A DNA stretch of 64,000 nucleotides from Verrucomicrobiota bacterium (GTDB taxonomy: Bacteria; Verrucomicrobiota; Verrucomicrobiia; Opitutales; Opitutaceae): positions 9,458 to 73,457 of the forward strand of contig VHCI01000003.1 in NCBI GenBank assembly GCA_016871775.1. The letters run 5' to 3'. Below are positions 1 through 64,000 of this stretch, piece after piece. The notes beneath the pieces are model-generated. The model was given only the letters and a program-made list of their open reading frames with translations. It was not told the DNA's origin and searched no databases. Positions within the stretch are counted from its first letter, which is position 1, and each line of letters begins with the position of its first letter. The translations under genes were made by a program, and so were the position numbers.

Positions 1-149
1 GTTGGCGGTTGAGCAGCGGGGCGAGAGGGCGAGCAGATTTCGGTCGAGTAAGCCCGACGCCTACCCGGAGGGTAGGTGGAGCGGCTGACGCAGACCGAAG
101 GGTGCCGTCCAATCGTCTCGGGGCGACCCGTCCAACTGAATGAGTCCGG
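1..149. mobile_element. MITE-like structured repeat, copy A (left end lies outside the window)
   Basis: Colinear and nearly gap-free with 29751-29898 (shared GAGCAGCGGGG, TACCCGGAGGGTA, CTCGGGGCGACCCG, CAACTGAAT). Followed by CTGAG, the reverse complement of the CTCAG flank of copy B. Confidence 0.75.
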
Positions 150-206
150 CTGAGGCCGGCGCCGGGCGCGCCGCGCTCGGCGCTAGCCTTTGGGCAGGGA
201 ATCCGT

Positions 207-3074
207 TTGCTCTTGGCGATGCCCCAACCCACCCGCCTGCTCGCCACGCTCCTGCTGGGCGCCCTCACCCTGCCCGCGGCCGCGCCCCGCTTCGCCCATG
301 AGGACAGCGACCTCCGGCCCGACCCGGCCGCCCGCTTTGGTAAGCTCGAAAACGGCCTGCGCTACGTCGTCCTCCGCAACGCCGAGCCCAAGGGCCGCGC
401 CTCGCTCCGCCTTCTGATCCACGCCGGCAGCCTGCACGAGGAGGAGGACCAGCGCGGGGTCGCTCACTTCCTCGAGCACATGGCCTTCAACGGCAGCCGC
501 AACTTCGCGCCCGGCACGCTCGTGGAATTCTTCCAGCGGATGGGGATGAGCTTCGGCGGGGACACCAACGCCTCCACCGGCTTCGACCGCACGCTCTACC
601 TGCTGGAACTGCCCGAGACCTCCGAGGCCACGCTCGCCGAGGGCCTCCGCGTCTTCGGCGACTACGCCGCCGGCCTCCTGCTCGCCCCCGCGGAGATCGA
701 CCGCGAGCGCGGCATCATCCTCAGCGAGAAGCGTGCGCGCGACACCGTCGGCTTCCGCACCGCCGTCGCGCAGTTCGAGTTTATGCTCGGCGACACCCTC
801 CTGCCCCGCCGGATGCCCATCGGCGTCGCGGAGGTCATCCAGGGCGCCCCGCGCGAGAGCTTCCTCGCCTTCTGGGACCGCTGGTACCGCCCCGAACGGA
901 TGGCCGCGGTGATCGTGGGCGACGTCGACCCCGACCTCGCGGAACGCCTCGTCCGCGCGGCCTTCGCGCCCCTCACTGGCCGCGGCCCAGCCCCGGCGGA
1001 GCCGGACCGGGGCCGCGTGACGCGGTTCGACGGCGTGCGGGCGCGCTTCCACCCGGAGCCGGAGGCGACCGCCACCAGCGTGTCGCTGGCCGTGCTGGCG
1101 CCTCACCGGGCGGAGCCGGACAACGCCGCCCAGCGCGTGAGCCGCCTGCCGCGGCAGTTCGCGGTGTCGATGCTCAACCGCCGGCTCTCCGTCCTCGCCC
1201 GGCGTGAGGGGACCGCGTTCAGCGCCGCCCGCGTCTCGGTCAACGAGGGTTACCGGATCTACCGCGAGGCCACGGTTGACCTGACCTGCAAGCCGGAGCA
1301 GTGGGCCGCCGCGCTCGCGGTCGGGGAGCAGGAGCTGCGGCGCGCGCTGGAGCACGGGTTCCAGGCCGGCGAATTGGCGGAGACCAAGGCCTCGTACCGC
1401 AACGCCGTCGAGCAGGCCGTCCGCGGCGCCCCCACGCGGCGCTCCGGTAACCTCGCGGGCGAGATCGCGCAGTCGATCCTCGACGAGCGCGTGTTCACGC
1501 ACCCGGCGGCGACCCGCGACCTCTACCTGCCGGCGGTCGAGCGCATCACGGCAGCGGAGTGCCTCGCGGGGCTGCGCGAAGCGTTCACCGGCAACGGCCG
1601 GCACCTGATGGTCAGCGGCAACGTGACGCTGCCCGGCGACGCCGCCGCGGCCATCCTCGCCGCGCACACCGCTTCCGCTAGAGTCGCCGTGGAGCCGCCC
1701 GCGGACGCCGCGGAGGCGCGCTGGGCCTACACCGATTTCGGGGCCCCCGGACAGGTGGTCCGCCGGGAGCACGTCGCGGACCTCGACGTCACGCTCGTCA
1801 CCTTCGCCAACGGCGTGCGCCTGAACCTGAAGCGCACGGACTTCGAGGCCGGCATCCGGGTGAGCGCGCGCGTCGGCACCGGCGGCCTGACCGAACCGGC
1901 GGACCGGCGGGGGCTGGTGATGCTCGCCAACAGCGCGTTCACCGCCGGCGGGTTGGGCCGGCACGGGGTCGACGACCTCCGCCGGGTGCTCGCGGGCCGC
2001 AACGCGGGGATCAGTTTCCGGGTTGGCCAGGACGCGCTCGAGCTCGGCAACGCGGGCGGCGGAGGTGGCCGCGGCGGCCGGGGCGGCGGCGGGGGCGGCA
2101 CGACCCGCGAAGATCTGCTGCTTACGCTCCAACTGCTGACCGCGCACCTCACCGATCCCGGTTACCGGCCGGAGGCGCTGCGGCAGGTCCGCACCGGGAT
2201 GGAACAGATGTACACCGGATTCGCGCACACGCCCAACGGGCCGCTCTCCACCGAGGTCGCGAGCCTGATCGCGGGCGGCGACCACCGCTTCGGCGTACCG
2301 CCACGCGAGGTCCTCCTGGCCCGCGAACTCGGCGAGGTCCGGGAATGGCTCGCGCCCCAGCTCGCCCGCGGCGCGATCGAGGTCGCGCTGATCGGCGACC
2401 TCGACCCGGAGACCGCGATCGACGCCGTCGCCCGCACCCTCGGCGCGCTGCCGACGCGCGAGGAGCGGCCCGCCCTCGCGGACCTGCGGCGGGTCACGTT
2501 CCCCCGGGAGCCGTTCACTCGCGAGTACCGGATCAGCTCCGAGATCCCGAAGGGTGTGGTCGCGCTGTTCTGGCCCACCACGGATGCGTCCGACATCCGC
2601 CGCACGCGTCGCCTCACTCTGCTCGCAGGCGTGTTTAGCGACCGGTTGCGGGTGAAGATCCGCGAGGAGATGGGCGGCACCTACAGCCCCCGCGCGGCCA
2701 GCGCCTCCAGCGACACCTTCGCCGGGTACGGTTACCTCTCTACCTCGATCGACGTCGACCCGACCGCCGCCGCCAAGGTGCGGGAGGCCGTGGTGGACCT
2801 CGCCGACGACCTCGCCCGGAACGGGGTGACCGACGAGGAGCTCGAGCGGGCGCGTCTGCCAGCGCGGACCGCCGCCCGCGAGTCGCTCCGCACCAACGCG
2901 TACTGGCTGCAAGCCGTCCTCCCGCGCGCGCAGGAAAAGCCCGAGGTGCTCGACTGGGCGCGCTCCCGCACCGCGGACCTGGAGGCCGTTACCGCCGCTG
3001 AGCTCTCGGCGCTGGCCCGCGAGTACCTCCGCCGCGGGCGCGTGAGCCGCGTGACGGTCCTGCCGGGTTCCTGA
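207..3074 (+). CDS. Exported M16 family zinc protease (PqqL-like, fused two-module type)
   Basis: HFLEH inverted zincin motif followed by MAFNGS; N-terminal signal peptide; ~950 aa. The start could be ATG 219. Confidence 0.92.
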   Translation: MLLAMPQPTRLLATLLLGALTLPAAAPRFAHEDSDLRPDPAARFGKLENGLRYVVLRNAEPKGRASLRLLIHAGSLHEEEDQRGVAHFLEHMAFNGSRNFAPGTLVEFFQRMGMSFGGDTNASTGFDRTLYLLELPETSEATLAEGLRVFGDYAAGLLLAPAEIDRERGIILSEKRARDTVGFRTAVAQFEFMLGDTLLPRRMPIGVAEVIQGAPRESFLAFWDRWYRPERMAAVIVGDVDPDLAERLVRAAFAPLTGRGPAPAEPDRGRVTRFDGVRARFHPEPEATATSVSLAVLAPHRAEPDNAAQRVSRLPRQFAVSMLNRRLSVLARREGTAFSAARVSVNEGYRIYREATVDLTCKPEQWAAALAVGEQELRRALEHGFQAGELAETKASYRNAVEQAVRGAPTRRSGNLAGEIAQSILDERVFTHPAATRDLYLPAVERITAAECLAGLREAFTGNGRHLMVSGNVTLPGDAAAAILAAHTASARVAVEPPADAAEARWAYTDFGAPGQVVRREHVADLDVTLVTFANGVRLNLKRTDFEAGIRVSARVGTGGLTEPADRRGLVMLANSAFTAGGLGRHGVDDLRRVLAGRNAGISFRVGQDALELGNAGGGGGRGGRGGGGGGTTREDLLLTLQLLTAHLTDPGYRPEALRQVRTGMEQMYTGFAHTPNGPLSTEVASLIAGGDHRFGVPPREVLLARELGEVREWLAPQLARGAIEVALIGDLDPETAIDAVARTLGALPTREERPALADLRRVTFPREPFTREYRISSEIPKGVVALFWPTTDASDIRRTRRLTLLAGVFSDRLRVKIREEMGGTYSPRAASASSDTFAGYGYLSTSIDVDPTAAAKVREAVVDLADDLARNGVTDEELERARLPARTAARESLRTNAYWLQAVLPRAQEKPEVLDWARSRTADLEAVTAAELSALAREYLRRGRVSRVTVLPGS

Positions 3075-3084
3075 CGCGCGGCGG

Positions 3085-4587
3085 TCAGCGCGCGCGCCCC
3101 GGGATGCGGTTGAGCGTGTAGTAGGCGCGGGCGTGGCGGAGCGGCTGGCCTCCCGCGGAACGCAGGTCCCCGACCGCCAGCTCGTGCACGTGGCCCGGCC
3201 GCTGGCCGCCGCACCGCAGCGTCACGCTCCGCCGGTCCGACGCCACCGCGACCGCCTCGACCGTCACCGGCCGGGGGTCCGTCTCCGGGCTCCCGTAATT
3301 CTGGCGGTAAAGGTAGGTGTAGCTGCTCAAGGTGAACAACGCGGGCGTCACCACGGCCTCCCCGGCCAGCGGCTCCGTGAAGGTCAGGCGGAAGCCGTCC
3401 GGCGTCGCCTCCATCCGCTGGATCTCGAACGGCACCTTCCCCGTCCAGCGCAGCCGCTCGAGGCCGAAGGAGCGGGAACCGAGGGAATTCCAGCCGCGGT
3501 TGGATTCGCCCAAGATCATCGAGCCGTCGCCGAGGAACGCCATCTGGAGCACCGCCGACTGGAGTTGTTCCTGGAACGGGAAACACGCGCCCTGGTACTC
3601 GCCGTCGACCTGCTCGAGGAACACGCGGTTGACCTGCGCGAGGGTGAAGTCGCCCACGAACAGCTGCCCCGCGAAGGGGCCGAAGGCGCCGCCGGTCCGG
3701 TCGCAGACGATGCCCGTCGTGCTCTGCCCCATCTTCGCGTACGGGAACCACACCGCGGGCAGGGCGAAGCCCGGGATGCGCGCCGCCGCCTCCACCATGG
3801 TCAGGCCGGCCGGCAGCGGCCCCGGATCCCGGACCAGCGACTCGGGCCGCCGGGTCTCAGGGATCGAGTCCGCGTGGCCGTAGAACTTGCCCGGCCGCAC
3901 GTGGATCAGCGGGCAAGTGCCCCACCAGTTTCCCTGTTGGTCCGTGGCGAACACGTCCCCCGCGAGGTTGACCCCGAGGCCGAACGGCGACCGGAACCCG
4001 GCCGCCACCGGGAGCAACTCGCCGCCGGGCGCCTGCCGCATCGCCCAGCCCCGCCACAGGGGCCCCGCGGGCCGGTGGCCGTCGATCTTCGCCGGCGCGC
4101 CGATCGTCACGTTCAGCGTCACCCACAGGTTACCCTCGTGATCGAACACCGGGCCATAGGCGTACTCGTGGTAGTTGCCGGAGAGGCCCCAGCCCTTGGC
4201 CGCCGTCTCGTAGAGGTCCGCGACGCCGTCCCCGTCGCGGTCGGCGATGCGGGTGACCTCGCTGCGCTGCGCGGTGTAGAGGGCCCCGTCCCGCCACGTC
4301 AGGCCCAGCGGCTCGTGCAGGCCGGTCGCGAAACGACTGAAGCGGGCGCGCGCCGGATCCTCGAGCGGGTTCTCGAGGATCCAGATCTCACCCTTGCGCA
4401 GGGTGAGCGCGGCCCGCCCGTCCGGCAGGAGCGCGATGCCGCTCACCTCGAACTTGCTCTCGGTCGGGAGGGCGTAGGGGGTCAGCTCGTACGCGGGCGC
4501 GGCCGGCTCGGCGCCCCGGGCGAGGGCCGCGCCGAACGCGAGGAGCAGCGCGGCCCGCGACCCGCGGGCAAGACGTGCGGCGCTCAC
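3085..4587 (-). CDS. Exported beta-propeller protein, PVC-type glucose/sorbosone dehydrogenase-like
   Basis: Propeller-type motifs LHEPLGL, HEYAYGP, GFRSPFG, DQQGNW, GPFAGQLFVGD; signal peptide. GTG start (4587) overlaps the upstream stop (GTGA). Confidence 0.8.
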   Translation of the reverse strand: MSAARLARGSRAALLLAFGAALARGAEPAAPAYELTPYALPTESKFEVSGIALLPDGRAALTLRKGEIWILENPLEDPARARFSRFATGLHEPLGLTWRDGALYTAQRSEVTRIADRDGDGVADLYETAAKGWGLSGNYHEYAYGPVFDHEGNLWVTLNVTIGAPAKIDGHRPAGPLWRGWAMRQAPGGELLPVAAGFRSPFGLGVNLAGDVFATDQQGNWWGTCPLIHVRPGKFYGHADSIPETRRPESLVRDPGPLPAGLTMVEAAARIPGFALPAVWFPYAKMGQSTTGIVCDRTGGAFGPFAGQLFVGDFTLAQVNRVFLEQVDGEYQGACFPFQEQLQSAVLQMAFLGDGSMILGESNRGWNSLGSRSFGLERLRWTGKVPFEIQRMEATPDGFRLTFTEPLAGEAVVTPALFTLSSYTYLYRQNYGSPETDPRPVTVEAVAVASDRRSVTLRCGGQRPGHVHELAVGDLRSAGGQPLRHARAYYTLNRIPGRAR

Positions 4588-6788
4588 GGCAGCACCTCCT
4601 CGAGGAGGGCCTCGCCGGCGGGATCGAACGCGATCGGCCGCGGCGTCGCGCCGGGCGCCGCGCCCCGGAAGATCCAGCCCGGGCCGCCACCGCGCACCCG
4701 CAGCACCCGCAGGTAACCCCCGCCCGCCGGGTCGGGCCGCAAGGTGTCCTCGACCTGCAGCGGGCCGGCCTCGTACCGGAAGGTCGGCGTCCCGTCCGCG
4801 GCCGTGACGTGCCCGCGGAACCGGTGGGGCACCTCGGCCGCGCCGGCCTCCGCCCGCGCGAACGGCGTCCAGCCCGGCAGCGGCGTCACCGCGTCCCCCA
4901 GCGGCCGGGCGGGCGTCATCGCGCGCTCCTCCCAGGTGGTCAACGCGTCCAGGAAACGTCCCCGCCAGGTGAGGGCCCAGCGGACCTCGCGTCCGTCGAA
5001 CGCCGCGTGGCGCCCCGCGGGGGTGCCGACGGCGACCGCGTCGAGCCCGGCGCCCTGGAGGAAGGTGCGGAACACGAGCGTGCGCCCCGCCTGCTCCGGC
5101 CGCAGCTCGTACTCGCCGCCGCGCAGCAGGCCCTCGGGGAGCAGCTGCTGGTCGGCCTCCTTGAGGTAGGTCCAGAGCTGCTCGATCTCCTGGTTCGCCT
5201 TCGGGCGGCCCTGGAACATCGGCGGCATCCGCGTGCCGGGCTGCACGGACTGCGGGTTGAGGAGCAACTCCTTGAAATACTCCGGGAGCAGCCGCCGCGC
5301 GGCCGCGTCCAGCGGGATCGCCGACATCCCGACGGCGGGCCGTTCGCGCAACCCGTGGCAGGTGATGCAGCCCAGCCCGCCATCCTGCGTGCCCAGCAGC
5401 AGGCGGCCGTGGCCGGCGCGCTGGTGCAGCTGGCGGCCGCTCACGTCGATCGCGACCGGGGGCTCCCGCCGGTCCGCCTCCTCCCAGCGCGCCAGCACCG
5501 GCTCGGACACCGCGCGGCCGAAGGCCGGCATCCGCGCGACCTGGTAGGGCCGCACCTCGCCGCCGCCCTCCCAGAGCAACTTCGCCCACCACTCGCGGGT
5601 GAGCTTGCGCCCGACGTGGTCCAGGACCGGCGGCAGGTTGCCCATCTCGCCCAGGGCCTCGGCGGTGGCATCAGACACGGTGAAGAAGCGCTGCAGGGCG
5701 GGCTCGACCCCGCCGCGGCCGCCGCGGGTGTGGCACGCGTGGCAGTTCATCCGCGTCAGGAAACGCCCGACGTCGCCGGCCGCCCCGGGCCGCAGGAAGG
5801 AGTCGTCGCCCGCCAGCCGGCGCAGGGCGGCGCGCACCGCGTCCCGCTGTGCGGCATCAAGGCCGAAGTCGGGCGCACGCGGCGGGGGCGTCTCGGCGAG
5901 GCAACCCCGCGCCAGCGCCGCGTCGTCCGCCCGGAGCGCGGGCGCCGCCGGCGGGGCCGCCGCCGCGGGACCGGGCGAGGGATCCCCGTGGCACGCCGCG
6001 CAACCGCGCGTGGTGAAAAGCCGGCGGCCCTCCGTCACCAGCGCGGTCGGCACCGCCGCCGCCGCGGAAGTGGACGCGGGCGCGCCGCGCGCACGTTGCA
6101 GGTACGCCGCGACGTCCGCCGCCTCGGCGGGGGTCAGGTGGCTGTCCGGCATCCGCCCGGCGGGCCGCGCCGCGAGCGGATCGATCAGGAAGCGGACGAG
6201 GGCGGCGCGGTCGTAGCGCGCCCCGAGGGCCAGCGGCACCACCCCCAAGGGCTCCGGCGGCCGCGCCTCCCCGGCGGCGACGGGCAGGGCGAGGGACGGG
6301 TCCGCCGCGTGGCAGGCGACGCAGCCGACGGCGTGGTACAGGCGGCGACCGGCCTCGACCGAGCCCGCGGGCAATTCGGGTTCAGGGCGCGGCCGCCCGA
6401 GGGTGCCGAGGTAGGCGGCGAGCGCGGAGACCTCGGCGGCGGCTAGGGTGGTCCGCGGCATCAGCGTGCCGGGCTTGAATTCCGCGGGGTGCGCCAGGAA
6501 CGCGGCCAGCGCCGCGGGGTCAAGGCGCGCGCCGACATCCCCGAGGAGCGGGGCCGGGCGCGGCGGCAAACCCTCCGCGCCGGGCAGCCGGTGGCAGGCG
6601 ACGCAGTTGAGCTCCCCGAGCAGGAGCAACCCGCCCTCGGGCGCCGCGGCCGGCGCGGCGCGGTGGAAGCGCTCGAAGCCGGCGACGACGGGGGAGCCGG
6701 CGGCCGGCACGGCGGCAAGGCCGCACCCGAAGGTGGCCAGCAGGGCCCGGACCACCCGGACGGGAACCACGGGGCGCCGGGGGATCAC
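4584..6788 (-). CDS. Exported multiheme c-type cytochrome (5 CxxCH)
   Basis: CVACH, CVACH, CAACH, CHACH and CITCH, several followed by GxxMP axial-Met motifs (GTLMP, GRMP, GTRMP). GTG start overlaps the upstream stop. Confidence 0.88.
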   Translation of the reverse strand: MIPRRPVVPVRVVRALLATFGCGLAAVPAAGSPVVAGFERFHRAAPAAAPEGGLLLLGELNCVACHRLPGAEGLPPRPAPLLGDVGARLDPAALAAFLAHPAEFKPGTLMPRTTLAAAEVSALAAYLGTLGRPRPEPELPAGSVEAGRRLYHAVGCVACHAADPSLALPVAAGEARPPEPLGVVPLALGARYDRAALVRFLIDPLAARPAGRMPDSHLTPAEAADVAAYLQRARGAPASTSAAAAVPTALVTEGRRLFTTRGCAACHGDPSPGPAAAAPPAAPALRADDAALARGCLAETPPPRAPDFGLDAAQRDAVRAALRRLAGDDSFLRPGAAGDVGRFLTRMNCHACHTRGGRGGVEPALQRFFTVSDATAEALGEMGNLPPVLDHVGRKLTREWWAKLLWEGGGEVRPYQVARMPAFGRAVSEPVLARWEEADRREPPVAIDVSGRQLHQRAGHGRLLLGTQDGGLGCITCHGLRERPAVGMSAIPLDAAARRLLPEYFKELLLNPQSVQPGTRMPPMFQGRPKANQEIEQLWTYLKEADQQLLPEGLLRGGEYELRPEQAGRTLVFRTFLQGAGLDAVAVGTPAGRHAAFDGREVRWALTWRGRFLDALTTWEERAMTPARPLGDAVTPLPGWTPFARAEAGAAEVPHRFRGHVTAADGTPTFRYEAGPLQVEDTLRPDPAGGGYLRVLRVRGGGPGWIFRGAAPGATPRPIAFDPAGEALLEEVLP

Positions 6789-7729
6789 CGCGCGAACCCC
6801 CGCAGGATCGACTCCAGGTGGGCGCGCGAGCGGTTGATCTCGGCGGTGACGAGCGGGGCCGTCTCGAGGATCGGCCGGCCGCGCGGCGTGGGGTGCATAA
6901 AGATCTCGGTCCAGCCCGCGAAGCGGATGTCCTGCAGCGCGCGCAGCGGCGGCGCCCAATCGAGGGAGCCACGGCCGGGCAGCTGCATCAGTTCCTCGTC
7001 GAGGGGCATCGGCTTCATGCAGCCGCGCCCGTATTCCCAAGCGTAGAAGAGCAGCAGGCGGTCCCCGAGGTCGCGGATCAGGCCGGCGATCAGCGCGGGA
7101 TCCTGCGGCAGGTGGTAGGGCGCGAGGGCGATCCCGATCGGCAAACCCCGCCCGAAATCCCGCAGCCAGCGGATGGAGTCGGGCGTGTTGATCAACATAC
7201 TGCCGTGGTTCTCGACCGCGATATCGACGCCGGCGGCACGCGCCCGCTCGAGCGTGGGCCGCATCGCCTCCACAAACCGCCGCACCCCTTCCTTCAGCGC
7301 CTCGCCCGTCAGGCCGGCCTGCCCCTTCGCGCCCGTGACGATGAGGCGGCCGCTGTGGGACGCGACGAACGCGATCTCCTCGTCGAGCCCGTAGGGTCCG
7401 ATGTCGAAGCGGGTGGTGAGGGCAAGGGAGACCCCGTGGCGGCGCAGGGTGGCGGTCAGGCGCTCGCGGCCCCAGGCGTCAGCCTCCTCCCGCTGCGTCC
7501 CGTGGCGGCGCGGCCACAGGTCGATGGCGGTGGAACCCTGCCGCGGCACCTCCGGCAGGATCTGGTCGAGCGACAGCCCGCCGTACAGGCTCGAGGCGAC
7601 GGCGTAGCGGAGGGAGAAGCCGGCCGGGGCGGCGGCGCGGCCGGCGGCCGCCGCGACGGCGGCCAGCCCGGCGTGCTGAAGGAAGGTGCGGCGCGTCACC
7701 GCGGGCGTCAGGCGCTGGAGGAGGGGCAT
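6785..7729 (-). CDS. Tat-exported sugar phosphate isomerase/epimerase (xylose-isomerase-like TIM barrel)
   Basis: TRRTFL twin-arginine signal; AVENH and EIFMH metal-binding motifs. Confidence 0.85.
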   Translation of the reverse strand: MPLLQRLTPAVTRRTFLQHAGLAAVAAAAGRAAAPAGFSLRYAVASSLYGGLSLDQILPEVPRQGSTAIDLWPRRHGTQREEADAWGRERLTATLRRHGVSLALTTRFDIGPYGLDEEIAFVASHSGRLIVTGAKGQAGLTGEALKEGVRRFVEAMRPTLERARAAGVDIAVENHGSMLINTPDSIRWLRDFGRGLPIGIALAPYHLPQDPALIAGLIRDLGDRLLLFYAWEYGRGCMKPMPLDEELMQLPGRGSLDWAPPLRALQDIRFAGWTEIFMHPTPRGRPILETAPLVTAEINRSRAHLESILRGFAR

Positions 7730-7824
7730 GGCGGACGGGGGTAAGAGGGCCGATGAACCGCGGGCGGCCGGGCGCGCGGCGCCAAGAACCCCGGGCGGTC
7801 GCAGAGATTTTCGCTTGAATGTCA

Positions 7825-7836
7825 TTTGTCAACAAT
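7825..7836. promoter_or_regulatory. Candidate GntR operator 1 (TTTGTCAACAAT)
   Basis: Near-palindrome in the divergent gntR/isomerase intergenic region, identical to 9781-9792. Contains TTGACA on the minus strand. Confidence 0.7.
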
Positions 7837-7895
7837 CAATACCCACACGGGCGTTGCGTTCCGCGCGGGTGCGGATTCCGCTGCCCCGCTCCCTG

Positions 7896-8495
7896 ATGAA
7901 ACTCGCCTCCAACCTGCAGGAACAGGTCGCGTCGCACCTCCGCCGCCGAATCCTCTCCGGGCAACTGCTGCCGGACACCCCGCTGCGTGAGCAGACGCTC
8001 GCGGAGGAGTTCGGGATCAGCCGGGGGCCGATCCGGGACGCGCTGCTGCACCTGACCAAGGAGGGGCTGCTGGTGGCGAAGCCGAACGTCGGGGTGAAGG
8101 TCGCGGCCGAGCCGTCGGGCCTCAAGCGGAACGTCATCGTGCACCTGCGCCGGGAGATCGAGGCCTCCGCGGTGACGGCGTGGTTCGGCGCGCGCGACGC
8201 GGGCCTGCTGGGGCGGCTCGACGACAACCTCGCGCTTTACCGCGAGGCTTGCGGGGGCAGCGACCTGGGGCAGGTGGTGGAGCTGGATATGGCGTTCCAC
8301 CGGCTGATCGTGGAGGCGGCGGACCAGGGGAGCCTGGTGGACCTCTGGCTGCCGATAATGCTGCGGATGTTCCTGCGCTACTCGCGCCACCGGGACCTGA
8401 TGGAGAGTTACCGCGAGCACGCCGCCATCGTGCGGGCGATGCACGCCGGCCGCGAGTGGGAGGCGCTCGAGGCGCTGAAGAGCCACATCGTCTGA
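7896..8495 (+). CDS. GntR family transcriptional regulator with FCD domain
   Basis: wHTH LREQTLAEEFGISRGPIRDAL; FCD motifs DMAFHRLI and EHAAIVRA. Confidence 0.92.
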   Translation: MKLASNLQEQVASHLRRRILSGQLLPDTPLREQTLAEEFGISRGPIRDALLHLTKEGLLVAKPNVGVKVAAEPSGLKRNVIVHLRREIEASAVTAWFGARDAGLLGRLDDNLALYREACGGSDLGQVVELDMAFHRLIVEAADQGSLVDLWLPIMLRMFLRYSRHRDLMESYREHAAIVRAMHAGREWEALEALKSHIV

Positions 8496-8535
8496 CGCGG
8501 CCGCGCGGGCGCGGGGCGGTCTCCGCCGGTCCGGC

Positions 8536-9750
8536 TCAGGCGCGGGGGGCGGTGCGCACGATGCCGCGGGCCTCGAGGTCATCCACCTTCGCCGCGGCAT
8601 AGCCGGACTCGAGCAGCACCTCGCGCGTATGGGCGCCGAGTTCCGGGGCGAAGACGCGTTCCCGCGGCGGGGTGCCGTGGAGGCGCACCGGGGTGCCGAG
8701 CAGGCGGAACGCGCCCGCGGCGGGATGCGCCATCTCGACCACCATCCCGTTGGCCCGGACCTGGGGATCGTCGGCGGCCTCGGCGAGCGTGTTGATGCGG
8801 GCACAGAGGACGCCCTTGGCCTCGAGCTCGGCGAGCCACTCCGCGGTCGGGCGGGTGCGCAGGCGCGCCGCGAGCAGGCCGTTGAGCTCGGCGCGGTGGC
8901 GCGCCTGCAACTCGTGGGTGCGGAAACGCTCGTCCAACGAGAGGTCGCCGAGCCCGAGGGCGACCGAGATGTCGCGCAGCGCGTTCTCGCTGAACACGGG
9001 CGAGATCTCGAGGTAGCCGTCCCGCGTGGCGAAGGACTTGTCGATCGTGCTCTCGTTGGCGATCACGCCGGAGACCTCGGTGACGCGCCCCGCGTTCATC
9101 TCGGCGGGACCCTCCCAGCTGTGGGCGTGGAAGGCGACGCTGAGGAGGTCGGTCGTGACCTTCTGCCCCCGGCCTGTGCGCCCGCGGGCGAGCAACGCCA
9201 TCAAAATGCCCTGCATCAGCATCAGGCCCGCGGCGTAGTCGGCCGAGATGCCCGCCGGGATGGGCGGCTTCGCGGGGTCCGGCTGCACGAACCAGCCCGC
9301 CTCCGCGCGCGCCATCAGGTCGTGCCCGCCCCGCGCCCGGTCCGCCGACGGCCCGTGGTCGCCCCAGCCGCCGGACCACGCGTAGACCAGCCGCGGGTTG
9401 CGCCGCGCGAGTTCCTCGTAACCGAAACCCAGCTTCTCCATCACCCCCGCGCGGAAATTGTGCACCACCACGTCCGCCCGCGCCGCGAGGTCGTACACCG
9501 CCTGCTGCCCCGCCGGATCCTTCACGTCGATCGCCACGCTGCGCTTGTTCCGGTTCAGCCCGGCGAACGGCAGGCTCACCCCGTGGACAAACGGGCCCCA
9601 GCGACGGCTCCAGTCCCCCGCGCCCGGCCGCTCCACCTTGATCACGTCGGCACCGTAGTCGGCCAGGATCTGCGTCCCGACCGGCCCCTGATAAACGTGG
9701 GTGAAATCGAGGACCCGGATCCCGCCCAGCGCCGACTCGGAAGCTCGCAT
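8536..9750 (-). CDS. CaiB/BaiF family III CoA-transferase
   Basis: GIRVLDFT..GP, LADYGADVIKVE, NRNKRS, HNFR and the catalytic Asp in ADYAAG. Confidence 0.93.
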   Translation of the reverse strand: MRASESALGGIRVLDFTHVYQGPVGTQILADYGADVIKVERPGAGDWSRRWGPFVHGVSLPFAGLNRNKRSVAIDVKDPAGQQAVYDLAARADVVVHNFRAGVMEKLGFGYEELARRNPRLVYAWSGGWGDHGPSADRARGGHDLMARAEAGWFVQPDPAKPPIPAGISADYAAGLMLMQGILMALLARGRTGRGQKVTTDLLSVAFHAHSWEGPAEMNAGRVTEVSGVIANESTIDKSFATRDGYLEISPVFSENALRDISVALGLGDLSLDERFRTHELQARHRAELNGLLAARLRTRPTAEWLAELEAKGVLCARINTLAEAADDPQVRANGMVVEMAHPAAGAFRLLGTPVRLHGTPPRERVFAPELGAHTREVLLESGYAAAKVDDLEARGIVRTAPRA

Positions 9751-9780
9751 CCCCGAGGGACTAGCACGGCCTGATTGTAG

Positions 9781-9804
9781 TTTGTCAACAATACGTTTGA
9801 CAAC
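9781..9804. promoter_or_regulatory. Candidate GntR operator 2 (TTTGTCAACAAT plus adjacent GTTTGACAAC)
   Basis: Exact 12-mer repeat of operator 1, in the divergent CoA-transferase/hydratase intergenic region. Confidence 0.7.
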
Positions 9805-9845
9805 CCGTTATCTCAAGCGCGGCCTCCACGGGATCGAACTGACCT

Positions 9846-10634
9846 ATGCGCACCGAGGTTGAACTGGAATACCGCGACGGGATCGCGCACCTGACCCTGC
9901 GGCCGCCGGAGGGCAAGCCGCCGACGCTCGACCACGGGGTGATCGCGCGCCTCGACGCGCTCTGCGCCGAGGTGGAGACGCGGGCGGGGACCCTGGTGGC
10001 GGTGGTGGTGCGCAGCGCGTCGGCGCGGCACTTCTGCGCGGGGGCCAACCTCGAGGTGATGCGGACGATTACGGCGGCCAACGTGGCGGACTGGGTGCAC
10101 CAGGGCCACCGGCTGATGAACCGGCTGGAGGCCTTGCCGCTGCCGGTGGTGGCGGTCGTGGAGGGGTACGCGCTGGGCGGCGGCCTGGAACTGGCGATGG
10201 CGTGCGACCTGATTTTCGCGTCGGACACGGCCCGGCTCGGCCAGAGCGAGGTCAAGCTGGGGCTGGTGACCGGCTGGGGCGGCTGCCATCGCCTTGCGCG
10301 CCGGGTCGGGCTGGCGCGGGCGAAGGAGCTGGCCTTCAGCGCCCGCCTGGTGGAGGCCGGCGAGGCCGCGCGCATCGGCCTGGTCGACTGGGCGGGGCCC
10401 GCGGCGGAGCTGGAGGCGCGCGTGCGGGAATTCACGGTGGCGGTGGCCGCGAACAGCCGGGCCGCGGTGCGCGAGACGAAGGCCATCCTCGCCGCGTGCG
10501 CGGAGGGTACCGTGGCGGAAAGCGCGGACATCGAGGCGGCGGCCTCGGAACGCTGCCTCCGCGACGGCGACGCCCCCGCCCGCCTCGCCCAATTCTTCGC
10601 CGCGCGCCGCCCCTCGCCGCCCCCAGCCGGCTGA
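9846..10634 (+). CDS. Enoyl-CoA hydratase/isomerase (crotonase family)
   Basis: FCAGANL oxyanion motif; GGGLELAMACD and GQSEVKLG carry both catalytic Glu residues. Confidence 0.92.
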   Translation: MRTEVELEYRDGIAHLTLRPPEGKPPTLDHGVIARLDALCAEVETRAGTLVAVVVRSASARHFCAGANLEVMRTITAANVADWVHQGHRLMNRLEALPLPVVAVVEGYALGGGLELAMACDLIFASDTARLGQSEVKLGLVTGWGGCHRLARRVGLARAKELAFSARLVEAGEAARIGLVDWAGPAAELEARVREFTVAVAANSRAAVRETKAILAACAEGTVAESADIEAAASERCLRDGDAPARLAQFFAARRPSPPPAG

Positions 10635-10661
10635 GCCCGCCCCCGCCCGGGCGGCCCGCAA

Positions 10662-10758
10662 ATTGTCGACGATCAGTCACCGCCCTGCCCTACCCTCGAG
10701 GTAGGATTGGCGTTTGTTAACAAATTCCCTTGACCCGATTGTTGACGATTTTTAGCTC
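10662..10758 (+). promoter_or_regulatory. Promoter region of the TBDR with three candidate GntR operators
   Basis: ATTGTCGACGAT (10662-73), TTTGTTAACAAA (10713-24) and ATTGTTGACGAT (10738-49). The third lies in the 17-nt spacer of TTGACC(10730)-N17-TAGCTC(10753). Confidence 0.62.
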
Positions 10759-10852
10759 CCTTTCCGATCCCACCGACGCCGAAGCGCCCTGCGCCGCCCG
10801 GCGGCCTCCCTCACCCCCGACCCTGCCCCGGCCTTTTGTCTAACCCCCACCG

Positions 10853-13105
10853 ATGAGATCCCAACCCCTGCAGAGACTTCGCGGCCGCCTGTCCCCGCAC
10901 GCCGCCGCCCTTGCCCTCGCGCCCCTCGCGTTTGCCCAGCCGGCCCCGAATCCGGCCCGCGACGAGGCGGTTCGGCTCGACGTGTTCACGGTCCGGGAGA
11001 ATCCGGCCCGCGCCTACGGCTCGTCGAACCTCGCCTCCGCCACCCGCCTGAACACGCCCGCGGAGAACGTGCCGCAGACGATCAGCGTGCTGAACGAGGT
11101 GCTCCTGAAGGACATCTCAGCCTTCTCGTATGATCAGGCGGTGCGTTACACGCCGGGTGTCACCCAGCGGCAGAACGTGCGCGACGGGAGCGTCATCCGC
11201 GGGTTCATCGTCTCGAACCGGTACCGGAACGGCTTCCTCGTCCCGGGCTTCGAGACGGATATGATCAATGTGGACCGCATCGAGATCATCAAGGGTCCGT
11301 CCGCCTCGATCGCCGGCTCCTCCGAGTCAGGCGGCTACGTGAACATCATCACCAAGCGGCCGCAGGCGAAGGAGGCGGTCGTGGCGGCGGCGACCGTGGG
11401 GTCGCGGGGTTACCTGCGCGGCACGGTCGACGCGACCGGCCCGGTGGCCGGCACGGGCCTGTCCTACCGGCTGAACGCCGTGCACCTCACCGCGGACAGC
11501 TACCGCGACAATGAGAAGCTGCGGAAGACGGCCCTCTACCCTTCCTTCCTCTGGCGGATCTCGCGTGACACGCAGCTCTCGGTGGACCTCGAGTACTACG
11601 ACGGGCTGACGCCCGGCGGTTTCAGCACCCCTTACATCGCGCCGGTGAACACCGTGAGCCAGACCAGCGCGGTCAGCGTGCCCCAGGCGGTGGTGGTGCC
11701 CCCCGGGGTGACGCCGCGCTTCCGGCTGGGCCAGTGGGCGCCGATGTCCCTGAACACCAGCGGCGAGGCCGGGATGGGCTTCTACGCGGACCTCTACTCG
11801 ATCTTCACGACGCTCACGCACCAGTTCAACGAGGTGTTCACCGTGCGCCAGGCCGTCTCCTACTTTGACAGTTCCTCCAATCTCTACCGGTCCGTGGTGG
11901 CGAATTTCTTCACCTACAACGCCAACGGCGAGATCATCTACGAGCGCAACGCCACCCGGAACACCGCCTCGAGCCAGATCGTGCGGGCGCAGGGTGACCT
12001 CGTCGGCACGCGCAAGTGGCTCGGCGGCAAGCTCGGGACGACCGTGCTGCTCGGCTACGACCTCGGCCGCACCGACAGCGCCGGCACCACCACGACCGGA
12101 CAGATGGAGCCCATCAACATCAGCAGCCCGGTCTACGGGGTCCCGCTGCGCACCCCGATGCTCAAGACGGTCGACAACGTCTCCAAGGGCGGCAACTACG
12201 GCTACTTCGCCAACGCGCAGTTGACCGGCTTCAACGAGCGCGTGGTGGTCACCGGCGGCCTGCGGCGCGACCAGGGCAAGGCCTCCTGGACGCGCAACAA
12301 CTTCACCGGGGCCTACACCAACGTTCCGACCACGCCCACGGTCGAGAGCCCGATGTACGGGCTCACCGTCAAACCCCTGCCGTGGCTGTCCGCCTATGCG
12401 GTTTACAGCGAGGCGGGCGCGGCCAGCCGCCAGGTAGCGATCTTCCCGAACATCCCGCTGACGGATCCCCGGCAGATCCTGCGCACCGTGACCCCGCTCA
12501 CCACGAACGACGAGTTCGGCCTCAAGGCCAGCCTGCTCAACGGCGCCTTCGGCATCAACCTCGCCCACTACAAGATCGTGCAGGTCGACAACGTGCGGAA
12601 CAACACCAGCAACGACATCGTCAACGTGCCGGGCGGTTCCCAGAACATCATCGAGAGCGGCAATATGGCCAAGGGCTGGGAGCTCGAGTTCAGCGGCAGC
12701 CTGCGGCGCGACCTCGCGCTCGTCGGCGGGTACGCCTACACCGAGACGCAGGCCCCCGGTTTCCGCTCCGACGGCCGCTCCCCGCGCGAGATCCGCGGCA
12801 TCCCCCGGCACAAGCTGCAGGCTTTCGCCAAGTACGATTTCATTGGGGAACGCGCCAACGGATTCTCCATCCGCGCCGGGATGGTCTACCAGACCTCCGT
12901 CTGGGGCATCGCGGAGAACACCTACCGGATCGCCGGCGGCACCCGCTGGGACGCAGGCCTGAACTACCGCCGCAGGAACTGGGACTTCGCCCTCACGTGC
13001 GAGAACCTGACCAACATCGTCTTCGTCCAGGCCGCCATTGCCCCGGGCAGCAACACCGTCGACGCCCCGCGGACGGTCTACTTCAGCGCCACCGCGAAAT
13101 ACTAA
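10853..13105 (+). CDS. TonB-dependent receptor
   Basis: Signal peptide; plug motifs ASATRLNTP..NVPQTISV and DRIEIIKGPSA; C-terminal aromatic residue. Confidence 0.93.
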   Translation: MRSQPLQRLRGRLSPHAAALALAPLAFAQPAPNPARDEAVRLDVFTVRENPARAYGSSNLASATRLNTPAENVPQTISVLNEVLLKDISAFSYDQAVRYTPGVTQRQNVRDGSVIRGFIVSNRYRNGFLVPGFETDMINVDRIEIIKGPSASIAGSSESGGYVNIITKRPQAKEAVVAAATVGSRGYLRGTVDATGPVAGTGLSYRLNAVHLTADSYRDNEKLRKTALYPSFLWRISRDTQLSVDLEYYDGLTPGGFSTPYIAPVNTVSQTSAVSVPQAVVVPPGVTPRFRLGQWAPMSLNTSGEAGMGFYADLYSIFTTLTHQFNEVFTVRQAVSYFDSSSNLYRSVVANFFTYNANGEIIYERNATRNTASSQIVRAQGDLVGTRKWLGGKLGTTVLLGYDLGRTDSAGTTTTGQMEPINISSPVYGVPLRTPMLKTVDNVSKGGNYGYFANAQLTGFNERVVVTGGLRRDQGKASWTRNNFTGAYTNVPTTPTVESPMYGLTVKPLPWLSAYAVYSEAGAASRQVAIFPNIPLTDPRQILRTVTPLTTNDEFGLKASLLNGAFGINLAHYKIVQVDNVRNNTSNDIVNVPGGSQNIIESGNMAKGWELEFSGSLRRDLALVGGYAYTETQAPGFRSDGRSPREIRGIPRHKLQAFAKYDFIGERANGFSIRAGMVYQTSVWGIAENTYRIAGGTRWDAGLNYRRRNWDFALTCENLTNIVFVQAAIAPGSNTVDAPRTVYFSATAKY

Positions 13106-13283
13106 GGCGGCCGGACCCGCCCCGCGCGCCCCGGCCACCGGGGCGCGCCCGCCTCCCGGGGCCCGGGAATCCGGTTGCGCCGGGCCCCGCCGGGCCCAGC
13201 CTCCGCATGTCGGCGAAAATCCCCGCCGGCCCGGCCCCCTCCCGACTCCGCCCATGGCCACCGCTGAACGGCCGACCCGTGAT

Positions 13284-13590
13284 GTGCCCACCCAGCCGCG
13301 CCCGCTCCGCGCCGGCGGCCGGGGCTGGGGTGCCGCCCTCGCGCTGGCGCCCGCAATCCTCAGCGCGGCGTCCCCCTCTCGCGGGGCCGCACCGGAGCCG
13401 GTGGACTTCAACCGCGACGTCCGCCCCCTTGCTCTCGAACACCTGCCTCCGGTGCCACGGGCCGGACACGAAGGGCAATCCCTCGGGCCTGCGACTCGAC
13501 CGGCCGGAGTTCGCCCTCGCGCCTCACCAGGGCGAATCAGGCCGCCGGATCACCGCGTGGGTGCCCGGGAAACCCGCGGCGCCCGGCTAG
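13284..13590 (+). pseudogene. 5' remnant of a planctomycete-cytochrome-C (PSCyt1/DUF1549-type) gene
   Basis: Signal peptide plus VDFNRDVRPL in one frame continues as LSNTCLRCHGPD in another (frameshift ~13425-13432). Stops at 13590 with no DUF1549/1553 body. Confidence 0.7.
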
Positions 13591-13797
13591 GGCACGACCC
13601 CGCCCGCGCGGCCCGGCCCGCGCCGCCGCGCGACGCGCCACGCTTGTTTAGCTTTATTTGTGACTGAAACGCCGCCTTTGTTAACTATTAAGGACCGGAC
13701 CCCGCCTGAAGACCCAGCCACGCCGCCGCCGGTCGCCCCGCCCGATCGCCCTTGAGCGTGGGCAGCGCCCGTGTTCGCTCCCGCCCTCCCGCCCCTT

Positions 13798-14862
13798 ATG
13801 TCCCATCCGGCTCCCTTCCCCTTCCCCGCCAGCCCGCGGCCCGAACCCGGCACGGTGCGCTGGGGCATCCTCGGCTGCGGCGACGTCACCGAGGTCAAGA
13901 GCGGCCCGGGGTTCCGGCTCGCGGCCGGCTCCCGCCTCGTCGCGGTGATGCGCCGCAACGGCGCCCTCGCCGCCGACTACGCCCGGCGCCACGGCGTCCC
14001 CCGCTGGTACGACCAGGCCGAGGCCCTGATCGCCGACCCCGAGGTGGATGCGGTCTACATCGCCACGCCGCCCGACTCGCACGAGAGCTACGCCCGGCAG
14101 GTCGCGGCCGCCGGCAAGCCGGCCTACGTCGAGAAGCCGATGGCCCGCTCCGTCGCGGAATGCGACCGGATGATCGCCGCCTTCGCCGCGCGCGGCCTCC
14201 CGCTGTACGTGGCCTACTACCGCCGCGCCCTCCCCCGCTTCCGGCAAGTGAAACGCTGGCTCGACGAGGGCGCGATCGGGCGGATCACCGGCGTGGACTG
14301 CCATCTCGCCTCCCCCGCCCACCGTGCCGCGCCCGGCTGGCGCACGGACGTCCGCACCGCCGGCGCGGGGCTGTTCCTCGATCTCGGCTCCCACGCGCTC
14401 GACCTGCTGGACTTCCTGCTCGGGCCCCCCACCGACGTGTCCGGCCGGGCGCGCCACGCGGGCGGGCCACAGGAAGCGGAGGACTCGGTCGTGCTGCACT
14501 TCACCGCCGGCGGGGTGGATGGCGTGGCCTCGTGGAACTTCGCCACCGACGCCGCGCGCGACATCTGCCGGATCAGCGGCACCGAAGGGTGCGTGGAATA
14601 CTCGGTGTTCGACGCGGCGCCCGTGCGCCTGACGCGTGGCCGCGAGACGCAGGCGCTGGAGATCCCGCACCCGCCCCACGTGCAGCAGCCGCTGATCCAG
14701 ACCGTGGTGGACGAGTTGCTCGGCTGGGGCACCTGCCCGAGCACGGCCCAGTCCGCGCGGCGCACCTCCGCCGTGATGGACGCGGCGCTCACCTCCTTCT
14801 ACGGGGACCGGAGCGGCGACTTCTGGGCGCATCCCGGCGCCTGGCCCGGCCGGCGGCGCTGA
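13798..14862 (+). CDS. Gfo/Idh/MocA family oxidoreductase
   Basis: WGILGCG Rossmann motif, YIATPP, YVEKPMA, DLGSHALD. Confidence 0.92.
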   Translation: MSHPAPFPFPASPRPEPGTVRWGILGCGDVTEVKSGPGFRLAAGSRLVAVMRRNGALAADYARRHGVPRWYDQAEALIADPEVDAVYIATPPDSHESYARQVAAAGKPAYVEKPMARSVAECDRMIAAFAARGLPLYVAYYRRALPRFRQVKRWLDEGAIGRITGVDCHLASPAHRAAPGWRTDVRTAGAGLFLDLGSHALDLLDFLLGPPTDVSGRARHAGGPQEAEDSVVLHFTAGGVDGVASWNFATDAARDICRISGTEGCVEYSVFDAAPVRLTRGRETQALEIPHPPHVQQPLIQTVVDELLGWGTCPSTAQSARRTSAVMDAALTSFYGDRSGDFWAHPGAWPGRRR

Positions 14863-14869
14863 CCCGCCG

Positions 14870-15253
14870 TCAGGCGAACGGCCGCGCGCGCTGGCAGAGC
14901 TGGAGCGACACGCCCCAGGGGTCGCGCAGCATCACGAGGCAGGTGCCGTCGGGGAACGTGTCCTCCGACTGGAACGTGGCGCCGGCGGCCTCGAGGCGGC
15001 GGCGCTCGGCGCGGGCGTCGGGGGCGACCACGGCGACGTGGAAGCTGAGGGCGGGCAGGTCGGCTAGGGGCCAGCGGGGCACCGCCGGGTTCGAGTAGAG
15101 CTCGAGCACCACGCGGCCCGTGTCATCCCCGAGGAAGTGGGTAAACGGTGCCTCCTCCTTGCGCCACACGACGCGGAAACCGACGTGTTCCGTCCACCAG
15201 CGGGCGTGGGCTAGGACGTCGGGGACATTGAGGGCGAAGTGCTCGAACTTCAT
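14870..15253 (-). CDS. VOC/glyoxalase family protein
   Basis: FEHFALNV, LELY, FHVAV, DPWGVSLQL; 127 aa. Confidence 0.85.
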   Translation of the reverse strand: MKFEHFALNVPDVLAHARWWTEHVGFRVVWRKEEAPFTHFLGDDTGRVVLELYSNPAVPRWPLADLPALSFHVAVVAPDARAERRRLEAAGATFQSEDTFPDGTCLVMLRDPWGVSLQLCQRARPFA

Positions 15254-15510
15254 CGCGGTGAGGGGGTGTGGTATCGACCGTGGCCGACCCGCGTGGGCAG
15301 GCAATCCCGCAGCGCGGGGACGCGAGGACGGGGCTAGGCAACCGTCCTGTTCCCGTGCCCGGCACGTGTGAAACCCACGGGGCAGCGCCGTCCCGCCGCG
15401 TAAAATTACGGGCCCCTCCGTCATCCGCCGCGCTTACCTCCGCTCTCCACCTAGCCGCGACAGGCGGCGATCCGTCTCGCCGCCCGCGGGTGCGGGGAGC
15501 ACCGTGCGCG

Positions 15511-16023
15511 ATGCACCCGACCCTCCGCCACCTGATCGCGCTCCACGGCCTCACGCCCCTGCCGGGCGAGGGCACGCTCTTCGCCCAGACCTACCGCTCG
15601 GCGCACGAACTCGCGCCCGGCGTGCCCGCCGGGACGGCGATGATCGGACTCTACTGCGAGGAACCGCCCAGCCGCTCCCTCTTCCACCGCCTCACCCGCG
15701 ACGAGCTCTGGCACTTTTACGCCGGCGACCCGCTGCGGCTCATCTTGCTCCGCCCCGACGGCTCCTCCGAGGACGTGATTTTGGGCCCCGATCCGCTCCG
15801 CGGGCACCACAGCCAGTACCTGATCCCGGCCGGCGTCTGGCAGGCGGGGCACCTCGAGCCGGGGGGGCTGTACGCCCTATATGGCTGCACCCTCGCCCCG
15901 GGCTTCACGCCCGACTGCTTCGAGGGCGGCACCCGGGCCGCGCTGACCGCGGCGTACCCGGCGCGGCGGGAGGACATCGAACGCCTCGCGTGCCCGGGCG
16001 ACAGCGTCCGGATGCCGGACTGA
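15511..16023 (+). CDS. Cupin domain protein (DUF985/Cupin_5-like)
   Basis: HRLTRDELWHFYAGDPL, IPAGVWQAG, CTLAPGF. Confidence 0.85.
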   Translation: MHPTLRHLIALHGLTPLPGEGTLFAQTYRSAHELAPGVPAGTAMIGLYCEEPPSRSLFHRLTRDELWHFYAGDPLRLILLRPDGSSEDVILGPDPLRGHHSQYLIPAGVWQAGHLEPGGLYALYGCTLAPGFTPDCFEGGTRAALTAAYPARREDIERLACPGDSVRMPD

Positions 16024-16099
16024 ACCCGTCCGGCGGGAGCGCCGCCAGCGGAAGGCGCGGGCGAATTTACGGGAATCCACCCGCGCGACGGGACTCCGC

Positions 16100-18823
16100 T
16101 CAGAAGCGGAGCGCCACCTTTGTGTAGTAGAAGGCGCCGTTAAAGCCGAAGGGAGAAATGCCGTTATACGGAAAGATCCCCGCGTTGTCGCTGCCCTGGA
16201 ACGCCGAGGACGAACGGATGTTCGTCGTCGGGTAGACGTCGAGCAGGTTATTCGCCCCGACGGACACCGTGAGCCGGCGACCCATCCGGTAGGTCACCTC
16301 GAAATCGGTAACCCACTTCGCACCGAAGGTCTGCAGCACTTGGCGCTGCGTGGTCGGCACGGGGGCGCCGGTGGCGCTGATGCTCGGCACCGCGGGCTCG
16401 AACGCGACTTGGTAGCCGCCGGCCAGCGCGTCAACGCGCGCCTGCGCCCAGCCGCTGTTGTCGGTGGCGGAGGCGGTAACCTCGCCGTAGCGGACGAGGC
16501 GCAGGTGGGTCGACCACGCGGAGGAGGGCTCCCAACGCAGGGCCAGATTGAGGTTCTGCCGGGGCTGGCCCTTCTCCATCCGCGTGCGCTCGGTGACATC
16601 GAACAGCGGAATCAGCGTGAGCGCCTGGAGGGCGGCCGGGGTCGCGGAAGCGCGCGTGACCTTGGTGCGGTTGTGGTTCGCCCCGAGGTTGAACGTCATC
16701 TTGCCAAGGCCCGCCGGTCGGATGGTGTAGTGCAGGTCGAGGTCGACGCCCTGCGTGCGGGTGTCGACGGCGTTGGTGAAGAACCGACCGCCGATCGCCT
16801 GCGGCTGCCCATTGCGGGCGAGGAATTCCCGAATCAGCGTAACGCCGGACGGGTCGATGAAGGTCGAGGAAAGGACGATGCGGTCGTCGATTGAGACCTC
16901 GTAGAAGTCGAGGGCGAACGAGAGCCCGCGCGCGGCGTAGGTCGCACCCAGCGAGTAGTTGACGGAGGACTCGGCCTCAAGTGCCTTAGCGCCCATCACG
17001 CGGGCGACGGGATCGGCGACGGGAAAGGTCTTGTTGTCGAAGGGCAGGCCGCCGATGAAGTTCGTAGCCGTGGAGGAGAACCATTGCTGGGCGAGGTGGG
17101 GGGCGCGGAAGCCAGTGCTCGCCGAGCCGCGGAGGGCGGCAGCGCTGGAGAGCGCGAGACGGCCGGCGGCCTTGAAGGTAGTTTTGGCGCCGAAGTCGGT
17201 GAAATCCTCGTGGCGTGCCGCGAGGGTGCCGGTGAAGGACTCGGTCAGCTTGCCCTCGAGTTCGGCGTAAGCGGCCCAGTTGCTCCGCTTCTGCTTGGTG
17301 GCGTCGGTCGGGCGGAAGCCGGGGAAAACTTGGGCGCCGGGCGCGGCGAGAGCGCCGGCATTGGGGCCATCGAGCACGCGCGCGCCGCCATCGCGGTAGG
17401 AGTCCGGCTCGCCGGCCTCGATCTCGTAGCGGTCGCGACGGAACTCCGCGCCGACGGCGACTTGGAGCGGGGAGCGCAGGCCGGCGTCCACCTTGCCGGA
17501 GAAGTCGAGGTTGTTCACCAGTTGCCCGAAGTTGAGTTTGCCGGCGCGGAAGCGGGTCGGGCTGTTGGCGCCAAGGGTGGCATTCGCAGTGTCAGTGATA
17601 GTGAACGCGAAGCCGTTCGCGCCCCAGACCGAGCTCGCGTCCCAGTTCCAGGAGCCGGCGCGGCCGCGGACGCCACCGCCGACCGAATTGTCGGTGATGT
17701 CGGAGTTGATCTTCGGAAGGAAGCCGTTCGGATAAATTGCGCGCACCGTGCGGTCATCGCCGGGCCGGCGGAAGAAACCGGCCGACTTGCCGTCGCGCCG
17801 AGTGGAGCCGCCGAAGAGGTAGCCGGTGACGGTGCTGTCGAGCGGCAACTCGGCGTTGAGGAAGACGCCCTCGTCGCGGGTGTCCGAGTCACCCTGCCAA
17901 TGATTCACGCGAGGGAAGGAGGACTCGCGCGGGTCGAGCGCGAACGTCGTGGCCGGCGCGGCCGCGGCGCCTGTACCGGAGCCGGCGGTCGGGACGAAGC
18001 CCGAGTTAAAGTTGCCGTTAAGCGTGTTGAGCGCGCCGGTGGCAGCGACCCGGCCGAAGTACTGCTGGCGCGTGTCAGGCGCGGAACGGTTCGTGCCACC
18101 ACGCTCCCGGGAAAAGAGGGAGACGTTCAGGAAACCCTTCTCCGCTAGGGACACGCCATGGGCGAGGGACGCCTCGCGGACGATGCCGTCGCCCTGCTTC
18201 GTGAAGCCATAGGTCGCGTTGAAGATCGTGCCCGGGGTGCGGTCGAGCACGACGTTCAGGACGCCAGCGATGGCGTCGGAGCCGTACTGCGCGGCGGCGC
18301 CGTCGCGGAGAACCTCGATGCGGCCGATCGTGGAACCGGGGATCGCATTGAGGTCGATCGAGACCGAACCGCGGCCGACGAAGCCATTGACGTTGACCAG
18401 CGCGCTGGTGTGGCGGCGCTTGCCGTTGACCAGGAGGAGCGTCTGGTCGGGCGCGAGGCCGCGCAGCGTGGCGGGGCGGATGTGGTCGGTGCCGTCTCCG
18501 ATGGTCGCCCGCGGGAAGTTGAAAGAGGGCACCAGCGCTTGGAGCATCTGGGCCGGTTCGGTGTAGCCGCCCACGTTGAGGTCGAGGTTGCTCAGGACGT
18601 CTATCGGCACGAGCGACTCGGTCGCGGTGCGCGGGGCGAAGCGGGTGCCAGTGGCGACCACCGCCTCCATCCGCACCACTTCGGCGCCATCGCGCGCGGG
18701 GGCGGCGGGCGTTGCGGCAGGTTGCGCAGCGAAGGCCGGAACGAGGACGGGAAGCAGCGAGGCCGCGGAAAGCGTGACGATGGAACGCGCCGAGGACCCC
18801 AGAGTAGTTGATGGGTAAGCCAT
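16100..18823 (-). CDS. TonB-dependent receptor
   Basis: Signal peptide, ATGTRFAPRT..ESLVPIDV, RIEVLRDGAAAQYGSDAIAGVLN, C-terminal F. This is the real part of the 1896-aa track ORF. Confidence 0.93.
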   Translation of the reverse strand: MAYPSTTLGSSARSIVTLSAASLLPVLVPAFAAQPAATPAAPARDGAEVVRMEAVVATGTRFAPRTATESLVPIDVLSNLDLNVGGYTEPAQMLQALVPSFNFPRATIGDGTDHIRPATLRGLAPDQTLLLVNGKRRHTSALVNVNGFVGRGSVSIDLNAIPGSTIGRIEVLRDGAAAQYGSDAIAGVLNVVLDRTPGTIFNATYGFTKQGDGIVREASLAHGVSLAEKGFLNVSLFSRERGGTNRSAPDTRQQYFGRVAATGALNTLNGNFNSGFVPTAGSGTGAAAAPATTFALDPRESSFPRVNHWQGDSDTRDEGVFLNAELPLDSTVTGYLFGGSTRRDGKSAGFFRRPGDDRTVRAIYPNGFLPKINSDITDNSVGGGVRGRAGSWNWDASSVWGANGFAFTITDTANATLGANSPTRFRAGKLNFGQLVNNLDFSGKVDAGLRSPLQVAVGAEFRRDRYEIEAGEPDSYRDGGARVLDGPNAGALAAPGAQVFPGFRPTDATKQKRSNWAAYAELEGKLTESFTGTLAARHEDFTDFGAKTTFKAAGRLALSSAAALRGSASTGFRAPHLAQQWFSSTATNFIGGLPFDNKTFPVADPVARVMGAKALEAESSVNYSLGATYAARGLSFALDFYEVSIDDRIVLSSTFIDPSGVTLIREFLARNGQPQAIGGRFFTNAVDTRTQGVDLDLHYTIRPAGLGKMTFNLGANHNRTKVTRASATPAALQALTLIPLFDVTERTRMEKGQPRQNLNLALRWEPSSAWSTHLRLVRYGEVTASATDNSGWAQARVDALAGGYQVAFEPAVPSISATGAPVPTTQRQVLQTFGAKWVTDFEVTYRMGRRLTVSVGANNLLDVYPTTNIRSSSAFQGSDNAGIFPYNGISPFGFNGAFYYTKVALRF

Positions 18824-18970
18824 GGCGGAGTAAAAAGCGCCAAACCTTGGGAGGCAAGTGCTACCGCAACTTGGCGCGAGCCCGCGGCCGGCTGACCCAC
18901 CCCGCGAACCACACATTTCCTTTGCCATCGGGCCCCCCGACGGCCCGGCTGACGCGATCTCAAACGCACC

Positions 18971-21661
18971 ATGCACCTCCGCCCTCTTCCGGCCCGCGCC
19001 GCGCTCGCGGCCCTCGCCCTCGGCACCTCCGCCCCCGCCCAGAACCCGCCGCCCGCCGCCCCGCCGGCGGCCCCCCAGCAGCTCGAGGCCTACGAGGTCA
19101 CCGGCTCCCGCGTGAAACGGCTCGACTACGAGACGGTCGCGCCGGTCGTCACCTTCTCCGCCGCCGCCATCGAGGACAAGGGCTACGCCACGTTCGGCGA
19201 GTTCATGCAGAGCCTCCCCTACAACAACTCGACCGGCGTCTCCGAGTTCACCACCGGCGCCTTCATCACCGGGGCGGCCACCATCAACCCCCGCGGCCTC
19301 GGCTCCAACCGCGTGCTCTCCCTGGTCAATGGCCGCCGCGCCGTCCCCTACGCGCTGACCAACAGCGCCAGCGGCACGCCACAGACGGTGTTCAATTTCA
19401 ACAGTATCCCGTCGTCCGCGATCGAACGCGTCGAGTACCTGAAGGACGGCGCCTCCGCGATCTACGGCTCCGACGCCATCACCGGCGTGTTCAACCTGAT
19501 CCTGAAGAAGAACTACGAGGGCTCGTCGGTCGACGTCACGCTCTCCAACACCTTGCGGCACGACACCCTGCGGCGCACGGTGAGCGTGTTCACGGGCCTC
19601 GCGCGCGACGGCTGGGAGATCACGGGCGGGTTCACGCTGCAGGCCCGGAATTCCAGCTTCATTAAGGACTACGGCGCCACCACCACGGACTACCGGTACC
19701 TCGGGCCGAAGGGCATCAACCAGAACAGCACGATCTACCACCCGTCCTACCTGAGCCTGACCGCGGCGCAGGCGACGGCGTCGGGCCTCGGGACCGCCGC
19801 GGGCTTCTACATCGTGCCGGGGCCGGACGGCGTGGCCAACCCGACGAAGGCCAGCTTTCGGTACGTCGGCACCTCGACCGCCGCCTTCACCAACGAGAAC
19901 CGGCAGGACTTCGCCAACGTCACGATGCTCTACCCCTCGAGCGAGAGCGGGGGCGCCTACGCGAGCCTGCAGCGCCAGTTCCAGCCGTGGGTCACCGGCT
20001 TCGCCAACGTCCTCTACAGCCGCAGCCTCACGCACTACGAACTGCAGCCCTACGGTTTCACCAACTCGCTCGCCGGCATCACCCTGCCCGCGACCAACCC
20101 CTACAACCCCACCGGCCTCTCGCTCACGCCCACCACGACCTCCTTCCCCTACGTCTTCCGCGGGCGCTACCAGCCCAAGCGCGAGGTCGGCAGCACCACG
20201 CTTACGACCGTGGCGGGCCTGCGCGGCACCGCCGGGAGGGGCTGGAGCTGGGAGGCCGGCGTCAGCTACGGTCGCAACGAGACCACGCGGGACACCGACC
20301 TGATCAAGGCCTCCGACCTGCAGGCGGCCCTCAACGGCACCACGCGCGCCACCGCCTGGAACCCCTTCGGCCCCTCGGAGAACCCGGAGATCGAGCGCTC
20401 GCTCTACACTCGCTCGCGGGGGCTCGACGGCAAGATCGACAGCCTGAGCCTCGACGCCTCGGTCTCCGGCACGCTGCGGCGCCTGCCGTGGCGCGGCGGC
20501 GGCGAGCCCGGCGTCGCGGCCGGCTACGAGTTCCGCCACGACACCCTGAGCTCGAACCCGGAGCCGAACAACTTCATCGGCTTCACCGCCACCACCCCGT
20601 ACCGCGGCGGGCGCGACAGCCACTCGGCCTACGCCGAGCTCTCCGCGCCGGTGCAGCGCTGGCTCGACGTGCAACTCGCGCTGCGGCACGAGCGCTACAG
20701 CGACTTCGGCGCCACCACCAAGCCCAAGGTCGCCGCCAAGCTCCGCCTGCCCGCCAACCGCCTTGTTGGCACCCTCCTGCGCGGATCCTATTCGGAATCG
20801 TTCAAGGCCCCGGATCTCGGGCAGCTCTACGCCCCGCAGTCCAGCGCCGTCACCACCACCGCCTTCCTCGACCCGCTGCGGCCCCTGGACGCCGCGCGCC
20901 AGATGCCATCCACGGTCGGCGGCAACCCGGAACTTAAGCCTGAGGAGGGCAAGGTGCAGTACTCCGGCGCCGTCTTCGAGGTGCCGGCGGTGAAGGGCCT
21001 GAGCTTCAGCGTGGACTACTTTGACGTGAAGATCCGCAACCAGATCAGCTCGATCGGCGCGTCCTATCTTCTCAGCGCGGAGGGGCGGCGGCTGTTCCCG
21101 GACAAGATCACTCGCGAGCCCGCGGGCGCGGACGGCCTGCCCGGCCGGATCACGCGCATCGGCACCATCTCGGGCAACCTCGGCTTCCAGCTCTACCGCG
21201 GCCTCGACTACGGGCTGCGCTACGGCCTCCGCAACACCCGCCTCGGCACCTTCACCTTCGACGCGACCGCCAGCCACGTGCTCAAGAAGGGATCCGACGC
21301 GGGCACAGGCGGCGGATTCTTCGACAACACCGGTTTGGCCTTCGACGTCGAGTGGCGCTACAACTACAGTTTTAGCTGGAGCCGCCGGGCGTGGAGCGCG
21401 CGCGTGGTCGCCGATGTGGTCGGGAAGTACTTCAACGACAACTGGACCGCCGCCGGCTGGGGCGAGAACGTGTTCACAGTCGTGAGCCCGTCCGTCACCT
21501 ACCGCGGCTTCCGCAAGACCTCCGTGACCGTGGGCGTGACGAACGTCTTCGACTCCCGGCCGCCGGCGATGGGCCACCGGGCGCTCGGCTTCGACGACCG
21601 CGTCTACGGTGCTGGCGCGCTGGGTATCTCCGGCCTGATGCGCGTGCGCCGCGAGTTCTGA
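18971..21661 (+). CDS. TonB-dependent receptor
   Basis: Signal peptide, [34 protein letters not shown]-terminal F. Confidence 0.93.
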
Positions 21662-21714
21662 GCCGGGCGGGATTTTCGGTTCACAACGCGGCGGCGGCGC
21701 GCCACGGTACGGGG

Positions 21715-23286
21715 ATGGACCCCGCCCGCCTGCCGCCCCTCCTGTTTCTCGCCCTTCTGGCCCACCTCCGGGGCGCCGCGCCCGCGTCACCGCCCAACAT
21801 CTTGTTCGCGATCGCCGACGACTGGGGCGCCCACGCGGGCGCGTACGGCACTCCCTGGGTGCGCACGCCGCATTTCGACCGCGTCGCGCGCGAGGGCCTC
21901 CTCTTCCGCCACGCCTACACCCCGAACGCCAAGTGCGCGCCGTCGCGCGCCGCGATCCTCACCGGGCGTAACTCGTGGCAGCTGAAGGAGGCGGCAAACC
22001 ACCTTTGCTTCTTCCCGCCGGAGTTCAAGGGCTGGGGCGAGGCGCTGGCGGAGCACGGCTGGTTCGTCGGCCACACCACCAAGGGCTGGGGCCCTGGCGT
22101 GGCCCGCGACGCCGCCGGGAAACCGCGGCAGATGACCGGCCCGGCCTTCAACGCGCGCAAGGCGGCGCCGCCGACCACCGGCATCGGCAACGCCGATTAC
22201 GCCGCCAACTTCGAGGACTTCCTTGCCGCCGCACCCGCGGGCAAACCCTGGGCCTTCTGGTACGGCGCGATCGAACCCCACCGCGGCTACGAGTTCGGCT
22301 CCGGCGTGCGCAAGGGCGGCCGCCGCCTCAATGACGTCGACCGCGTCCCCGCCTTCTGGCCCGATCACGAGACCATCCGCCACGATATGCTCGATTACGC
22401 CTATGAGGTGGAGCACTTCGACCGCCACCTCGGCCGGATGCTTGAGACGCTCGCGGCGCGCGGACTGCTCGAGAACACCCTCGTTGTCGTGACGTCCGAC
22501 CACGGGATGCCGTTCCCGCGCGGCAAGGGCACCGCCTACGCCTTCTCGAACCACATCCCGCTGGCGATCCGCTGGCCGGCGGGCATCGCGGGACGCGGGC
22601 GCGTGGTCGACGACCACGTGAGCTTTGTGGACCTCGCGCCAACCTTCCTCGAGGTGGCGGGCCTCTCCCGCGAGCGCGCCGGCATGGCGGAGTTCGCGGG
22701 CGTCAGCTTCACCCCGATCTTCCGGAGCGACCGCTCCGGGCAAGTGGTGCCGGGCCGGGACTTCGCCCTCGTCGGGATGGAGCGCCACGACATCGGCCGG
22801 CCGAACGACGTCGGCTACCCGATCCGCGGGCTGGTGAAGGCGGGGCTGCTCTACCTTGAAAACTTCGAGCCCTCGCGCTGGCCGGCGGGCAACCCGGAAA
22901 CCGGCTACCTGAACGTGGACGCGGGCGCGACGAAGACCTTCATTCTCGAGGCGCGCCGGGGCACGGGCCGCGATCCGTTCTGGGACCTCTGTTTCGGCAA
23001 GCGCCCGCCGGTCGAGCTCTACGACCTGCGCGCGGACCCGGACTGCGTCCGCAACCTCGCCGCCGACCCGGCGCGCGCCGCGAGCCGCGCTGCGCTGCAA
23101 AAGGAGATGCACGAGCGGCTGAAGGCGCAGGGCGACCCGCGGATGTTCGGCCAAGGGGAGGTCTTCGACCGCTACCTGCACTCCAATGCGGCGCACGTCG
23201 GCTTTTACGAGCGATTCAGGCGCGGCGAGAAGCTCCAGGCCGGCTGGGTGAGCCCGTCCGATTTCGAGCCCCAGCCGCTGGACTGA
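21715..23286 (+). CDS. Exported Cys-type sulfatase (sulfamidase-like)
   Basis: [21 protein letters not shown] (CxPxR), [15 protein letters not shown]. Confidence 0.93.
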
Positions 23287-23305
23287 GGCGGGACGGAGTC
23301 CGCGC

Positions 23306-24361
23306 TCACTCCATCCCGGACGCGCGCAGGACCGCAGCGTGCACCGCCAGGTCGTGTGCCGCGTCCCACGCGAGGGACCGCTCCCCGCGGATCACCGCCG
23401 CAAGGTCCAAGAATTCGCCGTCGTACCGCCCGGCCGCGGCCGACAGTTCCACCTCCTGGAAGCCCCGCCGGTAACCCTCCCGCGCCTCCGCCAGACCCAG
23501 CCGCAACTGCGGCGGCTCCAGCGGCCGCAACTCCGCCGTACCCCGCGTGCCCGTGACCGCGAACCAGCGCCGCTCGTTGCCCAAGGGGTCGGTGTGATTG
23601 CACCGGATGGTCGCGAGCGCGCGCGGGTACTCGAGGATCGCGAGCTGGTTGTCCGCGAAGGAATCGCCCGGCGACCCCAGCCGGCGGGAATGCCCGCTCA
23701 CCGCCGTGGGCGGGCCCAGCAGGGAGACAACCTGATCCACGAGGTGGCACCCGAGCTCAAACATCCCGCCGCCGGCGAAGCGCCCGGCGTCCCGCCGCAG
23801 GGCCGCGTCGGCCAGCTTGCCGATGCCGCCCGAGATCTCGGCGATGTCCCCAAGCCACCCCTCGCGCACCGCCCGGCGCAGAAAGACAAAGCCCGGGTTG
23901 TAGCGGAACATATAGCCGAGCTGCACCGTCAAGCCCCGCGCGCCCGCGGCCGCGAGCAGTTCCCGGAACGCCGGCAGCGAGGGGCCGGCGGGCTTGTCGA
24001 GGTGCACGTGCAGGCCCGCCGCGATGCAGCGGCGCGCCGTCGGCACGAGGTCCTCCACCACGGTCTCCACCGCGACCGCGCGCAGGCCCGGGGTCCCGAA
24101 CAGCGCCTCCTCCGTGAGCCACGGGAGGCCGCGGTACGCCGCTTGGTCCGCAAGCGCCGCGCGTCGCGCCGGATCCGGCTCAACCACGCCGACGACCTCG
24201 AAGTGCGCTGGGAGACGCCGGAGCGCGGCGAGCTTGCCCGCCGCGTGCGCGTGGGTGGTGCCGATCTGCCCGATCCGCAGGGGCGCTGCGGCGGGAGCCG
24301 CCCGCGCGGTCAGCGCCAGCACGGAGCCCGCGAGAAAGCGTCGGCGGGGAACGGGGCCCAC
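23306..24361 (-). CDS. Tat-exported Gfo/Idh/MocA oxidoreductase
   Basis: RRRFLAG twin-arginine signal; LDKPAG; ELGCHLVD. Confidence 0.85.
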   Translation of the reverse strand: MGPVPRRRFLAGSVLALTARAAPAAAPLRIGQIGTTHAHAAGKLAALRRLPAHFEVVGVVEPDPARRAALADQAAYRGLPWLTEEALFGTPGLRAVAVETVVEDLVPTARRCIAAGLHVHLDKPAGPSLPAFRELLAAAGARGLTVQLGYMFRYNPGFVFLRRAVREGWLGDIAEISGGIGKLADAALRRDAGRFAGGGMFELGCHLVDQVVSLLGPPTAVSGHSRRLGSPGDSFADNQLAILEYPRALATIRCNHTDPLGNERRWFAVTGTRGTAELRPLEPPQLRLGLAEAREGYRRGFQEVELSAAAGRYDGEFLDLAAVIRGERSLAWDAAHDLAVHAAVLRASGME

Positions 24362-24383
24362 GGGAGGGGAGCGGGCCGCGGCC

Positions 24384-25325
24384 TCAGGACGCGGTCTTTT
24401 TCACCGCCGCCTTCGCCGGGCGCTTCGCGGGGGCGGGCGCCGGCTTGTCGTCAAGATTCCGCTCCAGCGCCGTGGGATCCAGGTCGACCTGCACCCCGCC
24501 GGCGGGCACGGGCAGGCCGGCGCTCCAGAGGACGCCGTTGAGCACCAGCGTGCGCTGGCTCGGGTAGGTCCAGCTGCGGTGCAGGTCCGCGCCGGTGAAA
24601 CCGAACCCGCGGCCGCCGCCGGGCCGCTGATGCGCCCACGCGATGACCTCCACCCGGCCGACGTGACGCTTCGCGTCCGCGGTGGAGCGGGACTTGTCCG
24701 GCACCACCCCGCGCAGCAGCGGGGTGACCCCGGCCGGCGCGAAGTGCAGGTTGTAGAGCCAGCCGTCCGCAGGCGCGGCGAACGGCCGCACGCCGCGCGT
24801 CACCTCGTGGGCCGGGATGTCATTGAACTCCATATCCCAATGGCCGCGGCTGCCGATGTCGCTGTGGTACACCGCGCCGAGCCATCCCCGGATCGCGGCG
24901 CCGTCCGGGCCCGCCGGGAAGTCCATCGCCTGGTGCAGCAGCACGAGGCCGGCGCCGCCGTCGAGCAGCCGCTGCAGGACCGCCCAGCGCCGCGGTTCGG
25001 CGAAGGGCTGCTTGCCGCCGCCGTCGCCGAAGTAGACCACGCTGCGGGCGCCCTCGAGGACGCGCTCGTCGCGGGGCCAGCCGCGGGCGAGGACGGGCCA
25101 GACGCCGGGCTGGAGCCGGAGCCATTCGAGGAGCAGCGCGCAGCCGGCGAAGTACTCGTGGGCCATCGGCTTGCTGCTGGGGGTGCCGGCGAGGAGCAAG
25201 ATCTTGGCGAGGCCAGGACGCGGGGCGTCGACCTCGAGCGGCACCCCGGACTGGTCGTGCGGGGAGGCGGCGGCGAGCGGCGCGGCCGCGAGGAGGAGGG
25301 CGGGCAGGAGGCGGGGGAGGCGCAT
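24384..25325 (-). CDS. Exported ThuA-like (class I glutamine amidotransferase-like) protein
   Basis: Signal peptide, HEYFAG, GAGLVLLH, GRGFGFTGADLH. Confidence 0.8.
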   Translation of the reverse strand: MRLPRLLPALLLAAAPLAAASPHDQSGVPLEVDAPRPGLAKILLLAGTPSSKPMAHEYFAGCALLLEWLRLQPGVWPVLARGWPRDERVLEGARSVVYFGDGGGKQPFAEPRRWAVLQRLLDGGAGLVLLHQAMDFPAGPDGAAIRGWLGAVYHSDIGSRGHWDMEFNDIPAHEVTRGVRPFAAPADGWLYNLHFAPAGVTPLLRGVVPDKSRSTADAKRHVGRVEVIAWAHQRPGGGRGFGFTGADLHRSWTYPSQRTLVLNGVLWSAGLPVPAGGVQVDLDPTALERNLDDKPAPAPAKRPAKAAVKKTAS

Positions 25326-25334
25326 CGGGGCGGC

Positions 25335-26759
25335 TCAGGCGAGGAGGTCGTGGACGACGCGGCCGTGGACGTCGGTGAGGCGGTAATCGCGGCCGTCGTG
25401 GCGAAAGGTGAGCTGCTCGTGGTTGAGACCGAGCTGGTGGAGGATGGTGGCGTGTAGGTCGTGCATATGGACCTTGTTCTCGACCGCGAAGTGGCCGAAC
25501 TCGTCGGTCTCGCCGTAGGCGAAGCCGGACTTGAAGCCGCCGCCGGCGAGGAGGACGGAAAACCCGGTGGGGTTGTGGTCGCGGCCGGTGCCGTTGCGCT
25601 CGGCGTAGGGCGTGCGGCCGAACTCGCTGCCCCACCAGACGATCGTGTCCTCAAGAAGCCCACGCGCCTTCAGATCCGCGAGCAGGCCGGCGACGGGCTT
25701 GTCGACCCGGACGGCGTGGTCGAGGTGCTTGGGCATATTCGAGTGCTGGTCCCAAGCGGGGTTGTTGGTGTTGTCGGAGTAGTTGACCTGGATGTAGCGG
25801 ACGCCGGCCTCCGCGAGGCGGCGGGCCATCAGGCACTGGCGCCCGTAGTCGTCGGTGGATTCCTCGCCGATGCCGTAGAGGGCGAGCGTGGCGGGGGATT
25901 CTCGGGAGAGGTCGAGGGTGTCGGGCGCGTGGCTCTGCAGGCGCCAGGCCAGCTCGTAGGAATGGGCGAGGGCCTCAAGCTCGCGGTCGCCGGGGCGGGC
26001 GCGGAGCTGGTCGCCGTTGAGGCCGCGGATGAGCTCGAATTGGCGGAGCTGCGCCTCCGGCGAGAGGTCCGGGTGGCGCACGTGTCGGAAGGCGGCCTCG
26101 GCGGCTTTCTGGCCGCTGCGCCCAAGGGCGGTGCCCTGGAACACGGCGGGGAGGAAACCGCTGCCGTAGTTGCGCGGGCCGCCGTTTGCGAGGGTTGGGC
26201 TGAGGGAGACGAAGGCGGGGAGGTTCTCACTCTCGGCGCCGAGGCCGTAGGTGACCCACGAGCCCATCGAGGGCCGGAGCTGGTTGGTGGCGCCGGTGTG
26301 GAGGAAGAGCGTGGCGGGGCCGTGGGCGACGCCCTCGGTGTGCATCGAGCGGACCACGCAGTAGTCGTCCGCGTGGCGGGCGAGGTGCGGAAAGAGTTCC
26401 GAGACCCAGCGGCCGCTCTGGCCGCGCTGGCGGAACTCCCAGAGCGGCTTCATCACCCGCCCGGTGGCACCGGCGCCGGTCTTGGCGATCGCGCGCTGGT
26501 CGAGGAACTCGAGCATCCGCCCGTCGTTGGCGTAGAGGGCGGGCTTGTAGTCGAAGCTATCAAGGTGGCTGACGCCACCGCCCATAAACAGGAAGATAAC
26601 CCGCTTGGCGCGCGGGCGGTGGTGGCCGGGGCGCGGGGCGAGGGGATTGGCGGGGCGGCCCGTGGTCTGGGCCGCGAGGCCGGCGAGGGCGAGGAAACCG
26701 AAGCCGCAGGCGAACCGGCTGAGGGCCTGCCGGCGGGAGAGGGGGAAGGAAGGGTTCAT
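25335..26759 (-). CDS. DUF1501 domain protein (Tat signal)
   Basis: SRRQAL signal; AKRVIFLFMGGGVSHLDSFDYKP; WDQHS; SEFGRTP; RDH; VHMHDLHAT. Confidence 0.92.
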   Translation of the reverse strand: MNPSFPLSRRQALSRFACGFGFLALAGLAAQTTGRPANPLAPRPGHHRPRAKRVIFLFMGGGVSHLDSFDYKPALYANDGRMLEFLDQRAIAKTGAGATGRVMKPLWEFRQRGQSGRWVSELFPHLARHADDYCVVRSMHTEGVAHGPATLFLHTGATNQLRPSMGSWVTYGLGAESENLPAFVSLSPTLANGGPRNYGSGFLPAVFQGTALGRSGQKAAEAAFRHVRHPDLSPEAQLRQFELIRGLNGDQLRARPGDRELEALAHSYELAWRLQSHAPDTLDLSRESPATLALYGIGEESTDDYGRQCLMARRLAEAGVRYIQVNYSDNTNNPAWDQHSNMPKHLDHAVRVDKPVAGLLADLKARGLLEDTIVWWGSEFGRTPYAERNGTGRDHNPTGFSVLLAGGGFKSGFAYGETDEFGHFAVENKVHMHDLHATILHQLGLNHEQLTFRHDGRDYRLTDVHGRVVHDLLA

Positions 26760-26766
26760 CGGCGGG

Positions 26767-29637
26767 TCATTCGAGGTAACGGAAATCCGCGCTGGCGAAG
26801 AGCGCCTGCACCAGCTGCGCCCACGCCGCGGCCGCCGGCTCGCCCGGGGGCACGCTGGCGAGGAAACCGCGGGCCAGCGCCGCCTCGCCCGCCCGCGGGG
26901 GGCGGCCGAGGATGATGCGGCAGGCGCGGGCGAAACGCGCGTCGTCGTCCGCCGCGGGCGTCTCACGCGCGAGGCGTTTGGCCGCGTGCCGCGCCTGCTC
27001 GAGCACAAACGGGTGGTTCAGCAGGAACAGCGCCTGCGGGGCCACCGTGGTCGCGTGCCGGCGGGCGAGCGGCGCGTTGATGTCGGCGAAGTCGAAGGCC
27101 TCAAAGAGGTCCAGGCGGCGGTTGCGGAAGGCGGGCGTGTAGACGCTCCGCCGCAGGTCCGCGAAGACAAACCCGTACTCGCTCGCCGGCGGCGACGCGC
27201 CAAGGTTCGGCCCACCCACCGCGGCGTCGAGCCGGCCCGCCGCCAGCAGCAGCGCGTCGCGGACCTCCTCCGCCTCCAGGCGCCGCCGCCGCGCGTGCGA
27301 CAGGAGCCGGTTCGCGGGATCGCGCTCCGCCGCGCCCGGCGGCGGCGCGGACGACAACTGGTAGACGCGCGAGAGCACGATCTCCCGCACGAGGGCCTTC
27401 ACGGACCAGCCGTCCGCCGTGAACCGCAGCGCGAGGTGGTCGAGCAGTTCGGGGTGCGTCGGCGCCTCCCCGGTGGTGCCGAAGTTATCCACCGTCCGGA
27501 CCAAGCCCTCGCCGAGCAGCCAGGCCCAAACGCGGTTGACGGTCACGCGGGCGGTCAACGGGTGGCCTGGGTCCGCGATCCAGTCGGCCAGCTCGCGGCG
27601 CCCACTCTCGTCGGGCCGGAAGCCCGGGGCCTCGCCGCGGTGGGCGACGGCGAGGAAGCCGCGCGGCACCTTGGGCCCGAGGTTGCGCGCGATCCCGCGC
27701 ACCCGTATCTCCGTGTCGCCGATCTCCCCGGCCGCCTCGCGCACGCTCATCGCCAGCGGCCGCCGCGGGCCGGACGCGGCGAGCTGCTTCAGCTCCGCCT
27801 CGACTCGGCGCAGCTCAGCGGCCCGCTCCCCGGCGGCGGGGTCCGCGCGGTCCGGCGGGACGGCGGTCCCCTCCCCGCGCACGTCAAGCGGCAGCAGCTG
27901 CAGGGCATCCACGGTCACATGGCCGTCCGTGCCCTCGTTGGAGATCAGCACGTAGCCCTGGCCGTCCTTCTCGAAGCGAAACTGCCCCAGCGACAGCAGG
28001 CGCTCGCCGCCGGGCGGGGCCGTGCGCTGGTTGACGGTGACCGTAGCCTCGCCGTCCGCGTGGAGGATCGTGACGGGCACGTTAGAGGCGCGGTTAGCCG
28101 CGACGGTATAGGCGAGCCGCACCTCGTAGCGCCCGGACTGCGGCAACGCGGGCGTGAAGGAGACGGTCTTGGCGCCCTTGCCCTCGTTCTCGTCGGTGAG
28201 GTAGCCCTCGCCGACGTAGCCCGGGGTGGTGCGCGAGGCCTTCCAGGCGCCGACGACGCGGGCCTGGCCCTCGTCGAGGACGAGGCCGGGCAGCTCGGCG
28301 GCGGCGACGTTGCGGGGACCCTTCCCGGCGGGGGCGCGGGCGGCGGCGCGGAGCCGGGCGGCCTGCTTCTCGAGGGCGGCGAGCTTGGCCTCGTGTGCCG
28401 CGACGGCGTGTTCCTCGTCGGGCGGGAGCGGGAGCGCCGCGTCGACCCAGCGGGCCACGTTGTCGGTGTAGTTGTGCAGCGTGTGCGTCCCGCGGAGGAT
28501 GCCGGCGAGGCCGTAGTAATCGCGGAGCGTGACCGGGTCGAACTTGTGGTCGTGGCAGCGGGCGCAGCTGAGCGTCATCCCGAGGAAGGCCTTGCCGAGG
28601 GTGTCGAGCTGCTCGTCGATGATGTCCATCCGCAGCTGGTCCTTGTTCTGTTCCTCGTAATTGGTGGGGCCGAGGGTGAGGAAGGCGGTGGCGGTGAGGC
28701 GGCGGGCGCGCTCGGCGGAATCGGCCGAAGGGAGGAGGTCGCCGGCGAGCTGCTCGCGGATGAAAGCGTCGAAGGGCAGGTCGCGGTTGACCGCGTCGAT
28801 CACGTAGTCGCGGTAGCGCCAGGCGTCCTTGAACAGGAGGGTGCGGCCGCCGCCGCTGGACTCGGCGAAGCGGGCGACGTCGAGCCAGCGCCGGCCCCAG
28901 CGTTCGCCGAATTGCGGGGAGGCGAGCATCGCGTCGACTTGGCGGGCGAAGGCGGCCGGGCCGGGGTCGCGGAGGAAGGCGGCGGTCTGCTCTGGGGTGG
29001 GCGGGAGCCCGAGGAGGTCGAAGGAGGCGCGGCGGAGGAGGGCGGCGGGTTCGGCGTCGGGCGCGGGGGCGAGGTTCATTTCGGGCCAGCGGGCGGCGAT
29101 GAACCGGTCGATCGCGGTGCGGGCCCAGCCGGCGGGGTCGGGAGCCGGCACGGCGGCGGGAGCCGGCGGGACGAAGCTCCAGAAGCGGCGGCCCTCCTCG
29201 ATCGTCATCGCGCGGCGGGCCGGGGCGGCGCCGGGGACGGGCGCGGGCTCGTCGGGGGCGGGGGCGCCGCGGCGGACCCATTCCTCGAGCAGGGCGACCT
29301 CCTCGCGGGAGAGCGCGGAGCGGGGCGGCATCGCCTCGAACTCGAGCTTGGTGTAACGGATCGCCTTGATCAGCGGGCTCTCGTCGGGGCGGCCCGGGAG
29401 CACGGCGGGGCCGGAGTCGCCACCGACCAGCCAGCCGGCGGGGTGGTCGAGGCGGAGGCCGGCCTTGATCTTGTGTTCCGCGGCGTGGCACTCGAGGCAC
29501 CGGGCGGCCAGCAGCGGCCGGATGCTCTTCTCGAAGAATTCGATGCCAGCCGGGTCCGCGGCGGCGGCCGGCGCGGCGAAAGCAAGGCCCGCGCAGGCGC
29601 GCGCAAGGCGACGAAGGGTACCGGACAGGGGTGACAC
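26767..29637 (-). CDS. PSD1/planctomycete cytochrome C protein (PSCyt1+DUF1549+DUF1553) with internal beta-sandwich/CBM-like domain
   Basis: FFEKSIRPLLAARCLECH, GERWGRRWLDVARFAES, CARCHDHKFDP, HPELLDHLA. The start could be 29682. Confidence 0.9.
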   Translation of the reverse strand: MSPLSGTLRRLARACAGLAFAAPAAAADPAGIEFFEKSIRPLLAARCLECHAAEHKIKAGLRLDHPAGWLVGGDSGPAVLPGRPDESPLIKAIRYTKLEFEAMPPRSALSREEVALLEEWVRRGAPAPDEPAPVPGAAPARRAMTIEEGRRFWSFVPPAPAAVPAPDPAGWARTAIDRFIAARWPEMNLAPAPDAEPAALLRRASFDLLGLPPTPEQTAAFLRDPGPAAFARQVDAMLASPQFGERWGRRWLDVARFAESSGGGRTLLFKDAWRYRDYVIDAVNRDLPFDAFIREQLAGDLLPSADSAERARRLTATAFLTLGPTNYEEQNKDQLRMDIIDEQLDTLGKAFLGMTLSCARCHDHKFDPVTLRDYYGLAGILRGTHTLHNYTDNVARWVDAALPLPPDEEHAVAAHEAKLAALEKQAARLRAAARAPAGKGPRNVAAAELPGLVLDEGQARVVGAWKASRTTPGYVGEGYLTDENEGKGAKTVSFTPALPQSGRYEVRLAYTVAANRASNVPVTILHADGEATVTVNQRTAPPGGERLLSLGQFRFEKDGQGYVLISNEGTDGHVTVDALQLLPLDVRGEGTAVPPDRADPAAGERAAELRRVEAELKQLAASGPRRPLAMSVREAAGEIGDTEIRVRGIARNLGPKVPRGFLAVAHRGEAPGFRPDESGRRELADWIADPGHPLTARVTVNRVWAWLLGEGLVRTVDNFGTTGEAPTHPELLDHLALRFTADGWSVKALVREIVLSRVYQLSSAPPPGAAERDPANRLLSHARRRRLEAEEVRDALLLAAGRLDAAVGGPNLGASPPASEYGFVFADLRRSVYTPAFRNRRLDLFEAFDFADINAPLARRHATTVAPQALFLLNHPFVLEQARHAAKRLARETPAADDDARFARACRIILGRPPRAGEAALARGFLASVPPGEPAAAAWAQLVQALFASADFRYLE

Positions 29638-29737
29638 GGGAGGCGGGGTGGCCGCGGCGGGGAGCCGCGACCCCGGGAGCAAGCGTCAACCCCGCGCCGG
29701 AGGCAAGCGGGCAGATGGTCTCCCCCGGACGCCTCAG

Positions 29738-29898
29738 CCGGGACGATTCAATTGGAGGCGGAGCAGCGGGGTGAGATGGCGAGCGCATTTCAGCGGCGAA
29801 GGACCGAGGAATACCCGGAGGGTATTGCGACGGGAGAGAGCCACTGAAAGGTGCCGGCAGGTCACCTCGGGGCGACCCGATCAACTGAATCGTCCGGG
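29738..29898. mobile_element. MITE-like structured repeat, copy B (complete)
   Basis: Terminal inverted repeats CCGGGACGATTCAATTG / CAACTGAATCGTCCGGG (2 mismatches in 17). Flanked by direct repeat CTCAG (29733-37, 29899-903). No ORF inside. Confidence 0.8.
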
Positions 29899-29899
29899 C

Positions 29900-30685
29900 T
29901 CAGGGCTGCGCCTGCTTCTTCGGCGGCGGGTTGCGGCCCTGCGCGCTGACGACCTTCGGCTTGTCGATCTTCCGCGCCCCCGCCGGCAGCGCCGCCGCGT
30001 CGAACGCCGCCGCCGGGACGGGCGGCAATTCCCTCAGCAGCACCTGTTTCACGTAGGTGCGGTGCGGCACGCCGGCGTGAAGCTGGATCGCGATCAGCCC
30101 CTCGAGCGCCCGGTACTGGGCGTCGTGGTCAATGAACACCGAGGTCGTGCGGCCGTTGACGCGGTGCTCGAGCCGGTTGCCCCGGGCGATGACGGTGAAC
30201 TCATTCCATTGCGCCAGATCGGCCGTGACCCGCGGGCGCTCGCCCACCTGCCAGCGCTGGCCGGTGGGATCCATCACGACGTCGACCCCGTTGTAACCGA
30301 AGATGCCGCGCCCGCGCTCCTCGTAGGTCATCGCGGTGTGAACGTCCACCGGGTGCACGTCGCACTGGTAACCCTGGATCGTCCACGGCGTGACCTCCGG
30401 CAGGCGGCGGCTGCGGTACTGGATGCCCGAGTTGTTGTCGCCGACGACCTTCACCGTGGCCCGCAGCTCGAAGTCACGGACCGTTCCCTTCCAGATCAGG
30501 AACGAGTTGGTCCGCGGTTTGCCCGGCTCGCTCGTGCCGACGATCACGCCGTCCTCCACCCGCCACAGCCCGGGCTCCCCGTCCCAGCCGGTGAGGTCGC
30601 GGCCGTTGAAGAGCGGCGTGAAGCCCTCCGCGGCGAACGCGGGGGCGCAGAGGAGGACAAGGAGGGTGAGTCGGAGGGGGAGCAT
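29900..30685 (-). CDS. Exported DUF1080 (3-keto-disaccharide hydrolase-like) protein
   Basis: LFNGRDLTGWDG, NSGIQYRS, GYQCD, WNEFTVIARG, IAIQLH. Confidence 0.9.
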   Translation of the reverse strand: MLPLRLTLLVLLCAPAFAAEGFTPLFNGRDLTGWDGEPGLWRVEDGVIVGTSEPGKPRTNSFLIWKGTVRDFELRATVKVVGDNNSGIQYRSRRLPEVTPWTIQGYQCDVHPVDVHTAMTYEERGRGIFGYNGVDVVMDPTGQRWQVGERPRVTADLAQWNEFTVIARGNRLEHRVNGRTTSVFIDHDAQYRALEGLIAIQLHAGVPHRTYVKQVLLRELPPVPAAAFDAAALPAGARKIDKPKVVSAQGRNPPPKKQAQP

Positions 30686-30822
30686 TCCCGGAGCGTGGGC
30701 CGCGCCGGGGCAGGAGGCCAGCCGTTCCGGTGGCGCGCGGCGTCCTCCGCCTACCGGATTGCCCTCCGCCCGCCCACCGTCCTACCTCCCGGGACTCGTT
30801 TTCCCCCGCACCGCACCCCCGC

Positions 30823-31431
30823 ATGATGGACCTCCCCGCCCTCCTCCCGCGCCTCGCCCGTGCCCTCTTCGTTGTCACCTTGCTGGGCGGACCGATCGCC
30901 GCGGCCACGCCCACGGCACTAGGCGCCACCGGCTCCGTGGCCGGCCGCGTGCTCAACGTCGGCACCGGGCAGTACCTGACCAACGCCCGCGTCTCCGTCC
31001 GCGGCGCCAGCGCGACCGCGTTCACCGACAAGGACGGCAGTTACCGCCTGGCCGGGTTGCCGGCCGGGACCGTGACGCTGGAGGTCTTCTTCACCGGCCT
31101 CGACCCCGCCACCGCGCAGGTGCTCGTGCCCGCGGGCGGCGCCGCGCAGCAAGACTTCAACCTTAGCTCGGTCGCCCGCTACGGACAGCAGGGCGACGCC
31201 ACCGTGCGCCTCGACGCGTTCGTGGTCGCCCAGCAGCGCGAGACCGACGCCCAAGCGATCGCCACCAACGAGCAGCGCTTCGAACCCAACATCAAGAACG
31301 TCCTCTCCACCGACGCGCTCGGCGACGTCCTCGGCGGCTCCGTCGGCGAATTCATGAAGTTCCTCCCCGGCGTGACCGCGCGGCCGCGAGGCCGAGCGCG
31401 AAGAACCGGACCGCCGGTTAGAGGAGGTTGA
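30823..31431 (+). pseudogene. Truncated TonB-dependent receptor (N-terminal carboxypeptidase-like domain and start of plug only)
   Basis: Signal peptide, GSVAGRVLNV..YLTNARVSV, AIATNEQRFEPNIKNVLSTD, VGEFMKFLPGVT. The sequence becomes unrelated from ~31380 and the barrel is absent. Confidence 0.78.
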
Positions 31432-31446
31432 CGAGCAGCGCGTCGC

Positions 31447-31965
31447 TCACGGGGCGTGCGGCGCGTCCAGCCCAGCGCGGAGTTTCCGGCCGCGGGCCCG
31501 CACCTCGGCGGCGAGCCGCGTCTGGAAGGCCTGCATCCGGTCAGCGAGCTCCGGCGCCCCCGCGCCGAGGATGCGCAGCGCGAGCAGCCCCGCGTTGCGC
31601 CCGCCGCCGATCGCCACCGTCGCCACCGGGATGCCGCCCGGCATCTGGACGATCGAGAGCAGCGAATCGAGCCCCTGCAGCGCCTTCGACTCGACGGGCA
31701 CGCCGATGACCGGCAGCGGCGTCAGGCTCGCGACCATCCCCGGCAGATGGGCCGCCCCGCCCGCGCCGGCGATGATCACGCGCAGCCCCCTGCGGCGCGC
31801 CCCTCGCGCGTAGCGCACCATATCGAGCGGCGTGCGGTGGGCCGAGACGACGCGCACGTCGCAGGCGACCCCGAACTCGGCGCAGACGTCGGCGGCCGGG
31901 CGGAGCGTGGGCCAGTCGGAATCGCTGCCCATGATGATGGCGATGGGCGGAGGGGTGGTCTTCAT
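31447..31965 (-). CDS. purE: N5-CAIR mutase
   Basis: [41 protein letters not shown]. Confidence 0.96.
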
Positions 31966-33149
31966 GGGGAGGCGGAAAAACGCAGATGGGCGGCGCACGC
32001 GCGGGCGGCCGCCTCGGCCTCTGGCAGCGTCGCCGCGGTGGCGGTGACGTGCCCGAGCTTCCGGCCCGCCGCGCTGCCGTCCTTGCCGTAAAGATGCACG
32101 TGCGCGCCCGGCACCGCGAGAGCCGCCTCAAGCCCTGCCGGCTGCCCGGGCCCGGGCCCCTCGCCGATCAGATTCACCATCACCGCGGGCGCCCGCAGGC
32201 GCGGGGAACCCAGCGGCCAGCCCAGCACCGCGCGCACGTGGTTCTCGAACTGGGAGCACTCGCAGCCCTCGATCGTGTAGTGGCCCGAGTTGTGCACGCG
32301 CGGCGCCAGCTCGTTCACCAGAATCGAACCGTCCGCGAGGAGAAAGAGCTCGACGCCGAAGCTGCCCACCGCGCCGACCGCGGCGACCGCGCGGCCCGCG
32401 ATCGTGGCCGCCGCCGCCAGCACCGTGGGATCCCCGGTCGCCGGCGCGCGCACCACGTGGCAAATGTGGTCGCGCTGCACCGTGTCGACCACCGGGTAGA
32501 CCGCCTCCCGACCGTCCTCCGCCCGCGTGATGATCACAGCCAGCTCCCGCTCAAAGGGGCACCAGGCCTCCGCGAACAACGGGTTGCCGCGGTCGCCGCC
32601 CAGCCGGCGCCACGCGGCGTCGAGCTCGCCCGCCGCGCGGACGGTGACGTTGCCCTTGCCGTCGTAGCCGTTGCGCCGCGCTTTGAGCAGGAAGGGGTAA
32701 CCGAACTCCGCCGCCGCGGCCGCCAGCGCCGCCGGGTACGGCGTGTCGCGCAGGCGCGGGACCGGCAGGCCGGCCTCCGCGAGCGTGCGCTTCTGCACCA
32801 GCTTGTCCTGCACCAGCGCGAGTGAGCGGGAGGACGGTAGCACCCGGTGCCCCGCGCGCTCCAGCTCGGCGAGCAGCCCGGCGTCCACGAACTCGTTCTC
32901 CAGCGTGAGGACGTCGACCCGGGACGCCAGGTCGAGCAGGGGCGGCAGCGTGTTCCAGTCACCTACCCGGGCCGCGGTGGCGACGGGGGCCGCGGGGCAG
33001 GCGGCGGCGCGCTCGAGGGTGATCACCGGGCAGCCGAGGGGGTGCGCCGCGAGCGCGAGCATCCGGGCGAGCTGGCCGCCGCCGATGATGCCGAGGCGCG
33101 GCCCGGAGGCCGGGGATTCGCTGCGGGAAGGATCTACTGCGGAAACCAC
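31962..33149 (-). CDS. purK: N5-CAIR synthase (ATP-grasp)
   Basis: [35 protein letters not shown]. The stop overlaps the purE start; the start codon is approximate. Confidence 0.95.
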
Positions 33150-33437
33150 GATTAGGGCGCGACGCAAGGGATTCCCCCGTCAGTGGCAAGCGGATCCGCC
33201 GCCGTCACCTGCCCTGCGCCGCGACCTGCCGCCTTAAGCTCCGCGCGCGGCGTGCAGGGGTGCGCGAACGTCAATCCGCCGCGCCGCACCGGCCAGCCGG
33301 CGGGTAACTCCAGGTTTAACTGCCTCTCCGCAGCTGGAGCTGAGCCTTCATCCGGAAGCGGCCCCGCGGCTCCGTGCGCGGCAAGTCCTGAGTCAGGCGG
33401 GTTGCGGCCGCGCGCCGGCCGCGTTGATTTGACCTTG

Positions 33438-34112
33438 ATGTACCGCCTGCACCCGCTCCTTGCCGCCGTGCTCCTGCTCGCCGCCGGCTGCACGCCGTCC
33501 CCTGATCCTGCGGGCTGGCGCCCGCTGTTCGACGGCCGCTCCCTCGCGGGCTGGGCGCCCTCGGGCTTCGACGCCGAGGGACCAGTGCGGCTGGAGCCGG
33601 ACTTCCGCGGCGGCGGGCCGGCGATCCTCCTCCACCGCGGCACCACCGCCACGGGCATCACTTGGACGCGCGGCGCGGAACTACCGCGCCAGAACTACGA
33701 GGTCGAGCTGGAGGCAATGCGCGTCGAGGGCGGGGACTTTTTCTGCGGGCTCACCTTCCCCGTCGGCCGCGAGGCATGCACGCTCGTGGTGGGCGGCTGG
33801 GGCGGGACCGTGGTCGGGATCTCGCGGGTCAACCGCGTGGACGCTGCCGAGAACGAGACCGCGCGGGAGATGGAGTTCGCCGACGGCCGCTGGTACCGGA
33901 TCCGGCTGCAGGTCACCCCGGAGCGGTTGCGGGCGTGGATTGACGGCGCGCCGGTGGTCGATTTGGCGCTGGCGGGCAAGGCGCTGAGCCTGCGCCCGGG
34001 CCCGACGCAGCGCTCGCTGCCTCTTGGCGTGGCGACCTATATGACAACCGGCGCGCTCCGCGGCCTCCGGCTGCGCCCGCTGCTGGAGAGACCGGTGGAC
34101 CTCCGGCCTTGA
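33438..34112 (+). CDS. DUF1080 family lipoprotein
   Basis: Lipobox LAAGC; LFDGRSLAGW; GGWGGTVVGIS; WYRIRLQVT. Confidence 0.85.
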   Translation: MYRLHPLLAAVLLLAAGCTPSPDPAGWRPLFDGRSLAGWAPSGFDAEGPVRLEPDFRGGGPAILLHRGTTATGITWTRGAELPRQNYEVELEAMRVEGGDFFCGLTFPVGREACTLVVGGWGGTVVGISRVNRVDAAENETAREMEFADGRWYRIRLQVTPERLRAWIDGAPVVDLALAGKALSLRPGPTQRSLPLGVATYMTTGALRGLRLRPLLERPVDLRP

Positions 34113-34178
34113 AGTCATCCCGGCCCCGGGTCCTACTGCGACGGGCCCCGGGACAGAACCGTCCGCGGGTCCGCGCGC

Positions 34179-34254
34179 GTCCCCGTAGCTCAACTGGATA
34201 GAGCAGCGGTTTCCTAAACCGCCTATCCCGGTTCAAGTCCGGGCGGGGGCACCA
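34179..34254 (+). tRNA. tRNA-Arg(CCT)
   Basis: Acceptor GTCCCCG/CGGGGGC, D-arm TAGCTCAACTGGATAGAGC, anticodon arm GCGGT-TTCCTAA-ACCGC, GTTCAAGTCC, CCA end. Confidence 0.96.
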
Positions 34255-34261
34255 GCGCCGG

Positions 34262-35458
34262 TCACAGGCGCTTCACCGCGTATCTCATCGCCTCCGCGAT
34301 GCGGTCGAACTGCTCGTCCGAGTGCATCGCCGAGACGGCCGTTCGGATCAGGTCCTTGCCCGCCGGCACCGCGGGCGCAATCGACATCACCGTGAACACG
34401 CCCTTCTCAAGCAGCGCCTTCCAAAAAAGGTACACGCGCTCCTTCGAGCCCAGCACGATCGGCACCGCCGGGGTCTCGCTCTCCCACGTGTCCAATCCAA
34501 GCGACTTGAGCATCGCCCGGTACTTCCGGGTATTCGCCCACAGCCGCTCCAGGTGCTGCGGCTCCTGCTGCATCAGCTCGAGCGACGCCTCAGCGCAGGC
34601 GGCCTGCCCTGGACTGATCGCCGCCGAGAAGATCGTCTGCTTGGAGTTGGTCCGCAGGTAATCGATCACGTCCCGCGACGAGGCGATGAACCCGCCGGTG
34701 CTCGCGAGGGACTTCGACAGGCTGCCGCAGACGAGATCGACCTTATCCGTGAGCCCAAAATGGTCCGCCGTGCCCCGCCCCTGCCGGCCCAGCACACCGA
34801 AGCCGTGCGCGTCGTCCAGCACCGTGAAACACCCGTGATCCTCCGCGATCTCGGTCAGTTCCGGCAGGCGCGCGACGTGGCCTTCCATCGAGTAGACGCC
34901 CTCGATGACCAGCATCTTCGCGGCGTCCGCGTTCACCGCGCCGAGCACGTCCCGCAAGTCCGCCGGGCTGTTGTGGGAGAACCGCTCCACCGTCGCCATT
35001 GAGAGGCGAATCCCGTCCCAAAGGCAGGAATGGATGTTCTTGTCCGCCAAAATTACATCCCCCTTCTGGGCGAAGGCGGCGACGCTCGCCAGGCATGACA
35101 GGTAGCCGGCGGAATGGATGTGGCAGGCCTCGCGGCCGAGAAAAGCGGCCAGGCGCTCCTCCAGCTCAACATGGTAGGCGCGCGAGCCATTGGAGGTGCG
35201 CGCCCCCGTCGTGCTGGTGCCCCAGCGGAGCATCGCGGCCCGGCCCGCCTCAATCACCTTGGGGTGGAAGGTTAGCCCGAGATAGTCGTTGCTCGACAGC
35301 ATTATCATATCGCGCCCGTCGAGGCGGACATTAGTGCCGGTCTGCGCCTCCATCGCGTGGTAGTAGGGCGCGTACTTCAGGCGCATCTTGGTGGCGTAGT
35401 CGTCGCGGCAGCGCGCGAGCATTGCCTTCCGGGACTTGCTGAAGAACGACAAGGGCAT
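34262..35458 (-). CDS. Alpha-oxoamine synthase family PLP enzyme, serine-palmitoyltransferase-like
   Basis: SSNDYLGL, GARTSNGS, HSCLWDG, EGVYSMEG, DDAHG, GSLSKSLAS (PLP Lys). Confidence 0.85.
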   Translation of the reverse strand: MPLSFFSKSRKAMLARCRDDYATKMRLKYAPYYHAMEAQTGTNVRLDGRDMIMLSSNDYLGLTFHPKVIEAGRAAMLRWGTSTTGARTSNGSRAYHVELEERLAAFLGREACHIHSAGYLSCLASVAAFAQKGDVILADKNIHSCLWDGIRLSMATVERFSHNSPADLRDVLGAVNADAAKMLVIEGVYSMEGHVARLPELTEIAEDHGCFTVLDDAHGFGVLGRQGRGTADHFGLTDKVDLVCGSLSKSLASTGGFIASSRDVIDYLRTNSKQTIFSAAISPGQAACAEASLELMQQEPQHLERLWANTRKYRAMLKSLGLDTWESETPAVPIVLGSKERVYLFWKALLEKGVFTVMSIAPAVPAGKDLIRTAVSAMHSDEQFDRIAEAMRYAVKRL

Positions 35459-35488
35459 AGTCACCGGGAGGGAAAGAGCCAACCGGGG

Positions 35489-36700
35489 CTAAGGCAAACG
35501 GAAAGGCGGCCGGTCCCGGCGCCGGCGCGCGAGGCCCCCGTGCCACGCGACCAGATCCGCTGCGTGTTCGGCCCAGCGCCGGATCGGCCGCGCGCGGGCA
35601 GCCGCTGCCAGCGCCGTCAACGCGGAGGAATCTGTCAGCAACCGCCTTAACCCCGCCGCCAGCGCCTCCGGACCCGGGTCGTCGAGGGCGAGGCATCCCC
35701 CGCCGCGGGACGTCTCCCCCAGCGCGCCCCGGGCCGCGCACACGCAGGGCTTGCCGTGGGCGAGGCTCTCCAGCACCGGCAAGCCGAAGCCCTCCACGCG
35801 CGACGGGTAGACGGTGAACGCGCAGGCCGCGTAGGCCGCCGCCACCACCGCGTCGCCCGCGCCGGGCTCGTGGATGAGCGGGAAGCCAGCCGCCTGCAAT
35901 TCGCCCACCCGGCGCGCGGCCGCGGCCCCAGTCGCGGGCTCGACGATGCCGATCAACCGCAAGCGGAACGCCACGCCCTCCCGCCACAGGCGCTCCGCGG
36001 CCTCCAGCAACGCGAAATGATTCTTGCGCCCTTCAAGGCTGCCCACGCACAGCACCTCAAGCGGGCCCTCGCGCGGAGCCGCGGCGGGCGCCGCCGCCGG
36101 CACTTCCACCCCGAGGGGAATCGCCGCCACCGGGGGATGGTCGCGGATCCCCTGCCATTCCCAGAACGCACACAACGCGTCGCGCGAAGCCTCCGAGACC
36201 GCGGCCACGCCATCGAACGAGAGCAACTCGAGGAGGTAGGCCGGGAAACGCGCCACCGTGCCGGCCGGGCTGAAGTCCGGCCGCTGCAACGCGATCGCGT
36301 CATGGAACACCGCCACGGCTGGGCCGTCGGCAGCCGCGAGCAACCCGGGCAGCGCCGCCGCCACCGCGGGTGAAAACACCTCCGGCACCAGTAGGCCAGA
36401 GTTGGGGCGCAGCCGGTCCCGTGTCGGCGGGCGTCCCCCGCGCCACGCCGCCGCGAGCCAGCCCCGCGCGCGGGCGGACCACGGCCAGCGCGCCCCGCGG
36501 CGCCCGGCGGATCCGGGGGCGGTCAGATTGGCCTCCTCCCACGCCGCGAGCGGCCGCCAAGCGCGCGCATATGGGTCGCGGGTCACGGGCCGCGCCCCGG
36601 CGCCGAGTTCACGCCAGAGGGCGCGGCTCACGCGCTGGATGCCCGTGCGCGCCCGCGTGTGGCAGGTGTGGCTGAGATCGAGCAGGAGCGGGGCGGGCAC
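35489..36700 (-). CDS. GT4 (GT-B) glycosyltransferase
   Basis: TGIQRV, FHDAIAL, VGSLEGRKNH, YPSRVEGFGLPVLE. Confidence 0.9.
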   Translation of the reverse strand: MPAPLLLDLSHTCHTRARTGIQRVSRALWRELGAGARPVTRDPYARAWRPLAAWEEANLTAPGSAGRRGARWPWSARARGWLAAAWRGGRPPTRDRLRPNSGLLVPEVFSPAVAAALPGLLAAADGPAVAVFHDAIALQRPDFSPAGTVARFPAYLLELLSFDGVAAVSEASRDALCAFWEWQGIRDHPPVAAIPLGVEVPAAAPAAAPREGPLEVLCVGSLEGRKNHFALLEAAERLWREGVAFRLRLIGIVEPATGAAAARRVGELQAAGFPLIHEPGAGDAVVAAAYAACAFTVYPSRVEGFGLPVLESLAHGKPCVCAARGALGETSRGGGCLALDDPGPEALAAGLRRLLTDSSALTALAAAARARPIRRWAEHAADLVAWHGGLARRRRDRPPFRLP

Positions 36701-36710
36701 GGCGGGGAAG

Positions 36711-38234
36711 TCACGGGCCGGCCGCTGACGCCGTCAAGAGCCCGAGCTCCCAGAGCCCCACCGGGCCCCGGCGGGCGACCTCGCGCCAAGGTCCCGGGCA
36801 GCGGCGGAAGGCCTCGGGCCTTTCCGACTCGAACAAGAGGGCTCGGACCGGGCGGCCGGCCGCGGCGGCGAGCCGGGCGTAGCGGGAAAAATCCGCCGGC
36901 GAAAGCTGGTCCCAGCGCAGGACCGGATGCCCGGTGTGGAAAAGCAGGTTGCCGCTGAACGCCTGGCAAACGACCAGCGCGCCGGCCGGGAAGAGCTCCC
37001 GCGCCGCGGCAGCGCCTGTCGCGTAGGCGAGTTCCTGCGCCCGGACCTGCAGCGGCTCGAGCCGCCGGTGCCAGTAGCCGGCCGCGCTCAGGCCCCAGAG
37101 CAGCAGGATGAGGGCCACTATGGGCCGGAAGCCTCCGGGCCAGCGCCGGCCCGGACCCCGCGCGAGCGCCTCGACGCCGAGCAGCCCGGCCAGCACCAGC
37201 AGCGGCAGCGCGGGCAAAATGAAGCGTAGGCACCACCAGACCTCGTGCGAGACCTCGTAGAAGAGGTAACAGCCGATCAGCGTGGCCGAACCAAGCAAGA
37301 GGGCCGAAACCCTCCGCCCCCGGGTGGCGGGATGCGCGAGGGCGACGAGCGGCAGCACGAGCAGGACGGGGGGCAGCAGCCGCGCGAGCCACGCGCCGAA
37401 GTGCCGCGCCGTGGGCGCGCCGTACTGCCAGCCGAAGGCCGCGAAGATATCCCCGTAGCCCGAGACGAGCGCATGCCCGTAGAGCGCGTGCTGGTAACCC
37501 GCGAGCCACGCCGCGCCCGGGAGCCCGCCAGCGGCAAACAGGAGCAGGCGCCGCCAATCCAGCCCGATCAGAAGGGTTACCGCGGGCCCGAGGAGGAGGT
37601 TGGTCGGTCGCACCAGCACCGCCACCGCGAAGGCCGCCCCGGCCGCCAGCGCCCAGTCTCGGTGGACCCGCGCGCGCAACGCGGCCCACGCGGCGGCGAG
37701 CACCCAAGTCGTGGCCACGGTGTCGCTGAGCGGTTGCAGCGCGGTGAACACAAACACGGGGTTCACCGCGAGGAGCGCCGCGCCGGTCGCGGCCAAGGCC
37801 GGGGTCAACCCGAGCTCGCGGCCGAGCAAGTAAGTCAAAGCCACGGCGCCCAGCGCCGCAGCCACCAGCACGAGCATCGGGCCCGCGGTCCAGCCGAACA
37901 ACCGCGAAGCCGCCGCGAACTGCAGCGGCAGGCCCGAGGGATAGGTGGGCACCAGGTCCCCGGGGTGCCCGCCCCGCGGGAAGAATCCGACCGGCGTGAA
38001 ATGGATCGGCGGAACCGCGCCGGGTCCCCCGAACTCGGCCGGCACCTGCAGCGGCGTGAAGCCCTCCCCGGCGGCCAGCAGCCGTGCGCTGTTGAGGTAG
38101 CCGGAGGAATCCGCCCCTGCCGCCACCACTACGACCTGCGTCCCCAGCCAGACGCCGTAGGCCGCGAGCAGGGCGAGCAGCGCGACCGCGAACCACCACG
38201 CGCGGCGGGACGGGGGGGGCTTCGGATTTGACAT
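36711..38234 (-). CDS. Polytopic membrane protein, GT-C/PMT-like glycosyltransferase
   Basis: ADSSGY luminal acidic motif, PTYPSGLP, PLSDT, LVRPTN; many TM segments. Confidence 0.7.
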   Translation of the reverse strand: MSNPKPPPSRRAWWFAVALLALLAAYGVWLGTQVVVVAAGADSSGYLNSARLLAAGEGFTPLQVPAEFGGPGAVPPIHFTPVGFFPRGGHPGDLVPTYPSGLPLQFAAASRLFGWTAGPMLVLVAAALGAVALTYLLGRELGLTPALAATGAALLAVNPVFVFTALQPLSDTVATTWVLAAAWAALRARVHRDWALAAGAAFAVAVLVRPTNLLLGPAVTLLIGLDWRRLLLFAAGGLPGAAWLAGYQHALYGHALVSGYGDIFAAFGWQYGAPTARHFGAWLARLLPPVLLVLPLVALAHPATRGRRVSALLLGSATLIGCYLFYEVSHEVWWCLRFILPALPLLVLAGLLGVEALARGPGRRWPGGFRPIVALILLLWGLSAAGYWHRRLEPLQVRAQELAYATGAAAARELFPAGALVVCQAFSGNLLFHTGHPVLRWDQLSPADFSRYARLAAAAGRPVRALLFESERPEAFRRCPGPWREVARRGPVGLWELGLLTASAAGP

Positions 38235-38342
38235 GCGGCGCGCGGGTTTTGTGATCCCCCGCACTTTCGTGAGCAACCTGGAAGACACGCGCCTGCCGGG
38301 ACCGCGTCGTTCCGCCCGCCGGCGACCCGGAGGCGGCTCGAA

Positions 38343-39929
38343 GTGACCCCCCCGGCAAGGGCTCCCGGAAGCTGGTTCGCCCGCTCCCTCCGCTTCCGGC
38401 CGAGGGTGCTCGTCCTCGCGGGCATCGCCCTGTTGCTATTCGCCGTCGCCCGCTTTCACCAGCCAGGCACCGGTTTCTCCAGCCTGCTGTCCATCGGGGA
38501 TATCCTCAACGATTCGAAGGTGGCGGCCCTGCGGCAGGTGCCGCACCACGTGTACGAGGGTTCCGCCGGCTACGACGGGGCCTACTACGTGCAACTGGCG
38601 CTGCACCCGGCGCTCGACAACCCGGAGCTGACCAAGGCGATCGACAACCTTCCCTACCGCGCGCGTCGCATCCTGCTGAGCTGGGTAGCGTGGGCCGCGG
38701 GCCTCGGGCGTCCGGCGTGGATCGTGCAGGCCTACGCGCTGCTCAACGTCGCCAGCTGGCTGGTGCTCGCGGCGCTACTCTGGCGCTGGCTCGCGCCCCC
38801 CACCTTCACCGGCGTCCTCCGCTGGGCGGGCGTGATGTTCTCCCACGGCCTCTCGATGAGCGTCAGCCATGCCCTCGTGGACGGCCCCGCGCTCCTGCTG
38901 GCGGCGCTCGGGGTCCGCGCCCTCGCCGTAGGCCGCCCCGTCCTCGGCGGCACGGCGCTCGCGCTAAGCGGCCTCGCCAAGGAGACCGGCCTGCTCGCGG
39001 CCACCGGCCTGACGTTCTCGCCGCGGACGCCGCGCACCTGGCTGCCCGCGGCCGGGAGGGCGTTGCTCGTGCTGCTGCCGCTGCTGCTCTGGATGGCGTA
39101 CGTGCGGCTGCGGTTCGGACCGGCCGAGGATCCGGGGCTGGGCAACTTTACCCTGCCGCTCGCCGGCCTCGCCGAGAAGCTCGGCACCATCGCGGGCGAC
39201 CTCCGCGGACCCGAGCCCGCGTTGCTCGCATGGACCACCCTCGCCGCCGTGCTCGGACTCGTCGTGCAGGCAGGCTTCTTCCTCCTGCGCTGGCGCCCAG
39301 AGGACCGCTGGTGGCGGGTCGGGGCGACGTTCGCTGGCCTGCTGCTGGTCCTGTCGACGCCGGTCTGGGAAGGTTACCCGGGGGCCGCCACGCGGGTGCT
39401 GCTGCCGATGACCCTCGCCTTCAACCTGCTTGTGCCCGTCGGCTGGCGCTGGCTCCCGGTGCTGATCGCCGGCAACCTCGGCGTCCTCGCGGCGGCGCAG
39501 GAGTTCCGGCCCCCGATCGAGTTCCACACCTTGCGCGCCGATCCCGTCCTGGAAGGCTCCGTGCACGCGCGCCCGGGCTCCGGCTGGCACGGCCCGGAGA
39601 CGCTCGACGGTCATCGCTGGCGCTGGACCGTCGGGCGCGCCGAACTCCGTGTGCGCAACGACTCCGCCGGGGAAATCCGGCTCTCGTTTCGCGCCCAGGC
39701 GCACCCGGTCGAGGGGGAGCGCGCCCTGCGCGTCACGCTCGGGGAGCGGCTGCTGTGGGGCGGGCGGCTCGCGGTCCGCGGCGCGACCGAGGTGCGGTTC
39801 GGCACCGCGCTGCCGCCGGGGGAGAGCGTCCTCGTCTTCAGCACCGATCAACCGGCCCAGCGCAAGGGCACGGATCCCCGCGAGCTCGCCTTCCGGCTCT
39901 CGGGCGTCGAGCTGGTGGCAGTGCCCTGA
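38343..39929 (+). CDS. Polytopic membrane protein, GT-C-like, with C-terminal periplasmic beta-domain
   Basis: GYDGAYY..LALHP, YRARRIL, LAKETG; C-terminal GWHGPE..RWRW domain. Confidence 0.7.
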   Translation: MTPPARAPGSWFARSLRFRPRVLVLAGIALLLFAVARFHQPGTGFSSLLSIGDILNDSKVAALRQVPHHVYEGSAGYDGAYYVQLALHPALDNPELTKAIDNLPYRARRILLSWVAWAAGLGRPAWIVQAYALLNVASWLVLAALLWRWLAPPTFTGVLRWAGVMFSHGLSMSVSHALVDGPALLLAALGVRALAVGRPVLGGTALALSGLAKETGLLAATGLTFSPRTPRTWLPAAGRALLVLLPLLLWMAYVRLRFGPAEDPGLGNFTLPLAGLAEKLGTIAGDLRGPEPALLAWTTLAAVLGLVVQAGFFLLRWRPEDRWWRVGATFAGLLLVLSTPVWEGYPGAATRVLLPMTLAFNLLVPVGWRWLPVLIAGNLGVLAAAQEFRPPIEFHTLRADPVLEGSVHARPGSGWHGPETLDGHRWRWTVGRAELRVRNDSAGEIRLSFRAQAHPVEGERALRVTLGERLLWGGRLAVRGATEVRFGTALPPGESVLVFSTDQPAQRKGTDPRELAFRLSGVELVAVP

Positions 39930-39935
39930 GCTGGC

Positions 39936-40115
39936 GGCCGCGCCTTCAGGGCAGCTTTTACAGCTCGACCCCGAACTTGCCAGCGGCCTCCCCGGCCCCA
40001 CGGACCGCGGCGGTGTAATGCCGGCCCGAGGCCACGGTGAGCACAAGGGCGGCGTCGCGGCTCCCCAAGGCCGGCGCGCCCGCGGCGGCCGTACACAATC
40101 CTGAAGCGGGCGGCC
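39936..40115 (-). ncRNA. ssrS: Candidate 6S RNA
   Basis: 180-nt intergenic rod. Closing stem CTTCAGG/CCTGAAG plus nested stems (40004-10/40080-86, 40020-26/40069-75). G-U pairs favour the minus strand. Motifs TGGGGAGCCGC, CGGGGTCGA and AAAAGCTGC resemble 6S RNAs as recalled. Confidence 0.5.
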
Positions 40116-40252
40116 CGGGGGAACGGCACTGATGGGAGGAGTGGCCCGCGGGAAATTAGCCCGCCCGGGGGATTGACTCGCTCCCGCGGGCTCCGGTACC
40201 CCATTTCCCCTTCCGGCCGCTTCCGGTCCTCGCCTGCCCCCACCCACTCCCG

Positions 40253-42001
40253 ATGAACGATTCCTCATCCTCGACCGATCCGAAGACGCTGCGGCGCGTG
40301 ATCTGGGCGTCCTCCCTGGGGACGCTCTTCGAATGGTACGACTTCTATCTGTACGGAGCTCTCGCGATCTTCTTCAGCAGCAAGTTCTTTCCCCCGGGCA
40401 ACGAGACGGCACAATTGCTGGCCAGCCTCGCGACCTTCGGCGCCGGCTTCGGCGTCCGTCCTCTCGGGGCGCTGGTGTTCGGCCACCTCGGGGACCTCAT
40501 CGGGCGCAAGTATACCTTCCTCGTCACAATGGCGACGATGGGTGTCGCCACGACCCTGGTGGGCTTCCTGCCGACCTACGAGCAATGGGGCCTGTGGGCG
40601 ACCACCATCCTCGTTTTGCTACGACTCCTGCAGGGCCTCGCGCTGGGCGGCGAGTACGGCGGGGCCGCGACCTACGTCGCTGAGCACGTGCCGGATAACC
40701 GCCGCGGCTACTACACCAGCTATATCCAGACGACCGCCACTCTGGGGTTCTTCCTCAGTATGGGCGTGATCGGCGCGACGCGGCTGATCGTCGGCGAGGA
40801 GGCTTTCAAGGCCTACGGCTGGCGCATCCCGTTCCTGATGTCGTTCATCCTCCTCGGGCTGAGCCTCTACATTCGGATGAAGATGCAGGAGAGCCCGCTG
40901 TTCGCGAAGCTCAAGAGCACGGGCCACGTGGCCAAGAACCCGCTCAAGGAGAGCTTCAGTAACCCGGTGAACCTCCGCTACGTGCTGCTGGCGCTCTTCG
41001 GGGCGACGGCGGGGCAGGGCGTCATCTGGTACACCGGCCAGTTCTACGCGCTGACGTTTCTGCAGACCACGTTGAAGCTCCACTGGCTGCCCGCCTACGC
41101 GGTCCTCACCCTCGCCCTCGCTTTGGGCACGCCCCTGTTCCTCGTCTTCGGTCACCTCTCCGACCGCATCGGCCGCAAAAAGGTGATGCTGGCGGGCTGC
41201 GTGCTCGCGGTGCTCACTTACATCCCGATCTATATGGCGATGCGGCACTTCACTCCGCTGCTCGCGCCGGGCCAGACCGCGATCCTCTGGGCGGACCTGC
41301 CCGCATTCAACCTGACCATGCTTGTCGCGCTGGTGTTCCTCCAAGTGATCTATGTGACGATGGTCTACGGCCCGATCGCGGCGTTTTTGGTGGAACTCTT
41401 CCCGACCAACATCCGGTACACCTCGATGTCGCTGCCGTACCATCTGGGGAACGGCTGGTTCGGCGGCTTCCTGCCGCTGATCGCGACCGCGGTGGCCGCG
41501 TCGAAGGCGACCGGGGAAGCGTTCGGTTCCGGGGCCATCTACGCCGGCCTCATCTACCCGATCGCCATCGCGCTGGTGACGCTGGTGGTGGGCGGCCTGT
41601 TCATCCGCGAGACCAAGGGCCACAAGATCGACACCGCGATCTACGTGAGCGACGGCAAGAGGGAGAACTTCGACTGGAACGCTGTGCTGCTGGCACTGGG
41701 CCTCGGCCTCGGGGCGCTGCTCGTGGCGGGCCAGGGTTTCTGGACCGCCCTGGTCGGGGCGATGGGGCTCTGCGCGCTGCCGACGATCTTCTTCCGGCTG
41801 GAGTGCGGCCGCTGGGCGGCGATCGGCCTCGTGCTGGCGTGCCTCGCGCTGACGGCGGTGATCGGCATCTTCGTGCATCCGCAACTGGTCGCGCTGGGCG
41901 GGATGTTCCGCTTTTTCGCCTTCACCCTGCTGCTGGGCGTCTACACCGTACTGTTGGCGCTGGCGTACTTCGCCTTCCGCCCGAAGCCGGCCGCCGCCTG
42001 A
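40253..42001 (+). CDS. MFS transporter, metabolite:H+ symporter (MHS) family, with C-terminal membrane extension
   Basis: EWYDFYLYG, RPLGALVFGHLGDLIGRK, GGEYGGAATYVAE, ELFPTNIRYTSMS. Confidence 0.92.
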   Translation: MNDSSSSTDPKTLRRVIWASSLGTLFEWYDFYLYGALAIFFSSKFFPPGNETAQLLASLATFGAGFGVRPLGALVFGHLGDLIGRKYTFLVTMATMGVATTLVGFLPTYEQWGLWATTILVLLRLLQGLALGGEYGGAATYVAEHVPDNRRGYYTSYIQTTATLGFFLSMGVIGATRLIVGEEAFKAYGWRIPFLMSFILLGLSLYIRMKMQESPLFAKLKSTGHVAKNPLKESFSNPVNLRYVLLALFGATAGQGVIWYTGQFYALTFLQTTLKLHWLPAYAVLTLALALGTPLFLVFGHLSDRIGRKKVMLAGCVLAVLTYIPIYMAMRHFTPLLAPGQTAILWADLPAFNLTMLVALVFLQVIYVTMVYGPIAAFLVELFPTNIRYTSMSLPYHLGNGWFGGFLPLIATAVAASKATGEAFGSGAIYAGLIYPIAIALVTLVVGGLFIRETKGHKIDTAIYVSDGKRENFDWNAVLLALGLGLGALLVAGQGFWTALVGAMGLCALPTIFFRLECGRWAAIGLVLACLALTAVIGIFVHPQLVALGGMFRFFAFTLLLGVYTVLLALAYFAFRPKPAAA

Positions 42002-42032
42002 GGTCCCGAGGGGCCAGCCTTCACCCGCTTAG

Positions 42033-42116
42033 CCCTGCTTCGCTGAAGCTCCGCCGGGCACCCTTAGCCTGGGTAACAAAGCACCTTGGCCCGGCAGCCG
42101 TAGGCTCGGCAAAAGC
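42033..42116. repeat. REP-like imperfect inverted pair at the tRNA-Leu 3' end
   Basis: CCTGCTTCGCTGAAGCTCCGCCGGGC and an inverted diverged copy (42089-42119); GCCGGGC/GCCCGGC pair. Confidence 0.4.
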
Positions 42117-42204
42117 TGGTGCCCGGAGTGGGGGTCGAACCCACAAGCCTTTAGAGGGCGGTGGATTTTGAGTCCACTGCGTCTGCCAATTCCGCCATCC
42201 GGGC
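42117..42204 (-). tRNA. tRNA-Leu(CAA)
   Basis: Minus strand GCCCGGATGGCGGAATTGGCAGACGC, anticodon arm GTGGA-CTCAAAA-TCCAC, long variable arm, GGTTCGACCCCC, CCA end. Confidence 0.96.
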
Positions 42205-42299
42205 CAGAGATCGCGGGACCGTAGGCCCCGGCGGGGAAGTGTCGACGCGAAATTCCCGGCCCGCGCCCGCCCCGACTCCCGCTGCGGCTGCGAATCGAT

Positions 42300-42328
42300 T
42301 GTAAGGAAACGACCCGGGCCGCATCTAA
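42300..42328 (+). promoter_or_regulatory. Candidate ECF-sigma autoregulatory promoter
   Basis: TGTAAG-N16-CATCTAA, 14 nt upstream of the sigma ATG; resembles the TG(A/T)AAC-N16-CGTCTAA ECF layout. Confidence 0.5.
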
Positions 42329-42342
42329 TTCCCTGATCCCGG

Positions 42343-42855
42343 ATGTCGCCCGCCGCCCAACACGCCCTCTTCGCCGCCTGGCTGCGGGACCACGCCGGCC
42401 TCCTCCACCGGGTGGCGAACGCGTTCGCGACCGGGGCCGACCGCGACGACCTGATGCAGGAACTGCTGCTCGCCCTCTGGCGCGCCGTACCCGCCTTCGC
42501 CGGAGCCAGCAAGCCCTCGACCTTCATCCACCGCGTCGCGCACAACACGGCGCTCACCTGGCGCCGCGGGGCCGCGACATACCGCCGGCAACTCGACCGC
42601 TTCGCCACCGAGCCGTTGCCCGCGCCCGACTCTCCGCGCCCGGGCGAGGACGAGGCCTTGGCCGCGATCTACGCCGCGATCCGGCAACTGCCCGCCGTCG
42701 ATCGCTCGCTCCTAGTGCTCCACCTCGACGGCCTCGGCTACGCCGCCATCGCCGAGATCCACGGGCTGTCCGAAAACCACGTCGGCGTGAGGCTCACCCG
42801 GCTCCGCCAGCGCCTCACGCAACTGCTGCAGGAAACGACCGATGAACTCCGCTGA
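42343..42855 (+). CDS. ECF RNA polymerase sigma factor
   Basis: DDLMQE, STFIHRVAHN (region 2); LDGLGYAAIAEIHGLSENHVGVRLTR (region 4). Confidence 0.92.
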   Translation: MSPAAQHALFAAWLRDHAGLLHRVANAFATGADRDDLMQELLLALWRAVPAFAGASKPSTFIHRVAHNTALTWRRGAATYRRQLDRFATEPLPAPDSPRPGEDEALAAIYAAIRQLPAVDRSLLVLHLDGLGYAAIAEIHGLSENHVGVRLTRLRQRLTQLLQETTDELR

Positions 42856-43459
42856 CCTCGAGCGCGCGTGGCGCTCCCCCCGCAACTCCGCCGATCCGGC
42901 CGCGCTGGCCACGGCCCGCGACCAGTTGTTCGCCGACCTAAAAAAGAGGCGGCGCGCGCGACGGCTGTTCCTCGCGCTCGTGCTCGGCGCCCTGACTCTG
43001 CTCAGCGTGCGGGTCGCCCTCGCCACGTTACCCCGCGCGGGCGGGCCGACGATCGCCCCGGAACGCGATTGGGCCTCGCTGGTGTTCCTCGCCCTGCCGT
43101 GGATCGGTTTCATCATGCTCACGCGCCAGATGCTCCGGCACGAGCGCGGCCATCAACGCGCGGGGGAAGCGATCGGGGACACCGTGCGCGCCCTGCTCGA
43201 CGAGAACGCGACGGCCCGGGCGGGCCTGCGGGTGACGGCGGGCCTCCACGGCGTTACCCTGCTGCTGCTCCCGCTGGTGGTCGCGCAATTGCGGGCGACG
43301 GGCAAGGCCGGCGACGAGATCCTCTGGCCCGCCTTCCTGGGTTGGCCGCTGATCGCGAGCACCATCCTCGCGACCCTGTGGTGGCAGGACCGCCACCGCC
43401 TGCTCCCGCGCCGGCGCCAGCTCGAGGCGCTGCGGCGGGAGCTCGAGCGCGCGGACTGA
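42842..43459 (+). CDS. Membrane protein, putative anti-sigma factor
   Basis: Overlaps the sigma stop; short cytoplasmic N-terminus (DLERAW) then ~4 TM helices. Confidence 0.65.
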   Translation: MNSADLERAWRSPRNSADPAALATARDQLFADLKKRRRARRLFLALVLGALTLLSVRVALATLPRAGGPTIAPERDWASLVFLALPWIGFIMLTRQMLRHERGHQRAGEAIGDTVRALLDENATARAGLRVTAGLHGVTLLLLPLVVAQLRATGKAGDEILWPAFLGWPLIASTILATLWWQDRHRLLPRRRQLEALRRELERAD

Positions 43460-43508
43460 GCGCGAAATTCCCGGTTGAGCCCCGGCCGGGCGCGGGGAAG
43501 CTCGCGCC

Positions 43509-44258
43509 GTGCCCGACCTACGCGCCCATTGCCCGCACGCCGCGGCCACCGCGACCGAACTCACCCTCGCCGAGGCGGAATCGCACCATCTCGTGACCGT
43601 CCACCGCGCCCGCGCGGGCGATCCCGTGACCGCCTTCGACGGACGCGGCCGCGAGTGGACCTGCACCGTCGCCACGCCCGACCGCCGTGCCGCGGTGCTG
43701 CGCGTTGCCGCCACCCGGCTCGCTCCTCCCCTGCCCTGCGTCCTCACGCTCGCCCAGGCCATCCCCAAGGGCGGGGCGATGGAGGACATCGTGCGCCACG
43801 CCACGGAATTGGGCGCGGCGGCCGTGATCCCCGTGCTCACGGCGCGCACGGAGGTGCACCTCGACGGTGAGCGGGCCGGGCGCAAGAGCGAGAAGTGGCT
43901 GCAGACCGCGATCGAGGCGGCGAAGCAATGCGGGAACCTCTTCGTGCCGGCGGTTCCGCCGCCGATCGCGTTGGCAAACCTCCTTGCTGCCCCGTCCGCG
44001 GCGGAACTCCGGCTGATCGCCAGCCTGCACCCCGGCGCGCGACCGCTCCGCACCGCGCTGGCCGACTTCCGCGCGGCGCACGGCCGGCCGCCGCAAAGCG
44101 TGCTCTGGCTGGTCGGCCCGGAGGGGGACTTCACCCCGGACGAGATGGCGGCCGCGACGGGCGCGGGCTTTACGCCGGTCACCCTCGGGCCGCTCGTGCT
44201 GCGGTGCGTCACCGCCGCCACCTGCGCCCTCGGGATCCTCCGGCACGAGACCGGCTGA
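43509..44258 (+). CDS. rsmE: 16S rRNA m3U1498 methyltransferase
   Basis: HHLVTVHR, IVRHATELG, EAAKQC, VGPEGDF, LGPLVLR..TA. Confidence 0.92.
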   Translation: MPDLRAHCPHAAATATELTLAEAESHHLVTVHRARAGDPVTAFDGRGREWTCTVATPDRRAAVLRVAATRLAPPLPCVLTLAQAIPKGGAMEDIVRHATELGAAAVIPVLTARTEVHLDGERAGRKSEKWLQTAIEAAKQCGNLFVPAVPPPIALANLLAAPSAAELRLIASLHPGARPLRTALADFRAAHGRPPQSVLWLVGPEGDFTPDEMAAATGAGFTPVTLGPLVLRCVTAATCALGILRHETG

Positions 44259-44288
44259 ACCTCGGAGGCTAGGCGGTCGGTGGGAAGC

Positions 44289-46217
44289 TCAGGCCACAAG
44301 CACGCCGCGCGCCACCACGGTGTCGGGCCGGTCGCGACCAGCCTTGATCGTGTATGTCCCGGGCGCGTACACGCGGGGCGTAAAACTCGCCTCGGTGGCG
44401 CGCACGGTGTAAATGATCTCGCCAGTCTCCTCGTGGAGGACCTGCACCACCGGCTCGGCGACGCCGTCCAGCCGCACCGCGGGCAGGCGCGCGTGGACCT
44501 TGCGGCCGTCGTTGGCGTCCATCGCCACGGTGAGGGGCCAGCCCGGGTACTGGGCGGCGTCGCCCTTCCTCGCGTCAGCGAAGCGCGGCCAGCACTCGAA
44601 GGTGATGGTGCGTTTGGCCTTCCGGAAGCGAGCGATGCCGTGGCCGTCGCCGCGCTGGCGCTCGTCGGTCACGTCGACCGGGTTCGCGTAGGCGAGCATC
44701 GAAATGCGGTTGCCCAGCCCATCCTTGAAATCCCCGGTCCAGGGCAGCGGGCTGCCGGGCACCGGGTTCGGGCCGGCCTTCTCGTCGAGCGGGTGCCACC
44801 AGCGGCCGTAGATGGTATTCACGAGGGCGGGCCCGGTGAAGCCGTAGGGCCCGTCACCGTGCTCAGTGATGCCGCTCTTCACGACCACGGCGAGGTGCTG
44901 GTCCCCGCAGAGGTGCACGGCCCACGCGCGGCGGATCTCCGCAAGGGCGAGGTTGCGCTTGGTCTGGGGCCAGCCGTTGCAGTCGAGGTCCGCGAGCAGG
45001 CGCGACTGGCGGCCGCCGTGCATATGGACCGCGCCGCAGAACGCGGTCGCGGAGAGCACGGCCTTCATCCGCGTGCCGGTCCAGTCCTGGGTCCAGCCGC
45101 GGAGGAACGCCTCTTGCCGCGCGCCGAGGAGCTGGAGGCCGGGGAGATCGATGGTCTTCGGGTCGTAGGCCGGATCGTTGATGTGGTCGGGGCGCGGTCC
45201 CATCTGCGGGATCTTGCCGGCCGGACCGGTCTTGAACTTGCGGTCCTCGAGGATGGCGAAGTCCACGCCGCCGAGGGTGAGCCGGGTGAAATAGACCGTG
45301 ATGCCGCGCTCGACCGGGGCGGGATCCACCGGATCGGGCAGGTGCCAAGTCTGCTGGCGCTGGACCTGGTTCACGTAGGCCACCGGGTAACGGTAGCCGC
45401 CGTCAGCGTCGCCTTGGATGGTGGAGCGCTTGCCGTTCTCGCCCCAAAGGTTGCCGTGGCCGACGTCGTGGTCGTCGGGGATGGCGATGGTTGGCCGGTC
45501 CCGCATCACGTCGCGGAACTGCAGCCCGAACTCGATCCAGCCCGCGGTGTGCTCGGTGTGCCGGTAGGTCTGGTCGCCGGCGAAGAAGAGCAGGTCGGGG
45601 TTCTGCGCCCGGAGGGTGTCGATGATCTCGGGCCGCTGGCCGGTGGTGCGGCTCGAGTTGCAGGACATTAGGGCGACGACGATCTCGTCCTTCTCGACCG
45701 GGTCGCGGCGGATGCGGCCCTCGAAGCGGGCCTCCGCACCGTGGCGCACACGATAGGCGACGTCGCGGGTGGAATCCCATTTTTCCACGCGGAAGTGAGC
45801 GTCCCAACCAGGGTAGAGCACCTCGGAGCGGGCCAGCTCGACCCACGCGCCAGCGCGCTGCACCTCGAGCCGGGCAATCCGCTCCTCGCCAGGTTTCAGC
45901 GGGTAGAGCTGCGCGGTGAGCTTCATCACGCCCCGGTGCACGGTGTAGAGGGCGAAGGCGACCACCAGGTCGCGCGGCACGTCCATCGGCGGGGGCGGCG
46001 GCTGGCCCTGACCCTTGCCCTTGGCCTTGCCGGGCGCGGCGGGCGCCTTCCTCCACCACTCGCCAGTGGCGAGCGCGTCGAGATTGGGGTACTCGGAGCC
46101 GAAGGGCGACGCCGGGTCGGCCGCGGCCGCGGCGGAGAGCGCGACGGGACGGAGCGCGAGGGAGCCGGCTCCAGCGAGGGTGAGCTTGAGGGCGGTGCGG
46201 CGGTCGATGGGGTCCAT
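44289..46217 (-). CDS. Tat-exported PhoD-like metallophosphoesterase
   Basis: DRRTAL signal; FFAGDQTY, PDDHDVG, LEDRKFK, LCGDQH. Confidence 0.82.
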   Translation of the reverse strand: MDPIDRRTALKLTLAGAGSLALRPVALSAAAAADPASPFGSEYPNLDALATGEWWRKAPAAPGKAKGKGQGQPPPPPMDVPRDLVVAFALYTVHRGVMKLTAQLYPLKPGEERIARLEVQRAGAWVELARSEVLYPGWDAHFRVEKWDSTRDVAYRVRHGAEARFEGRIRRDPVEKDEIVVALMSCNSSRTTGQRPEIIDTLRAQNPDLLFFAGDQTYRHTEHTAGWIEFGLQFRDVMRDRPTIAIPDDHDVGHGNLWGENGKRSTIQGDADGGYRYPVAYVNQVQRQQTWHLPDPVDPAPVERGITVYFTRLTLGGVDFAILEDRKFKTGPAGKIPQMGPRPDHINDPAYDPKTIDLPGLQLLGARQEAFLRGWTQDWTGTRMKAVLSATAFCGAVHMHGGRQSRLLADLDCNGWPQTKRNLALAEIRRAWAVHLCGDQHLAVVVKSGITEHGDGPYGFTGPALVNTIYGRWWHPLDEKAGPNPVPGSPLPWTGDFKDGLGNRISMLAYANPVDVTDERQRGDGHGIARFRKAKRTITFECWPRFADARKGDAAQYPGWPLTVAMDANDGRKVHARLPAVRLDGVAEPVVQVLHEETGEIIYTVRATEASFTPRVYAPGTYTIKAGRDRPDTVVARGVLVA

Positions 46218-46522
46218 CCGTGGAACGTGGTCTGCGACGCGCCGCAAACGCTGGCCCGCCGCATTTCGTGGGCGAGCTTTTTCCGGTACCGGACCGCGGG
46301 CCGAGACAACCCTGCCACCTTGGACGCCGTTCACTTACGAACCCCGCGCGGCGGCCCGGCCGCGCTTCATAGCGCCAAGCCGCGCGTTCGCGCGGGCCGG
46401 ACGGGGACGGAACTTTGGTGATGACGGCGCAGCGGGGCCCGGGTGACCAGTACCGCCCGGGAAAGTATTCGCCCGTCGCACCGCGCGCTTGGCTTTAGGC
46501 GCCAGCGGCACATCCTCGCTCA

Positions 46523-48616
46523 ATGCTTCAGCTCGTACTTCCCCTCACCTCCCTGCTCCCGTTGCTCGTGCTCCCGCTCCTTTCCGCCGCCCCGGCCCCG
46601 CAGCCCGATGACCCGCACCTCTGGCTCGAAGAAGTCCAAGGCGACCGCGCACTCACGTGGGTCCGGGAGCGCAACGCCCAGTCCCTCGGCGAACTGGAGG
46701 CGGCCCCGGAATTCGCTCCCCTGCGCGACCGCCTGCTCGGGATCCTCGATTCCCGCGCCCGCATTCCCTACGTCACCCGCCGCGGCGACCGCTATTACAA
46801 TCTTTGGCAGGACGCCGCCCATCCCCGCGGCCTCTGGCGGCGGACAACGCTCGCAGAGTACCGTAAGCCGGAGCCCGCTTGGGAGACCGTGCTCGACCTT
46901 GACGCCCTCGGGCGAGCCGAGGGTGAGAATTGGGTGTGGAAGGGCTCCACCTGGCTCGAGCCCGAATTGGACCGCTGCCTGATCAGCCTGTCGCGCGGCG
47001 GCGCCGACGCGGTCGTGGTGCGGGAGTTCGACCCGGTGGCCAAGGCGTTCGCGGCCGACGGTTTCAAGCTGCCCGAGGCGAAGACTCAGATCGCCTGGCG
47101 CGACCGCGACCACCTTTACGTCGGGACGGACTTCGGCCCCGGCAGCCTCACCGACTCGGGCTACGCCCGGCAGGCCCGCCTGTGGCGCCGCGGCACGCCG
47201 CTGGCCGAGGCTCCGCTGGTGTTCGAAGGCCGCTCCACCGACGTCAGCGCCTCGGTCTACACCACGTTCGAGCCCGGCTTCCGGCGCGAGTTCGCACGGC
47301 GCGGCACCACCTTCTTCTCCGCGGAGCACTTCCTCGGACGCGAGGGGAAGTTCGAGCGGCTCGACCTGCCGGCGGACGTCCGCCTCGGCACCTGGCGCGA
47401 GCACCTGCTGGTCACCCTGCGCAAGGACTGGGCGGTCGGTGGGCAGACCTTCCCGGCGGGAGCGCTGCTCGCGCTGCCGTGGGCACGGTTTCTCGCTGGC
47501 GACCGGGACTTCGCGATCCTGTTCGCGCCCGGCCCGCGTGAGGCCCTCGCCGGCTACAGCACGACCCGCGGCCACGTGCTGATCAACACCCTCGCCAACG
47601 TGCGCAGCCAGATTTTTGTGGCGACGCCGAAACCAGGACGCGACTGGGACCGACGGCCCCTGCCTGGCGTCAACTTCGGGCACGCCACGGCCAGCGGTGA
47701 GGACGACAGCTCGGACGCCTTCTGGCTGCAGGCCGACGACTTCCTCACCCCGCCCAGCCTCTTCCGGGGGGAAATTGGTGGGGGCGCGCCCGAGTTGCTC
47801 CGGCAACTGCCCACGTTCTTCGCCGCCGCGATGCTGGAGTTCACGCAGCAAGAGGCCGTCTCCGCCGATGGCGCGCGCATCCCGTATTTCCAGGTGGCGC
47901 GGAAGGGCCTCGCAGCGGACGGCCGCAACCCGACGCTGCTCTATGGCTACGGTGGATTCCAGATCTCGCAGACCCCGAACCACCGCGCGGGGATGGGTGC
48001 CGCGTGGCTCGAGCAGGGCGGCGTGTTCGTCCTCGCCAACCTGCGGGGCGGCGGCGAGTTCGGTCCGGCCTGGCACCAGGCGGCGCTGAAGGACCGGCGC
48101 CAGCGCGCGTACGATGACTTCATCGCGGTGGCCGAGGACCTCGTGCGGCGGAAGGTCACCTCCCCACGCCACCTCGGGATCCAGGGCGGCAGCAACGGCG
48201 GGCTCCTCGTCGGCGCCGCGATGGTGCAGCGTCCCGACCTGTTTCGCGCGGTCGTCTGCCAGGTGCCGCTGCTCGATATGCGGCGCTACCACCGCCTGCT
48301 CGCCGGCGCGTCCTGGATGGCCGAATACGGCAACCCGGAAGATCCCGCTGAGTGGGCATACCTCGCGCGCTACTCGCCCTACCACAACGTGCGCGCCGGG
48401 GTGACCTACCCGCGCGCCCTGTTCACGACCTCGACCCGCGACGACCGCGTGCATCCGGGCCACGCCCGCAAGATGGCAGCGCGGATGCTCGAGCAGGGCC
48501 ACCCGGTCCTGTACTACGAGAACATCGAGGGCGGCCACGGGGGCGCCGCGGACAACCGCCAACTCGCGCGGATGCAGGCGCTGTCCTACACCTTCCTTCT
48601 ACGCGAGCTCCGCTGA
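46523..48616 (+). CDS. Exported prolyl oligopeptidase (S9A)
   Basis: DDPHLWLEE, LYGYGGF, GGSNGG nucleophile, DDRVHPGH, GGHGG. Confidence 0.95.
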   Translation: MLQLVLPLTSLLPLLVLPLLSAAPAPQPDDPHLWLEEVQGDRALTWVRERNAQSLGELEAAPEFAPLRDRLLGILDSRARIPYVTRRGDRYYNLWQDAAHPRGLWRRTTLAEYRKPEPAWETVLDLDALGRAEGENWVWKGSTWLEPELDRCLISLSRGGADAVVVREFDPVAKAFAADGFKLPEAKTQIAWRDRDHLYVGTDFGPGSLTDSGYARQARLWRRGTPLAEAPLVFEGRSTDVSASVYTTFEPGFRREFARRGTTFFSAEHFLGREGKFERLDLPADVRLGTWREHLLVTLRKDWAVGGQTFPAGALLALPWARFLAGDRDFAILFAPGPREALAGYSTTRGHVLINTLANVRSQIFVATPKPGRDWDRRPLPGVNFGHATASGEDDSSDAFWLQADDFLTPPSLFRGEIGGGAPELLRQLPTFFAAAMLEFTQQEAVSADGARIPYFQVARKGLAADGRNPTLLYGYGGFQISQTPNHRAGMGAAWLEQGGVFVLANLRGGGEFGPAWHQAALKDRRQRAYDDFIAVAEDLVRRKVTSPRHLGIQGGSNGGLLVGAAMVQRPDLFRAVVCQVPLLDMRRYHRLLAGASWMAEYGNPEDPAEWAYLARYSPYHNVRAGVTYPRALFTTSTRDDRVHPGHARKMAARMLEQGHPVLYYENIEGGHGGAADNRQLARMQALSYTFLLRELR

Positions 48617-48632
48617 AGGCGACCCGCGCGGT

Positions 48633-49679
48633 TCAAGCGCACAGCAGGAAGTCGCGCCCCTCCACCCAGCCGCGGGCCGCGAGGTCGGCCGCGATCAGCT
48701 CCCGCGCTCCCGGCGAGGAGACGTAGGCGAGGACGAACGCCTCGCCCGGGCGCGGCAGCGCCGAGGGGGCCCACACCGGCGGCCCGCGGCCGCCCAGCGC
48801 CGGCGTCACCTTGGCCGGATCGACGTCCACGTACCCCGCGACGCGCAGCCCATGGCTCGCGAGCACGGCGGCGCGGAGACGGGTCGGGCGCCCTGCGCCC
48901 CAGACGAGGAGCGGCCGGGCCGCGAGGTCGGGCCGGGCCTGGAGCCAGCGGGCGATCCAGCGGGCCTTCAGCCGGAAGAAGGCTTCCGGCGCGTAGCGGG
49001 CGTCCGTTCGCGAGAGCCGCCCCGGCCGGTCGTGCCAACGCAGCAGCACACGCGGCAACTTGCCGAAGGCTACGCCCGCATCCATCCACCGCAGCCATAG
49101 CTCGTAATCCTCCGGGAAATCGCCCGCGCGGTAGCCGCCGTGCCGCCCCAGCAGGTCGCGCCGGAACACCACGCTCGGATGGGCGACGGGCGCGTCGACA
49201 AAACGCCGGAGCGCCATCAGCTCCGGGGTGAGCAGGCCGTTCAGCCACGCCACGTGCCGCGCGTAACCCGCCTGCGCCGCTGCGTCGCCGGCGTGTTCCA
49301 CGAGGCAACTCACGACGCCGTGCGCCCGGCCCTCCGGGCCATCGAGCCACGCCACCTGGGCCGCGAGCCGCTCCGGCAGCGCCTCGTCGTCCGCGTCCAT
49401 CCGCGCGACCAGTTCCCCGCGGGCCACGGCGAGGCCGGCGTTGAGCGCGGCGACTAGGCCCTCACGCGGTCGCCGGAGAACCCGGAGGCGGGATTCCTCC
49501 CGGGCCAGCGGCGCGAGGAGCCCCGCCGTCGCATCGACCGACCCGTCGTCGACGACCAACAGTTCCCAATCGGGGAACTTCTGGTTCAGAATACTCGCGA
49601 CCGCCCGGCCGAGGGTGGCGGCCGCGTCCCGGGCGGGCAGGAGCACCGTGACCCGCGGGGCGGCGGCGGTCCCGTTCAG
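48633..49679 (-). CDS. GT2 glycosyltransferase, probable CTG start coupled to msrA
   Basis: PRVTVLLP, VDDGSVD, RMDADD, EDYELW. The first canonical start (GTG 49646) cuts the conserved first strand. AAGGAG lies 8 nt before CTG 49679. Confidence 0.85.
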   Translation of the reverse strand: MNGTAAAPRVTVLLPARDAAATLGRAVASILNQKFPDWELLVVDDGSVDATAGLLAPLAREESRLRVLRRPREGLVAALNAGLAVARGELVARMDADDEALPERLAAQVAWLDGPEGRAHGVVSCLVEHAGDAAAQAGYARHVAWLNGLLTPELMALRRFVDAPVAHPSVVFRRDLLGRHGGYRAGDFPEDYELWLRWMDAGVAFGKLPRVLLRWHDRPGRLSRTDARYAPEAFFRLKARWIARWLQARPDLAARPLLVWGAGRPTRLRAAVLASHGLRVAGYVDVDPAKVTPALGGRGPPVWAPSALPRPGEAFVLAYVSSPGARELIAADLAARGWVEGRDFLLCA

Positions 49680-50272
49680 GGCTGCTTCTCCTTGGTGAGC
49701 TGTTCGCGGAGCTTTTTCACCTTCGGGGCGATCACGTAGGCGCAGTAACCCGCGTTGGGGTTCCGGCGGAAATAATCCTGATGATAGGCCTCAGCCTCCC
49801 AGAACCGCTCCAGCGGCGCGATCTCGGTCGTGATCTGGTCGCGGAACGTCGCGGCGGCGCGAGCGCGGGACTTCTCCGCCGCCTCCCTCTGCGCGGCACC
49901 GGCGTAGAGTATGACCGAACGGTACTGGGGACCGATGTCGTTCCCTTGGCCGCCGACCTGCGTGGGGTTGTGCACCTGCCAGAAATAGTCCAACAGCCGC
50001 TCGAGCGAGACCACGGCCGGATCGTAGTCGATGCGGATGACCTCGGCGTGGCCGGTCTTTTTGGTCGAGATCTGCTCGTAGTTGGGATTGGGCACGTGGC
50101 CGCCGGCGTAGCCGCTGACGACGGTCTTCACCCCGGGCAGCAGTTCATAGGCGGCCTCGGTGCACCAGAAGCAACCGCCCCCGACGACCAGCGAGGCGAG
50201 TTGCGGGGCAGCGGCGGCGAGCGGGGAGGTCATCGGCAGAAGGAGGGCAGCAAGGAATAGCGGGAGGCGCAT
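49676..50272 (-). CDS. msrA: Peptide-methionine (S)-S-oxide reductase with signal peptide
   Basis: GGGCFWCTE, GHAEV, QYRSVI, AEAYHQDY, GYC. Confidence 0.95.
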   Translation of the reverse strand: MRLPLFLAALLLPMTSPLAAAAPQLASLVVGGGCFWCTEAAYELLPGVKTVVSGYAGGHVPNPNYEQISTKKTGHAEVIRIDYDPAVVSLERLLDYFWQVHNPTQVGGQGNDIGPQYRSVILYAGAAQREAAEKSRARAAATFRDQITTEIAPLERFWEAEAYHQDYFRRNPNAGYCAYVIAPKVKKLREQLTKEKQP

Positions 50273-50329
50273 CGTACGAACGGGTGAAAGGAGGTTGGCG
50301 GGAATCGCGGCGGAGTCAAAGCGCCCGCT

Positions 50330-51718
50330 TCAGCCGCCACCCGCGGCCGGCAAGCGCAGCCCGAAGGCGCGGAGGCGGGCGTCGAGACCGAAGCGCGTGA
50401 ACAGCGCGTCCGTCTCCGCCGCCGCGCGTCGCGCCGGGTCGAGGCCGGGCGCTTCCGCCAGCGCGCGCACGAGGTCGAGGATCACCGCCACCGACTCCTC
50501 GAGCAGTTGCGGGGTCACCTTGTCGATGGTGTCGGCCAGGTCGTGATAATGCCGCACGGCCTCGCGCGGGAGGGGCGCGTTGAGGGTCAGGGCCCGGACG
50601 CCGACCAGCTGGTAGGGCGTGTGGTCGCTGCCCAGCCAGTTGGTGTTCTCGACGCCGCTGGGCAGCCGCAGCCCGGCGGGGCGAGCGGCATTCCAGCGCT
50701 CGAGGAACGGCACCAGCGCGTCGTCGCCGAGCGCGTTCACCGCGACGGGCAAGCCGATCATATCGAGATTGAGCATCGCGACGACCGGCGTGGCGCCGAG
50801 AAGGGCGGCGGCGTGGCGGGAACCCTGTAGGCCCTGCTCCTCCCCGTTGAACCAGATGAGTTCCACCGCGTGATGGCGGGGCGCGCCGGCCAGCGCGCGG
50901 GCAAGGGCAAAGAGCTGCGCGACGCCGATGCCGTTGTCGAGAGCCCCCTGCCCGAGGTCCCAGCTGTCCAGATGCGCCCCGACGATCACCCGCGAGGAGG
51001 CGCGGCCGGGGAGCACGACGCGGAGGTTGGCAGTCGCGACCGGGACGCAGCGGGAGCGAGTCTCGACGCGCAGGCGCACCGGGATCCCGCGCGCCACGAG
51101 GCGCCCGAGCCAACGGCCCTCCTCCTGCGTGATCGAGTAGACCGGCAGTGGCAGGGGCCGGCCCGCGGGCGAGCCGGTACGCGCGAGCAGTTGGCCCCCA
51201 CCCTCGCGGTTGATGAACAGGATCGCCGCCAGCCCGCGCGCGGCCGCCGCCCCGACGTAATCCGCAGCCGGCAGCGGCGAACCGGAAGCCAGCAGGCCGA
51301 CGCGCCCGCGGAGCTCACCCGCCGGGTAATCACCGGGCCGGCCAAGGCCGATGTCCACAAGTTCCCCCGTGAGCGCCGGGTGCGCCTGAGAGAAACCCAG
51401 CGCCGCAACGCGCAGCCGGCGCACAAAGGGGGCGAGTACCTCGACCTGGTCGTCCCCGCGGATCCAACCAGGGGCGTTGAAGGGCTGGCGCTCGGGCGCG
51501 AGGCCCAGCGCGCGCAACTCCGCCTCGAGGCGGTCGAGCGCCGCCGCGTTGCCCGCACTGCCGGTGAGGCGCGGCCCGATCTCGTCGGCGAGGCGTTCCA
51601 GAAAGGCGTGAGCGGCGGCGGCCGGGGATAGCGCGGCCCCCGGCTCCGCCGCCCACGCGGCGGCGACCAGAGCGAGCGCAAGCGCAGCCCGCCGCGCGGT
51701 TTCAGGGGCGGACCGCAT
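50330..51718 (-). CDS. Exported M28 family metallopeptidase with PA domain
   Basis: GPRLTGS, GAHLDSWD, DNG, NGEEQG, NLDM, SDH, YH. Confidence 0.9.
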   Translation of the reverse strand: MRSAPETARRAALALALVAAAWAAEPGAALSPAAAAHAFLERLADEIGPRLTGSAGNAAALDRLEAELRALGLAPERQPFNAPGWIRGDDQVEVLAPFVRRLRVAALGFSQAHPALTGELVDIGLGRPGDYPAGELRGRVGLLASGSPLPAADYVGAAAARGLAAILFINREGGGQLLARTGSPAGRPLPLPVYSITQEEGRWLGRLVARGIPVRLRVETRSRCVPVATANLRVVLPGRASSRVIVGAHLDSWDLGQGALDNGIGVAQLFALARALAGAPRHHAVELIWFNGEEQGLQGSRHAAALLGATPVVAMLNLDMIGLPVAVNALGDDALVPFLERWNAARPAGLRLPSGVENTNWLGSDHTPYQLVGVRALTLNAPLPREAVRHYHDLADTIDKVTPQLLEESVAVILDLVRALAEAPGLDPARRAAAETDALFTRFGLDARLRAFGLRLPAAGGG

Positions 51719-52088
51719 CGGTGATCGTGAGCGTGTTGAAGCCGAAAACCCGGCTCAGCCGCCCGTGGGTGAGCTTGAGCCGACCCCGGTCGGAAGAGCG
51801 GAGCAGGCCGTCCAGCACGGCGACGTGCGCGACTTGGGCGTAGCGCGGGTCGTGGGTCAGGTGGAACCTTCGGATGTGGTGCGGGCCGGCGTGCTCGAAG
51901 GTGGCCCGGTCCGCCGAGCGGTAGAGGCCGCTGCGGGCCGGCCCCGCGCGGCCGATGACGCCGGAGCCGGGACCGCTCAGGCTGACGAGCAGGTGCAGGT
52001 CGTGCCGGGGCGCCTCCGCGGCCCGCCCAGCGAGGACGGCCGCGAACACGAGGGCGCCGGCAAAAAAGGATCGTGCGTTCCAGGTCAT
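51702..52088 (-). pseudogene. Probable remnant of an exported Asp-box (BNR) beta-propeller gene
   Basis: Signal peptide and two Asp-box-like motifs (GLYRSADRATF, GLLRSSDRG). At 128 aa it is too short for a propeller, and its stop overlaps the next gene's start. Confidence 0.45.
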
Positions 52089-52105
52089 CGCACCAAGTTG
52101 CGGGT

Positions 52106-52627
52106 ATGCGCTCCCTCCCCTGCCTGCTGTTCACGCTCGCCCTCGCCGCCACCGTGCCCGCCGGCGCCGAAACCCCCGAGGTCCGCCTCGCCGCGCGCGG
52201 CCTGAAGCTCCCCCCAGTGAGCGCCCCGATCGCAAACTACGTGCCCGCGGTCCGCTCGGGCAACCTTGTCTTCCTCGCGGGCCACATCCCGCGCGACGCC
52301 GCTGGAAAGGTGATCACCGGCAAGGTGGGCCAGAGCGCCACGCCCGAGCAGGCCAACGCCGCCGCGCAGGCCACCGCCCTCGCGCTGCTGGCCACGCTCA
52401 AGCAGGAGATCGGTGAGCTCGCCCGTGTGAAGCGCGTCGTCCGCGTCGGCGGATTCGTCAACGCCGTGGAAACCTTCACCGCGCAGCCCCAGGTGATGAA
52501 CGGCTGCTCTGACCTCCTCGTCGCCGTGTTCGGCGAACGCGGCAAGCACGCCCGCGCAGCCCTCGGGGTGGCCTCCCTCCCCGCCGGCGCGGTGGTCGAG
52601 ATCGAGATGGTGGTCGAGGTGGACTGA
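52106..52627 (+). CDS. RidA/YjgF family protein with Sec signal peptide
   Basis: ANYVPAVRSGNLVFLAG, KHARAALG (catalytic Arg position), VEIEMVVE; hydrophobic N-terminal leader ending AGA. Confidence 0.88.
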   Translation: MRSLPCLLFTLALAATVPAGAETPEVRLAARGLKLPPVSAPIANYVPAVRSGNLVFLAGHIPRDAAGKVITGKVGQSATPEQANAAAQATALALLATLKQEIGELARVKRVVRVGGFVNAVETFTAQPQVMNGCSDLLVAVFGERGKHARAALGVASLPAGAVVEIEMVVEVD

Positions 52628-52641
52628 GGCGGGCATCGGCT

Positions 52642-53904
52642 TCAGGCCTCCCGGCGCAGGAACTCGCCAACCGCGGCGACCAGCGCGTCCACCTGCGCGG
52701 GGGAATTGCAGAGGTGGGTCGAGACACGCAGCGCGTTCAGGTTGTCCTCGGTGACAGGCCGCGTGCGGATGCCCCTCTCGCGCAGGAGCAGGCCGAAGAG
52801 GCGGTCGTGCGGGATCCGGGGCGTGCGAAACGCCACTAGCGCCGCGGAGAGCTCGCCCGGTTCCGGGGAAAGAATCTCGACTCCCGGCAGGGCCGCAAGC
52901 CCCGCCCGCGCCTGGGCGGCCAGCTGGCGTGCTCGCGCCGCGATGCGCTCCCGGCCGATCCGCTCCTGCAGCCGCATCGCCTCGGCCAATCCGAGCGCGG
53001 TGGCGACATTCCGGGTGCCATACTCGTAACGCACCGCCCCCGCGCTCAGCGCGAAGCGGCCGTTCGCGTCGAGTCCCCCGGAGTAGGCGCCCACCAGCGG
53101 CGGCGCCAGCTGCTCCTGCCGCGCGCGGCGCACGCAGAGGACGCCGGTCTCGAGCGGGCCACCAATCCACTTGTGCCCGCAGACCGCGAGGGAGTCGCAG
53201 CCGAGGGCGGCGAAGTCGACCGGCACCATCCCCGCCGACTGCGCCGCATCAAGGTGGAACCAAATCCCGCGGGTCCGGCAGAGGTCCGCGACCGCGCGCG
53301 CCGGCAACGTGATCCCGGTGGGCGCGGTGATGTGCGACAGCTGGATGACGCGCGTTCGCGGGCCGCAGAGCGCCGTGATGCGGTCGAGGTTCGCCGCGGC
53401 GGAACGGGGGTCGGGGTCAAACGTGCGCACGACGACGCCGCGCACGCGCGCCGCCTGTAGCCAGGGAAACGAGCCGCCGGGATGGGCGTGGGTCTCAAAG
53501 ATGACCTCGTCGCCCGCACGCAGAGGCAGGCCAGCCGCAACGGTGGCGTTGGCCTCGGTAGCGTTGCGGACGAAGGCGACCTCGGCTGGGTCGGCGCCGA
53601 GGAAGCGAGCCGCGTCGGCCCGCGCGCCCGTGAACTCCGCGTGACCGTGCTCGGCCTTGACCTGCAGGCGGCGGGTAACCTCCGCGACCCGCTCCAGGAC
53701 GGGCGTCGGGGTCGAGCCGAGGCCGCCGGTGTTGAAGTAACTGAAGCCCACCTCCAGCGGGTAGAGCGCGCGCACCGCTTCCCAGAACGGCTCGGGCCGC
53801 GCCGCGGCGAACTCCGGGAGGGCCACGTCGGCGCCGCGGGCGAGGCCGAGACCGGCCGCGCCGAGGGCGGCGTGGCGGAGGAAGGAGCGGCGGGGCAGAC
53901 TCAT
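52642..53904 (-). CDS. Tat-exported class V PLP aminotransferase-fold enzyme (cysteine desulfurase/isopenicillin-N-epimerase-like)
   Basis: PRRSFL signal; RNATEA, HITAPTG, DAAQSAG, GHKW, RVSTH. Confidence 0.87.
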   Translation of the reverse strand: MSLPRRSFLRHAALGAAGLGLARGADVALPEFAAARPEPFWEAVRALYPLEVGFSYFNTGGLGSTPTPVLERVAEVTRRLQVKAEHGHAEFTGARADAARFLGADPAEVAFVRNATEANATVAAGLPLRAGDEVIFETHAHPGGSFPWLQAARVRGVVVRTFDPDPRSAAANLDRITALCGPRTRVIQLSHITAPTGITLPARAVADLCRTRGIWFHLDAAQSAGMVPVDFAALGCDSLAVCGHKWIGGPLETGVLCVRRARQEQLAPPLVGAYSGGLDANGRFALSAGAVRYEYGTRNVATALGLAEAMRLQERIGRERIAARARQLAAQARAGLAALPGVEILSPEPGELSAALVAFRTPRIPHDRLFGLLLRERGIRTRPVTEDNLNALRVSTHLCNSPAQVDALVAAVGEFLRREA

Positions 53905-54746
53905 ACGCGGAGGAATTCGAGCCGGTGGTCGAGCAGCAGGTCGCGGCCGGCAGGCAAGGTCACGGGAGCGTCGGCGTGAAACGCGAAGGCGGCGAGCGGG
54001 TTTTTCGCCCGCACAAACCACGGGATCGGCCCAGTGCGGCTCTCGAACCGGACCTTCGTCCGCCGCAGCGAGCCATCGTGTTGGCACGACCACTCGATCC
54101 ACGGCGCCGGCACCCCGTGCACCTCCGCCTCCCCCCGGCGCCCGCCGGGACCGCTGACTCCGAGGGCGGCGTCCCCGTGCTCATCCAGAAGCTCACGCGC
54201 ACCGCGAAACTGCAGCCCAGAGTAGTGGGAGCCGACCAGGCCTCCGCCCGCGTGATAATTCGAGAGGACGAGCGGGCGCCCCGCCGCGTTCCACAGGCGG
54301 CTGGTCCAGTCCAGCACCCAGCCCTCCGGCAGGACGCCCGGCACTAGCACGCGCTCCTCCCGCAGGAGGACCTCGCCCGCGGGCGACCGCCATTCGACGG
54401 CCTCCTCCAGCCGCGCCGGTCCGCGCGCCACCCAACCGGCGTGGACCTGCCGTCCCTGGTCCCCGCGCCAGCGGTAGCCCTCCCCCACCCGAAAGGAGGG
54501 TCCGCCCCAGAAATTAATGTCGTCCACTGCGGTGAGCGTGAGGCTGAGCCCGTGGTGCCAAGGGTGGTCGTTGGGCCGGAAGTTGGTCAGGAGGTCGCCG
54601 TCCGCGGAATAGAGCGGATGGAAGTAGGGCCGCGGCGCCTCCTCCGGGGGCGTGGCCGGGGCGAACACGTAGGTCCAGAGCGGGCGGCCGTCGAGGCGCG
54701 CCTCCACGCGATCCGCTGCCTCCGACAGAACCAGGCCGGCGTTCAC
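53901..54746 (-). CDS. PmoA/DUF6807-like protein
   Basis: RPYFHPL, DHPWHHGL, NFWGG, YSGLQFRG. Coupled at both ends (GTGA/ATGA). Confidence 0.72.
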   Translation of the reverse strand: MNAGLVLSEAADRVEARLDGRPLWTYVFAPATPPEEAPRPYFHPLYSADGDLLTNFRPNDHPWHHGLSLTLTAVDDINFWGGPSFRVGEGYRWRGDQGRQVHAGWVARGPARLEEAVEWRSPAGEVLLREERVLVPGVLPEGWVLDWTSRLWNAAGRPLVLSNYHAGGGLVGSHYSGLQFRGARELLDEHGDAALGVSGPGGRRGEAEVHGVPAPWIEWSCQHDGSLRRTKVRFESRTGPIPWFVRAKNPLAAFAFHADAPVTLPAGRDLLLDHRLEFLRV

Positions 54747-55153
54747 GGCACGGCGCCCTCCAGCGCGAAGGGCCCACCCGCGAACGCCGCGTGTTCGCCA
54801 CCCGGCAGGCGGACCCGGACCGGCGTCACGGCGGGGGCGTCGCCCTCGAGCCGGAGGCGGCCGGCCTCGACGCGCCACGCCACCCGCACGAGCCCCCGCG
54901 GCGTGCGCACGGCATGGAAGTCGCCTTTCGCCGGCCCTCGCCCCACCAGCGCGCCGTTGCGCGACAGCGCGATGCGGCTGCCGGCGGACACGAGGATCCG
55001 GGCCGGCAAGTCTCCGGGCCGCGCGGATTCTAGGGTCCGGCGGGAGAGGCGCACCTGGTAATGCGACGTTCTGGCGTACTCGGGTGCCGGGGCCGCGCGG
55101 GAACCCTCGGCGGACCAGATCCACTGGGCCTCGGCAGTGAACGGCAGGGACAT
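54743..55153 (-). pseudogene. Alpha-L-rhamnosidase (GH78-type) with catalytic core deleted in frame
   Basis: N-terminal AQWIW...VSAGSRIALSRNGALVGRGPAKGD is joined directly to a C-terminal VRTPRGLVRVAW domain; 136 aa in total. Confidence 0.68.
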
Positions 55154-55259
55154 CGGCAGGGGAAAAGGGAGGTACAGGACCGCACGTGGCCAGCTTAGGC
55201 GGTGGCGGAAACAAGCTCGCGCCTCCCTGAAACTCAACCCCGGTTTTCATGGCTTGTCC

Positions 55260-56100
55260 GCCGTGCCCGCCGCGTCCCCCCGGGTCGTCGTTTGCGCCGC
55301 CATCTGGCCGCTGGCCGGCCACCCCCGCGGGCGCCCCTGGAGCCTCGGAAGGCGGTTGCAGGTGATGCGCGCCGCCGGGTTCGAAGGCTTGTGCGGCTAC
55401 GCCGACCCCGGAGTTGCGCGCCGAAGCCGACCGCCTCGGCCTCGCGGTGATGAGCGGGTTCGACGCCCCCACGATCGCCACGGGCTGCAACGACTGCGCG
55501 GGCGGGCGGACCTTGGCGTCCGTTTCATCGACATCCAACTGCTCGACCGCGACACCCCCCTCGCGCCGGCGACCAAGGCCGTCATCCGGCTGGCCCGGGA
55601 GGCGGAGCGTCGTGGCGTGGCGGTGCATTTTGAGACCCATCGGGACACCACGACGGAAACCTTGGAGAAGTTTTCCGCCCTCGGCCGCGCGTTCCAGCGG
55701 GCCACTGGCCAATTGCTCCCGGTGACCCGGGGCCACTCGCATTTCGCGGTCAGCAAGCACGTGCAGGCGCCGGACTACGCCGCCCGGCTGCTGGCGTGGC
55801 CGGTGCTGTGATCCAGGTCTCGCGGATGTTCCTCCTCCGCCCATGCAACAGCCAGCACCGCCAGATCCCAGTGACCCACGGGCGCGGCCGGGTAACGCCA
55901 GAAGCTGGCGATTACTTCGGGTTCGTTCGGGACCTCTTGTGCTGCTGACGGGGGGAAGACGGACCACGGGGAACTCTGGACCCGCCCCGAACTGGGGATG
56001 CGCCACGGCTCCCAACTGAGCACGGACCAGCCGGCGTGGCCCAAAGCGATCCGCGCGCGACGGGAGATCCTCGCGGCATGGCACGCGACGGGCCCCTCCT
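55260..56100 (+). pseudogene. Xylose-isomerase-like TIM barrel pseudogene
   Basis: AAGFEG, VHFETHRD, HSHFAVSKH, HRQIPVT and PELG are spread over several frames with a stop at 55811. Boundaries are approximate. Confidence 0.65.
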
Positions 56101-56162
56101 CCTGCCGAACGCCTCCGGAATCGCTCTTGACGCTGGAAACGTACGAATTCAGCCTGCTCCCT

Positions 56163-56175
56163 CTGAAACTTTCAG
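56163..56175. promoter_or_regulatory. LacI-type operator-like palindrome CTGAAACTTTCAG
   Basis: Perfect inverted repeat 20 nt upstream of the LacI pseudogene start. Confidence 0.45.
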
Positions 56176-56195
56176 GAAACCCCCGACCCCGAAGT

Positions 56196-57128
56196 ATGCT
56201 GATCACGGAGATCCCGGCGAGAGCGCGGGTCTCGCCCGCGACGGTCTCGCGGGCGATCAACCGGCCGCAGATTTTCGCGGCGGACAGCTTGGCGCGGATC
56301 CGCTTGATGATGGGGGCGAACAGCCATGTGCCGTCCCCACTGAGCCGTCGGCGCGGGCCCGAGCCCCGGTCGGCGGAGTTGAGGCGGATTGGCGTCTGGT
56401 TTGTGGGCGCGCGCCCCCAACAACCTGAGCCTGAATTGGTTCCACGACCATTTACTGCACGCGCAGGCCAACGCCCCCCGCCAGCGCATCGACCTGCGGG
56501 TGTTTTGCTCGAATTCCCCAGAGGGGCTGCCGGCCGGGTGGAGCGGCGAGAAGCTGGAGGGTCTTATTTTGCAGGGGGTGGAGCCGGCGAACGAGGGGAA
56601 AGGCTGGCTGGCGGCAGACCATCTGGCAGAGCAGGGCCATCGGACGGTTGCGATGGTCAGCGCGGACCCGCAATTCAGCGCGGCGGCGCGGCGGGTGGTG
56701 GCCGTCCGGCAGCGGTCGCGGGAGCTGGGTCTGAAGGTGCATTCCATCCTGGGCCGGCCCAACCCTGCGGTGAGTTACCTAGAACTGATGCCCGCGCACG
56801 AGGAGAGCGAGACCCTGGTCGGCACCCTGCTGGCGGCGACCCCGCGGGACACCTGACTCTACCTGCCGGCGGATCATTTCTGCGGCGCCTTCTTCCGCGC
56901 TCTGCGGGCAGCAGGGCAGCGGCCAGGGGACAATTACAGGGCGATGATCGGGAACTACAACCTGGTCGTCTACCACAACCTCGACCATTCCCCGGCGGCA
57001 ATCGACATCAACCTTCCCACCCTTGTGAGAAAAGTTGTCGACCATCTGGTCTGGAAGATCGAGCATCCTCGGAGCTCGGCCGGATCGGCATCACTGTTAC
57101 CCCAACCCTCCGTCCCTCACCGCACTGA
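56196..57128 (+). pseudogene. LacI family regulator pseudogene
   Basis: HTH ITEIPARARVSPATVSRAIN; frameshift ~56415; in-frame TGA at ~56854; further shifts; ends with the LacI-like ITVTPTL. Confidence 0.75.
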
Positions 57129-57185
57129 AGAATCCTTTTCTGATCCCCTGATCGGATTGCCAGAACATCACACAAAATCCCACCC

Positions 57186-60100
57186 ATGAACAAACCAAGC
57201 CCACTCGCCAGGCGCAGCCTGACGACGACGCTGGCGCTCCTCAGCGCCGCTCCCCTCGCCTTCGGGCAGGCGGGCGACGCCGCGGCCCTCCGCCGGCTCC
57301 AGGAAGAAAACGCCGCGCTGCGCAAGCAGCTCGCTGAAGCCCAGGGCCGGACCACCGCCCCTGCTGCCGCCGCCCGCCCGGCCGCCGCCGCGGCTGCGCC
57401 CGCCGTCGGTCTCCGGACCGACGAGGGCGTGACCGCCCTCAGCGCCTTCGAGGTCAAGTCCGAGCGCGACTACGGCTACCTCAAGACGAACGCGGCCACG
57501 GCCACGAAGATCAATATGGAGATCCAGAATATCCCCCTGCACCTGCAGGTGATCTCCCGGGAGTTCCTAGACGACACCAACGCGCGCTCCCTGACCGACC
57601 TGTTCCGCTACTCCGCCTCCGCCTCGGGTGACACCCGCTTCGCGATGCGCGTGCCGGCCAACTCCGCCACCCCGCAGGGCACCTTCACGATGCGCGGCTT
57701 CGTGGTGAACAGCCTGATGCGCAACGGCGTCTTCCGGTACACCTCCTACAACCTCGAGACCATCGACCGCGTCGAGGTCGTCAAGGGCCCCGCCGCCGTC
57801 TTTTTCGGCCAGGGCTACCCCGGCGGCGTCATCAACTACATCACCAAGCAGCCGGACTTCTCGGGCAATAAGACCGACGTCGACTACTACGTGAACAGCA
57901 ACTCGGGCCACCGGGTGATGATCGACCAGAACCAAACCCTCGGGAAGAAGGCCGCTCTCCGCATCATCGGCGGCTGGGAGGACACTCAGGGCGAGCGCCG
58001 GTTCGAGTACCGGCGCGCCAACACCGTCACCCCGTCGCTCTCGCTCATCCCGTTCGACAGCGGCAGGGTGAAGATCACCGCCGAGGCCGAGTTCCTGCGC
58101 GAGAAGTTCAGCTGGCACGACTATGACTGGATTTGGAGTGACTTCGCGGGCTGGAAGGAAGCCGCCACCACCGGCCGGTACAACTCCTCCACCGCCACCC
58201 TCGCCAACACGATCGCCGCCAACGCCGGCAACGGCCTGACCGCGAACGTGATCCAGAACACCCGTACCCCGACTCTGGCCTACGCGACCTACATCAATAA
58301 CAAGCGTATCGCCACCAACAACTGGTCGCTGCCAGCCTACACTCGCGTCGAGCGCGGCGCCTACGTCACCAACGCCGCCGGCCAGTGGGTGAAGGACGAG
58401 GCATTCAACTACACCAGCCGTGGCGCGCACTTCCGCAACACGATCGACAACCTCTCGGTCACGGTGGACCTCACGCCCTTCAGCTGGCTCGACGTTCGCT
58501 ACAACTTCCTCAACGAGAAGTCCGAGAATTACTCCGTCGGCCAGGGCGGCGCCCTGACCACGCCCTACGCCAACGGCATCAACTGGAACGCGGCCACGGG
58601 CAACCTCTCCGGTTACTACCGCTACGGCCAGACGCACAACTTCGACGCGGTCGCCAAGTTCGACCTCTTCGGCGTGAAGAACAGACTGCTCGGCGGCTTC
58701 CAGCGCATCAACCCCTACCAGCAGTTCCTCGGCGGCCAGGCCTTCGGCGACGTGCAGTGGGCCTTTCTTCCGGGCGCCCGCAACACCGAGTCTAACCCGG
58801 ACTACCGCGGTACCAACGTCGCCCTTTACAACCACGGCGGCGTCCCGGTCAACCAAGTCATCCGCGACCGCACTGGTGCCATTAAGCCCGTCCGTCAGAT
58901 CTACTCGAACTTCGACCCGGGCTTCGAGATCTACCCGGACGTCAACGTCTACCACCAGGACGACCGCAACGCCCTCGACGGCTACAAGTCCAAGACCGAG
59001 TCCCTCTACCTCAACTGGCAGGCGACCGCGTTCAAGGACCGTCTGACCCTGCTCGCGGGTTACCGCGAGGAACGCAATTGGCAGCGCGGCCAGTACCAGC
59101 CGAACAACTATCCGTGGTTCATCTACTTCCCGAATATGCACCTGAACCCGACCCTCTATCCTGAGAACGTCTGGGGCCACTCGATCAGCTACCAGCGCGG
59201 CCTGTACACCGACACAAAGGGCAATTCCTGGATGGGCGGCCTCTCGTTCGCGGTCACCAAGGAGCTGAGCATCTACGCCTCGAACTCGAAGACGTTCAAG
59301 TTCAACAACGGCCGCATCTCTGGCATCTTCGCGGGTGACGAGGCCCTCTGGTTCGAGGAAGCCCGCCGCACCGGCTTCGGCGGCACCCCCGGCCAGTCGT
59401 TCCGCTACCTCGGTCAGACGGTCACTTCGCTGCAGCAGTTCCGCGACATCCTCACCGGCCGCGGAGTGTTCGAGCTGCTCAAGAACGAGCAGGGCATGAA
59501 CTGGGAAATCGGCGCCAAGCTGTCCCAGCTCAACGGCCAGCTCGTCGGCACGCTGTCGTTCTTCCGCGGCGAGCGTGAGAACCAGATGCTCGACGACGGC
59601 GCGAGGCAGTCGAACCTCGAGGAGCCGCTGAACTTCAGCACCGACCTCTTCGCGGTCGGCTCCCCGTACCGCAGCCAGCGCCTGCTCCGCTGGCGCACGA
59701 CCGACCTCCTCAACCGCATCGAGGGTGGCGAGGCCGAGCTGATCTGGACCCCCCGCCGCAACTTCCAAGCCGTGGTCAACGGCTCCTGGCTTTGGACCGC
59801 CAAGACGGTGTACGACAAGACCCGCGCCGCCCCCGGCACGGCGGCGTACAACGCCCTCGCGCCCGCCGGCAAGGTCGCGTCCGACATCTACTACGACGCG
59901 CGCATCGAGAACGTTCCCGAGTACCGCCTGAACGTGTTCGGCAAGTACACGTTCACCGACGGCATCGGCGGGGTCGGCCGCGGCCTCAACGTCGGCCTCG
60001 GCATGCGTTACTCGTCCGAGACGGTCGTCTCCCGCTCCGTCGACTGGAACCCCCTCGCGGGCGGTTACCAGGCCGGCGACTACGTGGTGTATGACCTCAC

Positions 60101-60245
60101 GGTCGCGTACCCTTGGAACATTCTGGGTTACCGGATCCACACCAACTTCGGTCTCTACAACGTGACCGACGAGAAGTACTCTGAGGGCTCCTTCGCGATG
60201 TCTCCGGCCCGGAACTGGATTTTCCGGAACACGCTCAAGTTCTGA
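57186..60245 (+). CDS. TonB-dependent receptor with N-terminal coiled coil
   Basis: Signal peptide, LRRLQEENAALRKQLAE, ATATKINMEIQNIP, DRVEVVKGPAAVFFGQGYPGG, C-terminal F; 1019 aa, intact. Confidence 0.94.
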   Translation: MNKPSPLARRSLTTTLALLSAAPLAFGQAGDAAALRRLQEENAALRKQLAEAQGRTTAPAAAARPAAAAAAPAVGLRTDEGVTALSAFEVKSERDYGYLKTNAATATKINMEIQNIPLHLQVISREFLDDTNARSLTDLFRYSASASGDTRFAMRVPANSATPQGTFTMRGFVVNSLMRNGVFRYTSYNLETIDRVEVVKGPAAVFFGQGYPGGVINYITKQPDFSGNKTDVDYYVNSNSGHRVMIDQNQTLGKKAALRIIGGWEDTQGERRFEYRRANTVTPSLSLIPFDSGRVKITAEAEFLREKFSWHDYDWIWSDFAGWKEAATTGRYNSSTATLANTIAANAGNGLTANVIQNTRTPTLAYATYINNKRIATNNWSLPAYTRVERGAYVTNAAGQWVKDEAFNYTSRGAHFRNTIDNLSVTVDLTPFSWLDVRYNFLNEKSENYSVGQGGALTTPYANGINWNAATGNLSGYYRYGQTHNFDAVAKFDLFGVKNRLLGGFQRINPYQQFLGGQAFGDVQWAFLPGARNTESNPDYRGTNVALYNHGGVPVNQVIRDRTGAIKPVRQIYSNFDPGFEIYPDVNVYHQDDRNALDGYKSKTESLYLNWQATAFKDRLTLLAGYREERNWQRGQYQPNNYPWFIYFPNMHLNPTLYPENVWGHSISYQRGLYTDTKGNSWMGGLSFAVTKELSIYASNSKTFKFNNGRISGIFAGDEALWFEEARRTGFGGTPGQSFRYLGQTVTSLQQFRDILTGRGVFELLKNEQGMNWEIGAKLSQLNGQLVGTLSFFRGERENQMLDDGARQSNLEEPLNFSTDLFAVGSPYRSQRLLRWRTTDLLNRIEGGEAELIWTPRRNFQAVVNGSWLWTAKTVYDKTRAAPGTAAYNALAPAGKVASDIYYDARIENVPEYRLNVFGKYTFTDGIGGVGRGLNVGLGMRYSSETVVSRSVDWNPLAGGYQAGDYVVYDLTVAYPWNILGYRIHTNFGLYNVTDEKYSEGSFAMSPARNWIFRNTLKF

Positions 60246-60268
60246 TCCGACCTCTCGGTCGTGATCCC

Positions 60269-60298
60269 AAGGCGGCGCCGCAAGGCGCCGCCTTTTTT
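60269..60298 (+). terminator. Rho-independent terminator
   Basis: AAGGCGGCGCC-GCAA-GGCGCCGCCTT followed by a T-tract. Confidence 0.88.
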
Positions 60299-60372
60299 GT
60301 GTCCACCCGCCGCACGCATCGCGCTTGCCCGCCCCGGCCGGCCCGCTGGACTGCGGGGGCCCGCTGTCCCGG

Positions 60373-61425
60373 ATGCCGCCCGCCCCCACCTTCCTCCTGC
60401 TCCGCCGCCGCTACCTCGGCGACGTGGTCCTGCTCGGCGCCGTCGCCCGCAACCTGCGCCACCACCGGCCGGACGCCCGCATCCACCTTGTCACCGAGGC
60501 CGCCTACGCCAGCCTCGCCCCGCTCCAGCCGGAGCTGGCCGGGGTCCTTGCCTTCCCGCGGCGCCTCGGGGAATGGCCCGGCTTCGCGCGCCGGCTTCGC
60601 GCGCTGGGCGCCACGCACGCGCTGGACTTCGACAACACGGAGCGCACCGCGCTAGTCACCCGCCTCACCGGCGCACCGGTTCGCGCCACCTTTGACCGCG
60701 AACTGATCCCGCACCGCTGGCCGCGGCTCTACACCCACGCGGCGAAGGTCACGAACTCGTTCTACGATTCCCACCCCATCATCGAGACCTACCTCGCCCT
60801 GCCCGCCGCGCTCGGGGTGCCGCTGGTGGAACGCACGCCGCGGCTGGTCCCCCTCGCCTCCGACCTCGCCGCGGCCGCCCGCCTCACCGGCGGCCCCCGC
60901 ACCGCCGATCCGCGCCGGACCCGCCGCGTGCTCGTACACCCGGGCTCCCGCAGCGCCTTCCGCCTCTGGCCGGCCGAACGCTTCGCCGCGGTCTGCGACC
61001 GCCTGCAGGACGAACTGGGCGCCCAGGTGTTCCTCACCGCCGGTCCCGGGGAGGAACCGCTGGTCGACGCCCTTCGCCGCGCGGCGCGCACCCACCTCGT
61101 GACGCTCCGTCCGCTGACCACGCCCGGCGCGCTCGCCGCCCTCGCCGCGCAATGCGACGTCTTCCTCGGCCACGATAGCGGCCCGATGCACGTGGCGGCC
61201 GCCGCCGGGACGCCCGTGGTTGCCCTCTTCGGCGGGCAGAACGCGACGATCTGGCGCCCGCCCGGCCCGGGCCACACAGTGCTGCAGGCTCCCCTGCCCT
61301 GCGCCTGCCTCGGCTCCGCGGCCCCCGGTCCCTGCGTCCCGGGTGACTCTTACCGCAGCTACTGCGTCCGCCACCTCGAGGTCCCCGCGGTCTTCACCGC
61401 GGTGGCCGCCACCCTCGCCCGATGA
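60373..61425 (+). CDS. GT9 (heptosyltransferase-like) glycosyltransferase
   Basis: YLGDVVL, HPGSR, WPAERF, GHDSGPMHVAAA. Confidence 0.9.
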   Translation: MPPAPTFLLLRRRYLGDVVLLGAVARNLRHHRPDARIHLVTEAAYASLAPLQPELAGVLAFPRRLGEWPGFARRLRALGATHALDFDNTERTALVTRLTGAPVRATFDRELIPHRWPRLYTHAAKVTNSFYDSHPIIETYLALPAALGVPLVERTPRLVPLASDLAAAARLTGGPRTADPRRTRRVLVHPGSRSAFRLWPAERFAAVCDRLQDELGAQVFLTAGPGEEPLVDALRRAARTHLVTLRPLTTPGALAALAAQCDVFLGHDSGPMHVAAAAGTPVVALFGGQNATIWRPPGPGHTVLQAPLPCACLGSAAPGPCVPGDSYRSYCVRHLEVPAVFTAVAATLAR

Positions 61426-62234
61426 AGACCGTTTTTCCCCTCGACGGCTGCCATGCCGTGATCACGGGCGCCTCCTCCGGGCTTGGCGCGGAGTTCGCCC
61501 GCCAGCTCGCGCCCCGCGCCGCCGCGCTGTTCCTCGTGGCCCGCCGCGGCCCGGAGCTCGAGGCGGTCCGCCGCGCCCTGCCTGCCGGGACCCTGGAGGT
61601 GAGGCTCCTGGTCGCGGACCTCGCGACGGACGGCGGCCGCGACGCCCTGACCACTGCCCTCGACGCCACCGCCTTCCGGCCGAACCTGCTGGTGAACAAC
61701 GCCGGCCTCGGCGATTACGGCCGGTTTGACGAGGCGCCCGCCGCCCGCTCCCGCGCGGTGCTCGAGCTGAATGTCACCGCGCTCACGCTGCTCACCCACG
61801 CGCTGCTCCCGCGCCTGTCCCGGCCCGCCGGAATCCTGCAAGTGTCCTCTCTCGGCGCGAGTCTGCCGGTGCCGGAGCTGGCGGTCTACGCCGCCTCCAA
61901 GGCCTACGTCAGCAGCTTCTCCGAGGCGCTCGCGGTCGAGCTGGCGCCGCGGGGCGTGACCGTCACCTGCCTCTGCCCGGGCCCCACGCCGACCGGCTTC
62001 AGCGGGGCGGCGCGGCGACCCGGCGGCCCGGACACGGATCGGCGCGCCACCGGTCCCCTACGGATGCCCCCGGAGGCCGTGGTCGCGGCCGGCCTCGCGG
62101 CGCTCGCCGCGGGGCGGCCGAGCGTGCACCCGGGACGCGGGGTGGCCTTCGCCGCGTGGCTGTTCCGCGTGCTGCCCAAGCCGATCCTGTGGGCGCTGCT
62201 GCGGCGGCGCGCCGCGCGCGAGGGCGGCGCCTAG
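61422..62234 (+). CDS. Short-chain dehydrogenase/reductase
   Basis: TGASSGLG, VNNAG, YAASK, CPGPT. Confidence 0.92.
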   Translation: MKTVFPLDGCHAVITGASSGLGAEFARQLAPRAAALFLVARRGPELEAVRRALPAGTLEVRLLVADLATDGGRDALTTALDATAFRPNLLVNNAGLGDYGRFDEAPAARSRAVLELNVTALTLLTHALLPRLSRPAGILQVSSLGASLPVPELAVYAASKAYVSSFSEALAVELAPRGVTVTCLCPGPTPTGFSGAARRPGGPDTDRRATGPLRMPPEAVVAAGLAALAAGRPSVHPGRGVAFAAWLFRVLPKPILWALLRRRAAREGGA

Positions 62235-62938
62235 ACGAAGAGCCCGTCGCGCATCGGGCGCGTGACGTCACAGCGCTGCGCGATCTCAGGGTTGTGTGTG
62301 ACCAGGACAACCGCCTGCCCGTTGTCTTTGGCAAGGCGGGTGAGCAGGTCGAAGACCAGGTTGGAGTTGCGGACGTCGAGGTTCCCGGTGGGTTCGTCCG
62401 CGAGTAAAATGGCGGGTTGGTTCGCGAGCGCCCGGGCGATGGCCACGCGCTGCTGTTCCCCGCCGGAGAGCTGCGTGCCGAGCCGGTGCGTCTTGGCTCC
62501 GAGGCCGACCGAATCGAGCAGCGCATGCGCCCGCTCGCGCATCGCCGCGGGCGGGAGTCGGCCCAACTTGCGCATGGGCATCATCACGTTTTCCAGCGCG
62601 GAGAACTCCAGCATCAGAAAGTGGAACTGGAAAACGAAGCCAATGTGCTCGCCGCGCGCGGCCGTGCGGGCAGCGTCGTCGTGGTTCGACATCCGGCGGC
62701 CGTTGATCTCGATTTCGCCGTCGTCTGGCCGGTCGAGCAGCCCGAGGAGGTAAAGCAGCGTGCTCTTGCCGCAACCGGACGGGCCGACGATCGCGTAGAC
62801 CTGCCCGCGCTCCGCCTCGAACGAGACGCCCTTGAGCACGTGGACACGTCCCTCGTCCTGCCCGAGGTGCCGGTGGAGGCCGCGAGAGCGAAGGGCCCAG
62901 GCGGGTGCGACGTCGGGGGCTGGCGGGGGCGGGCTCAC
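62231..62938 (-). CDS. ABC transporter ATP-binding protein (LolD-like)
   Basis: GPSGCGKST, LSGGEQQRVAIARAL, ADEPTGNLD, VTHN. GTG start overlaps the permease stop. Confidence 0.92.
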   Translation of the reverse strand: MSPPPPAPDVAPAWALRSRGLHRHLGQDEGRVHVLKGVSFEAERGQVYAIVGPSGCGKSTLLYLLGLLDRPDDGEIEINGRRMSNHDDAARTAARGEHIGFVFQFHFLMLEFSALENVMMPMRKLGRLPPAAMRERAHALLDSVGLGAKTHRLGTQLSGGEQQRVAIARALANQPAILLADEPTGNLDVRNSNLVFDLLTRLAKDNGQAVVLVTHNPEIAQRCDVTRPMRDGLFV

Positions 62939-64000
62939 TGGGCGGTACCGCGGACGATGTCGCCCGGCTCGAGCCGCGCGGCACGGCGGGCCGGGATGAG
63001 GCTGGCGACCATCACCATCACCACCGCGGTAAGAACGGCGCCCGCGTAGTGGGCCGCGTCCCAAGTCACGATAAAGCGGTCGGTCTTGAAGATGCCGTTG
63101 ATGGGCAGCGGGACCTGGGAGACGAGCCAAGTCACCGCCGCGCCCAGCAGCGCGCCGGCGACGGCGCCCACGGCAAGCACGATCCCGGCCTGCGCGAGGA
63201 AGATTCGGGTGACGTCGCGGCGCTCGTAGCCCATCGAGCGGAGGATCGCGATGTCCTTGGTCTTCTCGAGGACGATCATGGCGAGCGTGTTGAACATCGC
63301 GAGGCTGGCGATGAGCGTGAACACGGAAACAGTGATCATCGTCGAGATCCGCAGAGCGCGGAAGACGGCAAGCCAAGTCTTTTCCCGCTCCTGCCAGGCC
63401 TTCACACTGTGGCGGAGGACCTGTTCGAGCCGCGCGGCGTCCTGCGGCGCCCGCGTCGGGTCATGGAGGCTGATTTGGAGGAACGTCGCCCCGCTGGGAC
63501 GCTTCAGAAGCGAGCGGGCCTCGGGCTGGTGCAGGTAGACGTTGGTCTTGTCCACCTCGCGGTAACCCGTCTCGTAGATCGCCGCGACCTGCACCCGCCG
63601 CGAGGCGCCGCGGGCGGAGATGAGCAGCGAGTCGCCCACCGCCAGCTGGAGCCGGTCGGCGAGCACGCGGCCCACCAGCGCGCCCGAGGGCGAGTTGCGG
63701 AAATCCTCGAGGCTGCCGTTCGTCACCTGCTCGGCGAGGTCGGAGACGCGCAAGTGGTCTTCGAGGCGGATCCCGAAAACTTGGGCGTCCTCCGCCTTGA
63801 ACGCGCTCTGGAGCTGCACGTTACCCCGCACCACCGCGGAGACACCGCGCACGTTGGCGAATTCCCGCACCGCCGCCATCAGCGCCTGCGGCTCCTCAAT
63901 GCCCTCGATGTACTTCACGCCGTCGCGCCGCGCGAAGTGCGAGTCGCCCCCGCCCGCCGCCGCCATGCTGCGCATCGTGTCCTGGATCTTGTCCTCGATG
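62935..64000 (-). CDS. ABC permease, LolC/E-FtsX family (5' end outside the window)
   Basis: MacB-like periplasmic region, KTKDIAILRSMG, SLIPARRAARLEPG. Confidence 0.88.
   Translation of the reverse strand, partial: IEDKIQDTMRSMAAAGGGDSHFARRDGVKYIEGIEEPQALMAAVREFANVRGVSAVVRGNVQLQSAFKAEDAQVFGIRLEDHLRVSDLAEQVTNGSLEDFRNSPSGALVGRVLADRLQLAVGDSLLISARGASRRVQVAAIYETGYREVDKTNVYLHQPEARSLLKRPSGATFLQISLHDPTRAPQDAARLEQVLRHSVKAWQEREKTWLAVFRALRISTMITVSVFTLIASLAMFNTLAMIVLEKTKDIAILRSMGYERRDVTRIFLAQAGIVLAVGAVAGALLGAAVTWLVSQVPLPINGIFKTDRFIVTWDAAHYAGAVLTAVVMVMVASLIPARRAARLEPGDIVRGTAQ

Follow-up and report, generated by a model that had tools for sequence, protein, structure and literature searches.

The stretch of DNA analysed here (the window: 64,000 nt of contig VHCI01000003.1 from a bacterium of the Opitutaceae) carries two diverged copies of a repeat, A and B, the stems of which had been read in a first-pass annotation as being kept by compensatory changes, and this raises the question of whether selection is acting on a folded strand or whether the repeat is a passive MITE. 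The repeat is almost certainly a MITE of the IS1380 family, and its fold is quite probably under selection; that the two hold together, with selection bearing on a fold of one strand and with the choice between DNA and RNA set aside, appears likely on balance.

Both copies are present in the window, with limits other than those first assigned to them: copy A begins 14 nt upstream of the window start and reaches window position 150 (contig C3:9444-9607), and copy B occupies 29737-29899 and not 29751-29898. With the upstream contig sequence included, copy A reads GCCGGACTCATTCAGTTGG...CCAACTGAATGAGTCCGGC (164 nt) and gives a covariance-model match of 169 bits (G000:C3:9444-9607). The final 4 nt of its left terminal inverted repeat are window positions 1-4. 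The left copy of its target immediately precedes the window and serves the upstream gene as stop codon, the ORF ending on this TGA being open for at least 496 codons with a GC3 of 0.95. The features of the two copies and of their neighbourhood are the following.

1-150, + strand: copy A, a MITE of the A-type subfamily, its first 14 nt cut off by the window start (full length 164 nt)
5-132, + strand: core of copy A, a rod-like, imperfect hairpin in which the internal loops are rich in purines and the apical loop is GGA (67-69)
133-149, + strand: right terminal inverted repeat of copy A, CAACTGAATGAGTCCGG, a perfect 19-bp complement of the left end
150-154, + strand: right duplicated target of copy A, CTGAG, with TGA at 151-153
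207-3074: M16 peptidase gene, after copy A, which is itself preceded by a + strand ORF
26767-29682, - strand: DUF1549/DUF1553 gene, the other neighbour of copy B
29733-29737, + strand: left duplicated target of copy B, CTCAG
29737-29899, + strand: copy B, a MITE of the B-type subfamily, 163 nt, with a covariance-model match of 192.9 bits
29738-29754, + strand: left terminal inverted repeat of copy B, CCGGGACGATTCAATTG
29755-29881, + strand: core of copy B, the same rod as in A with stems that differ by compensated pairs
29882-29898, + strand: right terminal inverted repeat of copy B, CAACTGAATCGTCCGGG
29899-29903, + strand: right duplicated target of copy B, CTCAG, in which TCA at 29900-29902 is the minus-strand TGA stop of the gene at 29900-30685
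29900-30685, - strand: 3-keto-disaccharide hydrolase gene (Pfam PF06439, 117 bits), adjoining copy B

Elsewhere in the window lie two tRNA genes, at 34179-34251 (+) and 42120-42204 (-), which are its sole Rfam matches.

The element measures 162-165 nt, has no coding capacity and forms one hairpin over its whole length. Its terminal inverted repeats of 17-19 bp are perfect in all multi-copy subfamily consensuses, and a 17-bp pattern, CCGG....AT(G/T)CA(G/A)TTG, stands at both ends of a core of about 125 nt. The genome of origin holds about 15 copies (about 13 full and 3 partial), every one of which has C-TNA-G on both flanks. Among 116 non-redundant copies, 62 show an identical middle base of the TNA on the two sides, which identifies the flanking motif as a target duplication and not as an extension of the palindrome; the duplication can be read equally as 5 bp (CTNAG, with ends starting CCGG) or as 3 bp (TNA, with ends one base longer). 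When the flanks of several copies were joined and the genus was searched with them, the site of copy B was found uninterrupted in the closest relative (G012:C153), with a single CTCAG and flanks 95% identical, and also in G065, while the site of copy A was empty in G010, G022, G043 and G068, and the sites of the copies on C81 and C30 were empty in several genomes.

The strong fold and its covariation could also have come from a stand-alone, immobile family of structured noncoding RNA genes present in many copies, but this is highly improbable given the target duplications, the empty sites in the closest relative, the patchy occurrence (12 of the 61 genomes of the genus, by the covariance model) and the ends held in common with an IS. 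The comparison with known structured RNAs that the annotation had proposed brought no family match: at gathering and permissive Rfam thresholds the window returned only the two tRNAs at gathering score, and nothing below E = 2.9 around copy B. As a statement of identity, the annotation's phrase 'rather than a passive MITE' has to be abandoned, the repeat being a genuine MITE with inverted repeats, a duplicated CTNAG, empty sites in relatives and ends of the IS1380 family.

Across the family, the covariance model detects the element in 24 of 251 sampled Opitutaceae genomes, representing 10 of 63 genera, and it was not found in other families of the order. The carriers are MAGs of freshwater Opitutaceae/Verrucomicrobiota (Lake Tanganyika, Mendota, Erken, the Tous reservoir and ponds), and several that are labelled 'uncultured Akkermansia sp.' look like Opitutaceae. 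A contig labelled as a Rubrivivax sp. MAG (L162) has a MITE and flanks identical to those of an Opitutaceae MAG from the same pond study (L051, in G022), which is probably a mis-binned contig and not a transfer to a betaproteobacterium. Matches to the core pattern in Actinomadura, Jiangella, Polyangiales and others are due to chance, none of them matching the covariance model. Core-only copies lacking inverted repeats were likewise dismissed, since the three partial covariance-model matches proved to be one decayed copy and two copies at contig ends.

Some copies depart from the standard form. Mini elements of about 62 nt (G000:C127:6511-6574, G011:C207:1955-2016, G068:C36:30674-30735 and G041:C89:31541-31602) keep both ends and the basal stem but are missing two thirds of the rod on the distal side, as though the tip of the hairpin had been deleted. 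In the MAG CSMAG_1311, two independent loci (L205 and L209) contain the same G+C-rich, hairpin-forming insert of about 95 nt in the 3' arm, and another copy (L186) has a 22-nt insert at a similar place. Outside the window, at G000:C158:3992-4439, a direct duplication of 164 bp takes in 60 nt of left flank and some 86 nt from the start of a MITE; the full copy comes next, and the MITE seems to have been the breakpoint for a local tandem duplication.

A search of the genus with the IS1380 model revealed seven full-length IS elements of 1484-1503 bp. The transposases of the six intact ones score 230-247 bits against NF033539 (IS1380; cut-off 180), and the seventh (L148) is degraded, with internal stops and 86 bits; perfect CTNAG direct repeats flank four of the seven. 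Their ends are of three types, namely CCGGACTCATGCAGTTG, which is exactly the A type, the B-like CCGGAGCGATTCAATAG / CCGGAACGATTCAGTAG, and the C-like CCGGGATCATGCAATTG, which matches a third MITE subfamily; compared with the MITE, the ends of L137, L134, L139, L154, L133 and L148 are identical for the A type and near-identical for the B and C types. In the window, the right repeat of copy A (CAACTGAATGAGTCCGG) has one mismatch to the full-length ends CCGGACTCATGCAGTTG, and the left repeat of copy B (CCGGGACGATTCAATTG) three mismatches to those of the second IS1380 lineage. A scan for DDE transposases in the carrier G022 also disclosed a truncated IS1380 gene (L125; 84 bits over the last 130 model positions), the stop codon of which falls inside the repeat, at a distance of 7 nt from an end that is exactly of the A type and in which CTCAG is followed by CCGGACTCATGCAGTTG. 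The window's own genome and several other carriers, which are incomplete MAGs, yielded no IS1380 transposase. Since the MITE has the same ends and target duplication as these elements, it is presumably moved in trans by IS1380 transposases.

An IS5-family parent (IS1031/IS427 groups), first suggested by the TNA duplication, was rejected after searches with PF13586 and PF01609 had yielded only an unrelated element. PF13586 is absent from the carriers except for this 862-bp IS5-family element (L074:919-1780, G022:C44), which encodes a 248-aa transposase, has ends GGGGCGTCTTCAAAAT and CTAG flanks, and is unrelated to the MITE, its end being loosely similar. A TIR-like end at C160:4595 of the window's own genome was also discarded as a full-length parent, having neither a transposase nor a partner end. 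At this place (G000:C160:4590-6586), CTGAA followed by CCGAACTCATGCAGTTGAAAG resembles a MITE or IS end, and beyond it the G+C content drops and unrelated small proteins are encoded, so that the stretch could mark the border of a further mobile element or island. Six of the IS1380-type elements (L137, L134, L135, L133, L148 and L125) contain, about 65 nt inside the transposase-distal end and within the transposase coding region, a small palindrome, CAACTGCATCGCAGT(T/C)G, formed by two inverted copies of the inner repeat motif GCAGTTG.

While the ends of the MITE are those of IS elements, its core is not: compared by BLAST and local alignment with both ends of the seven full-length ISs and with the single end of the truncated copy, the core gave nothing above shuffles (z < 2.5), and a derivation of the core from IS ends was rejected on this lack of detectable similarity. 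At least six end types occur among the MITE variants, which follow different IS lineages, and chimeric subfamilies carry A ends on a B core. The core, on the other hand, is common to all subfamilies, including its loop positions. The terminal helix of the hairpin consists of the inverted repeats themselves and, because both ends must suit one transposase, its covariation can be explained by transposase recognition with no need for folding.

Folded on their own, the two copies each form one long rod, with a minimum free energy of -112.8 kcal/mol for A (z -10.0) and -91.3 kcal/mol for B (z -8.8), at a mutual identity of about 73%. The stems quoted in the annotation read as given, both that of A formed by CCTACC (60-65) and GGTAGG (71-76) around CGGAG (66-70), with AATACC (29810-29815) and GGTATT (29821-29826) in B, and that in which TTTCGGTC (38-45) pairs with GACCGAA (93-99) in A and TTCAGCGGC with GCCACTGAA in B, around 29789-29848. 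Their preservation by compensatory changes extends to the whole rod. In a model-based alignment, 33 of the 48 aligned pairs are identical in A and B, 11 differ on both sides yet remain paired (4 of these within the terminal helix and 7 in the core), 4 are changed on one side via G-U, and none is broken; when the 26 differing paired columns were placed at random, 30.3 +/- 2.4 pairs survived, and none of 20,000 simulations reached 48.

The same holds for larger samples. In 61 copies from the genus, 93.4% of the cells are paired, compared with 85.9% after shuffling and 33-44% in controls with slid alignments. With the terminal helix excluded, the cores of 74 copies were assessed against shuffles and slid alignments, and 92.7% of the cells were found to be paired (87.1 +/- 0.3 shuffled; 39-49% slid), with double changes at 14 pairs (9.8 +/- 1.6 expected; attained by 7 of 500 shuffles) and a covariation score of 0.198, as opposed to 0.109 (0 of 500 shuffles). 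The statistics based on cell counts are inflated by the kinship of sequences inside subfamilies, and the conservative measures are weaker, the observed values being attained by 7 and 11 of 500 shuffles. Helix 1 contains 7 of the 15 covarying pairs. The covariation is confirmed as real, in the interior as well as at the ends.

The subfamilies have diverged considerably while keeping the rod. The ten multi-copy consensuses (at least three copies) share 50-90% identity (median 74%) and fold at -85 to -112 kcal/mol, and all 14 subfamilies with at least two copies fold as rods, at -67 to -112 kcal/mol. Subfamily members fold on average more weakly than their own consensus, and singleton, that is old, copies have a mean of -74.6 kcal/mol. 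Asymmetric internal loops occupy the same place, with largely the same sequence, in all subfamilies, and this shared asymmetry rules out an independent origin of each subfamily as a fresh palindrome. By parsimony on the tree, changes that turn a Watson-Crick pair into a mismatch (103 events) are private, with a mean clade size of 1.5, those to G-U (57 events) are intermediate (3.3), and compensated changes from one Watson-Crick pair to another (20 events) are shared (9.8). Changes to G-U exceed those to A-C (57 versus 37, p ~0.05), this split being another of the weaker, conservative measures. Pairs that switch between A-U and G-C pass via G-U (one such pair is A-U in 31 copies, G-U in 10 and G-C in 20), and one switch from C-G to A-U goes through A·G. 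Within subfamilies, paired positions are substituted at a rate of 0.042 and unpaired ones at 0.058 (p 3e-4).

The fold belongs to one strand, the + strand in the window. On this strand, purines make up 345 (89%) of the 389 unpaired bases of the consensuses, many of them in tandem as G-A opposite A-G; 206 cells hold G-U and 47 A-C; and in all 14 of 14 subfamilies the top strand folds more stably than the bottom strand, with RNA and DNA energy parameters alike. The constraint on a folded single-stranded shape claimed in the annotation is borne out to this extent: the covariation persists in a large alignment, also when the inverted-repeat helix is left out, and it is strand-specific.

Part of this evidence would also be compatible with a passive MITE on whose fold no selection acts, which would have originated as a near-perfect palindrome, spread in young bursts and had its inner stems kept paired by slipped or template-switched copying of one arm from the other, the terminal helix being kept by the matching of ends. 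The 4 of 11 A/B double changes that lie within the inverted repeats and the share of helix 1 among the covarying pairs are in keeping with it, as are the only moderate significance of the conservative shuffle measures and the decay of single copies, seen in the weak folding of singletons and in the orthologue of copy A in G012, which differs at 7 of 164 positions, about the divergence of the flanks. However, the rod is kept in all subfamily consensuses, down to 50% identity, and the conserved asymmetric loops should have been erased by arm-to-arm copying. This copying is blind to the strand and predicts neither a strand bias nor conserved loops, whereas the intermediates are G-U or purine-purine and not A-C or pyrimidine-pyrimidine, and the loops are overwhelmingly of purines. 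We regard the passive origin of the pattern as unlikely. The annotation had pictured, as the case against its own proposal, exact IS ends combined with neutral internal decay: the ends do match those of IS elements, while the interior is not decaying IS sequence and is structurally conserved.

The position of the copies bears on the form in which the fold would be selected. In 61 of 116 copies (53%), an ORF verified by coding-type GC3 has the duplicated TNA as its stop codon; copy A comes after a + strand gene and copy B after a - strand gene. A rough gene call in the window's own genome indicates that 24% of genes end in C-TGA-G or C-TAA-G, the C-TGA-G context being found at 450 of 1622 TGA stops, and about a quarter of genes offer a harmless stop-codon landing site. 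After correction for missed genes, about 55% of the tolerated CTNAG sites are expected to lie on stop codons. The stop-codon position is thus a consequence of the CTNAG target, and active targeting of stop codons was rejected, the observed 53% corresponding to this target together with the loss of insertions inside genes. Relative to the gene with the duplicated stop, 36 copies are in sense and 25 in antisense orientation, with no significant bias (p 0.2).

If RNA is the selected form, the frequent presence of a stop codon in CTNAG would bring the element into 3' untranslated regions, where it would be co-transcribed as a strong hairpin, acting as a stabilizer of 3' ends or as a terminator devoid of a U-tract; insertions would then do no harm or be of use, which is what has been put forward for Correia, ERIC and bcr1. 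G-U pairs and loops of tandem G-A are typical features in RNA, and bcr1, which is transcribed and has a structure held by compensatory changes, offers a precedent (PMC3184786). On the other hand, the target alone predicts the position at stop codons, old copies decay with no clear maintenance at individual loci, and no U-tract follows the hairpin in copies A and B. The sense bias is not significant, though only the top strand folds favourably; such a weak bias argues against a strictly sense-strand role of RNA and is of no help to the DNA reading either. RNA as the selected form is the main alternative to folded DNA, possible but rather doubtful.

The element inserts into CTNAG, which is duplicated in the process, and IS1380 transposases presumably act in trans on its 17-bp ends. 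The core is a separate module, folding on the + strand into a rod with purine-rich internal loops, and its stems shift between subfamilies by compensated pairs via G-U or purine-purine intermediates. Pair-breaking changes occur only in single dead-end copies, which we read as selection on the fold in the lineage that continues to be transposed, the rod being needed for a copy to leave descendants; because rod-breaking copies persist yet are without descendants, the constraint would fall on transposition and not on a benefit to the host at individual loci. As to the form selected, folded DNA is the reading that we favour, if tentatively, as plausible though short of probable. The working form would be the top DNA strand, folded when exposed in replication or transcription, and its folding would lay both inverted repeats side by side, an arrangement that a transposase would have difficulty in imposing on a stiff duplex of 163 bp. 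DDE transposases of this type are generally taken to use duplex DNA as their substrate, and a requirement for a folded strand is not known in IS1380 or piggyBac-type enzymes. The same rod is carried by at least six end types over ten genera. A further proposal, which we offer as speculative and unlikely, is that the core is a selfish module and that a piggyBac-related DDE transposase requires it, or has a strong preference for it, in the form of a single strand folded strand-specifically into a purine-looped rod, the module having repeatedly been re-equipped with the ends of different IS1380 lineages. If true, this would mean a requirement for a folded-DNA substrate in a class of transposases thought to be duplex-only.

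Folded single-stranded DNA serves as a substrate in integron attC sites and at the ends of IS200/IS605 elements, imperfect hairpins in which structure counts over sequence and one strand is favoured; there the cutting is done by tyrosine or HUH enzymes, and both DDE-type inverted-repeat ends and a target duplication are lacking. The MITE resembles them as an imperfect hairpin with one favoured strand and is not a member of either group; IS200/IS605-type palindromic elements and REP/RAYT were rejected as its class, because the MITE has inverted repeats and a duplicated target and its parent codes for a DDE transposase. Members of the IS1380 family (for example ISEcp1 and ISPme1) have, according to ISfinder, ends that start with CC and target duplications of 4-5 bp. 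The full-length Opitutaceae relatives conform to this family in having a transposase above the model cut-off; they have short inverted repeats starting with CC and a small target duplication if the ends are read as CCGG and the duplication as CTNAG, the other reading being TNA with ends one base longer. The MITE lacks a transposase and has only the 17-bp ends and the target in common with such elements. A literature search found no described MITE of the IS1380 family. Correia/NEMIS elements of Neisseria and enterobacterial ERIC are short, palindromic MITEs that have inverted repeats, duplicate a small target, lie next to genes and can form long hairpins in transcripts. They duplicate TA and in most hosts no cognate transposase has been identified, in contrast to the CTNAG target and the parent IS lineages found for the Opitutaceae MITE, which also differs from them in having a core that conserves its fold under such a variety of ends. 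Overviews of these elements are available (PMC3184786; PMC2229807). The closest parallel in the behaviour of the fold is bcr1 of the Bacillus cereus group, a MITE-like element of about 155 bp with 5-bp direct repeats and a variable distribution (Delihas, 2011; PMC3184786), in which compensatory base-pair changes keep the fold and stability is lost in some copies. Compared by description, the Opitutaceae MITE is like bcr1 in the compensatory maintenance of its fold and unlike it in forming one long rod, in having a known parent IS family (IS1380) and in its host phylum, Verrucomicrobiota.

A hairpin kept by compensating changes is uncommon for MITEs, yet is already on record; MITEs that keep their folds being known, it is the evidence for a strand-specific structural constraint that is unusually clear here. 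For the annotation of freshwater Opitutaceae, the element explains a recurrent 163-nt signal resembling structured RNA at gene ends, which should not be taken for a riboswitch or a small RNA gene. With more than 110 copies in 14 subfamilies, and with its parent ISs known and its empty sites dated, it constitutes a natural data set on the success of MITEs, in which a spreading lineage preserves a fold of one strand while its copies decay and in which the role of a MITE hairpin becomes directly testable.

Follow-up and report, generated by a model that had tools for sequence, protein, structure and literature searches.

The gene block described here is probably the core of a regulon under an FCD-type GntR regulator, whose mechanism and physiology we infer. 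A conserved site occurs at gntR, at its neighbors, and at a distant importer/sulfatase locus, so the genes concerned very probably constitute one switchable unit of a kind already known, the GntR-repressed catabolic regulon. Conserved operators are predicted at gntR and the divergent TIM-barrel operon (one), at the divergent CoA-transferase and crotonase genes (one, common to both), before a TonB-dependent receptor (TBDR; two), before an oxidoreductase (one, with one mismatch), and at a second TBDR with sulfatases (two). The original prediction of one catabolic system is upheld by this motif evidence as regards co-regulation, but its limits were too narrow: the regulon is wider, taking in the second TBDR/two-sulfatase locus and probably a Gfo/Idh/MocA gene. 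The parts may form one pathway, for which a sulfated-glycan-derived acid is our favored substrate.

The predicted operator and its regulator

In the window (the whole 64-kb stretch of DNA analyzed), TTGTYRACRA occurs at 7826–7835, 9782–9791, 10663–10672, 10714–10723, and 10739–10748 and nowhere else, five copies, where shuffled sequence averaged 0.26 and never exceeded 2. All are intergenic (TIM/gntR, CoA-transferase/crotonase, and crotonase/TBDR), in agreement with the predicted five copies in exactly three promoter regions of the block; the sites are real, but the positions originally given are each one base early because they mark 12-mers, and the two identical 12-mers reported are indeed TTTGTCAACAAT, at 7825–7836 and 9781–9792. 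The host is an uncultured freshwater verrucomicrobium of the Opitutaceae. Across its genome (3.78 Mb, ~3,000 genes), the motif has 30 sites, 22 coding and 8 intergenic; seven of these eight fall in two loci, five in the block and two in the second TBDR/sulfatase locus, and the motif is thus not common in unrelated intergenic DNA.

The gntR gene (7896–8495, plus strand) encodes a 199-aa FadR-subfamily (FCD) regulator (PF00392, 66 bits; PF07729, 59.8 bits) in which D131, H135, H165, and H175 are invariant in eight orthologues. Only four FCD proteins are encoded in the genome, this one included, and the genome-wide scan placed no motif sites beside the other three. Of 79 GntR-homologue loci drawn from several phyla, 48 have a perfect TTGTNNACAA in the 300 nt upstream of the gene, against 2 of 79 for the reversed control pattern, and homologues of at least 85% identity have the perfect core upstream in 14 of 14 cases; the median distance from core to start codon is 56 nt. 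The core TTGT-YR-ACAA extends to ATTGTAnA-TTGTYRACAA-TnTACAAT, with an invariant T at +10, and the association spans Verrucomicrobiota, Planctomycetota, Chloroflexota, Deinococcota, and Gemmatimonadota. In 13 close-clade genomes, where the genes are syntenic, block conservation within the three intergenic regions is confined to the sites; these footprints persist over 8 to 13 genomes while the proteins fall to 57–85% identity. The counts and the conservation bear out the motif–GntR link claimed at the outset, and the motif behaves as a strong candidate operator of the local GntR, which we take to be an autoregulated repressor. Where identity to this GntR drops to 40–50%, homologues have different neighbors (a galactonate dehydratase, or PSCyt/DUF1501), which makes the operator a trait of the family and not a marker of a single pathway. 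In the cultured relative Horticoccus, a perfect site is found only at the CoA-transferase/crotonase–gntR promoter.

Four window sites (7826, 9782, 10714, and 10739) are conserved in relatives. O1 (TTGTCAACAA, 7826–7835) is separated from the gntR ATG by 60 nt and from the TIM start by 96 nt; it alone is conserved as a block across 12 of 13 aligned TIM–gntR intergenic regions (the L034 row is incomplete). Since gntR and the TIM operon have only this site between them, control of the operon is inseparable from autoregulation. O2 (9782–9791, again TTGTCAACAA) sits in a divergent control region (9774–9803). Here the CoA-transferase has a sigma-70-like promoter on the minus strand (−35 TTGTCA, 9803–9798; 18-nt spacer; −10 TACAAT, 9779–9774; 10 of 12 positions matched in the promoter scan), the spacer of which contains O2, and the surrounding block GATTGTnnTTTGTCAACAATacgTTTGACA is conserved in 13 genomes. 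The scan returned no other convincing −35/−10 pair, so repression of the remaining units is assumed, and the predicted overlap of the motif with −35 boxes or spacers is confirmed at this promoter only. O3 (10714–10723, TTGTTAACAA) and O4 (10739–10748, TTGTTGACGA) together span 10714–10748 before the TBDR and flank a conserved TTGACC (10730–10735); across eight genomes, conservation in the crotonase–TBDR spacer is limited to TTTGTTAACAA-n5-6-CTTGAC-n4-ATTGTTRACAAT. The fifth predicted site, the near-motif TTGTCGACGA (10663–10672), is conserved in none of seven relatives, is the commonest variant within coding DNA elsewhere in the genome, and is probably not functional. A sixth, O5 (TTGTTAACTA, 13678–13687, one mismatch), lies beyond the range first proposed, 84 nt before the oxidoreductase gene; it is orthologous to perfect sites of relatives, where TTGTTAACAA precedes that gene by 74 and 130 nt (L012/L023 and L025), and is probably an operator.

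At the second locus, on another contig, two motif sites separate a TBDR from two divergent sulfatases. The latter are formylglycine-type, carbohydrate-type enzymes (CAPAR and CSPTR motifs) whose nearest matches are S1_16/S1_19 carrageenan sulfatases and GalNAc-6-sulfatases. G035 and G078 retain both sites; G078 and G062 carry a GntR of 97–98% identity, and the G062 contig lacks the upstream region. The sites are absent at sulfatase orthologues of ≤73% identity (the 88%-identical G062 is not judgeable), and this GntR is missing from one of the two site-less genomes checked, G031, while the other, G079, has only a version of 72% identity. The genome holds ~115 sulfatases and ~31 TBDRs, so sulfatases at distant loci are weak evidence.

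Genes of the block

The predicted coupled isomerase–cytochrome–propeller operon is present on the minus strand. It begins with a Tat-exported xylose-isomerase-like TIM barrel (6785–7729; AP_endonuc_2) whose twin-arginine motif TRRTFL is invariant in orthologues and whose AF2 model (pLDDT 87.6) recovers ketose 3-epimerases, UlaE, IolI, and IolE in Foldseek. The 734-aa pentaheme c-type cytochrome (4584–6788; Cytochrom_C), with CxxCH motifs at residues 62, 156, 263, 349, and 474 and a nonheme C-terminal part, is translationally coupled on both sides through GTGA start/stop overlaps (6785–6788 and 4584–4587). Last comes an exported DUF7133 protein (3085–4587), modeled by AF2 as a six-bladed propeller with a C-terminal beta-sandwich (pLDDT 89.4); it scores 51.8 bits against TIGR02604, below the cut-off, has more than 5,400 homologues, and finds PQQ-type soluble sugar dehydrogenases (2ISM, 3A9G, 3DAS, and 2G8S) as its top Foldseek matches. 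A search for pqqC gave no match, and its control search was uninformative. The trio occurs phylum-wide, with LacI- or XylR-type regulators elsewhere, and is, as judged from the models, an uncharacterized module with a sugar-dehydrogenase-like fold.

The CoA-transferase and crotonase calls are confirmed by profile matches. The family III CoA-transferase (8536–9750, minus strand; 404 aa; PF02515, CoA_transf_3, 354 bits) has SUGCT (9BR7, 211 bits) and YfdE as nearest structures. Aligned with SUGCT, YfdE, and a formyl-CoA transferase, its D171 falls on their conserved Asp (x-D-x-x-x-G), which we take to be the catalytic residue of the family. No NCBIfam equivalog was matched (220 bits against a cut-off of 750). 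The crotonase-family enoyl-CoA hydratase (9846–10634, plus strand; 262 aa; ECH_1, 138.7 bits) keeps both catalytic Glu positions (E115 in GGGLE and E135 in GQSE), and its nearest structures are short-chain enoyl-CoA hydratases.

The original GntR and TBDR calls likewise stand (GntR plus FCD; Plug plus barrel). The TBDR (10853–13105, plus strand; 750 aa) belongs to an FhuA/siderophore-receptor-like branch (TIGR01783, 173 bits, below cut-off); it is present in L022, L026–L029, and L033–L035 and absent in L023 and L025, and in L026 a sulfatase follows it within the block. A frameshifted, truncated PSCyt1/PSCyt2/PSD1 remnant (13254–13590, plus strand), matched by tblastn to residues 41–80 and 79–124 of a 1,118-aa L027 protein in two different frames, is a pseudogene probably outside the working regulon. 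The cytoplasmic Gfo/Idh/MocA NAD(P) oxidoreductase (13771–14862, plus strand; the start may be ATG 13798) shows no signal peptide in its sequence, has best NCBIfam matches (IolG-like and levoglucosan dehydrogenase-like) far below their cut-offs, is syntenic in L023, L025, and L026, and is probably a regulon member.

Regulon model and alternatives

We propose that GntR dimers on the operators would block transcription and that a carboxylate effector, or its CoA ester, would bind in the metal-containing FCD pocket and release the DNA; effector binding releases DNA likewise in DgoR and FadR. Both TBDRs would import a sulfated sugar or oligosaccharide, sulfatases would remove sulfate in the periplasm, and the propeller, with its soluble-glucose-dehydrogenase fold, may oxidize the sugar and pass electrons to the pentaheme cytochrome, the epimerase-like TIM barrel handling the oxidized sugar. 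In the cytoplasm, the oxidoreductase, CoA-transferase, and hydratase would convert the resulting acid, for which CoA transfer could be the activating step and hydration or dehydration the next, as with CaiB/CaiD or AcuN/AcuK. We know of no CoA-dependent sugar-acid route, and no chemical step joins the desulfated or oxidized sugar to the CoA-transferase/crotonase pair. The TBDR, being siderophore-receptor-like and dispensable in near-identical relatives, speaks against a single pathway.

Beyond the close clade, only gntR, the CoA-transferase, and the crotonase stay linked, and an aldehyde dehydrogenase often accompanies them. Starting independently from the CoA-transferase, look-ups retrieve this gntR-ECH-CoAT-ALDH cassette with perfect sites in a Kiritimatiellae genome and a metagenome contig (one protein of which is also in Tara data). 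Family I and family III CoA-transferases interchange beside the same GntR and hydratase, and distant relatives have a FadX/YdiF-like short-chain acyl-CoA transferase as the partner, along with an aldehyde dehydrogenase. Judged by gene neighborhoods, the cassette is an ancient, widely conserved core, to which the TBDR, the sulfatases, and the Tat TIM-barrel/pentaheme/propeller operon are clade-specific additions; the effector is therefore most likely a substrate or product of the CoA-transferase/crotonase pair.

The same distribution suits a reading that we hold to be unlikely but worth weighing, namely that GntR and operator are real and the regulon is a patchwork, not one pathway. The ancient job of GntR would then be the short-chain acid CoA cassette; the trio would be co-located only through the shared divergent spacer, and the TBDR and sulfatase promoters would have gained sites recently, co-induction being useful without common intermediates. 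Consistent with this are the restricted linkage and transferase interchange just described, the phylum-wide trio with its other regulators, a TBDR that varies even among relatives with 97–98% GntR identity, and second-locus sites confined to the closest relatives. However, the trio, a TBDR, the CoA-transferase, the crotonase, and gntR remain within a few kilobases in rearranged distant genomes (L013/L037, L039, L016, and L020/L080), a proximity that exceeds what a shared spacer explains, and the conservation of seven operators at five promoters implies that co-regulation is selected for.

We consider it improbable that the CoA-transferase/crotonase pair is instead a shuttle that detoxifies or salvages a small 2-enoate or 3-hydroxy acid, as in acrylate conversion to 3-hydroxypropionate (AcuN/AcuK) or in a cycle of the carnitine type (CaiB/CaiD), with GntR sensing that acid and sugars and sulfatases irrelevant. 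Adjoining family III transferase and two-Glu hydratase genes fit such logic (PMC5651017), as does the FadX/YdiF-like partner with aldehyde dehydrogenase; on the other hand, the CaiB model scores only 105 bits against a cut-off of 413, the acryloyl-CoA hydratase AcuH (5XZD) matches less well than generic hydratases (102 and 133 bits), and the nearest transferases (SUGCT, YfdE, and succinate-glutarate) act on dicarboxylates. The neighborhoods are glycan and sugar-acid loci throughout (sulfatases, MFS_2 and sugar transporters, GH43/GH26, altronate-type dehydratase, and beta-helix proteins), and genes for DMSP, acrylate, or carnitine were not seen. That the motif is a promoter element, another regulator's site, or a chance pattern is very hard to credit: TTGTTGACAA does contain the −35 hexamer TTGACA in the orientation that predominates upstream of gntR in distant loci, and six of the eight listed intergenic sites contain TTGAC or TCGAC, but the two TTGTTAACAA sites do not, the fully palindromic TTGTTAACAA form, lacking TTGACA, is used at conserved positions, the outer TTGT/ACAA and flanking T are invariant although a −35 box needs neither, no Rfam family matches the region, and neither eight intergenic sites in the whole genome nor the GntR association across five phyla fits such an origin.

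Comparison with known systems

Among the closest known systems to the proposed GntR regulon is that of DgoR, the Escherichia coli D-galactonate repressor, which has the same GntR/FadR-subfamily FCD architecture. At its own promoter DgoR recognizes the half-site ATTGTA/TACAAT; it is released by D-galactonate and is autoregulated through operators that overlap that promoter (PMC11705089); its IR1, CTAAATTGTAGTACAACAATAT, has the half-site letters found here, and its two closely spaced inverted repeats recall the O3/O4 pair (PMC11705089). A carboxylate effector in a metal-containing pocket is described for it (PMC7674646). Some GntR homologues at 40–45% identity adjoin a galactonate dehydratase above the NCBIfam cut-off, a DgoR-like context. 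DgoR is nevertheless no orthologue: the NCBIfam and PDB matches of the local GntR include neither a DgoR model nor a DgoR structure, the half-sites are spaced as TTGT-N2-ACAA here and TTGTA-N1-TACAA there, and the genes controlled are not dgoKADT.

The whole set of parts is, as first stated, not recognized as a described pathway, but the pairing of an adjacent family III CoA-transferase and crotonase is, in CaiB/CaiD of E. coli carnitine metabolism and in the acrylate enzymes AcuN/AcuK of Halomonas. An AcuN/AcuK-type cycle is implied, in which an acid would gain CoA, the ester would be hydrated or dehydrated, and CoA would pass to the next substrate molecule (PMC5651017). The transferase here differs in its distance from CaiB and in having dicarboxylate-using enzymes as its nearest relatives, the hydratase in not having AcuH nearest, and the genomic context in pointing to sulfated-glycan use rather than to DMSP or carnitine.

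Substrate-specific TBDR and sulfatase loci of the PVC group, which resemble polysaccharide-utilization loci without SusD, are usually described as being under ECF sigma/anti-sigma, AraC, or hybrid two-component control. The second locus has their divergent TBDR/two-sulfatase layout; unlike them, it carries two predicted GntR operators in the divergent promoter, with no local GntR. The trio has PVC-type "membrane-bound dehydrogenase" relatives, its propeller resembles PQQ-type soluble sugar dehydrogenases by fold (2ISM, 3A9G, and 2G8S closest), and ketose 3-epimerases, IolI, and IolE are the closest folds to the TIM barrel. A Verrucomicrobium sp. trio (L127) has the same gene order and coupling, but its proteins are split (544 + 197 aa), whereas here the DUF6797-like part is fused into the 734-aa cytochrome; and while other trios have LacI- or XylR-like regulators, this one stands under a predicted GntR operator beside CoA enzymes.

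Motif sites in the block and the source genome

The block at 3085-13105 was mapped using a codon-usage caller trained on the genome, together with Pfam and NCBIfam. On the reverse strand, three genes joined by GTGA overlaps encode a DUF7133 propeller (3085-4587), a cytochrome c with five CxxCH motifs (4584-6788), and a xylose-isomerase-like TIM barrel with a Tat signal (6785-7729), here called the trio; beyond them lie genes for a GntR regulator with an FCD domain (7896-8495, forward), a predicted family III CoA-transferase (8536-9750, reverse), a crotonase (9846-10634, forward), and a predicted TonB-dependent receptor (TBDR; 10853-13105, forward). The source assembly (3.78 Mb, 274 contigs, 70% G+C, with the window on contig C3) contains ~115 sulfatase and ~31 TBDR paralogues, or roughly one sulfatase per 33 kb, which identifies the source organism as a sulfated-glycan specialist.

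The 64-kb window has five copies of the motif TTGTYRACRA, at 7826, 9782, 10663, 10714, and 10739; dinucleotide shuffles of the window gave a mean of 0.26 sites and a maximum of 2. The window scan and gene map agree with the original prediction that all five copies are confined to the three intergenic regions of the block and that two are identical 12-mers (TTTGTCAACAAT, at 7825-7836 and 9781-9792); its coordinates were one base lower because 12-mers, not 10-mers, had been marked. Genome-wide, we found 30 distinct sites, of which 22 lie within genes, mostly as the GC-centered variants TTGTCGACGA and TCGTCGACAA read as Val-Asp codons. The eight intergenic sites comprise the five in the block, two on contig C99 between the divergently oriented gene for a 967-aa TBDR and two sulfatase genes, and one isolated on contig C74. 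With seven of eight intergenic sites in two loci, the genome-wide scan and the shuffle statistics reject a chance or common pattern. The lone perfect TTGTCGACAA at C74:14736-14745 lies in an unusually long stretch (~1 kb) where no gene was called, flanked by a 415-aa gene and a 71-aa ORF; no regulon-related gene was found around it, and we leave it as unexplained or due to chance.

Allowing one mismatch gave 35 intergenic sites in the source genome, mostly uninformative. This search added TTGTTAACTA at 13678, 84 nt 5' of a Gfo/Idh/MocA oxidoreductase gene, and TTGTCGACCA at 57035-57044, 142 nt 5' of another TBDR gene in the window (57186-60245, forward; 1019 aa); this latter site could be due to chance or mark a weakly controlled regulon member. 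A short LacI-like fragment (56401-56856) lies near the latter site. When further regulon members were sought in eight relatives, the extra perfect sites were nearly all in coding DNA. Perfect TTGTCAACAA recurs in four loci (L103, L106, L108, and L109, from genomes G007, G020, G004, and G013), at the same offset in a ~625-aa gene in three genomes and with no gene called at its position in L109; three of these loci have a second site, TTGTGAACAA/TTGTTCACAA, at a distance of 226 bp. The presence of TTGTCAACAA inside the ~625-aa gene is probably due to codon conservation and not to operator function.

The regulator and its predicted operator

The block regulator carries a GntR winged helix-turn-helix (PF00392, 66 bits, residues 7-69) and a C-terminal all-helical FCD domain (PF07729, 59.8 bits, residues 81-198), both above cut-off, and its sequence assigns it to the FadR/FCD subfamily of the GntR family. 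Residues D131, H135, H165, and H175, a putative metal-ligand Asp/His set of the FCD pocket, are invariant in eight GntR orthologues. The source genome encodes four FCD regulators, and no motif site adjoins the other three. Of 60 other genomes sampled, 10 encode an orthologue (9 of the 36 within the genus, and two from further families of the order), and a perfect TTGTYRACAA lies just 5' of nine of the ten that were fetched; in the remaining locus, L018, the sole site is 3.5 kb off.

A wider GntR scan covered 80 loci, 79 of them with enough upstream DNA, spanning Verrucomicrobiota, Planctomycetota, Chloroflexota, Gemmatimonadota, Deinococcota, Latescibacterota, and some Gammaproteobacteria. A perfect TTGTNNACAA lies ≤300 nt from the GntR start codon in 48 of the 79 loci (median 56 nt), compared with 2 of 79 for a reversed control pattern, and all 14 loci with GntR identity ≥85% have the perfect upstream core. 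The extended operator reads ATTGTAnA-TTGTYRACAA-TnTACAAT, and all 40 unique sites have a T at +10. Searches anchored on CoA-transferase homologues instead of GntR recover a gntR-crotonase-CoA-transferase-aldehyde dehydrogenase cassette with perfect sites in a metagenome contig (one protein of which is also in Tara data) and in a Kiritimatiellae genome. The motif is thus well supported as the predicted operator of this GntR family.

In the close clade, 14 loci with 86-98% GntR identity share one order: propeller-cytochrome-TIM barrel, a site, gntR; CoA-transferase, a site, crotonase; and two sites, TBDR. Synteny and motif conservation hold across this clade with protein identities down to 53-57% for the propeller and cytochrome. 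When the three intergenic regions were aligned with MAFFT, the sole conserved blocks were ATTGTCATTTGTCAACAAT; GATTGTnnTTTGTCAACAATacgTTTGACA; and TTTGTTAACAA-n5-6-CTTGAC-n4-ATTGTTRACAAT, in which a search for known RNA elements returned no Rfam family at E ≤ 0.1. The 10663 site is not conserved in relatives and is probably chance. A promoter scan upstream of the CoA-transferase gene found a -35 element TTGTCA and a -10 element TACAAT, with the predicted operator inside the 18-nt spacer, a location that would suit a repressor; neither scan nor eye found convincing -35/-10 pairs for gntR, the TIM-barrel operon, the crotonase, or the TBDR.

The TBDR gene and its two operators are present or absent among genomes with 96-98% identical GntR, which suggests that the receptor cassette was recently inserted or deleted. 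Where it is absent (L023 and L025), the crotonase gene is followed by one perfect operator and then directly by the oxidoreductase gene; in the window, the one-mismatch copy at 13678 lies at a similar distance before that gene and is probably the same site. Between the TBDR and oxidoreductase genes of the block, 13254-13590 (forward) holds a frameshifted, truncated PSCyt1/PSCyt2/PSD1 remnant matching residues 41-124 of an intact 1118-aa gene found 3' of the TBDR in L027; in L026 a sulfatase gene takes that place, inside the block itself, and intact paralogues occur elsewhere in the source genome (e.g., contig C23, 62% identity). At 14870-15253 (reverse), a gene for a 127-aa protein, glyoxalase/VOC-fold-like by eye and without an NCBIfam match, is a conserved neighbor of the oxidoreductase gene in L023, L025, and L026.

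Genomes G035 and G078 (sulfatase identity 95% and 90%) retain the two C99 sites of the second locus in unchanged relative positions, and such sites are absent from sulfatase orthologues at ≤73% identity. G062 (88% sulfatase) was left out of this comparison, its contig starting inside the gene. G078 and G062 carry a 97-98% identical GntR; G031, with a 73% sulfatase, has neither the sites nor such a GntR. Sulfatase proximity in distant loci counts little because sulfatases are so numerous in the source genome, and the evidence for the second locus is the conserved operators, not that proximity. The two C99 proteins have C-x-P-x-R motifs (CAPAR and CSPTR), hydrophobic N-terminal leaders in their translations, and best PDB matches to S1_16 and S1_19 carrageenan sulfatases and GalNAc-6-sulfatase (200-210 bits), and are predicted S1 formylglycine sulfatases.

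Beyond the close clade, GntR stays beside a crotonase and a CoA-transferase that belongs to family III or is a fused, FadX/YdiF-like family I protein of 509 aa, often with an aldehyde dehydrogenase of ~490 aa. Surrounding genes encode sulfatases, beta-helix proteins, MFS_2 and sugar transporters, GH26/GH43, and altronate-type dehydratases. GntR homologues at 40-46% identity occur in other contexts, with galactonate dehydratase (353.8 bits vs. a cut-off of 311), SDR, Zn-ADH, and ABC genes or, in planctomycetes, beside PSCyt/PSD1 and DUF1501 pairs; the predicted operator therefore characterizes a GntR subfamily of the sugar-acid type, and the CoA cassette is the partner of the branch that includes the block's gntR. 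In planctomycetes and some verrucomicrobia, a GntR homologue with the same operator is followed directly by PSCyt1-PSCyt2-PSD1 and DUF1501 genes (L046, L059, L064, L066, L068, L075-L079, L081, L096, and L101), and this operator may offer a regulatory handle on a long-unexplained pair. In Horticoccus, a perfect site lies at the CoA-transferase/crotonase-gntR promoter only, and the CoA-transferase gene is followed by a TBDR gene on the same strand, with the trio next door.

Enzymes, receptor and periplasmic trio

The predicted family III (CaiB/BaiF/Frc) CoA-transferase covers 366 of 366 positions of PF02515 (354 bits). Its D171, which we take to be the catalytic Asp of the family, lines up with an Asp conserved in SUGCT, YfdE, and a formyl-CoA transferase. 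The nearest structures are those of the dicarboxylate-using SUGCT (9BR7, 211 bits) and then YfdE; no characterized specificity (CaiB, Frc, YfdE, SUGCT, Mct, or succinate-glutarate) was reached, with the best NCBIfam score 220 bits vs. a cut-off of 750 and the CaiB model 105 bits vs. 413. Homologues bear generic names only, and naming a substrate from them failed.

The crotonase matches ECH_1 (138.7 bits) and is predicted to keep the enoyl-CoA hydratase fold and both catalytic glutamates: E115 in GGGLE and E135 in GQSE correspond to the Glu144/Glu164 hydratase motif (PMC5651017). No hydratase equivalog was found in NCBIfam (159.7 bits vs. a cut-off of 394), and generic short-chain hydratases score higher (132.8 bits) than the AcuH structure 5XZD (101.9 bits). 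The aldehyde dehydrogenase, beta-helix protein, and oxidoreductase likewise have no NCBIfam equivalog match. Two Opitutales/Puniceicoccaceae loci carry a 221-aa gene with the cassette: in L072 (5221-5886) it belongs to PF01596, the caffeoyl-CoA O-methyltransferase family, and lies beside the aldehyde dehydrogenase gene, and in L073 (5612-6277) a gene of that size takes its place. The L072 gene prompted a hydroxycinnamate (Fcs/Ech/Vdh-like) reading, which we did not adopt, since the HCHL structures 2VSS and 2J5I are not among the hydratase's listed structural relatives.

The predicted TBDR has a PF07715 plug and PF00593 barrel above cut-offs, and the siderophore-receptor subfamily model falls below its own (173 vs. 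223.5). A siderophore or PQQ importer was dropped, the PqqU model scoring 33 bits.

No sequence-level PDB relatives were found for the propeller or the TIM barrel, so their folds were compared instead. The propeller model (AF2, pLDDT 89.4) has PQQ-type soluble sugar dehydrogenases as its top Foldseek matches, first 2ISM (E = 1.6e-11, target-normalized TM 0.74) and then 3A9G, 3DAS, 2G8S, and 1C9U; the modeled DUF7133 protein has the six-bladed propeller fold of these dehydrogenases (sGDH/Asd/YliI, AA12). A pqqC search of the source genome gave no match and likewise none in control genomes, so it is uninformative. The TIM-barrel model (AF2, pLDDT 88) matches ketose 3-epimerases, UlaE, IolI, and IolE. 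We rejected assignment of the propeller to the PVC-type heme-binding CxxCH proteins (TIGR02604 plus TIGR02603) on its TIGR02604 score (51.8 bits vs. a cut-off of 122.2): in those proteins a single chain joins the propeller to HEAT repeats and a C-terminal cytochrome c domain, whereas the trio consists of separate proteins, the propeller lacking CxxCH and the hemes residing on a translationally coupled partner. The trio occurs in the same order in Verrucomicrobium sp., where a Glyoxalase-family gene lies nearby (L127), and in another genome with LacI and BNR genes.

The proposed regulon and its candidate pathway

The block is syntenic, its catalytic residues are intact, its proteins have assigned fold classes, and the predicted operator is conserved at five promoter regions in two loci. 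The original claim of a GntR regulon is supported and widened. That claim also cast the regulon as one catabolic system for an acid or sugar-acid; the gene set and its synteny stand, and the genes may make up a single pathway. By analogy with DgoR and FadR, GntR repression would be relieved by a carboxylate or acyl-CoA effector, and the trio, which shares its single site with gntR, would also be under GntR control. A sulfated sugar would be taken up, desulfated and oxidized in the periplasm, and then passed through the cytoplasmic oxidoreductase, CoA transfer, and hydration. We know of no chemistry that joins an oxidized sugar to the CoA-transferase/crotonase pair, so we rate the likelihood of one pathway just somewhat above that of a patchwork regulon. 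It is conceivable, though we consider it doubtful, that the gntR-CoA-transferase-crotonase(-aldehyde dehydrogenase) cassette, widespread in sulfated-glycan-degrading Verrucomicrobiota, Kiritimatiellia, Planctomycetota, and Chloroflexota, forms a new CoA-dependent (desulfated-)sugar-acid branch, wired in the Opitutaceae clade via one repressor to the trio, itself an uncharacterized periplasmic module thought of here as oxidizing sugars and linked to a cytochrome; such a branch may be undescribed, and if it exists, the GntR effector would reveal the long-sought substrate class of the DUF7133/pentaheme/TIM-barrel operon.

The main value of the regulon is one small regulator as an experimental entry to several uncharacterized PVC protein families. 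The verrucomicrobial trio operon (thousands of homologues), the family III CoA-transferase plus hydratase orthogroup, and two of the ~115 sulfatases are each without a characterized member, and through the common operator the ligand of a single soluble protein would point to the substrate of all three sets. The operator ATTGT-YR-ACAAT could be used to predict GntR-subfamily regulons in uncultured PVC, Chloroflexota, and other genomes, and experiments are feasible in the cultured relative Horticoccus sp. 23ND18S-11, which has the core cassette and site.

A family III CoA-transferase paired with a crotonase is familiar from CaiB/CaiD. The block shares this pairing with that system and with AcuN/AcuK, whose acrylate route follows the same enzyme logic (PMC5651017); membership in either is not supported, and the block shows neither ddd nor acuI genes. 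As a regulatory principle, a GntR repressor that controls its own gene through a palindromic operator is ordinary. Operator IR1 of Escherichia coli DgoR, ATTGTA-G-TACAA, has the same half-site letters (PMC11705089), and these alone are alike: orthology with DgoR is ruled out by the lack of a DgoR entry among the regulator's 16 NCBIfam and 11 PDB matches and of dgo genes in the block. The kind of regulation is known, and the gene set that this GntR joins is uncharacterized.

Follow-up and report, generated by a model that had tools for sequence, protein, structure and literature searches.

Correia elements of Neisseria are bacterial MITEs. MITEAba12 of Acinetobacter is another (PMC6382973). The element described here resembles the bacterial MITEs derived from DDE insertion sequences (IS) in being short and free of any ORF, in having TIRs common to an autonomous IS and in being flanked by a target duplication; like them, it occurs in many copies that are mostly intergenic, polymorphic between strains and hairpin-forming. 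It differs from the Correia elements and MITEAba12 in its parent, which belongs to the IS1380 family, in its palindromic CTNAG target, by which most copies lie exactly on a stop codon, and in its host, the uncultured freshwater Opitutaceae. By description, bcr1 of the Bacillus cereus group is also alike, being a mobile repeat of ~155 bp that forms a hairpin and reportedly keeps its stem through compensating changes, but its host and sequence family are different.

Short targets of related design are known from several transposon families, namely CTAG or YTAR for IS5, TNA for IS1031, TWA for PIF/Harbinger-Tourist and TTAA for piggyBac, and a distant kinship of piggyBac with IS1380 has been proposed. 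The target of IS481 is NCTAGN (PMC2516522). The parent IS shares with IS481, IS5, IS1031, Harbinger and piggyBac a short, palindromic, duplicated target with an A/T-containing core that is rare in GC-rich DNA, whereas its transposase belongs to another family and its target is a pentamer with a free central base. The IS1380 family has been described with flanking repeats of 4-5 bp, those of IS1247 being 5 bp (PMC3281130). As in IS1380, IS1247 and ISEcp1, the parent IS encodes a single transposase scoring above the NF033539 cut-off, measures ~1.5 kb and has termini beginning with CC; under one reading it also has the 4/5-bp flanking repeats of the family. Unlike the family, its end variants lean to a 3-bp TNA duplication, and the transposase of one clade has its stop codon inside the terminal repeat. 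A literature search found no report of strict CTNAG target specificity in the IS1380 family and, within its partial coverage, no specific paper on MITEs derived from IS1380 that occupy CTNAG sites or stop codons.

The reading preferred here, to which we assign a probability of roughly 0.85, is that of a MITE, i.e. a short derivative that encodes no transposase of its own and is moved in trans by those of the IS1380 family in freshwater Opitutaceae, with CTNAG as its target and stop codons being hit mainly as a by-product of that target. Mobilisation in trans, purifying selection as a filter on insertions and an effect of the hairpin on mRNA are the parts that we infer.

Anatomy of the focal element

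The window, by which is meant the whole stretch of 64,000 nucleotides analysed (G000:C3:9458-73457), belongs to a 3.78-Mb assembly (G000) of 274 contigs and 69.6% GC. The focal repeat occupies window positions 29733-29903 and reads CTCAG-CCGGGACGATTCAATTG ... CAACTGAATCGTCCGGG-CTCAG (Table 1). The 17-bp TIRs and the CTCAG direct repeat noticed in a preliminary description of this DNA were confirmed to the base, the TIRs matching at 15 of 17 positions against a chance expectation of 0.07 such matches in the window. Inverted complementarity continues inward past the TIRs (70% over 50-nt arms). The TIRs are kept across copies, and the subfamily variants are present at both ends.

Table 1. Features of the focal insertion and of copy A (window coordinates unless a contig is named)
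Feature	Position	Strand	Remark
Left CTCAG, one copy of the duplicated target	29733-29737		Alternative reading: C, then TCA duplication, then G as the first base of the element
MITE body, 161 bp (163 bp with termini G...C), palindromic end to end, no ORF	29738-29898		
Left TIR, CCGGGACGATTCAATTG	29738-29754	+	14/17 against CCGGAACGATGCAGTTG, the TIR of full-length IS1380-type elements
Right TIR, reverse complement CCCGGACGATTCAGTTG	29882-29898	-	
Right CTCAG, second copy of the target	29899-29903		Contains the TGA stop of the minus-strand gene (TCA, 29900-29902)
Gene with the hit stop codon: 261-aa 3-keto-disaccharide hydrolase family protein, PF06439 (formerly DUF1080)	29900-30685	-	117 bits
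Next downstream gene on the same strand: PSCyt1/PSCyt2/PSD1 (DUF1549/DUF1553)	26767-29682	-	
Copy A, divergent subfamily, 72% identical	C3:9440-9610 (window 1-153)	+	Right CTGAG at 149-153

The duplicated TCA had been taken for the TGA stop of a DUF1080 gene, and it is indeed the stop of the PF06439 ORF. The downstream PSCyt1/PSCyt2/PSD1 gene starts ~50 nt past the other end of the element, and the spacer between this gene and the hit stop codon was only ~50 nt before the insertion. The sole listed ORF across the body (28094-29884, minus strand, 596 aa) was rejected as a spurious high-GC frame nested in the PSCyt1/PSCyt2/PSD1 gene. As regards copy A, the CTGAG noted after it is present; its left end is cut by the start of the window, 13-17 nt before which lies the left CTGAG, this being the TGA stop of the upstream plus-strand gene.

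Copies, empty sites and the parent IS

G000 contains ~16 copies or fragments of the element with 72-95% identity. A survey of the same genus found it in five of 24 genomes (21 copies in G012 and 1-5 each in G010, G011, G017 and G022), while it was absent from the other 19 searched. In a scan of the collection the element turned up in Opitutaceae/Opitutia MAGs of freshwater origin (Lakes Tanganyika, Mendota and Erken, the Tous reservoir and ponds); a match to Dongia deserti in the same scan was discarded as a 30-nt chance match. The genome-wide search for copies together with their flanks, proposed along with the preliminary description, thus yielded multiple copies with target duplications, the majority of them at stop codons.

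Empty sites were found in relatives as well as in G000 itself. On G012:C153 the flanks of the focal locus are joined by one CTCAG that holds the stop codon (TCA). G000, in turn, lacks the element at more than 10 loci that are filled in relatives, with a single CTCAG at L023, L056 and L060, CTCAA at L035 and CTAG at L027. Nearly all of these empty sites in G000 are already stop codons; the stops therefore pre-existed and were hit, rather than created, by the insertions.

Some loci show other arrangements. At G000:C158:4040-4379 (L007/L014), an 87-bp left part and ~77 bp of upstream flank are repeated in tandem 164 bp apart, i.e. one copy is accompanied by a partial duplicate upstream, and the left end is atypical (CTAAG-CCAACGGACCACCGATACGGG...). 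G000:C127:6500-6579 (L016) is an internally deleted derivative of ~75 bp with both termini kept; here too the right TCA serves as the stop of the adjacent gene. On G022:C159 (L042) the flanks of the focal locus, at positions matching window 29717 and 29898, are ~5 kb apart, so that something else lies between the PSD1-type gene and the PF06439 gene. Two shared insertions have flanks 100% identical between G000 and G012 (G000:C10:41438-42008 against G012:C43, L052; G000:C212 against G012:C289, L031), compared with 85-96% at other loci; such identity may reflect a recent exchange between lineages or mixed bins. A 2.9-kb contig labelled as a Rubrivivax sp. MAG (JAIYCN010000146.1, L067) carries a full copy with flanks that cluster with the Opitutaceae loci L033 and L079, and is probably misbinned. 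Many MITE copies in G010, G012 and G017 stand at contig ends. MITE/IS repeats break short-read assemblies, and the element provides an explanation for many contig breaks in freshwater Opitutaceae MAGs.

Neither a DDE_Tnp_1 nor an IS1380-type transposase was found in G000, the whole assembly having been searched, which extends to the entire genome assembly the earlier remark that the window holds no transposase. Unpaired TIRs and full-length IS were likewise sought in G000, where only MITE copies and the 75-bp deletion derivative were present. G000 is a 96%-complete MAG, and its repeat contigs may simply have been lost. The matching IS resides in related genomes. A search with DDE_Tnp_1 led to a remnant on G022:C163, in which the C-terminus of a transposase runs into an exact 17/17 TIR and the stop codon lies inside the TIR; G022 also carries MITEs with the TIR of this remnant. 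A family-wide search with the G022:C163 fragment then returned full-length elements of 1490-1496 bp with CTNAG on both sides (L123-L128, L134). They end in CCGG... termini, CCGGACTCATGCAGTTG in clade A and CCGGAACGATGCAGTTG in clade B, and each codes for a single ORF of 471-488 aa. In the same-genus genome G103, an entire contig (C17, 1495 bp, L135) is one such IS from terminus to terminus. The transposases score 248.4 and 218.2 bits against NCBIfam NF033539 (IS1380 family transposase; cut-off 180) and 143 and 129 bits against Pfam PF13701. MITEs of the CCGGACTCATGCAGTTG subfamily agree with the ends of the full-length IS at 17/17 positions, and the other subfamilies, with the focal element at 14/17, are clade-B-like. 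The look-out for an IS with matching ends thus ended at a ~1.49-kb IS1380-family IS. The element is an ordinary MITE with a neat target-site consequence, showing the TIRs, the target duplication, the multiple copies, the empty sites in relatives and the matching autonomous IS of a bacterial MITE; its initial classification as non-autonomous stands.

The termini are also found beyond this MITE. The pattern CTNAG-CCGG-N4-ATKC-N2-TTG recurs in other genera of the family, where it ends other short elements (108-203 bp) with different interiors. One of these, in G046 from another genus of the family (L106-L108, L100, L101), is a 203-bp MITE family with the same termini, CTNAG flanks and an unrelated interior, in which a single element bears two different tips, AACGATTCAG and AGGCATGCAG. 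Some subfamilies are chimeric (L077, L081, L055 and L071 against the G000 copies), a single interior being combined with two TIR tips (GGACGATTCAA or GACTCATGCAG) that are always matched at both ends, which suggests a switching of tips between the two transposase clades. Clade-A IS (L121, G022:C163 1226-1806; L125, 1486-2978) carry the TGA stop of the transposase inside the TIR (ACTCAT), so that both coding and transposase binding constrain the TIR tip. An IS4/IS5-like transposase fragment in G046 (L118) lies 180 bp from a TIR and was judged a chance neighbour; L102 and L104 had the look of unpaired TIRs but proved to be different short elements in which the second end is degenerate.

Target site and the coincidence with stop codons

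The flanking pentamer was analysed in 30 distinct copies that have CTNAG on either side. The N at its centre is the same at both ends in 26 of these and complementary in one, against an expected identity of 0.305 (p=2.6e-10); the pentamer is therefore a target duplication and not an extension of the inverted repeat. The CTNAG target put forward earlier is upheld. Since this target is palindromic, a duplication of 5 bp (CTNAG, with termini CC) and one of 3 bp (TNA, with termini GCC...GGC) both fit, and the preliminary description was right to count them as equal on that score. The end variants, in which an outer base departs from C/G and the inner base is kept (five outer deviations against one inner, p=0.11), slightly favour its 3-bp TCA version with TIRs 1 bp longer, while the precedent of IS1247 leans to 5 bp. 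One insertion at CTAG has a duplication of 4 bp (or 2 bp). Beyond the pentamer, no extended flank motif was found around the insertions other than a mild excess of C at -1 (0.49 against 0.30-0.34).

The relation to genes was assessed on 46 independent insertion loci with both flanks available, orthologous copies being merged, and with genes called (3033 in all, 90.7% coding) by a home-made model of codon bias that had been trained on this genome, instead of a standard annotator. C-TNA-G falls exactly on a called stop at 30 loci and overlaps one at five (with a one-base shift from a TAG stop in four cases and TTGAG in the fifth), while 11 loci are not at a stop. The CTNAG background of G000 comprises 3463 sites in CDS, 641 exactly at stop codons and 702 other non-coding ones; the 641 represent 22.5% of called stops and 48% of the 1343 non-coding CTNAG sites. 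The observed stop share (65-76%; 31/46) exceeds a null of 0.477 (p=0.0056) and one of 0.51 (p=0.018), as well as the null of 0.36 obtained from the relatives' loci, and its residual over the simple null is roughly 1.4-fold.

The stop-codon bias is real and largely a by-product of CTNAG specificity, which together with the loss of in-gene insertions predicts most of it. According to the mechanism proposed, the transposase would recognise termini of the form (G)CCGG-NNNN-AT(G/T)CA-NTTG and integrate at the palindromic C/TNA/G. The duplicated unit would be TNA (3 bp) with termini G...C, or CTNAG (5 bp) with termini CC; at CTAG sites it is 2 or 4 bp. Any TNA triplet reads as a stop on one of the two strands, and in a genome of 70% GC it is rare outside stop codons, so that about half of the CTNAG sites where insertion breaks no gene are stops. 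The duplication rebuilds the stop and leaves the gene product unchanged, and for that reason insertions at stops would persist, whereas those within genes would be purged. The residual excess may stem from stronger selection against insertions that fall in promoters or 5' leaders, and from genes left uncalled at the ends of contigs.

Alternatively, the bias could be built into the choice of target, with the transposase or a host factor sensing a marker of gene ends beyond CTNAG. The excess over the 0.477 null, and more strongly over that from the relatives' loci, speaks for such homing, as do the additional C just outside the pentamer and the four copies at one-base-offset TAG stops, which form a very rare background class (5 sites). 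Nevertheless, the excess is small and shrinks under modest corrections of the null, the 11 loci away from stops have to be accommodated, and six full-length IS copies with the same ends occupy CTNAG sites at which no convincing reading frame terminates. The weakness of the C at -1, these six IS copies and the balanced orientation of the element relative to the gene (20:15, no bias) all argue against built-in recognition of stops, and homing is considered improbable. The initial proposal that the element targets stop codons is not supported as it stands, given the high share of stops among non-coding CTNAG sites and the IS copies at CTNAG sites that are not convincing stops, while its companion claim that genes are spared is borne out by the majority of copies, in which the insertion falls on a stop codon and the gene stays whole.

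Hairpin, competing readings and significance

The whole element folds as one hairpin of -93.6 kcal/mol (z=-8.1), and the other strand reaches -82.6 kcal/mol (z about -8). RNAalifold on 46 distinct copies gave 43 consensus pairs, 13 of which are changed on both sides; these lie in the TIR tips and at some interior positions, including 43:138, 66:116 and 80:102. Covariation of the tips is the expected result of one transposase binding both ends, and that of the interior could represent selection for a single-strand fold or simply the inheritance of subfamilies. A scan of positions 29000-30600 with Rfam covariance models returned no match at E<=1, no intrinsic terminator (GC-rich stem with T-tract) was found at either end of the element, and a sigma-70 promoter scan found none at the element. 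The structured 3' UTR that the insertion was earlier suggested to add is plausible from the geometry of the locus and remains putative.

These data also bear on a reading in which the repeat is a domesticated structured RNA or DNA element, such as a stabiliser of mRNA 3' ends, an attenuator or a terminator, that is kept at gene ends and whose transposon-like ends are ancestral. The great stability of the hairpin agrees with it, as do the conservation of the interior between subfamilies and the pairs changed on both sides. However, the presence of the element is polymorphic between close relatives, with clean empty sites, and patchy in the genus, which indicates recent mobility and not a conserved function; moreover, there is no orientation preference, no T-tract follows the stem and no Rfam family is matched, while covariation in the terminal 17 bp is expected from shared transposase binding and the inheritance of subfamilies inflates the counts. 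Domestication hence appears doubtful, about as much so as homing. An IS5-family (IS1031/IS427-like) MITE was first expected, as the 3-bp TNA duplication and the CTAG variant resemble the targets of that family, but this is very improbable and was rejected, since the full-length elements found with these termini all code for transposases of the IS1380 family and no IS5 model is among the matches listed at E<=0.001. A REP/BIME-type extragenic palindrome, a class that is mobilised by a RAYT and lacks TIRs and target duplications, is disfavoured by the clear TIRs, the target duplication and the DDE parent IS.

With the element taken as a MITE of the IS1380 family, its significance lies first in the demonstration that a short palindromic target with a T-N-A core can give rise to an apparent preference for stop codons in a GC-rich genome with no need of a dedicated mechanism, and it serves as a cautionary example for inferring target bias from surviving copies. 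It also furnishes a strain-level presence/absence marker for lake metagenomes. A bolder view, which we regard as unlikely though worth stating, builds on the residual enrichment over the CTNAG null and on the compensated hairpin: the C/TNA/G target of this IS clade might act as a safe-haven address at the stop codons of GC-rich genomes, and its MITEs might have become tuned to gene ends as tolerated or useful 3' structures. If the residual enrichment were built into target choice, the system would exemplify a transposon directed to the ends of genes. For the uncultured freshwater Opitutaceae, the analysis provides a defined MITE/IS1380 pair.

What the first reader, a model, noticed from the sequence alone, without database searches (positions are those of the whole stretch)
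52106..53904. Exported RidA facing a Tat-exported PLP enzyme: possible periplasmic enamine/imine chemistry
Seen: RidA with a Sec-type leader and its catalytic Arg retained, 14 bp tail-to-tail from a class V PLP enzyme with a twin-Arg signal. Established: RidA proteins deaminate reactive enamines such as 2-aminoacrylate released by PLP enzymes, normally in the cytoplasm. Inference: a periplasmic PLP lyase/epimerase with its own detoxifier or product-releasing partner.
Basis: partly seen in the sequence, partly recalled or inferred. Interest (0 to 1): 0.6.

Follow-up and report, generated by a model that had tools for sequence, protein, structure and literature searches.

The report
Exported Rid1 facing exported PLP lyase
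Two neighbouring genes encode a vitamin-B6 enzyme and an imine clean-up enzyme that both carry export signals and stay side by side across the family Opitutaceae, which suggests that a deamination step described for bacteria inside the cell also runs in the periplasm; the substrate is unknown and nothing has been tested at the bench.

Summary
Observation confirmed, with one correction: the small gene is Rid1 subfamily, not RidA proper, though it keeps Arg150/Glu165. The PLP enzyme has a twin-Arg leader, lacks the desulfurase persulfide Cys and shares active-site motifs with the cystine lyase C-DES more than with PvdN. Both leaders are conserved in orthologues; this genome's three other Rid1 copies have none. 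In 251 Opitutaceae genomes, 95 of 96 with the Rid orthologue have the enzyme, and 91 place them tail-to-tail. The pair lies in a TonB-receptor/GH78/lyase-fold/M28 cluster, persists alone in five loci, and stays under purifying selection here while the sugar genes decay. Related exported Rid1 genes sit beside other Tat enzymes (second class V, PtaA-like, DgaE-like, DAO). Best reading (0.55): a periplasmic beta-eliminating lyase whose enamine/imine product Rid1 hydrolyses. Against: the pairing has one main origin, Rid is absent from 12 of 107 enzyme-bearing genomes, it lies antisense inside the gene run, and distant enzyme homologues have no Rid nearby. Periplasmic PLP enzymes (PvdN, PtaA) and an algal periplasmic RidA are known; I found no paper on a bacterial exported Rid-PLP pair. 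The scan noted this theme before on other DNA.

The parts
52106..52627 (+). Rid1-subfamily imine/enamine deaminase with Sec-type leader (173 aa)
   Evidence: PF14588 E 2.7e-22; nearest PDB sequences 3d01, PA0814, ACIAD3089; dN/dS 0.05-0.09 versus close relatives
52106..52168 (+). Predicted Sec/SPI signal peptide, residues 1-21, AGA|E site
   Evidence: Sequence; equivalent leaders in 43 of 45 orthologue loci, none in cytoplasmic paralogues
52553..52555 (+). Codon of catalytic Arg150 (RidA Arg105 equivalent; Glu165 lies 15 residues on, as Glu120 does in RidA)
   Evidence: R150, E165, Y45, G59 invariant in alignment A1
52628..52641 (.). 14-bp gap between the two convergent stop codons; no terminator-like site found
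52642..53904 (-). Tat-signal class V (fold type I) PLP enzyme without persulfide Cys, C-DES/PvdN-like (420 aa)
   Evidence: PF00266 E 2e-53; structure model ties SufS, C-DES, PvdN at Z 45.4-45.7; motifs; dN/dS 0.10-0.12
53887..53892 (-). Twin-arginine codons (R5-R6) of the RRSFL Tat motif
   Evidence: motif in 119 of 122 homologues
53170..53172 (-). Codon of the Schiff-base Lys245 (GHKW)
   Evidence: invariant in 122 of 122
53901..54746 (-). DUF6807 (PF14100) gene, no leader, overlaps the PLP start by 4 bp; intact
50330..51718 (-). Exported M28 peptidase, last gene of the cluster; intact
   Evidence: PF04389; dN/dS about 0.10
51702..52088 (-). Remnant fusion of BNR-propeller gene start and lyase-fold gene end; about 2.5 kb deleted at 51781/51782; starts 17 bp from the Rid start
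54743..55237 (-). GH78 rhamnosidase-like remnant; about 2.0 kb deleted at 54913/54914
   Evidence: dN/dS 0.35-0.50
55263..56102 (+). Xylose-isomerase-like TIM-barrel pseudogene (3 stops)
   Evidence: dN/dS 0.43-0.68
56127..57114 (+). LacI-family regulator pseudogene (frameshift and a stop)
   Evidence: dN/dS 0.30-0.45
57186..60245 (+). TonB-dependent receptor of the cluster; intact
   Evidence: PF07715

Best explanation
The PLP enzyme is folded with its cofactor, exported by Tat, and acts in the periplasm as an alpha,beta-eliminating lyase of the C-DES type on a beta-substituted alpha-amino acid. It frees the leaving group and releases an enamine (aminoacrylate-type) that tautomerises to an imine. 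The Sec-exported Rid1 hydrolyses that imine to a 2-oxo acid plus ammonia, which speeds the step and protects the PLP enzyme, since cytoplasmic Rid proteins cannot reach it. The Rid is an accessory: hydrolysis also occurs in water, so it can be lost. The substrate most likely comes from the cluster's own route (TonB receptor, lyase-fold/BNR pair, M28 peptidase): an O- or S-substituted Ser/Thr/Cys, possibly glycosylated, or an amino-sugar acid. Shown here: gene identities, motifs, leaders, linkage, selection. Inferred: export, the reaction type, the coupling. Guess: the substrate.
For: C-DES motifs shared: YFNTGGLG/YFNFGGQG, HPG, SH, D.AQSAG, GHKW..GP, VG.(Y)S, R382/R393 matching the two C-terminal Arg of C-DES; PvdN lacks several of these; all near-invariant in 122 homologues. 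No persulfide Cys loop (position 381 varies C/A/T/S). Cys-less relatives C-DES and YcfC are C-S lyases that release aminoacrylate (PMC12494993). Rid1 members PA0814 and ACIAD3089 deaminate 2-aminoacrylate made by a Cys desulfhydrase and oxidase-made imines (PMC5619798). Tat export of PLP-loaded enzymes is established for PvdN and PtaA (PMC6206403). 95 of 96 Rid-bearing genomes have the enzyme, 91 convergently adjacent; five loci keep the pair with none of GH78/DUF6807/BNR/lyase-fold nearby; in this genome PLP, Rid, M28, DUF6807 keep dN/dS 0.05-0.18 while LacI, TIM, GH78, BNR decay; a separate lineage shrank to nearly the same set (L073, L079, L089). Exported Rid1 genes also sit next to a different Tat class V subfamily (L127, L233), a Tat PtaA-like class I/II enzyme (L126-128, L333), Tat DgaE/SelA-like enzymes (9 of 53 non-Opitutales leader-Rid loci) and a Tat DAO (L184).
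Against: The fold match does not separate SufS, C-DES and PvdN (Z 45.7/45.6/45.4, about 26% identity), and Cys-less class V enzymes also do decarboxylation, epimerisation, retro-Claisen and aldol chemistry. The Opitutaceae pairing looks like one ancestral event, so genome counts are not independent. 12 of 107 enzyme-bearing genomes lack the Rid orthologue, and other cluster genes are kept as often in wide loci. No Rid lies within the fetched flanks of about 80 more distant enzyme homologues, many on short contigs. Most leader-bearing Rid1 genes in other phyla have no PLP enzyme within 5 kb. The Rid gene is antisense inside a co-directional run, only 13-64 bp from the next start, a layout that elsewhere goes with mutually exclusive expression (PMC11034616). 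tatC was not found in this assembly, although its flank maps to a contig end.
Confidence: 0.55

Rival explanations
1. Both proteins are periplasmic and linked, but the enzyme does non-eliminating chemistry (PvdN-like oxidative decarboxylation, CefD-like epimerisation, transamination or retro-aldol cleavage of a sugar-derived amino acid). Rid1 guards it against enamines from side reactions with Ser/Cys, or clears an imine by-product.
For: PvdN is the only Tat-exported class V enzyme characterised and gives the lowest rmsd (1.9 A over 367 residues). An exported Rid1 also sits directly behind a PtaA-like transaminase, which releases no enamine in its normal cycle. Rid genes cluster with PLP enzymes that are victims as well as producers of 2-aminoacrylate (PMC4433059).
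Against: Active-site motifs follow C-DES, not PvdN; PvdN model score 124.5 against a cut-off of 650; no siderophore genes in the loci examined.
Confidence: 0.25
2. The adjacency is inherited gene order. An exported Rid1 was inserted once, antisense, into the gene run and is held there by overlapping promoters. It serves other periplasmic imine sources (flavin amino-acid oxidases) or binds small acids, and may even be expressed when the cluster is off.
For: One main origin in the tree; 13-64 bp between the divergent Rid and BNR starts; clean absence in 10 loci where PLP runs straight into BNR; leader-bearing Rid1 is widespread without PLP neighbours; the known periplasmic Rid works with an L-amino acid oxidase (PMC5053998, PMC10805672).
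Against: The Rid orthologue is almost never present without the enzyme (1 of 96, and that one faces another Tat class V enzyme); the pair survives moves into unrelated contexts (L095, L096, L102, L112, L125, L129); repeated pairing with other Tat PLP enzymes.
Confidence: 0.15
3. The leaders do not export the proteins (uncleaved anchor, vestigial Tat motif), and the pair is an ordinary cytoplasmic Rid-PLP cluster.
For: No tatC in this assembly; the two genes upstream of the enzyme (GH78, DUF6807) have no leader; export is untested.
Against: Leaders vary in sequence but keep their pattern across 43 of 45 and 119 of 122 homologues; three tatA genes are present and tatC is in 33 of 36 genus relatives including the five closest, with its flank at a contig end here; the genome has three leaderless Rid1 paralogues.
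Confidence: 0.05

Closest known systems
Rid1 subfamily (PA0814, ACIAD3089, Atu1372/PDB 3d01; PF14588)
   Same: Sequence family, catalytic Arg/Glu/Tyr, expected imine and 2-aminoacrylate deaminase activity
   Different: Carries a Sec-type leader; characterised members are leaderless and assayed as cytoplasmic proteins
C-DES cystine C-S lyase of Synechocystis (PDB 1elq) and YcfC
   Same: Class V fold without persulfide Cys; shared active-site motifs; Z 45.6, rmsd 2.1 A
   Different: Only about 27% identity; Tat leader; catabolic glycan/peptide cluster instead of Fe-S or thioguanine synthesis; substrate unknown
PvdN and PtaA of fluorescent Pseudomonas
   Same: Tat-exported, PLP-loaded periplasmic enzymes; PvdN is class V, Z 45.4, rmsd 1.9 A
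   Different: Below the PvdN model cut-off (124.5 vs 650); different active-site motifs; no pyoverdine genes; no Rid partner described for PvdN
Chlamydomonas periplasmic LAO1 + LAO2/RIDA; Gluconacetobacter lao-cccA-ridA
   Same: An extracytoplasmic imine producer encoded beside, and working with, a Rid protein (PMC10805672, PMC5053998)
   Different: The producer there is a flavin oxidase, not a PLP enzyme; the Gluconacetobacter RidA is not reported as exported
Cytoplasmic Rid-PLP gene clusters (Niehaus 2015, PMC4433059)
   Same: Rid1/RidA genes cluster with desulfurases, desulfhydrases, beta-lyases and aminotransferases
   Different: That survey does not mention signal peptides or the periplasm (0 hits); here both partners have export signals and are convergent
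Noncontiguous operons (PMC11034616)
   Same: One antisense gene inside a co-directional run
   Different: Read-through transcription is not shown here

Membership tests
RidA subfamily (sensu stricto) | TIGR00004 score above curated cut-off | tested here: not met
   44.1 bits vs 106.25
RidA subfamily (sensu stricto) | Arg105-equivalent catalytic residue | tested here: met
   R150 invariant, E165 15 residues on
Rid1 subfamily | PF14588 above cut-off and nearest relatives are Rid1 members | tested here: met
   79.6 vs 35 bits; best PDB hits Atu1372 E 2e-34, PA0814 E 4e-24, ACIAD3089 E 5e-18, far above RidA proteins; PA0814 and ACIAD3089 are Rid1 in PMC5619798
Rid1 subfamily | CDD profile YjgF_YER057c_UK114_like_1 | not testable with these tools
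   CDD is not among the libraries
Rid1 subfamily | Trimer with imine deaminase activity | not testable with these tools
   needs assay
Class V (fold type I) PLP enzymes | PF00266, Schiff-base Lys, ring-binding Asp, stacking His | tested here: met
   182 bits; K245, D219, H141 invariant in 122
SufS/IscS cysteine desulfurases | Persulfide-forming Cys loop (RxGHHC in SufS) | tested here: not met
   Loop is deleted in the profile alignment; position 381 is C/A/T/S, Thr here; TIGR01979 152 vs 475 bits
C-DES-type C-S lyases | No persulfide Cys; YFNxGG, HPG, GHKW, two C-terminal Arg | tested here: met
   pairwise alignment with 1elq
C-DES-type C-S lyases | Closest structural and sequence relative is C-DES | tested here: inconclusive
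   tied with SufS and PvdN within 0.3 Z; about 27% identity
C-DES-type C-S lyases | Beta-elimination of cystine or S-substituted cysteine | not testable with these tools
   needs assay
PvdN | NF051467 above cut-off | tested here: not met
   124.5 vs 650 bits
PvdN | Lies in a pyoverdine gene cluster | tested here: not met
   neighbours are TBDR, LacI, GH78, DUF6807, BNR, lyase-fold, M28
Tat substrates | Conserved S/T-R-R-x-F-L motif followed by an h-region | tested here: met
   RRSFL; 96 RR plus 23 RK of 122 homologues; aligns with PvdN's own signal
Tat substrates | Host encodes TatA and TatC | tested here: inconclusive
   three tatA; tatC not in the 96%-complete assembly but its flank maps to the end of contig C1, and 33 of 36 genus relatives have it
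Sec/SPI substrates | n-, h- and c-regions with A-x-A site | tested here: met
   by inspection and hydropathy only; no SignalP available
Noncontiguous operon | Antisense gene inside a co-directional gene run | tested here: met
   GH78>DUF6807>PLP> <Rid BNR>lyase-fold>M28>; 13-64 bp between Rid and BNR starts; direct PLP>BNR where Rid is absent
Noncontiguous operon | One transcript reading across the antisense gene | not testable with these tools

The most novel reading that the evidence does not exclude
The cluster is an undescribed periplasmic route for glyco-amino acids: a TonB receptor, a new lyase-fold/BNR pair and an M28 peptidase deliver an O- or S-glycosylated Ser/Thr/Cys; the Tat PLP enzyme removes the sugar by enzymatic beta-elimination; a dedicated exported Rid1 turns the aminoacrylate into pyruvate and ammonia; leaderless GH78, DUF6807 and TIM-barrel proteins finish the sugar in the cytoplasm. 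That would be both a new way to deglycosylate amino acids and the first bacterial periplasmic metabolite-damage-control enzyme.
Probability: 0.2. Interest if true: 0.78.

Novelty: new variant of a known kind. Interest (0 to 1): 0.5.

Why it matters
Rid1-3 proteins are active in vitro but had no assigned physiological role in the papers read (PMC5619798). A Rid1 that tracks one specific enzyme in 95 of 96 genomes gives a directly testable partner, and places enamine/imine control in the bacterial periplasm, where I found no description of it. It also points to a reaction class for a large uncharacterised family of Tat-exported, Cys-less class V enzymes that databases mislabel as cysteine desulfurases, and to an unstudied catabolic cluster in about 40% of sampled Opitutaceae, with cultured carriers (Horticoccus sp. 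23ND18S-11, Pelagicoccus spp.).

Tried and rejected
RidA proper: rejected by TIGR00004 score and PDB neighbours. Cysteine desulfurase: rejected, no persulfide Cys. PvdN orthologue: rejected by score and context. A two-gene stand-alone unit: rejected, the pair usually lies in an 11-gene cluster. Deletions next to the pair as assembly artefacts: unlikely, since the remnants and two further genes show stops and raised dN/dS. Extension of the orthologous pair to a second family: I first read G566 that way, but its enzyme belongs to the other Tat class V subfamily (28% to the window enzyme, 60% to L127); the orthologue was found only in the window's family among 301 phylum genomes. Complex prediction of enzyme dimer with Rid gave no verdict (score 0.00) and is no evidence either way. 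Promoter/terminator scan found nothing above chance. Alignment A3 was too diverse for the locus scan. Substrate from neighbours: the 617-aa protein has a polysaccharide-lyase-type fold but only weak matches (Foldseek E 1e-6, Z about 10), DUF6807 gave no useful look-alike, and GxGYxYP has no known activity. The C-DES and PvdN structure papers were not held. Literature searches for Rid plus signal peptide/periplasm found no bacterial exported Rid-PLP pair; the library lacks most subscription journals. The Fisher test overstates, as genomes are kin. The Rid tree is a quick tree only.

Full report
Observation. The window comes from an Opitutaceae genome (names of homologues). 52106-52627(+) encodes a 173-aa Rid protein with a 21-residue leader ending AGA|E and the motif HAR(150)A. 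52642-53904(-) encodes a 420-aa class V PLP enzyme that begins MSLPRRSFL. The stops are 14 bp apart.

The Rid protein. It scores 79.6 bits on PF14588 but 44 bits on TIGR00004 (cut-off 106). Its nearest solved relatives are Atu1372, PA0814 and ACIAD3089; the last two are the Rid1 representatives of PMC5619798, where both deaminate 2-aminoacrylate made by a cysteine desulfhydrase and imines made by an amino-acid oxidase. So it is Rid1, not RidA. Y45, G59, R150 and E165 are invariant in the alignment. The genome has three other Rid1 copies, all starting at the domain with no leader. Orthologues keep a hydrophobic leader of variable sequence in 43 of 45 loci. Leader-bearing Rid1 is not confined to this family: it is common in Bacteroidota, Rhodothermota, Balneolota and Acidobacteriota.

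The PLP enzyme. K245, D219, Q222, H141 and R393 are invariant in 122 homologues, and 119 have R[RK]xF[LIVM] at the N-terminus, the other three being truncated. The persulfide loop of SufS is absent. The model (pLDDT 91.5) matches SufS, C-DES and PvdN equally (Z 45.7, 45.6, 45.4; rmsd 2.5, 2.1, 1.9 A). At motif level it follows C-DES: YFNTGGLG against YFNFGGQG, HPG, D.AQSAG, GHKW..GP, VG..S and both C-terminal arginines, where PvdN differs at several. C-DES and YcfC are Cys-less C-S lyases that release aminoacrylate (PMC12494993). PvdN and PtaA show that PLP enzymes are exported folded by Tat (PMC6206403). tatC is missing from this assembly, but tatA is present, the five closest relatives have tatC, and its flank maps to the very end of contig C1, so this is probably an assembly gap.

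Linkage. Among 251 family genomes, 107 have the enzyme orthologue and 96 the Rid orthologue; 95 have both, and 91 have them convergent and adjacent. The one Rid-only genome places its Rid tail-to-tail with a different Tat class V enzyme. Twelve genomes have the enzyme without the Rid. These genomes are kin and the pairing looks ancestral in the family, so the counts show retention, not many origins. The usual setting is a cluster: TonB receptor, LacI, TIM barrel on one strand; GH78, DUF6807, PLP enzyme, [Rid reversed], BNR propeller, a 617-aa protein, M28 peptidase on the other. The 617-aa protein has a polysaccharide-lyase-type toroid plus sandwich fold with weak matches. Receptor, enzyme, Rid, BNR, lyase-fold protein and M28 have leaders; GH78, DUF6807 and the TIM barrel do not.

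Is the pair special within the cluster? Three results say yes. First, five loci keep the pair with none of GH78, DUF6807, BNR or the lyase-fold gene within about 9 kb, and a sixth keeps M28-Rid-PLP. Second, in this genome 2.5-kb and 2.0-kb deletions have removed BNR/lyase-fold and GH78, and LacI and the TIM barrel carry stops; their dN/dS rose to 0.22-0.68 while PLP (0.10-0.12), Rid (0.05-0.09), M28 (0.09-0.10) and DUF6807 (0.12-0.18) stayed low. Another lineage shrank to TIM-DUF6807-PLP-Rid-M28. Third, related exported Rid1 genes sit beside unrelated Tat-signal enzymes: a second class V subfamily (L127, L233), a PtaA-like class I/II enzyme overlapping the Rid start (L126-128, L333), DgaE/SelA-like enzymes in 9 of 53 leader-Rid loci outside Opitutales, several of them close kin, and a DAO. 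Against: other cluster genes are kept about as often in my wide loci, which were enriched on purpose for Rid-less cases; about 80 more distant enzyme homologues have no Rid in the flanks fetched and sit instead with sodium symporters, heparinase-like, URO-D/corrinoid, aldolase-PfkB, GH38 and DegT genes; most leader-Rid1 genes elsewhere have no PLP neighbour.

The Rid gene is the only antisense gene in the run, with 13-64 bp (17 here) between its start and the BNR start, and where it is absent the enzyme gene runs straight into BNR. Its promoter must lie inside BNR, and the downstream genes are probably reached by read-through. This resembles a noncontiguous operon, where the antisense gene is often expressed in opposition (PMC11034616). 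It weakens the assumption of simple co-expression and offers a structural reason for stable linkage.

Mechanism. Most likely (0.55) the enzyme performs periplasmic beta-elimination on a beta-substituted amino acid and the Rid1 hydrolyses the released enamine/imine; the Rid is helpful, not essential, which fits its repeated loss. The retained M28 peptidase suggests the substrate is freed from a peptide, and the glycan genes suggest it is sugar-linked or sugar-derived; this last step is inference from context only. Rivals: non-eliminating chemistry with Rid as guard (0.25), inherited gene order with Rid serving other imine sources (0.15), no export (0.05).

Comparison and novelty. It works like the cytoplasmic Rid-PLP clusters of PMC4433059 (which mentions no signal peptides) moved to the periplasm. 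Each half has a precedent: PvdN/PtaA for the enzyme, and the Chlamydomonas periplasmic LAO1-RIDA complex for an exported Rid (PMC10805672, PMC5053998). I found no paper on a bacterial exported Rid paired with an exported PLP enzyme, in a library that lacks most subscription journals. Membership: Rid1 yes; RidA, SufS/IscS and PvdN no; C-DES-like by motifs, membership unproven. Earlier notes of this scan report the same pair in other genomes and the same theme in Bacteroidota and Acidobacteriota; these are unchecked AI notes, and I used them only for one literature lead and as a cross-check. Verdict: a real, conserved, testable variant of a known kind; interest 0.5.

Noticed in passing
window 51702-52088, 54743-57114: The cluster is decaying in this genome: 2.5-kb deletion at 51781/2 fuses the BNR start to the lyase-fold gene end, 2.0-kb deletion at 54913/4 guts GH78, and TIM barrel and LacI are pseudogenes, while the TonB receptor is intact (dN/dS 0.15).
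   Followed up: yes
window 52089-52105: Only 17 bp separate the divergent Rid and BNR start codons (13-64 bp in relatives); the Rid is a lone antisense gene inside a co-directional run, like a noncontiguous operon.
   Followed up: partly
L090:11895-14799; repeated in L099, L104, L105, L111, L130: An exported six-Asp-box BNR protein and an unannotated 617-aa protein with a polysaccharide-lyase-type fold travel as a pair, in up to three or four paralogous copies per locus.
   Followed up: partly
L120 (G280), also G247, G264, G210: Genus g39 carries two tandem copies of the PLP enzyme before the Rid gene; some g39 genomes have one copy and no Rid.
   Followed up: no
L126:8110-9754, L127:8219-11163, L128, L333: Pelagicoccus has a second exported Rid1 overlapping the end of a Tat-signal PtaA-like class I/II aminotransferase; in L127 it also faces a different Tat class V enzyme.
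   Followed up: partly
L159:5001-8051, L168, L171-173, L165, L174, L216: Bacteroidota loci with exported Rid1, a Tat-signal DgaE/SelA-like PLP enzyme, an amidohydrolase and in some a second Tat-signal RidA-type protein.
   Followed up: partly
L134, L133, L265, L271, L272, L274, L291: Distant relatives of the enzyme sit between a sodium:solute symporter and a heparinase-like gene, with URO-D/corrinoid, aldolase-PfkB fusion, Gfo oxidoreductase and GH38 genes: possibly catabolism of methylated or amino sugars.
   Followed up: partly
L107, L115, L129: In marine genera the pair follows a PhyH dioxygenase, DUF455 ferritin-like, creatininase-like, aldo-keto reductase and Gfo oxidoreductase run.
   Followed up: no
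G000 contig C1 end (109524-109775): tatC is absent from the assembly; the sequence flanking tatC in relatives ends exactly at this contig end, so it is probably an assembly gap.
   Followed up: yes
L236/L238 (G000:C21:14830-15495): A 444-codon open frame with two weak Rid-like (PF01042) domains; no canonical RidA was found in this genome.
   Followed up: no
window 53179-53181 (-): The window enzyme has Cys242 where 121 of 122 homologues have Ser, just before the GHKW motif.
   Followed up: no
window 49676-50272 (-): MsrA gene carries an apparent N-terminal signal peptide and follows the cluster in several genus relatives.
   Followed up: no
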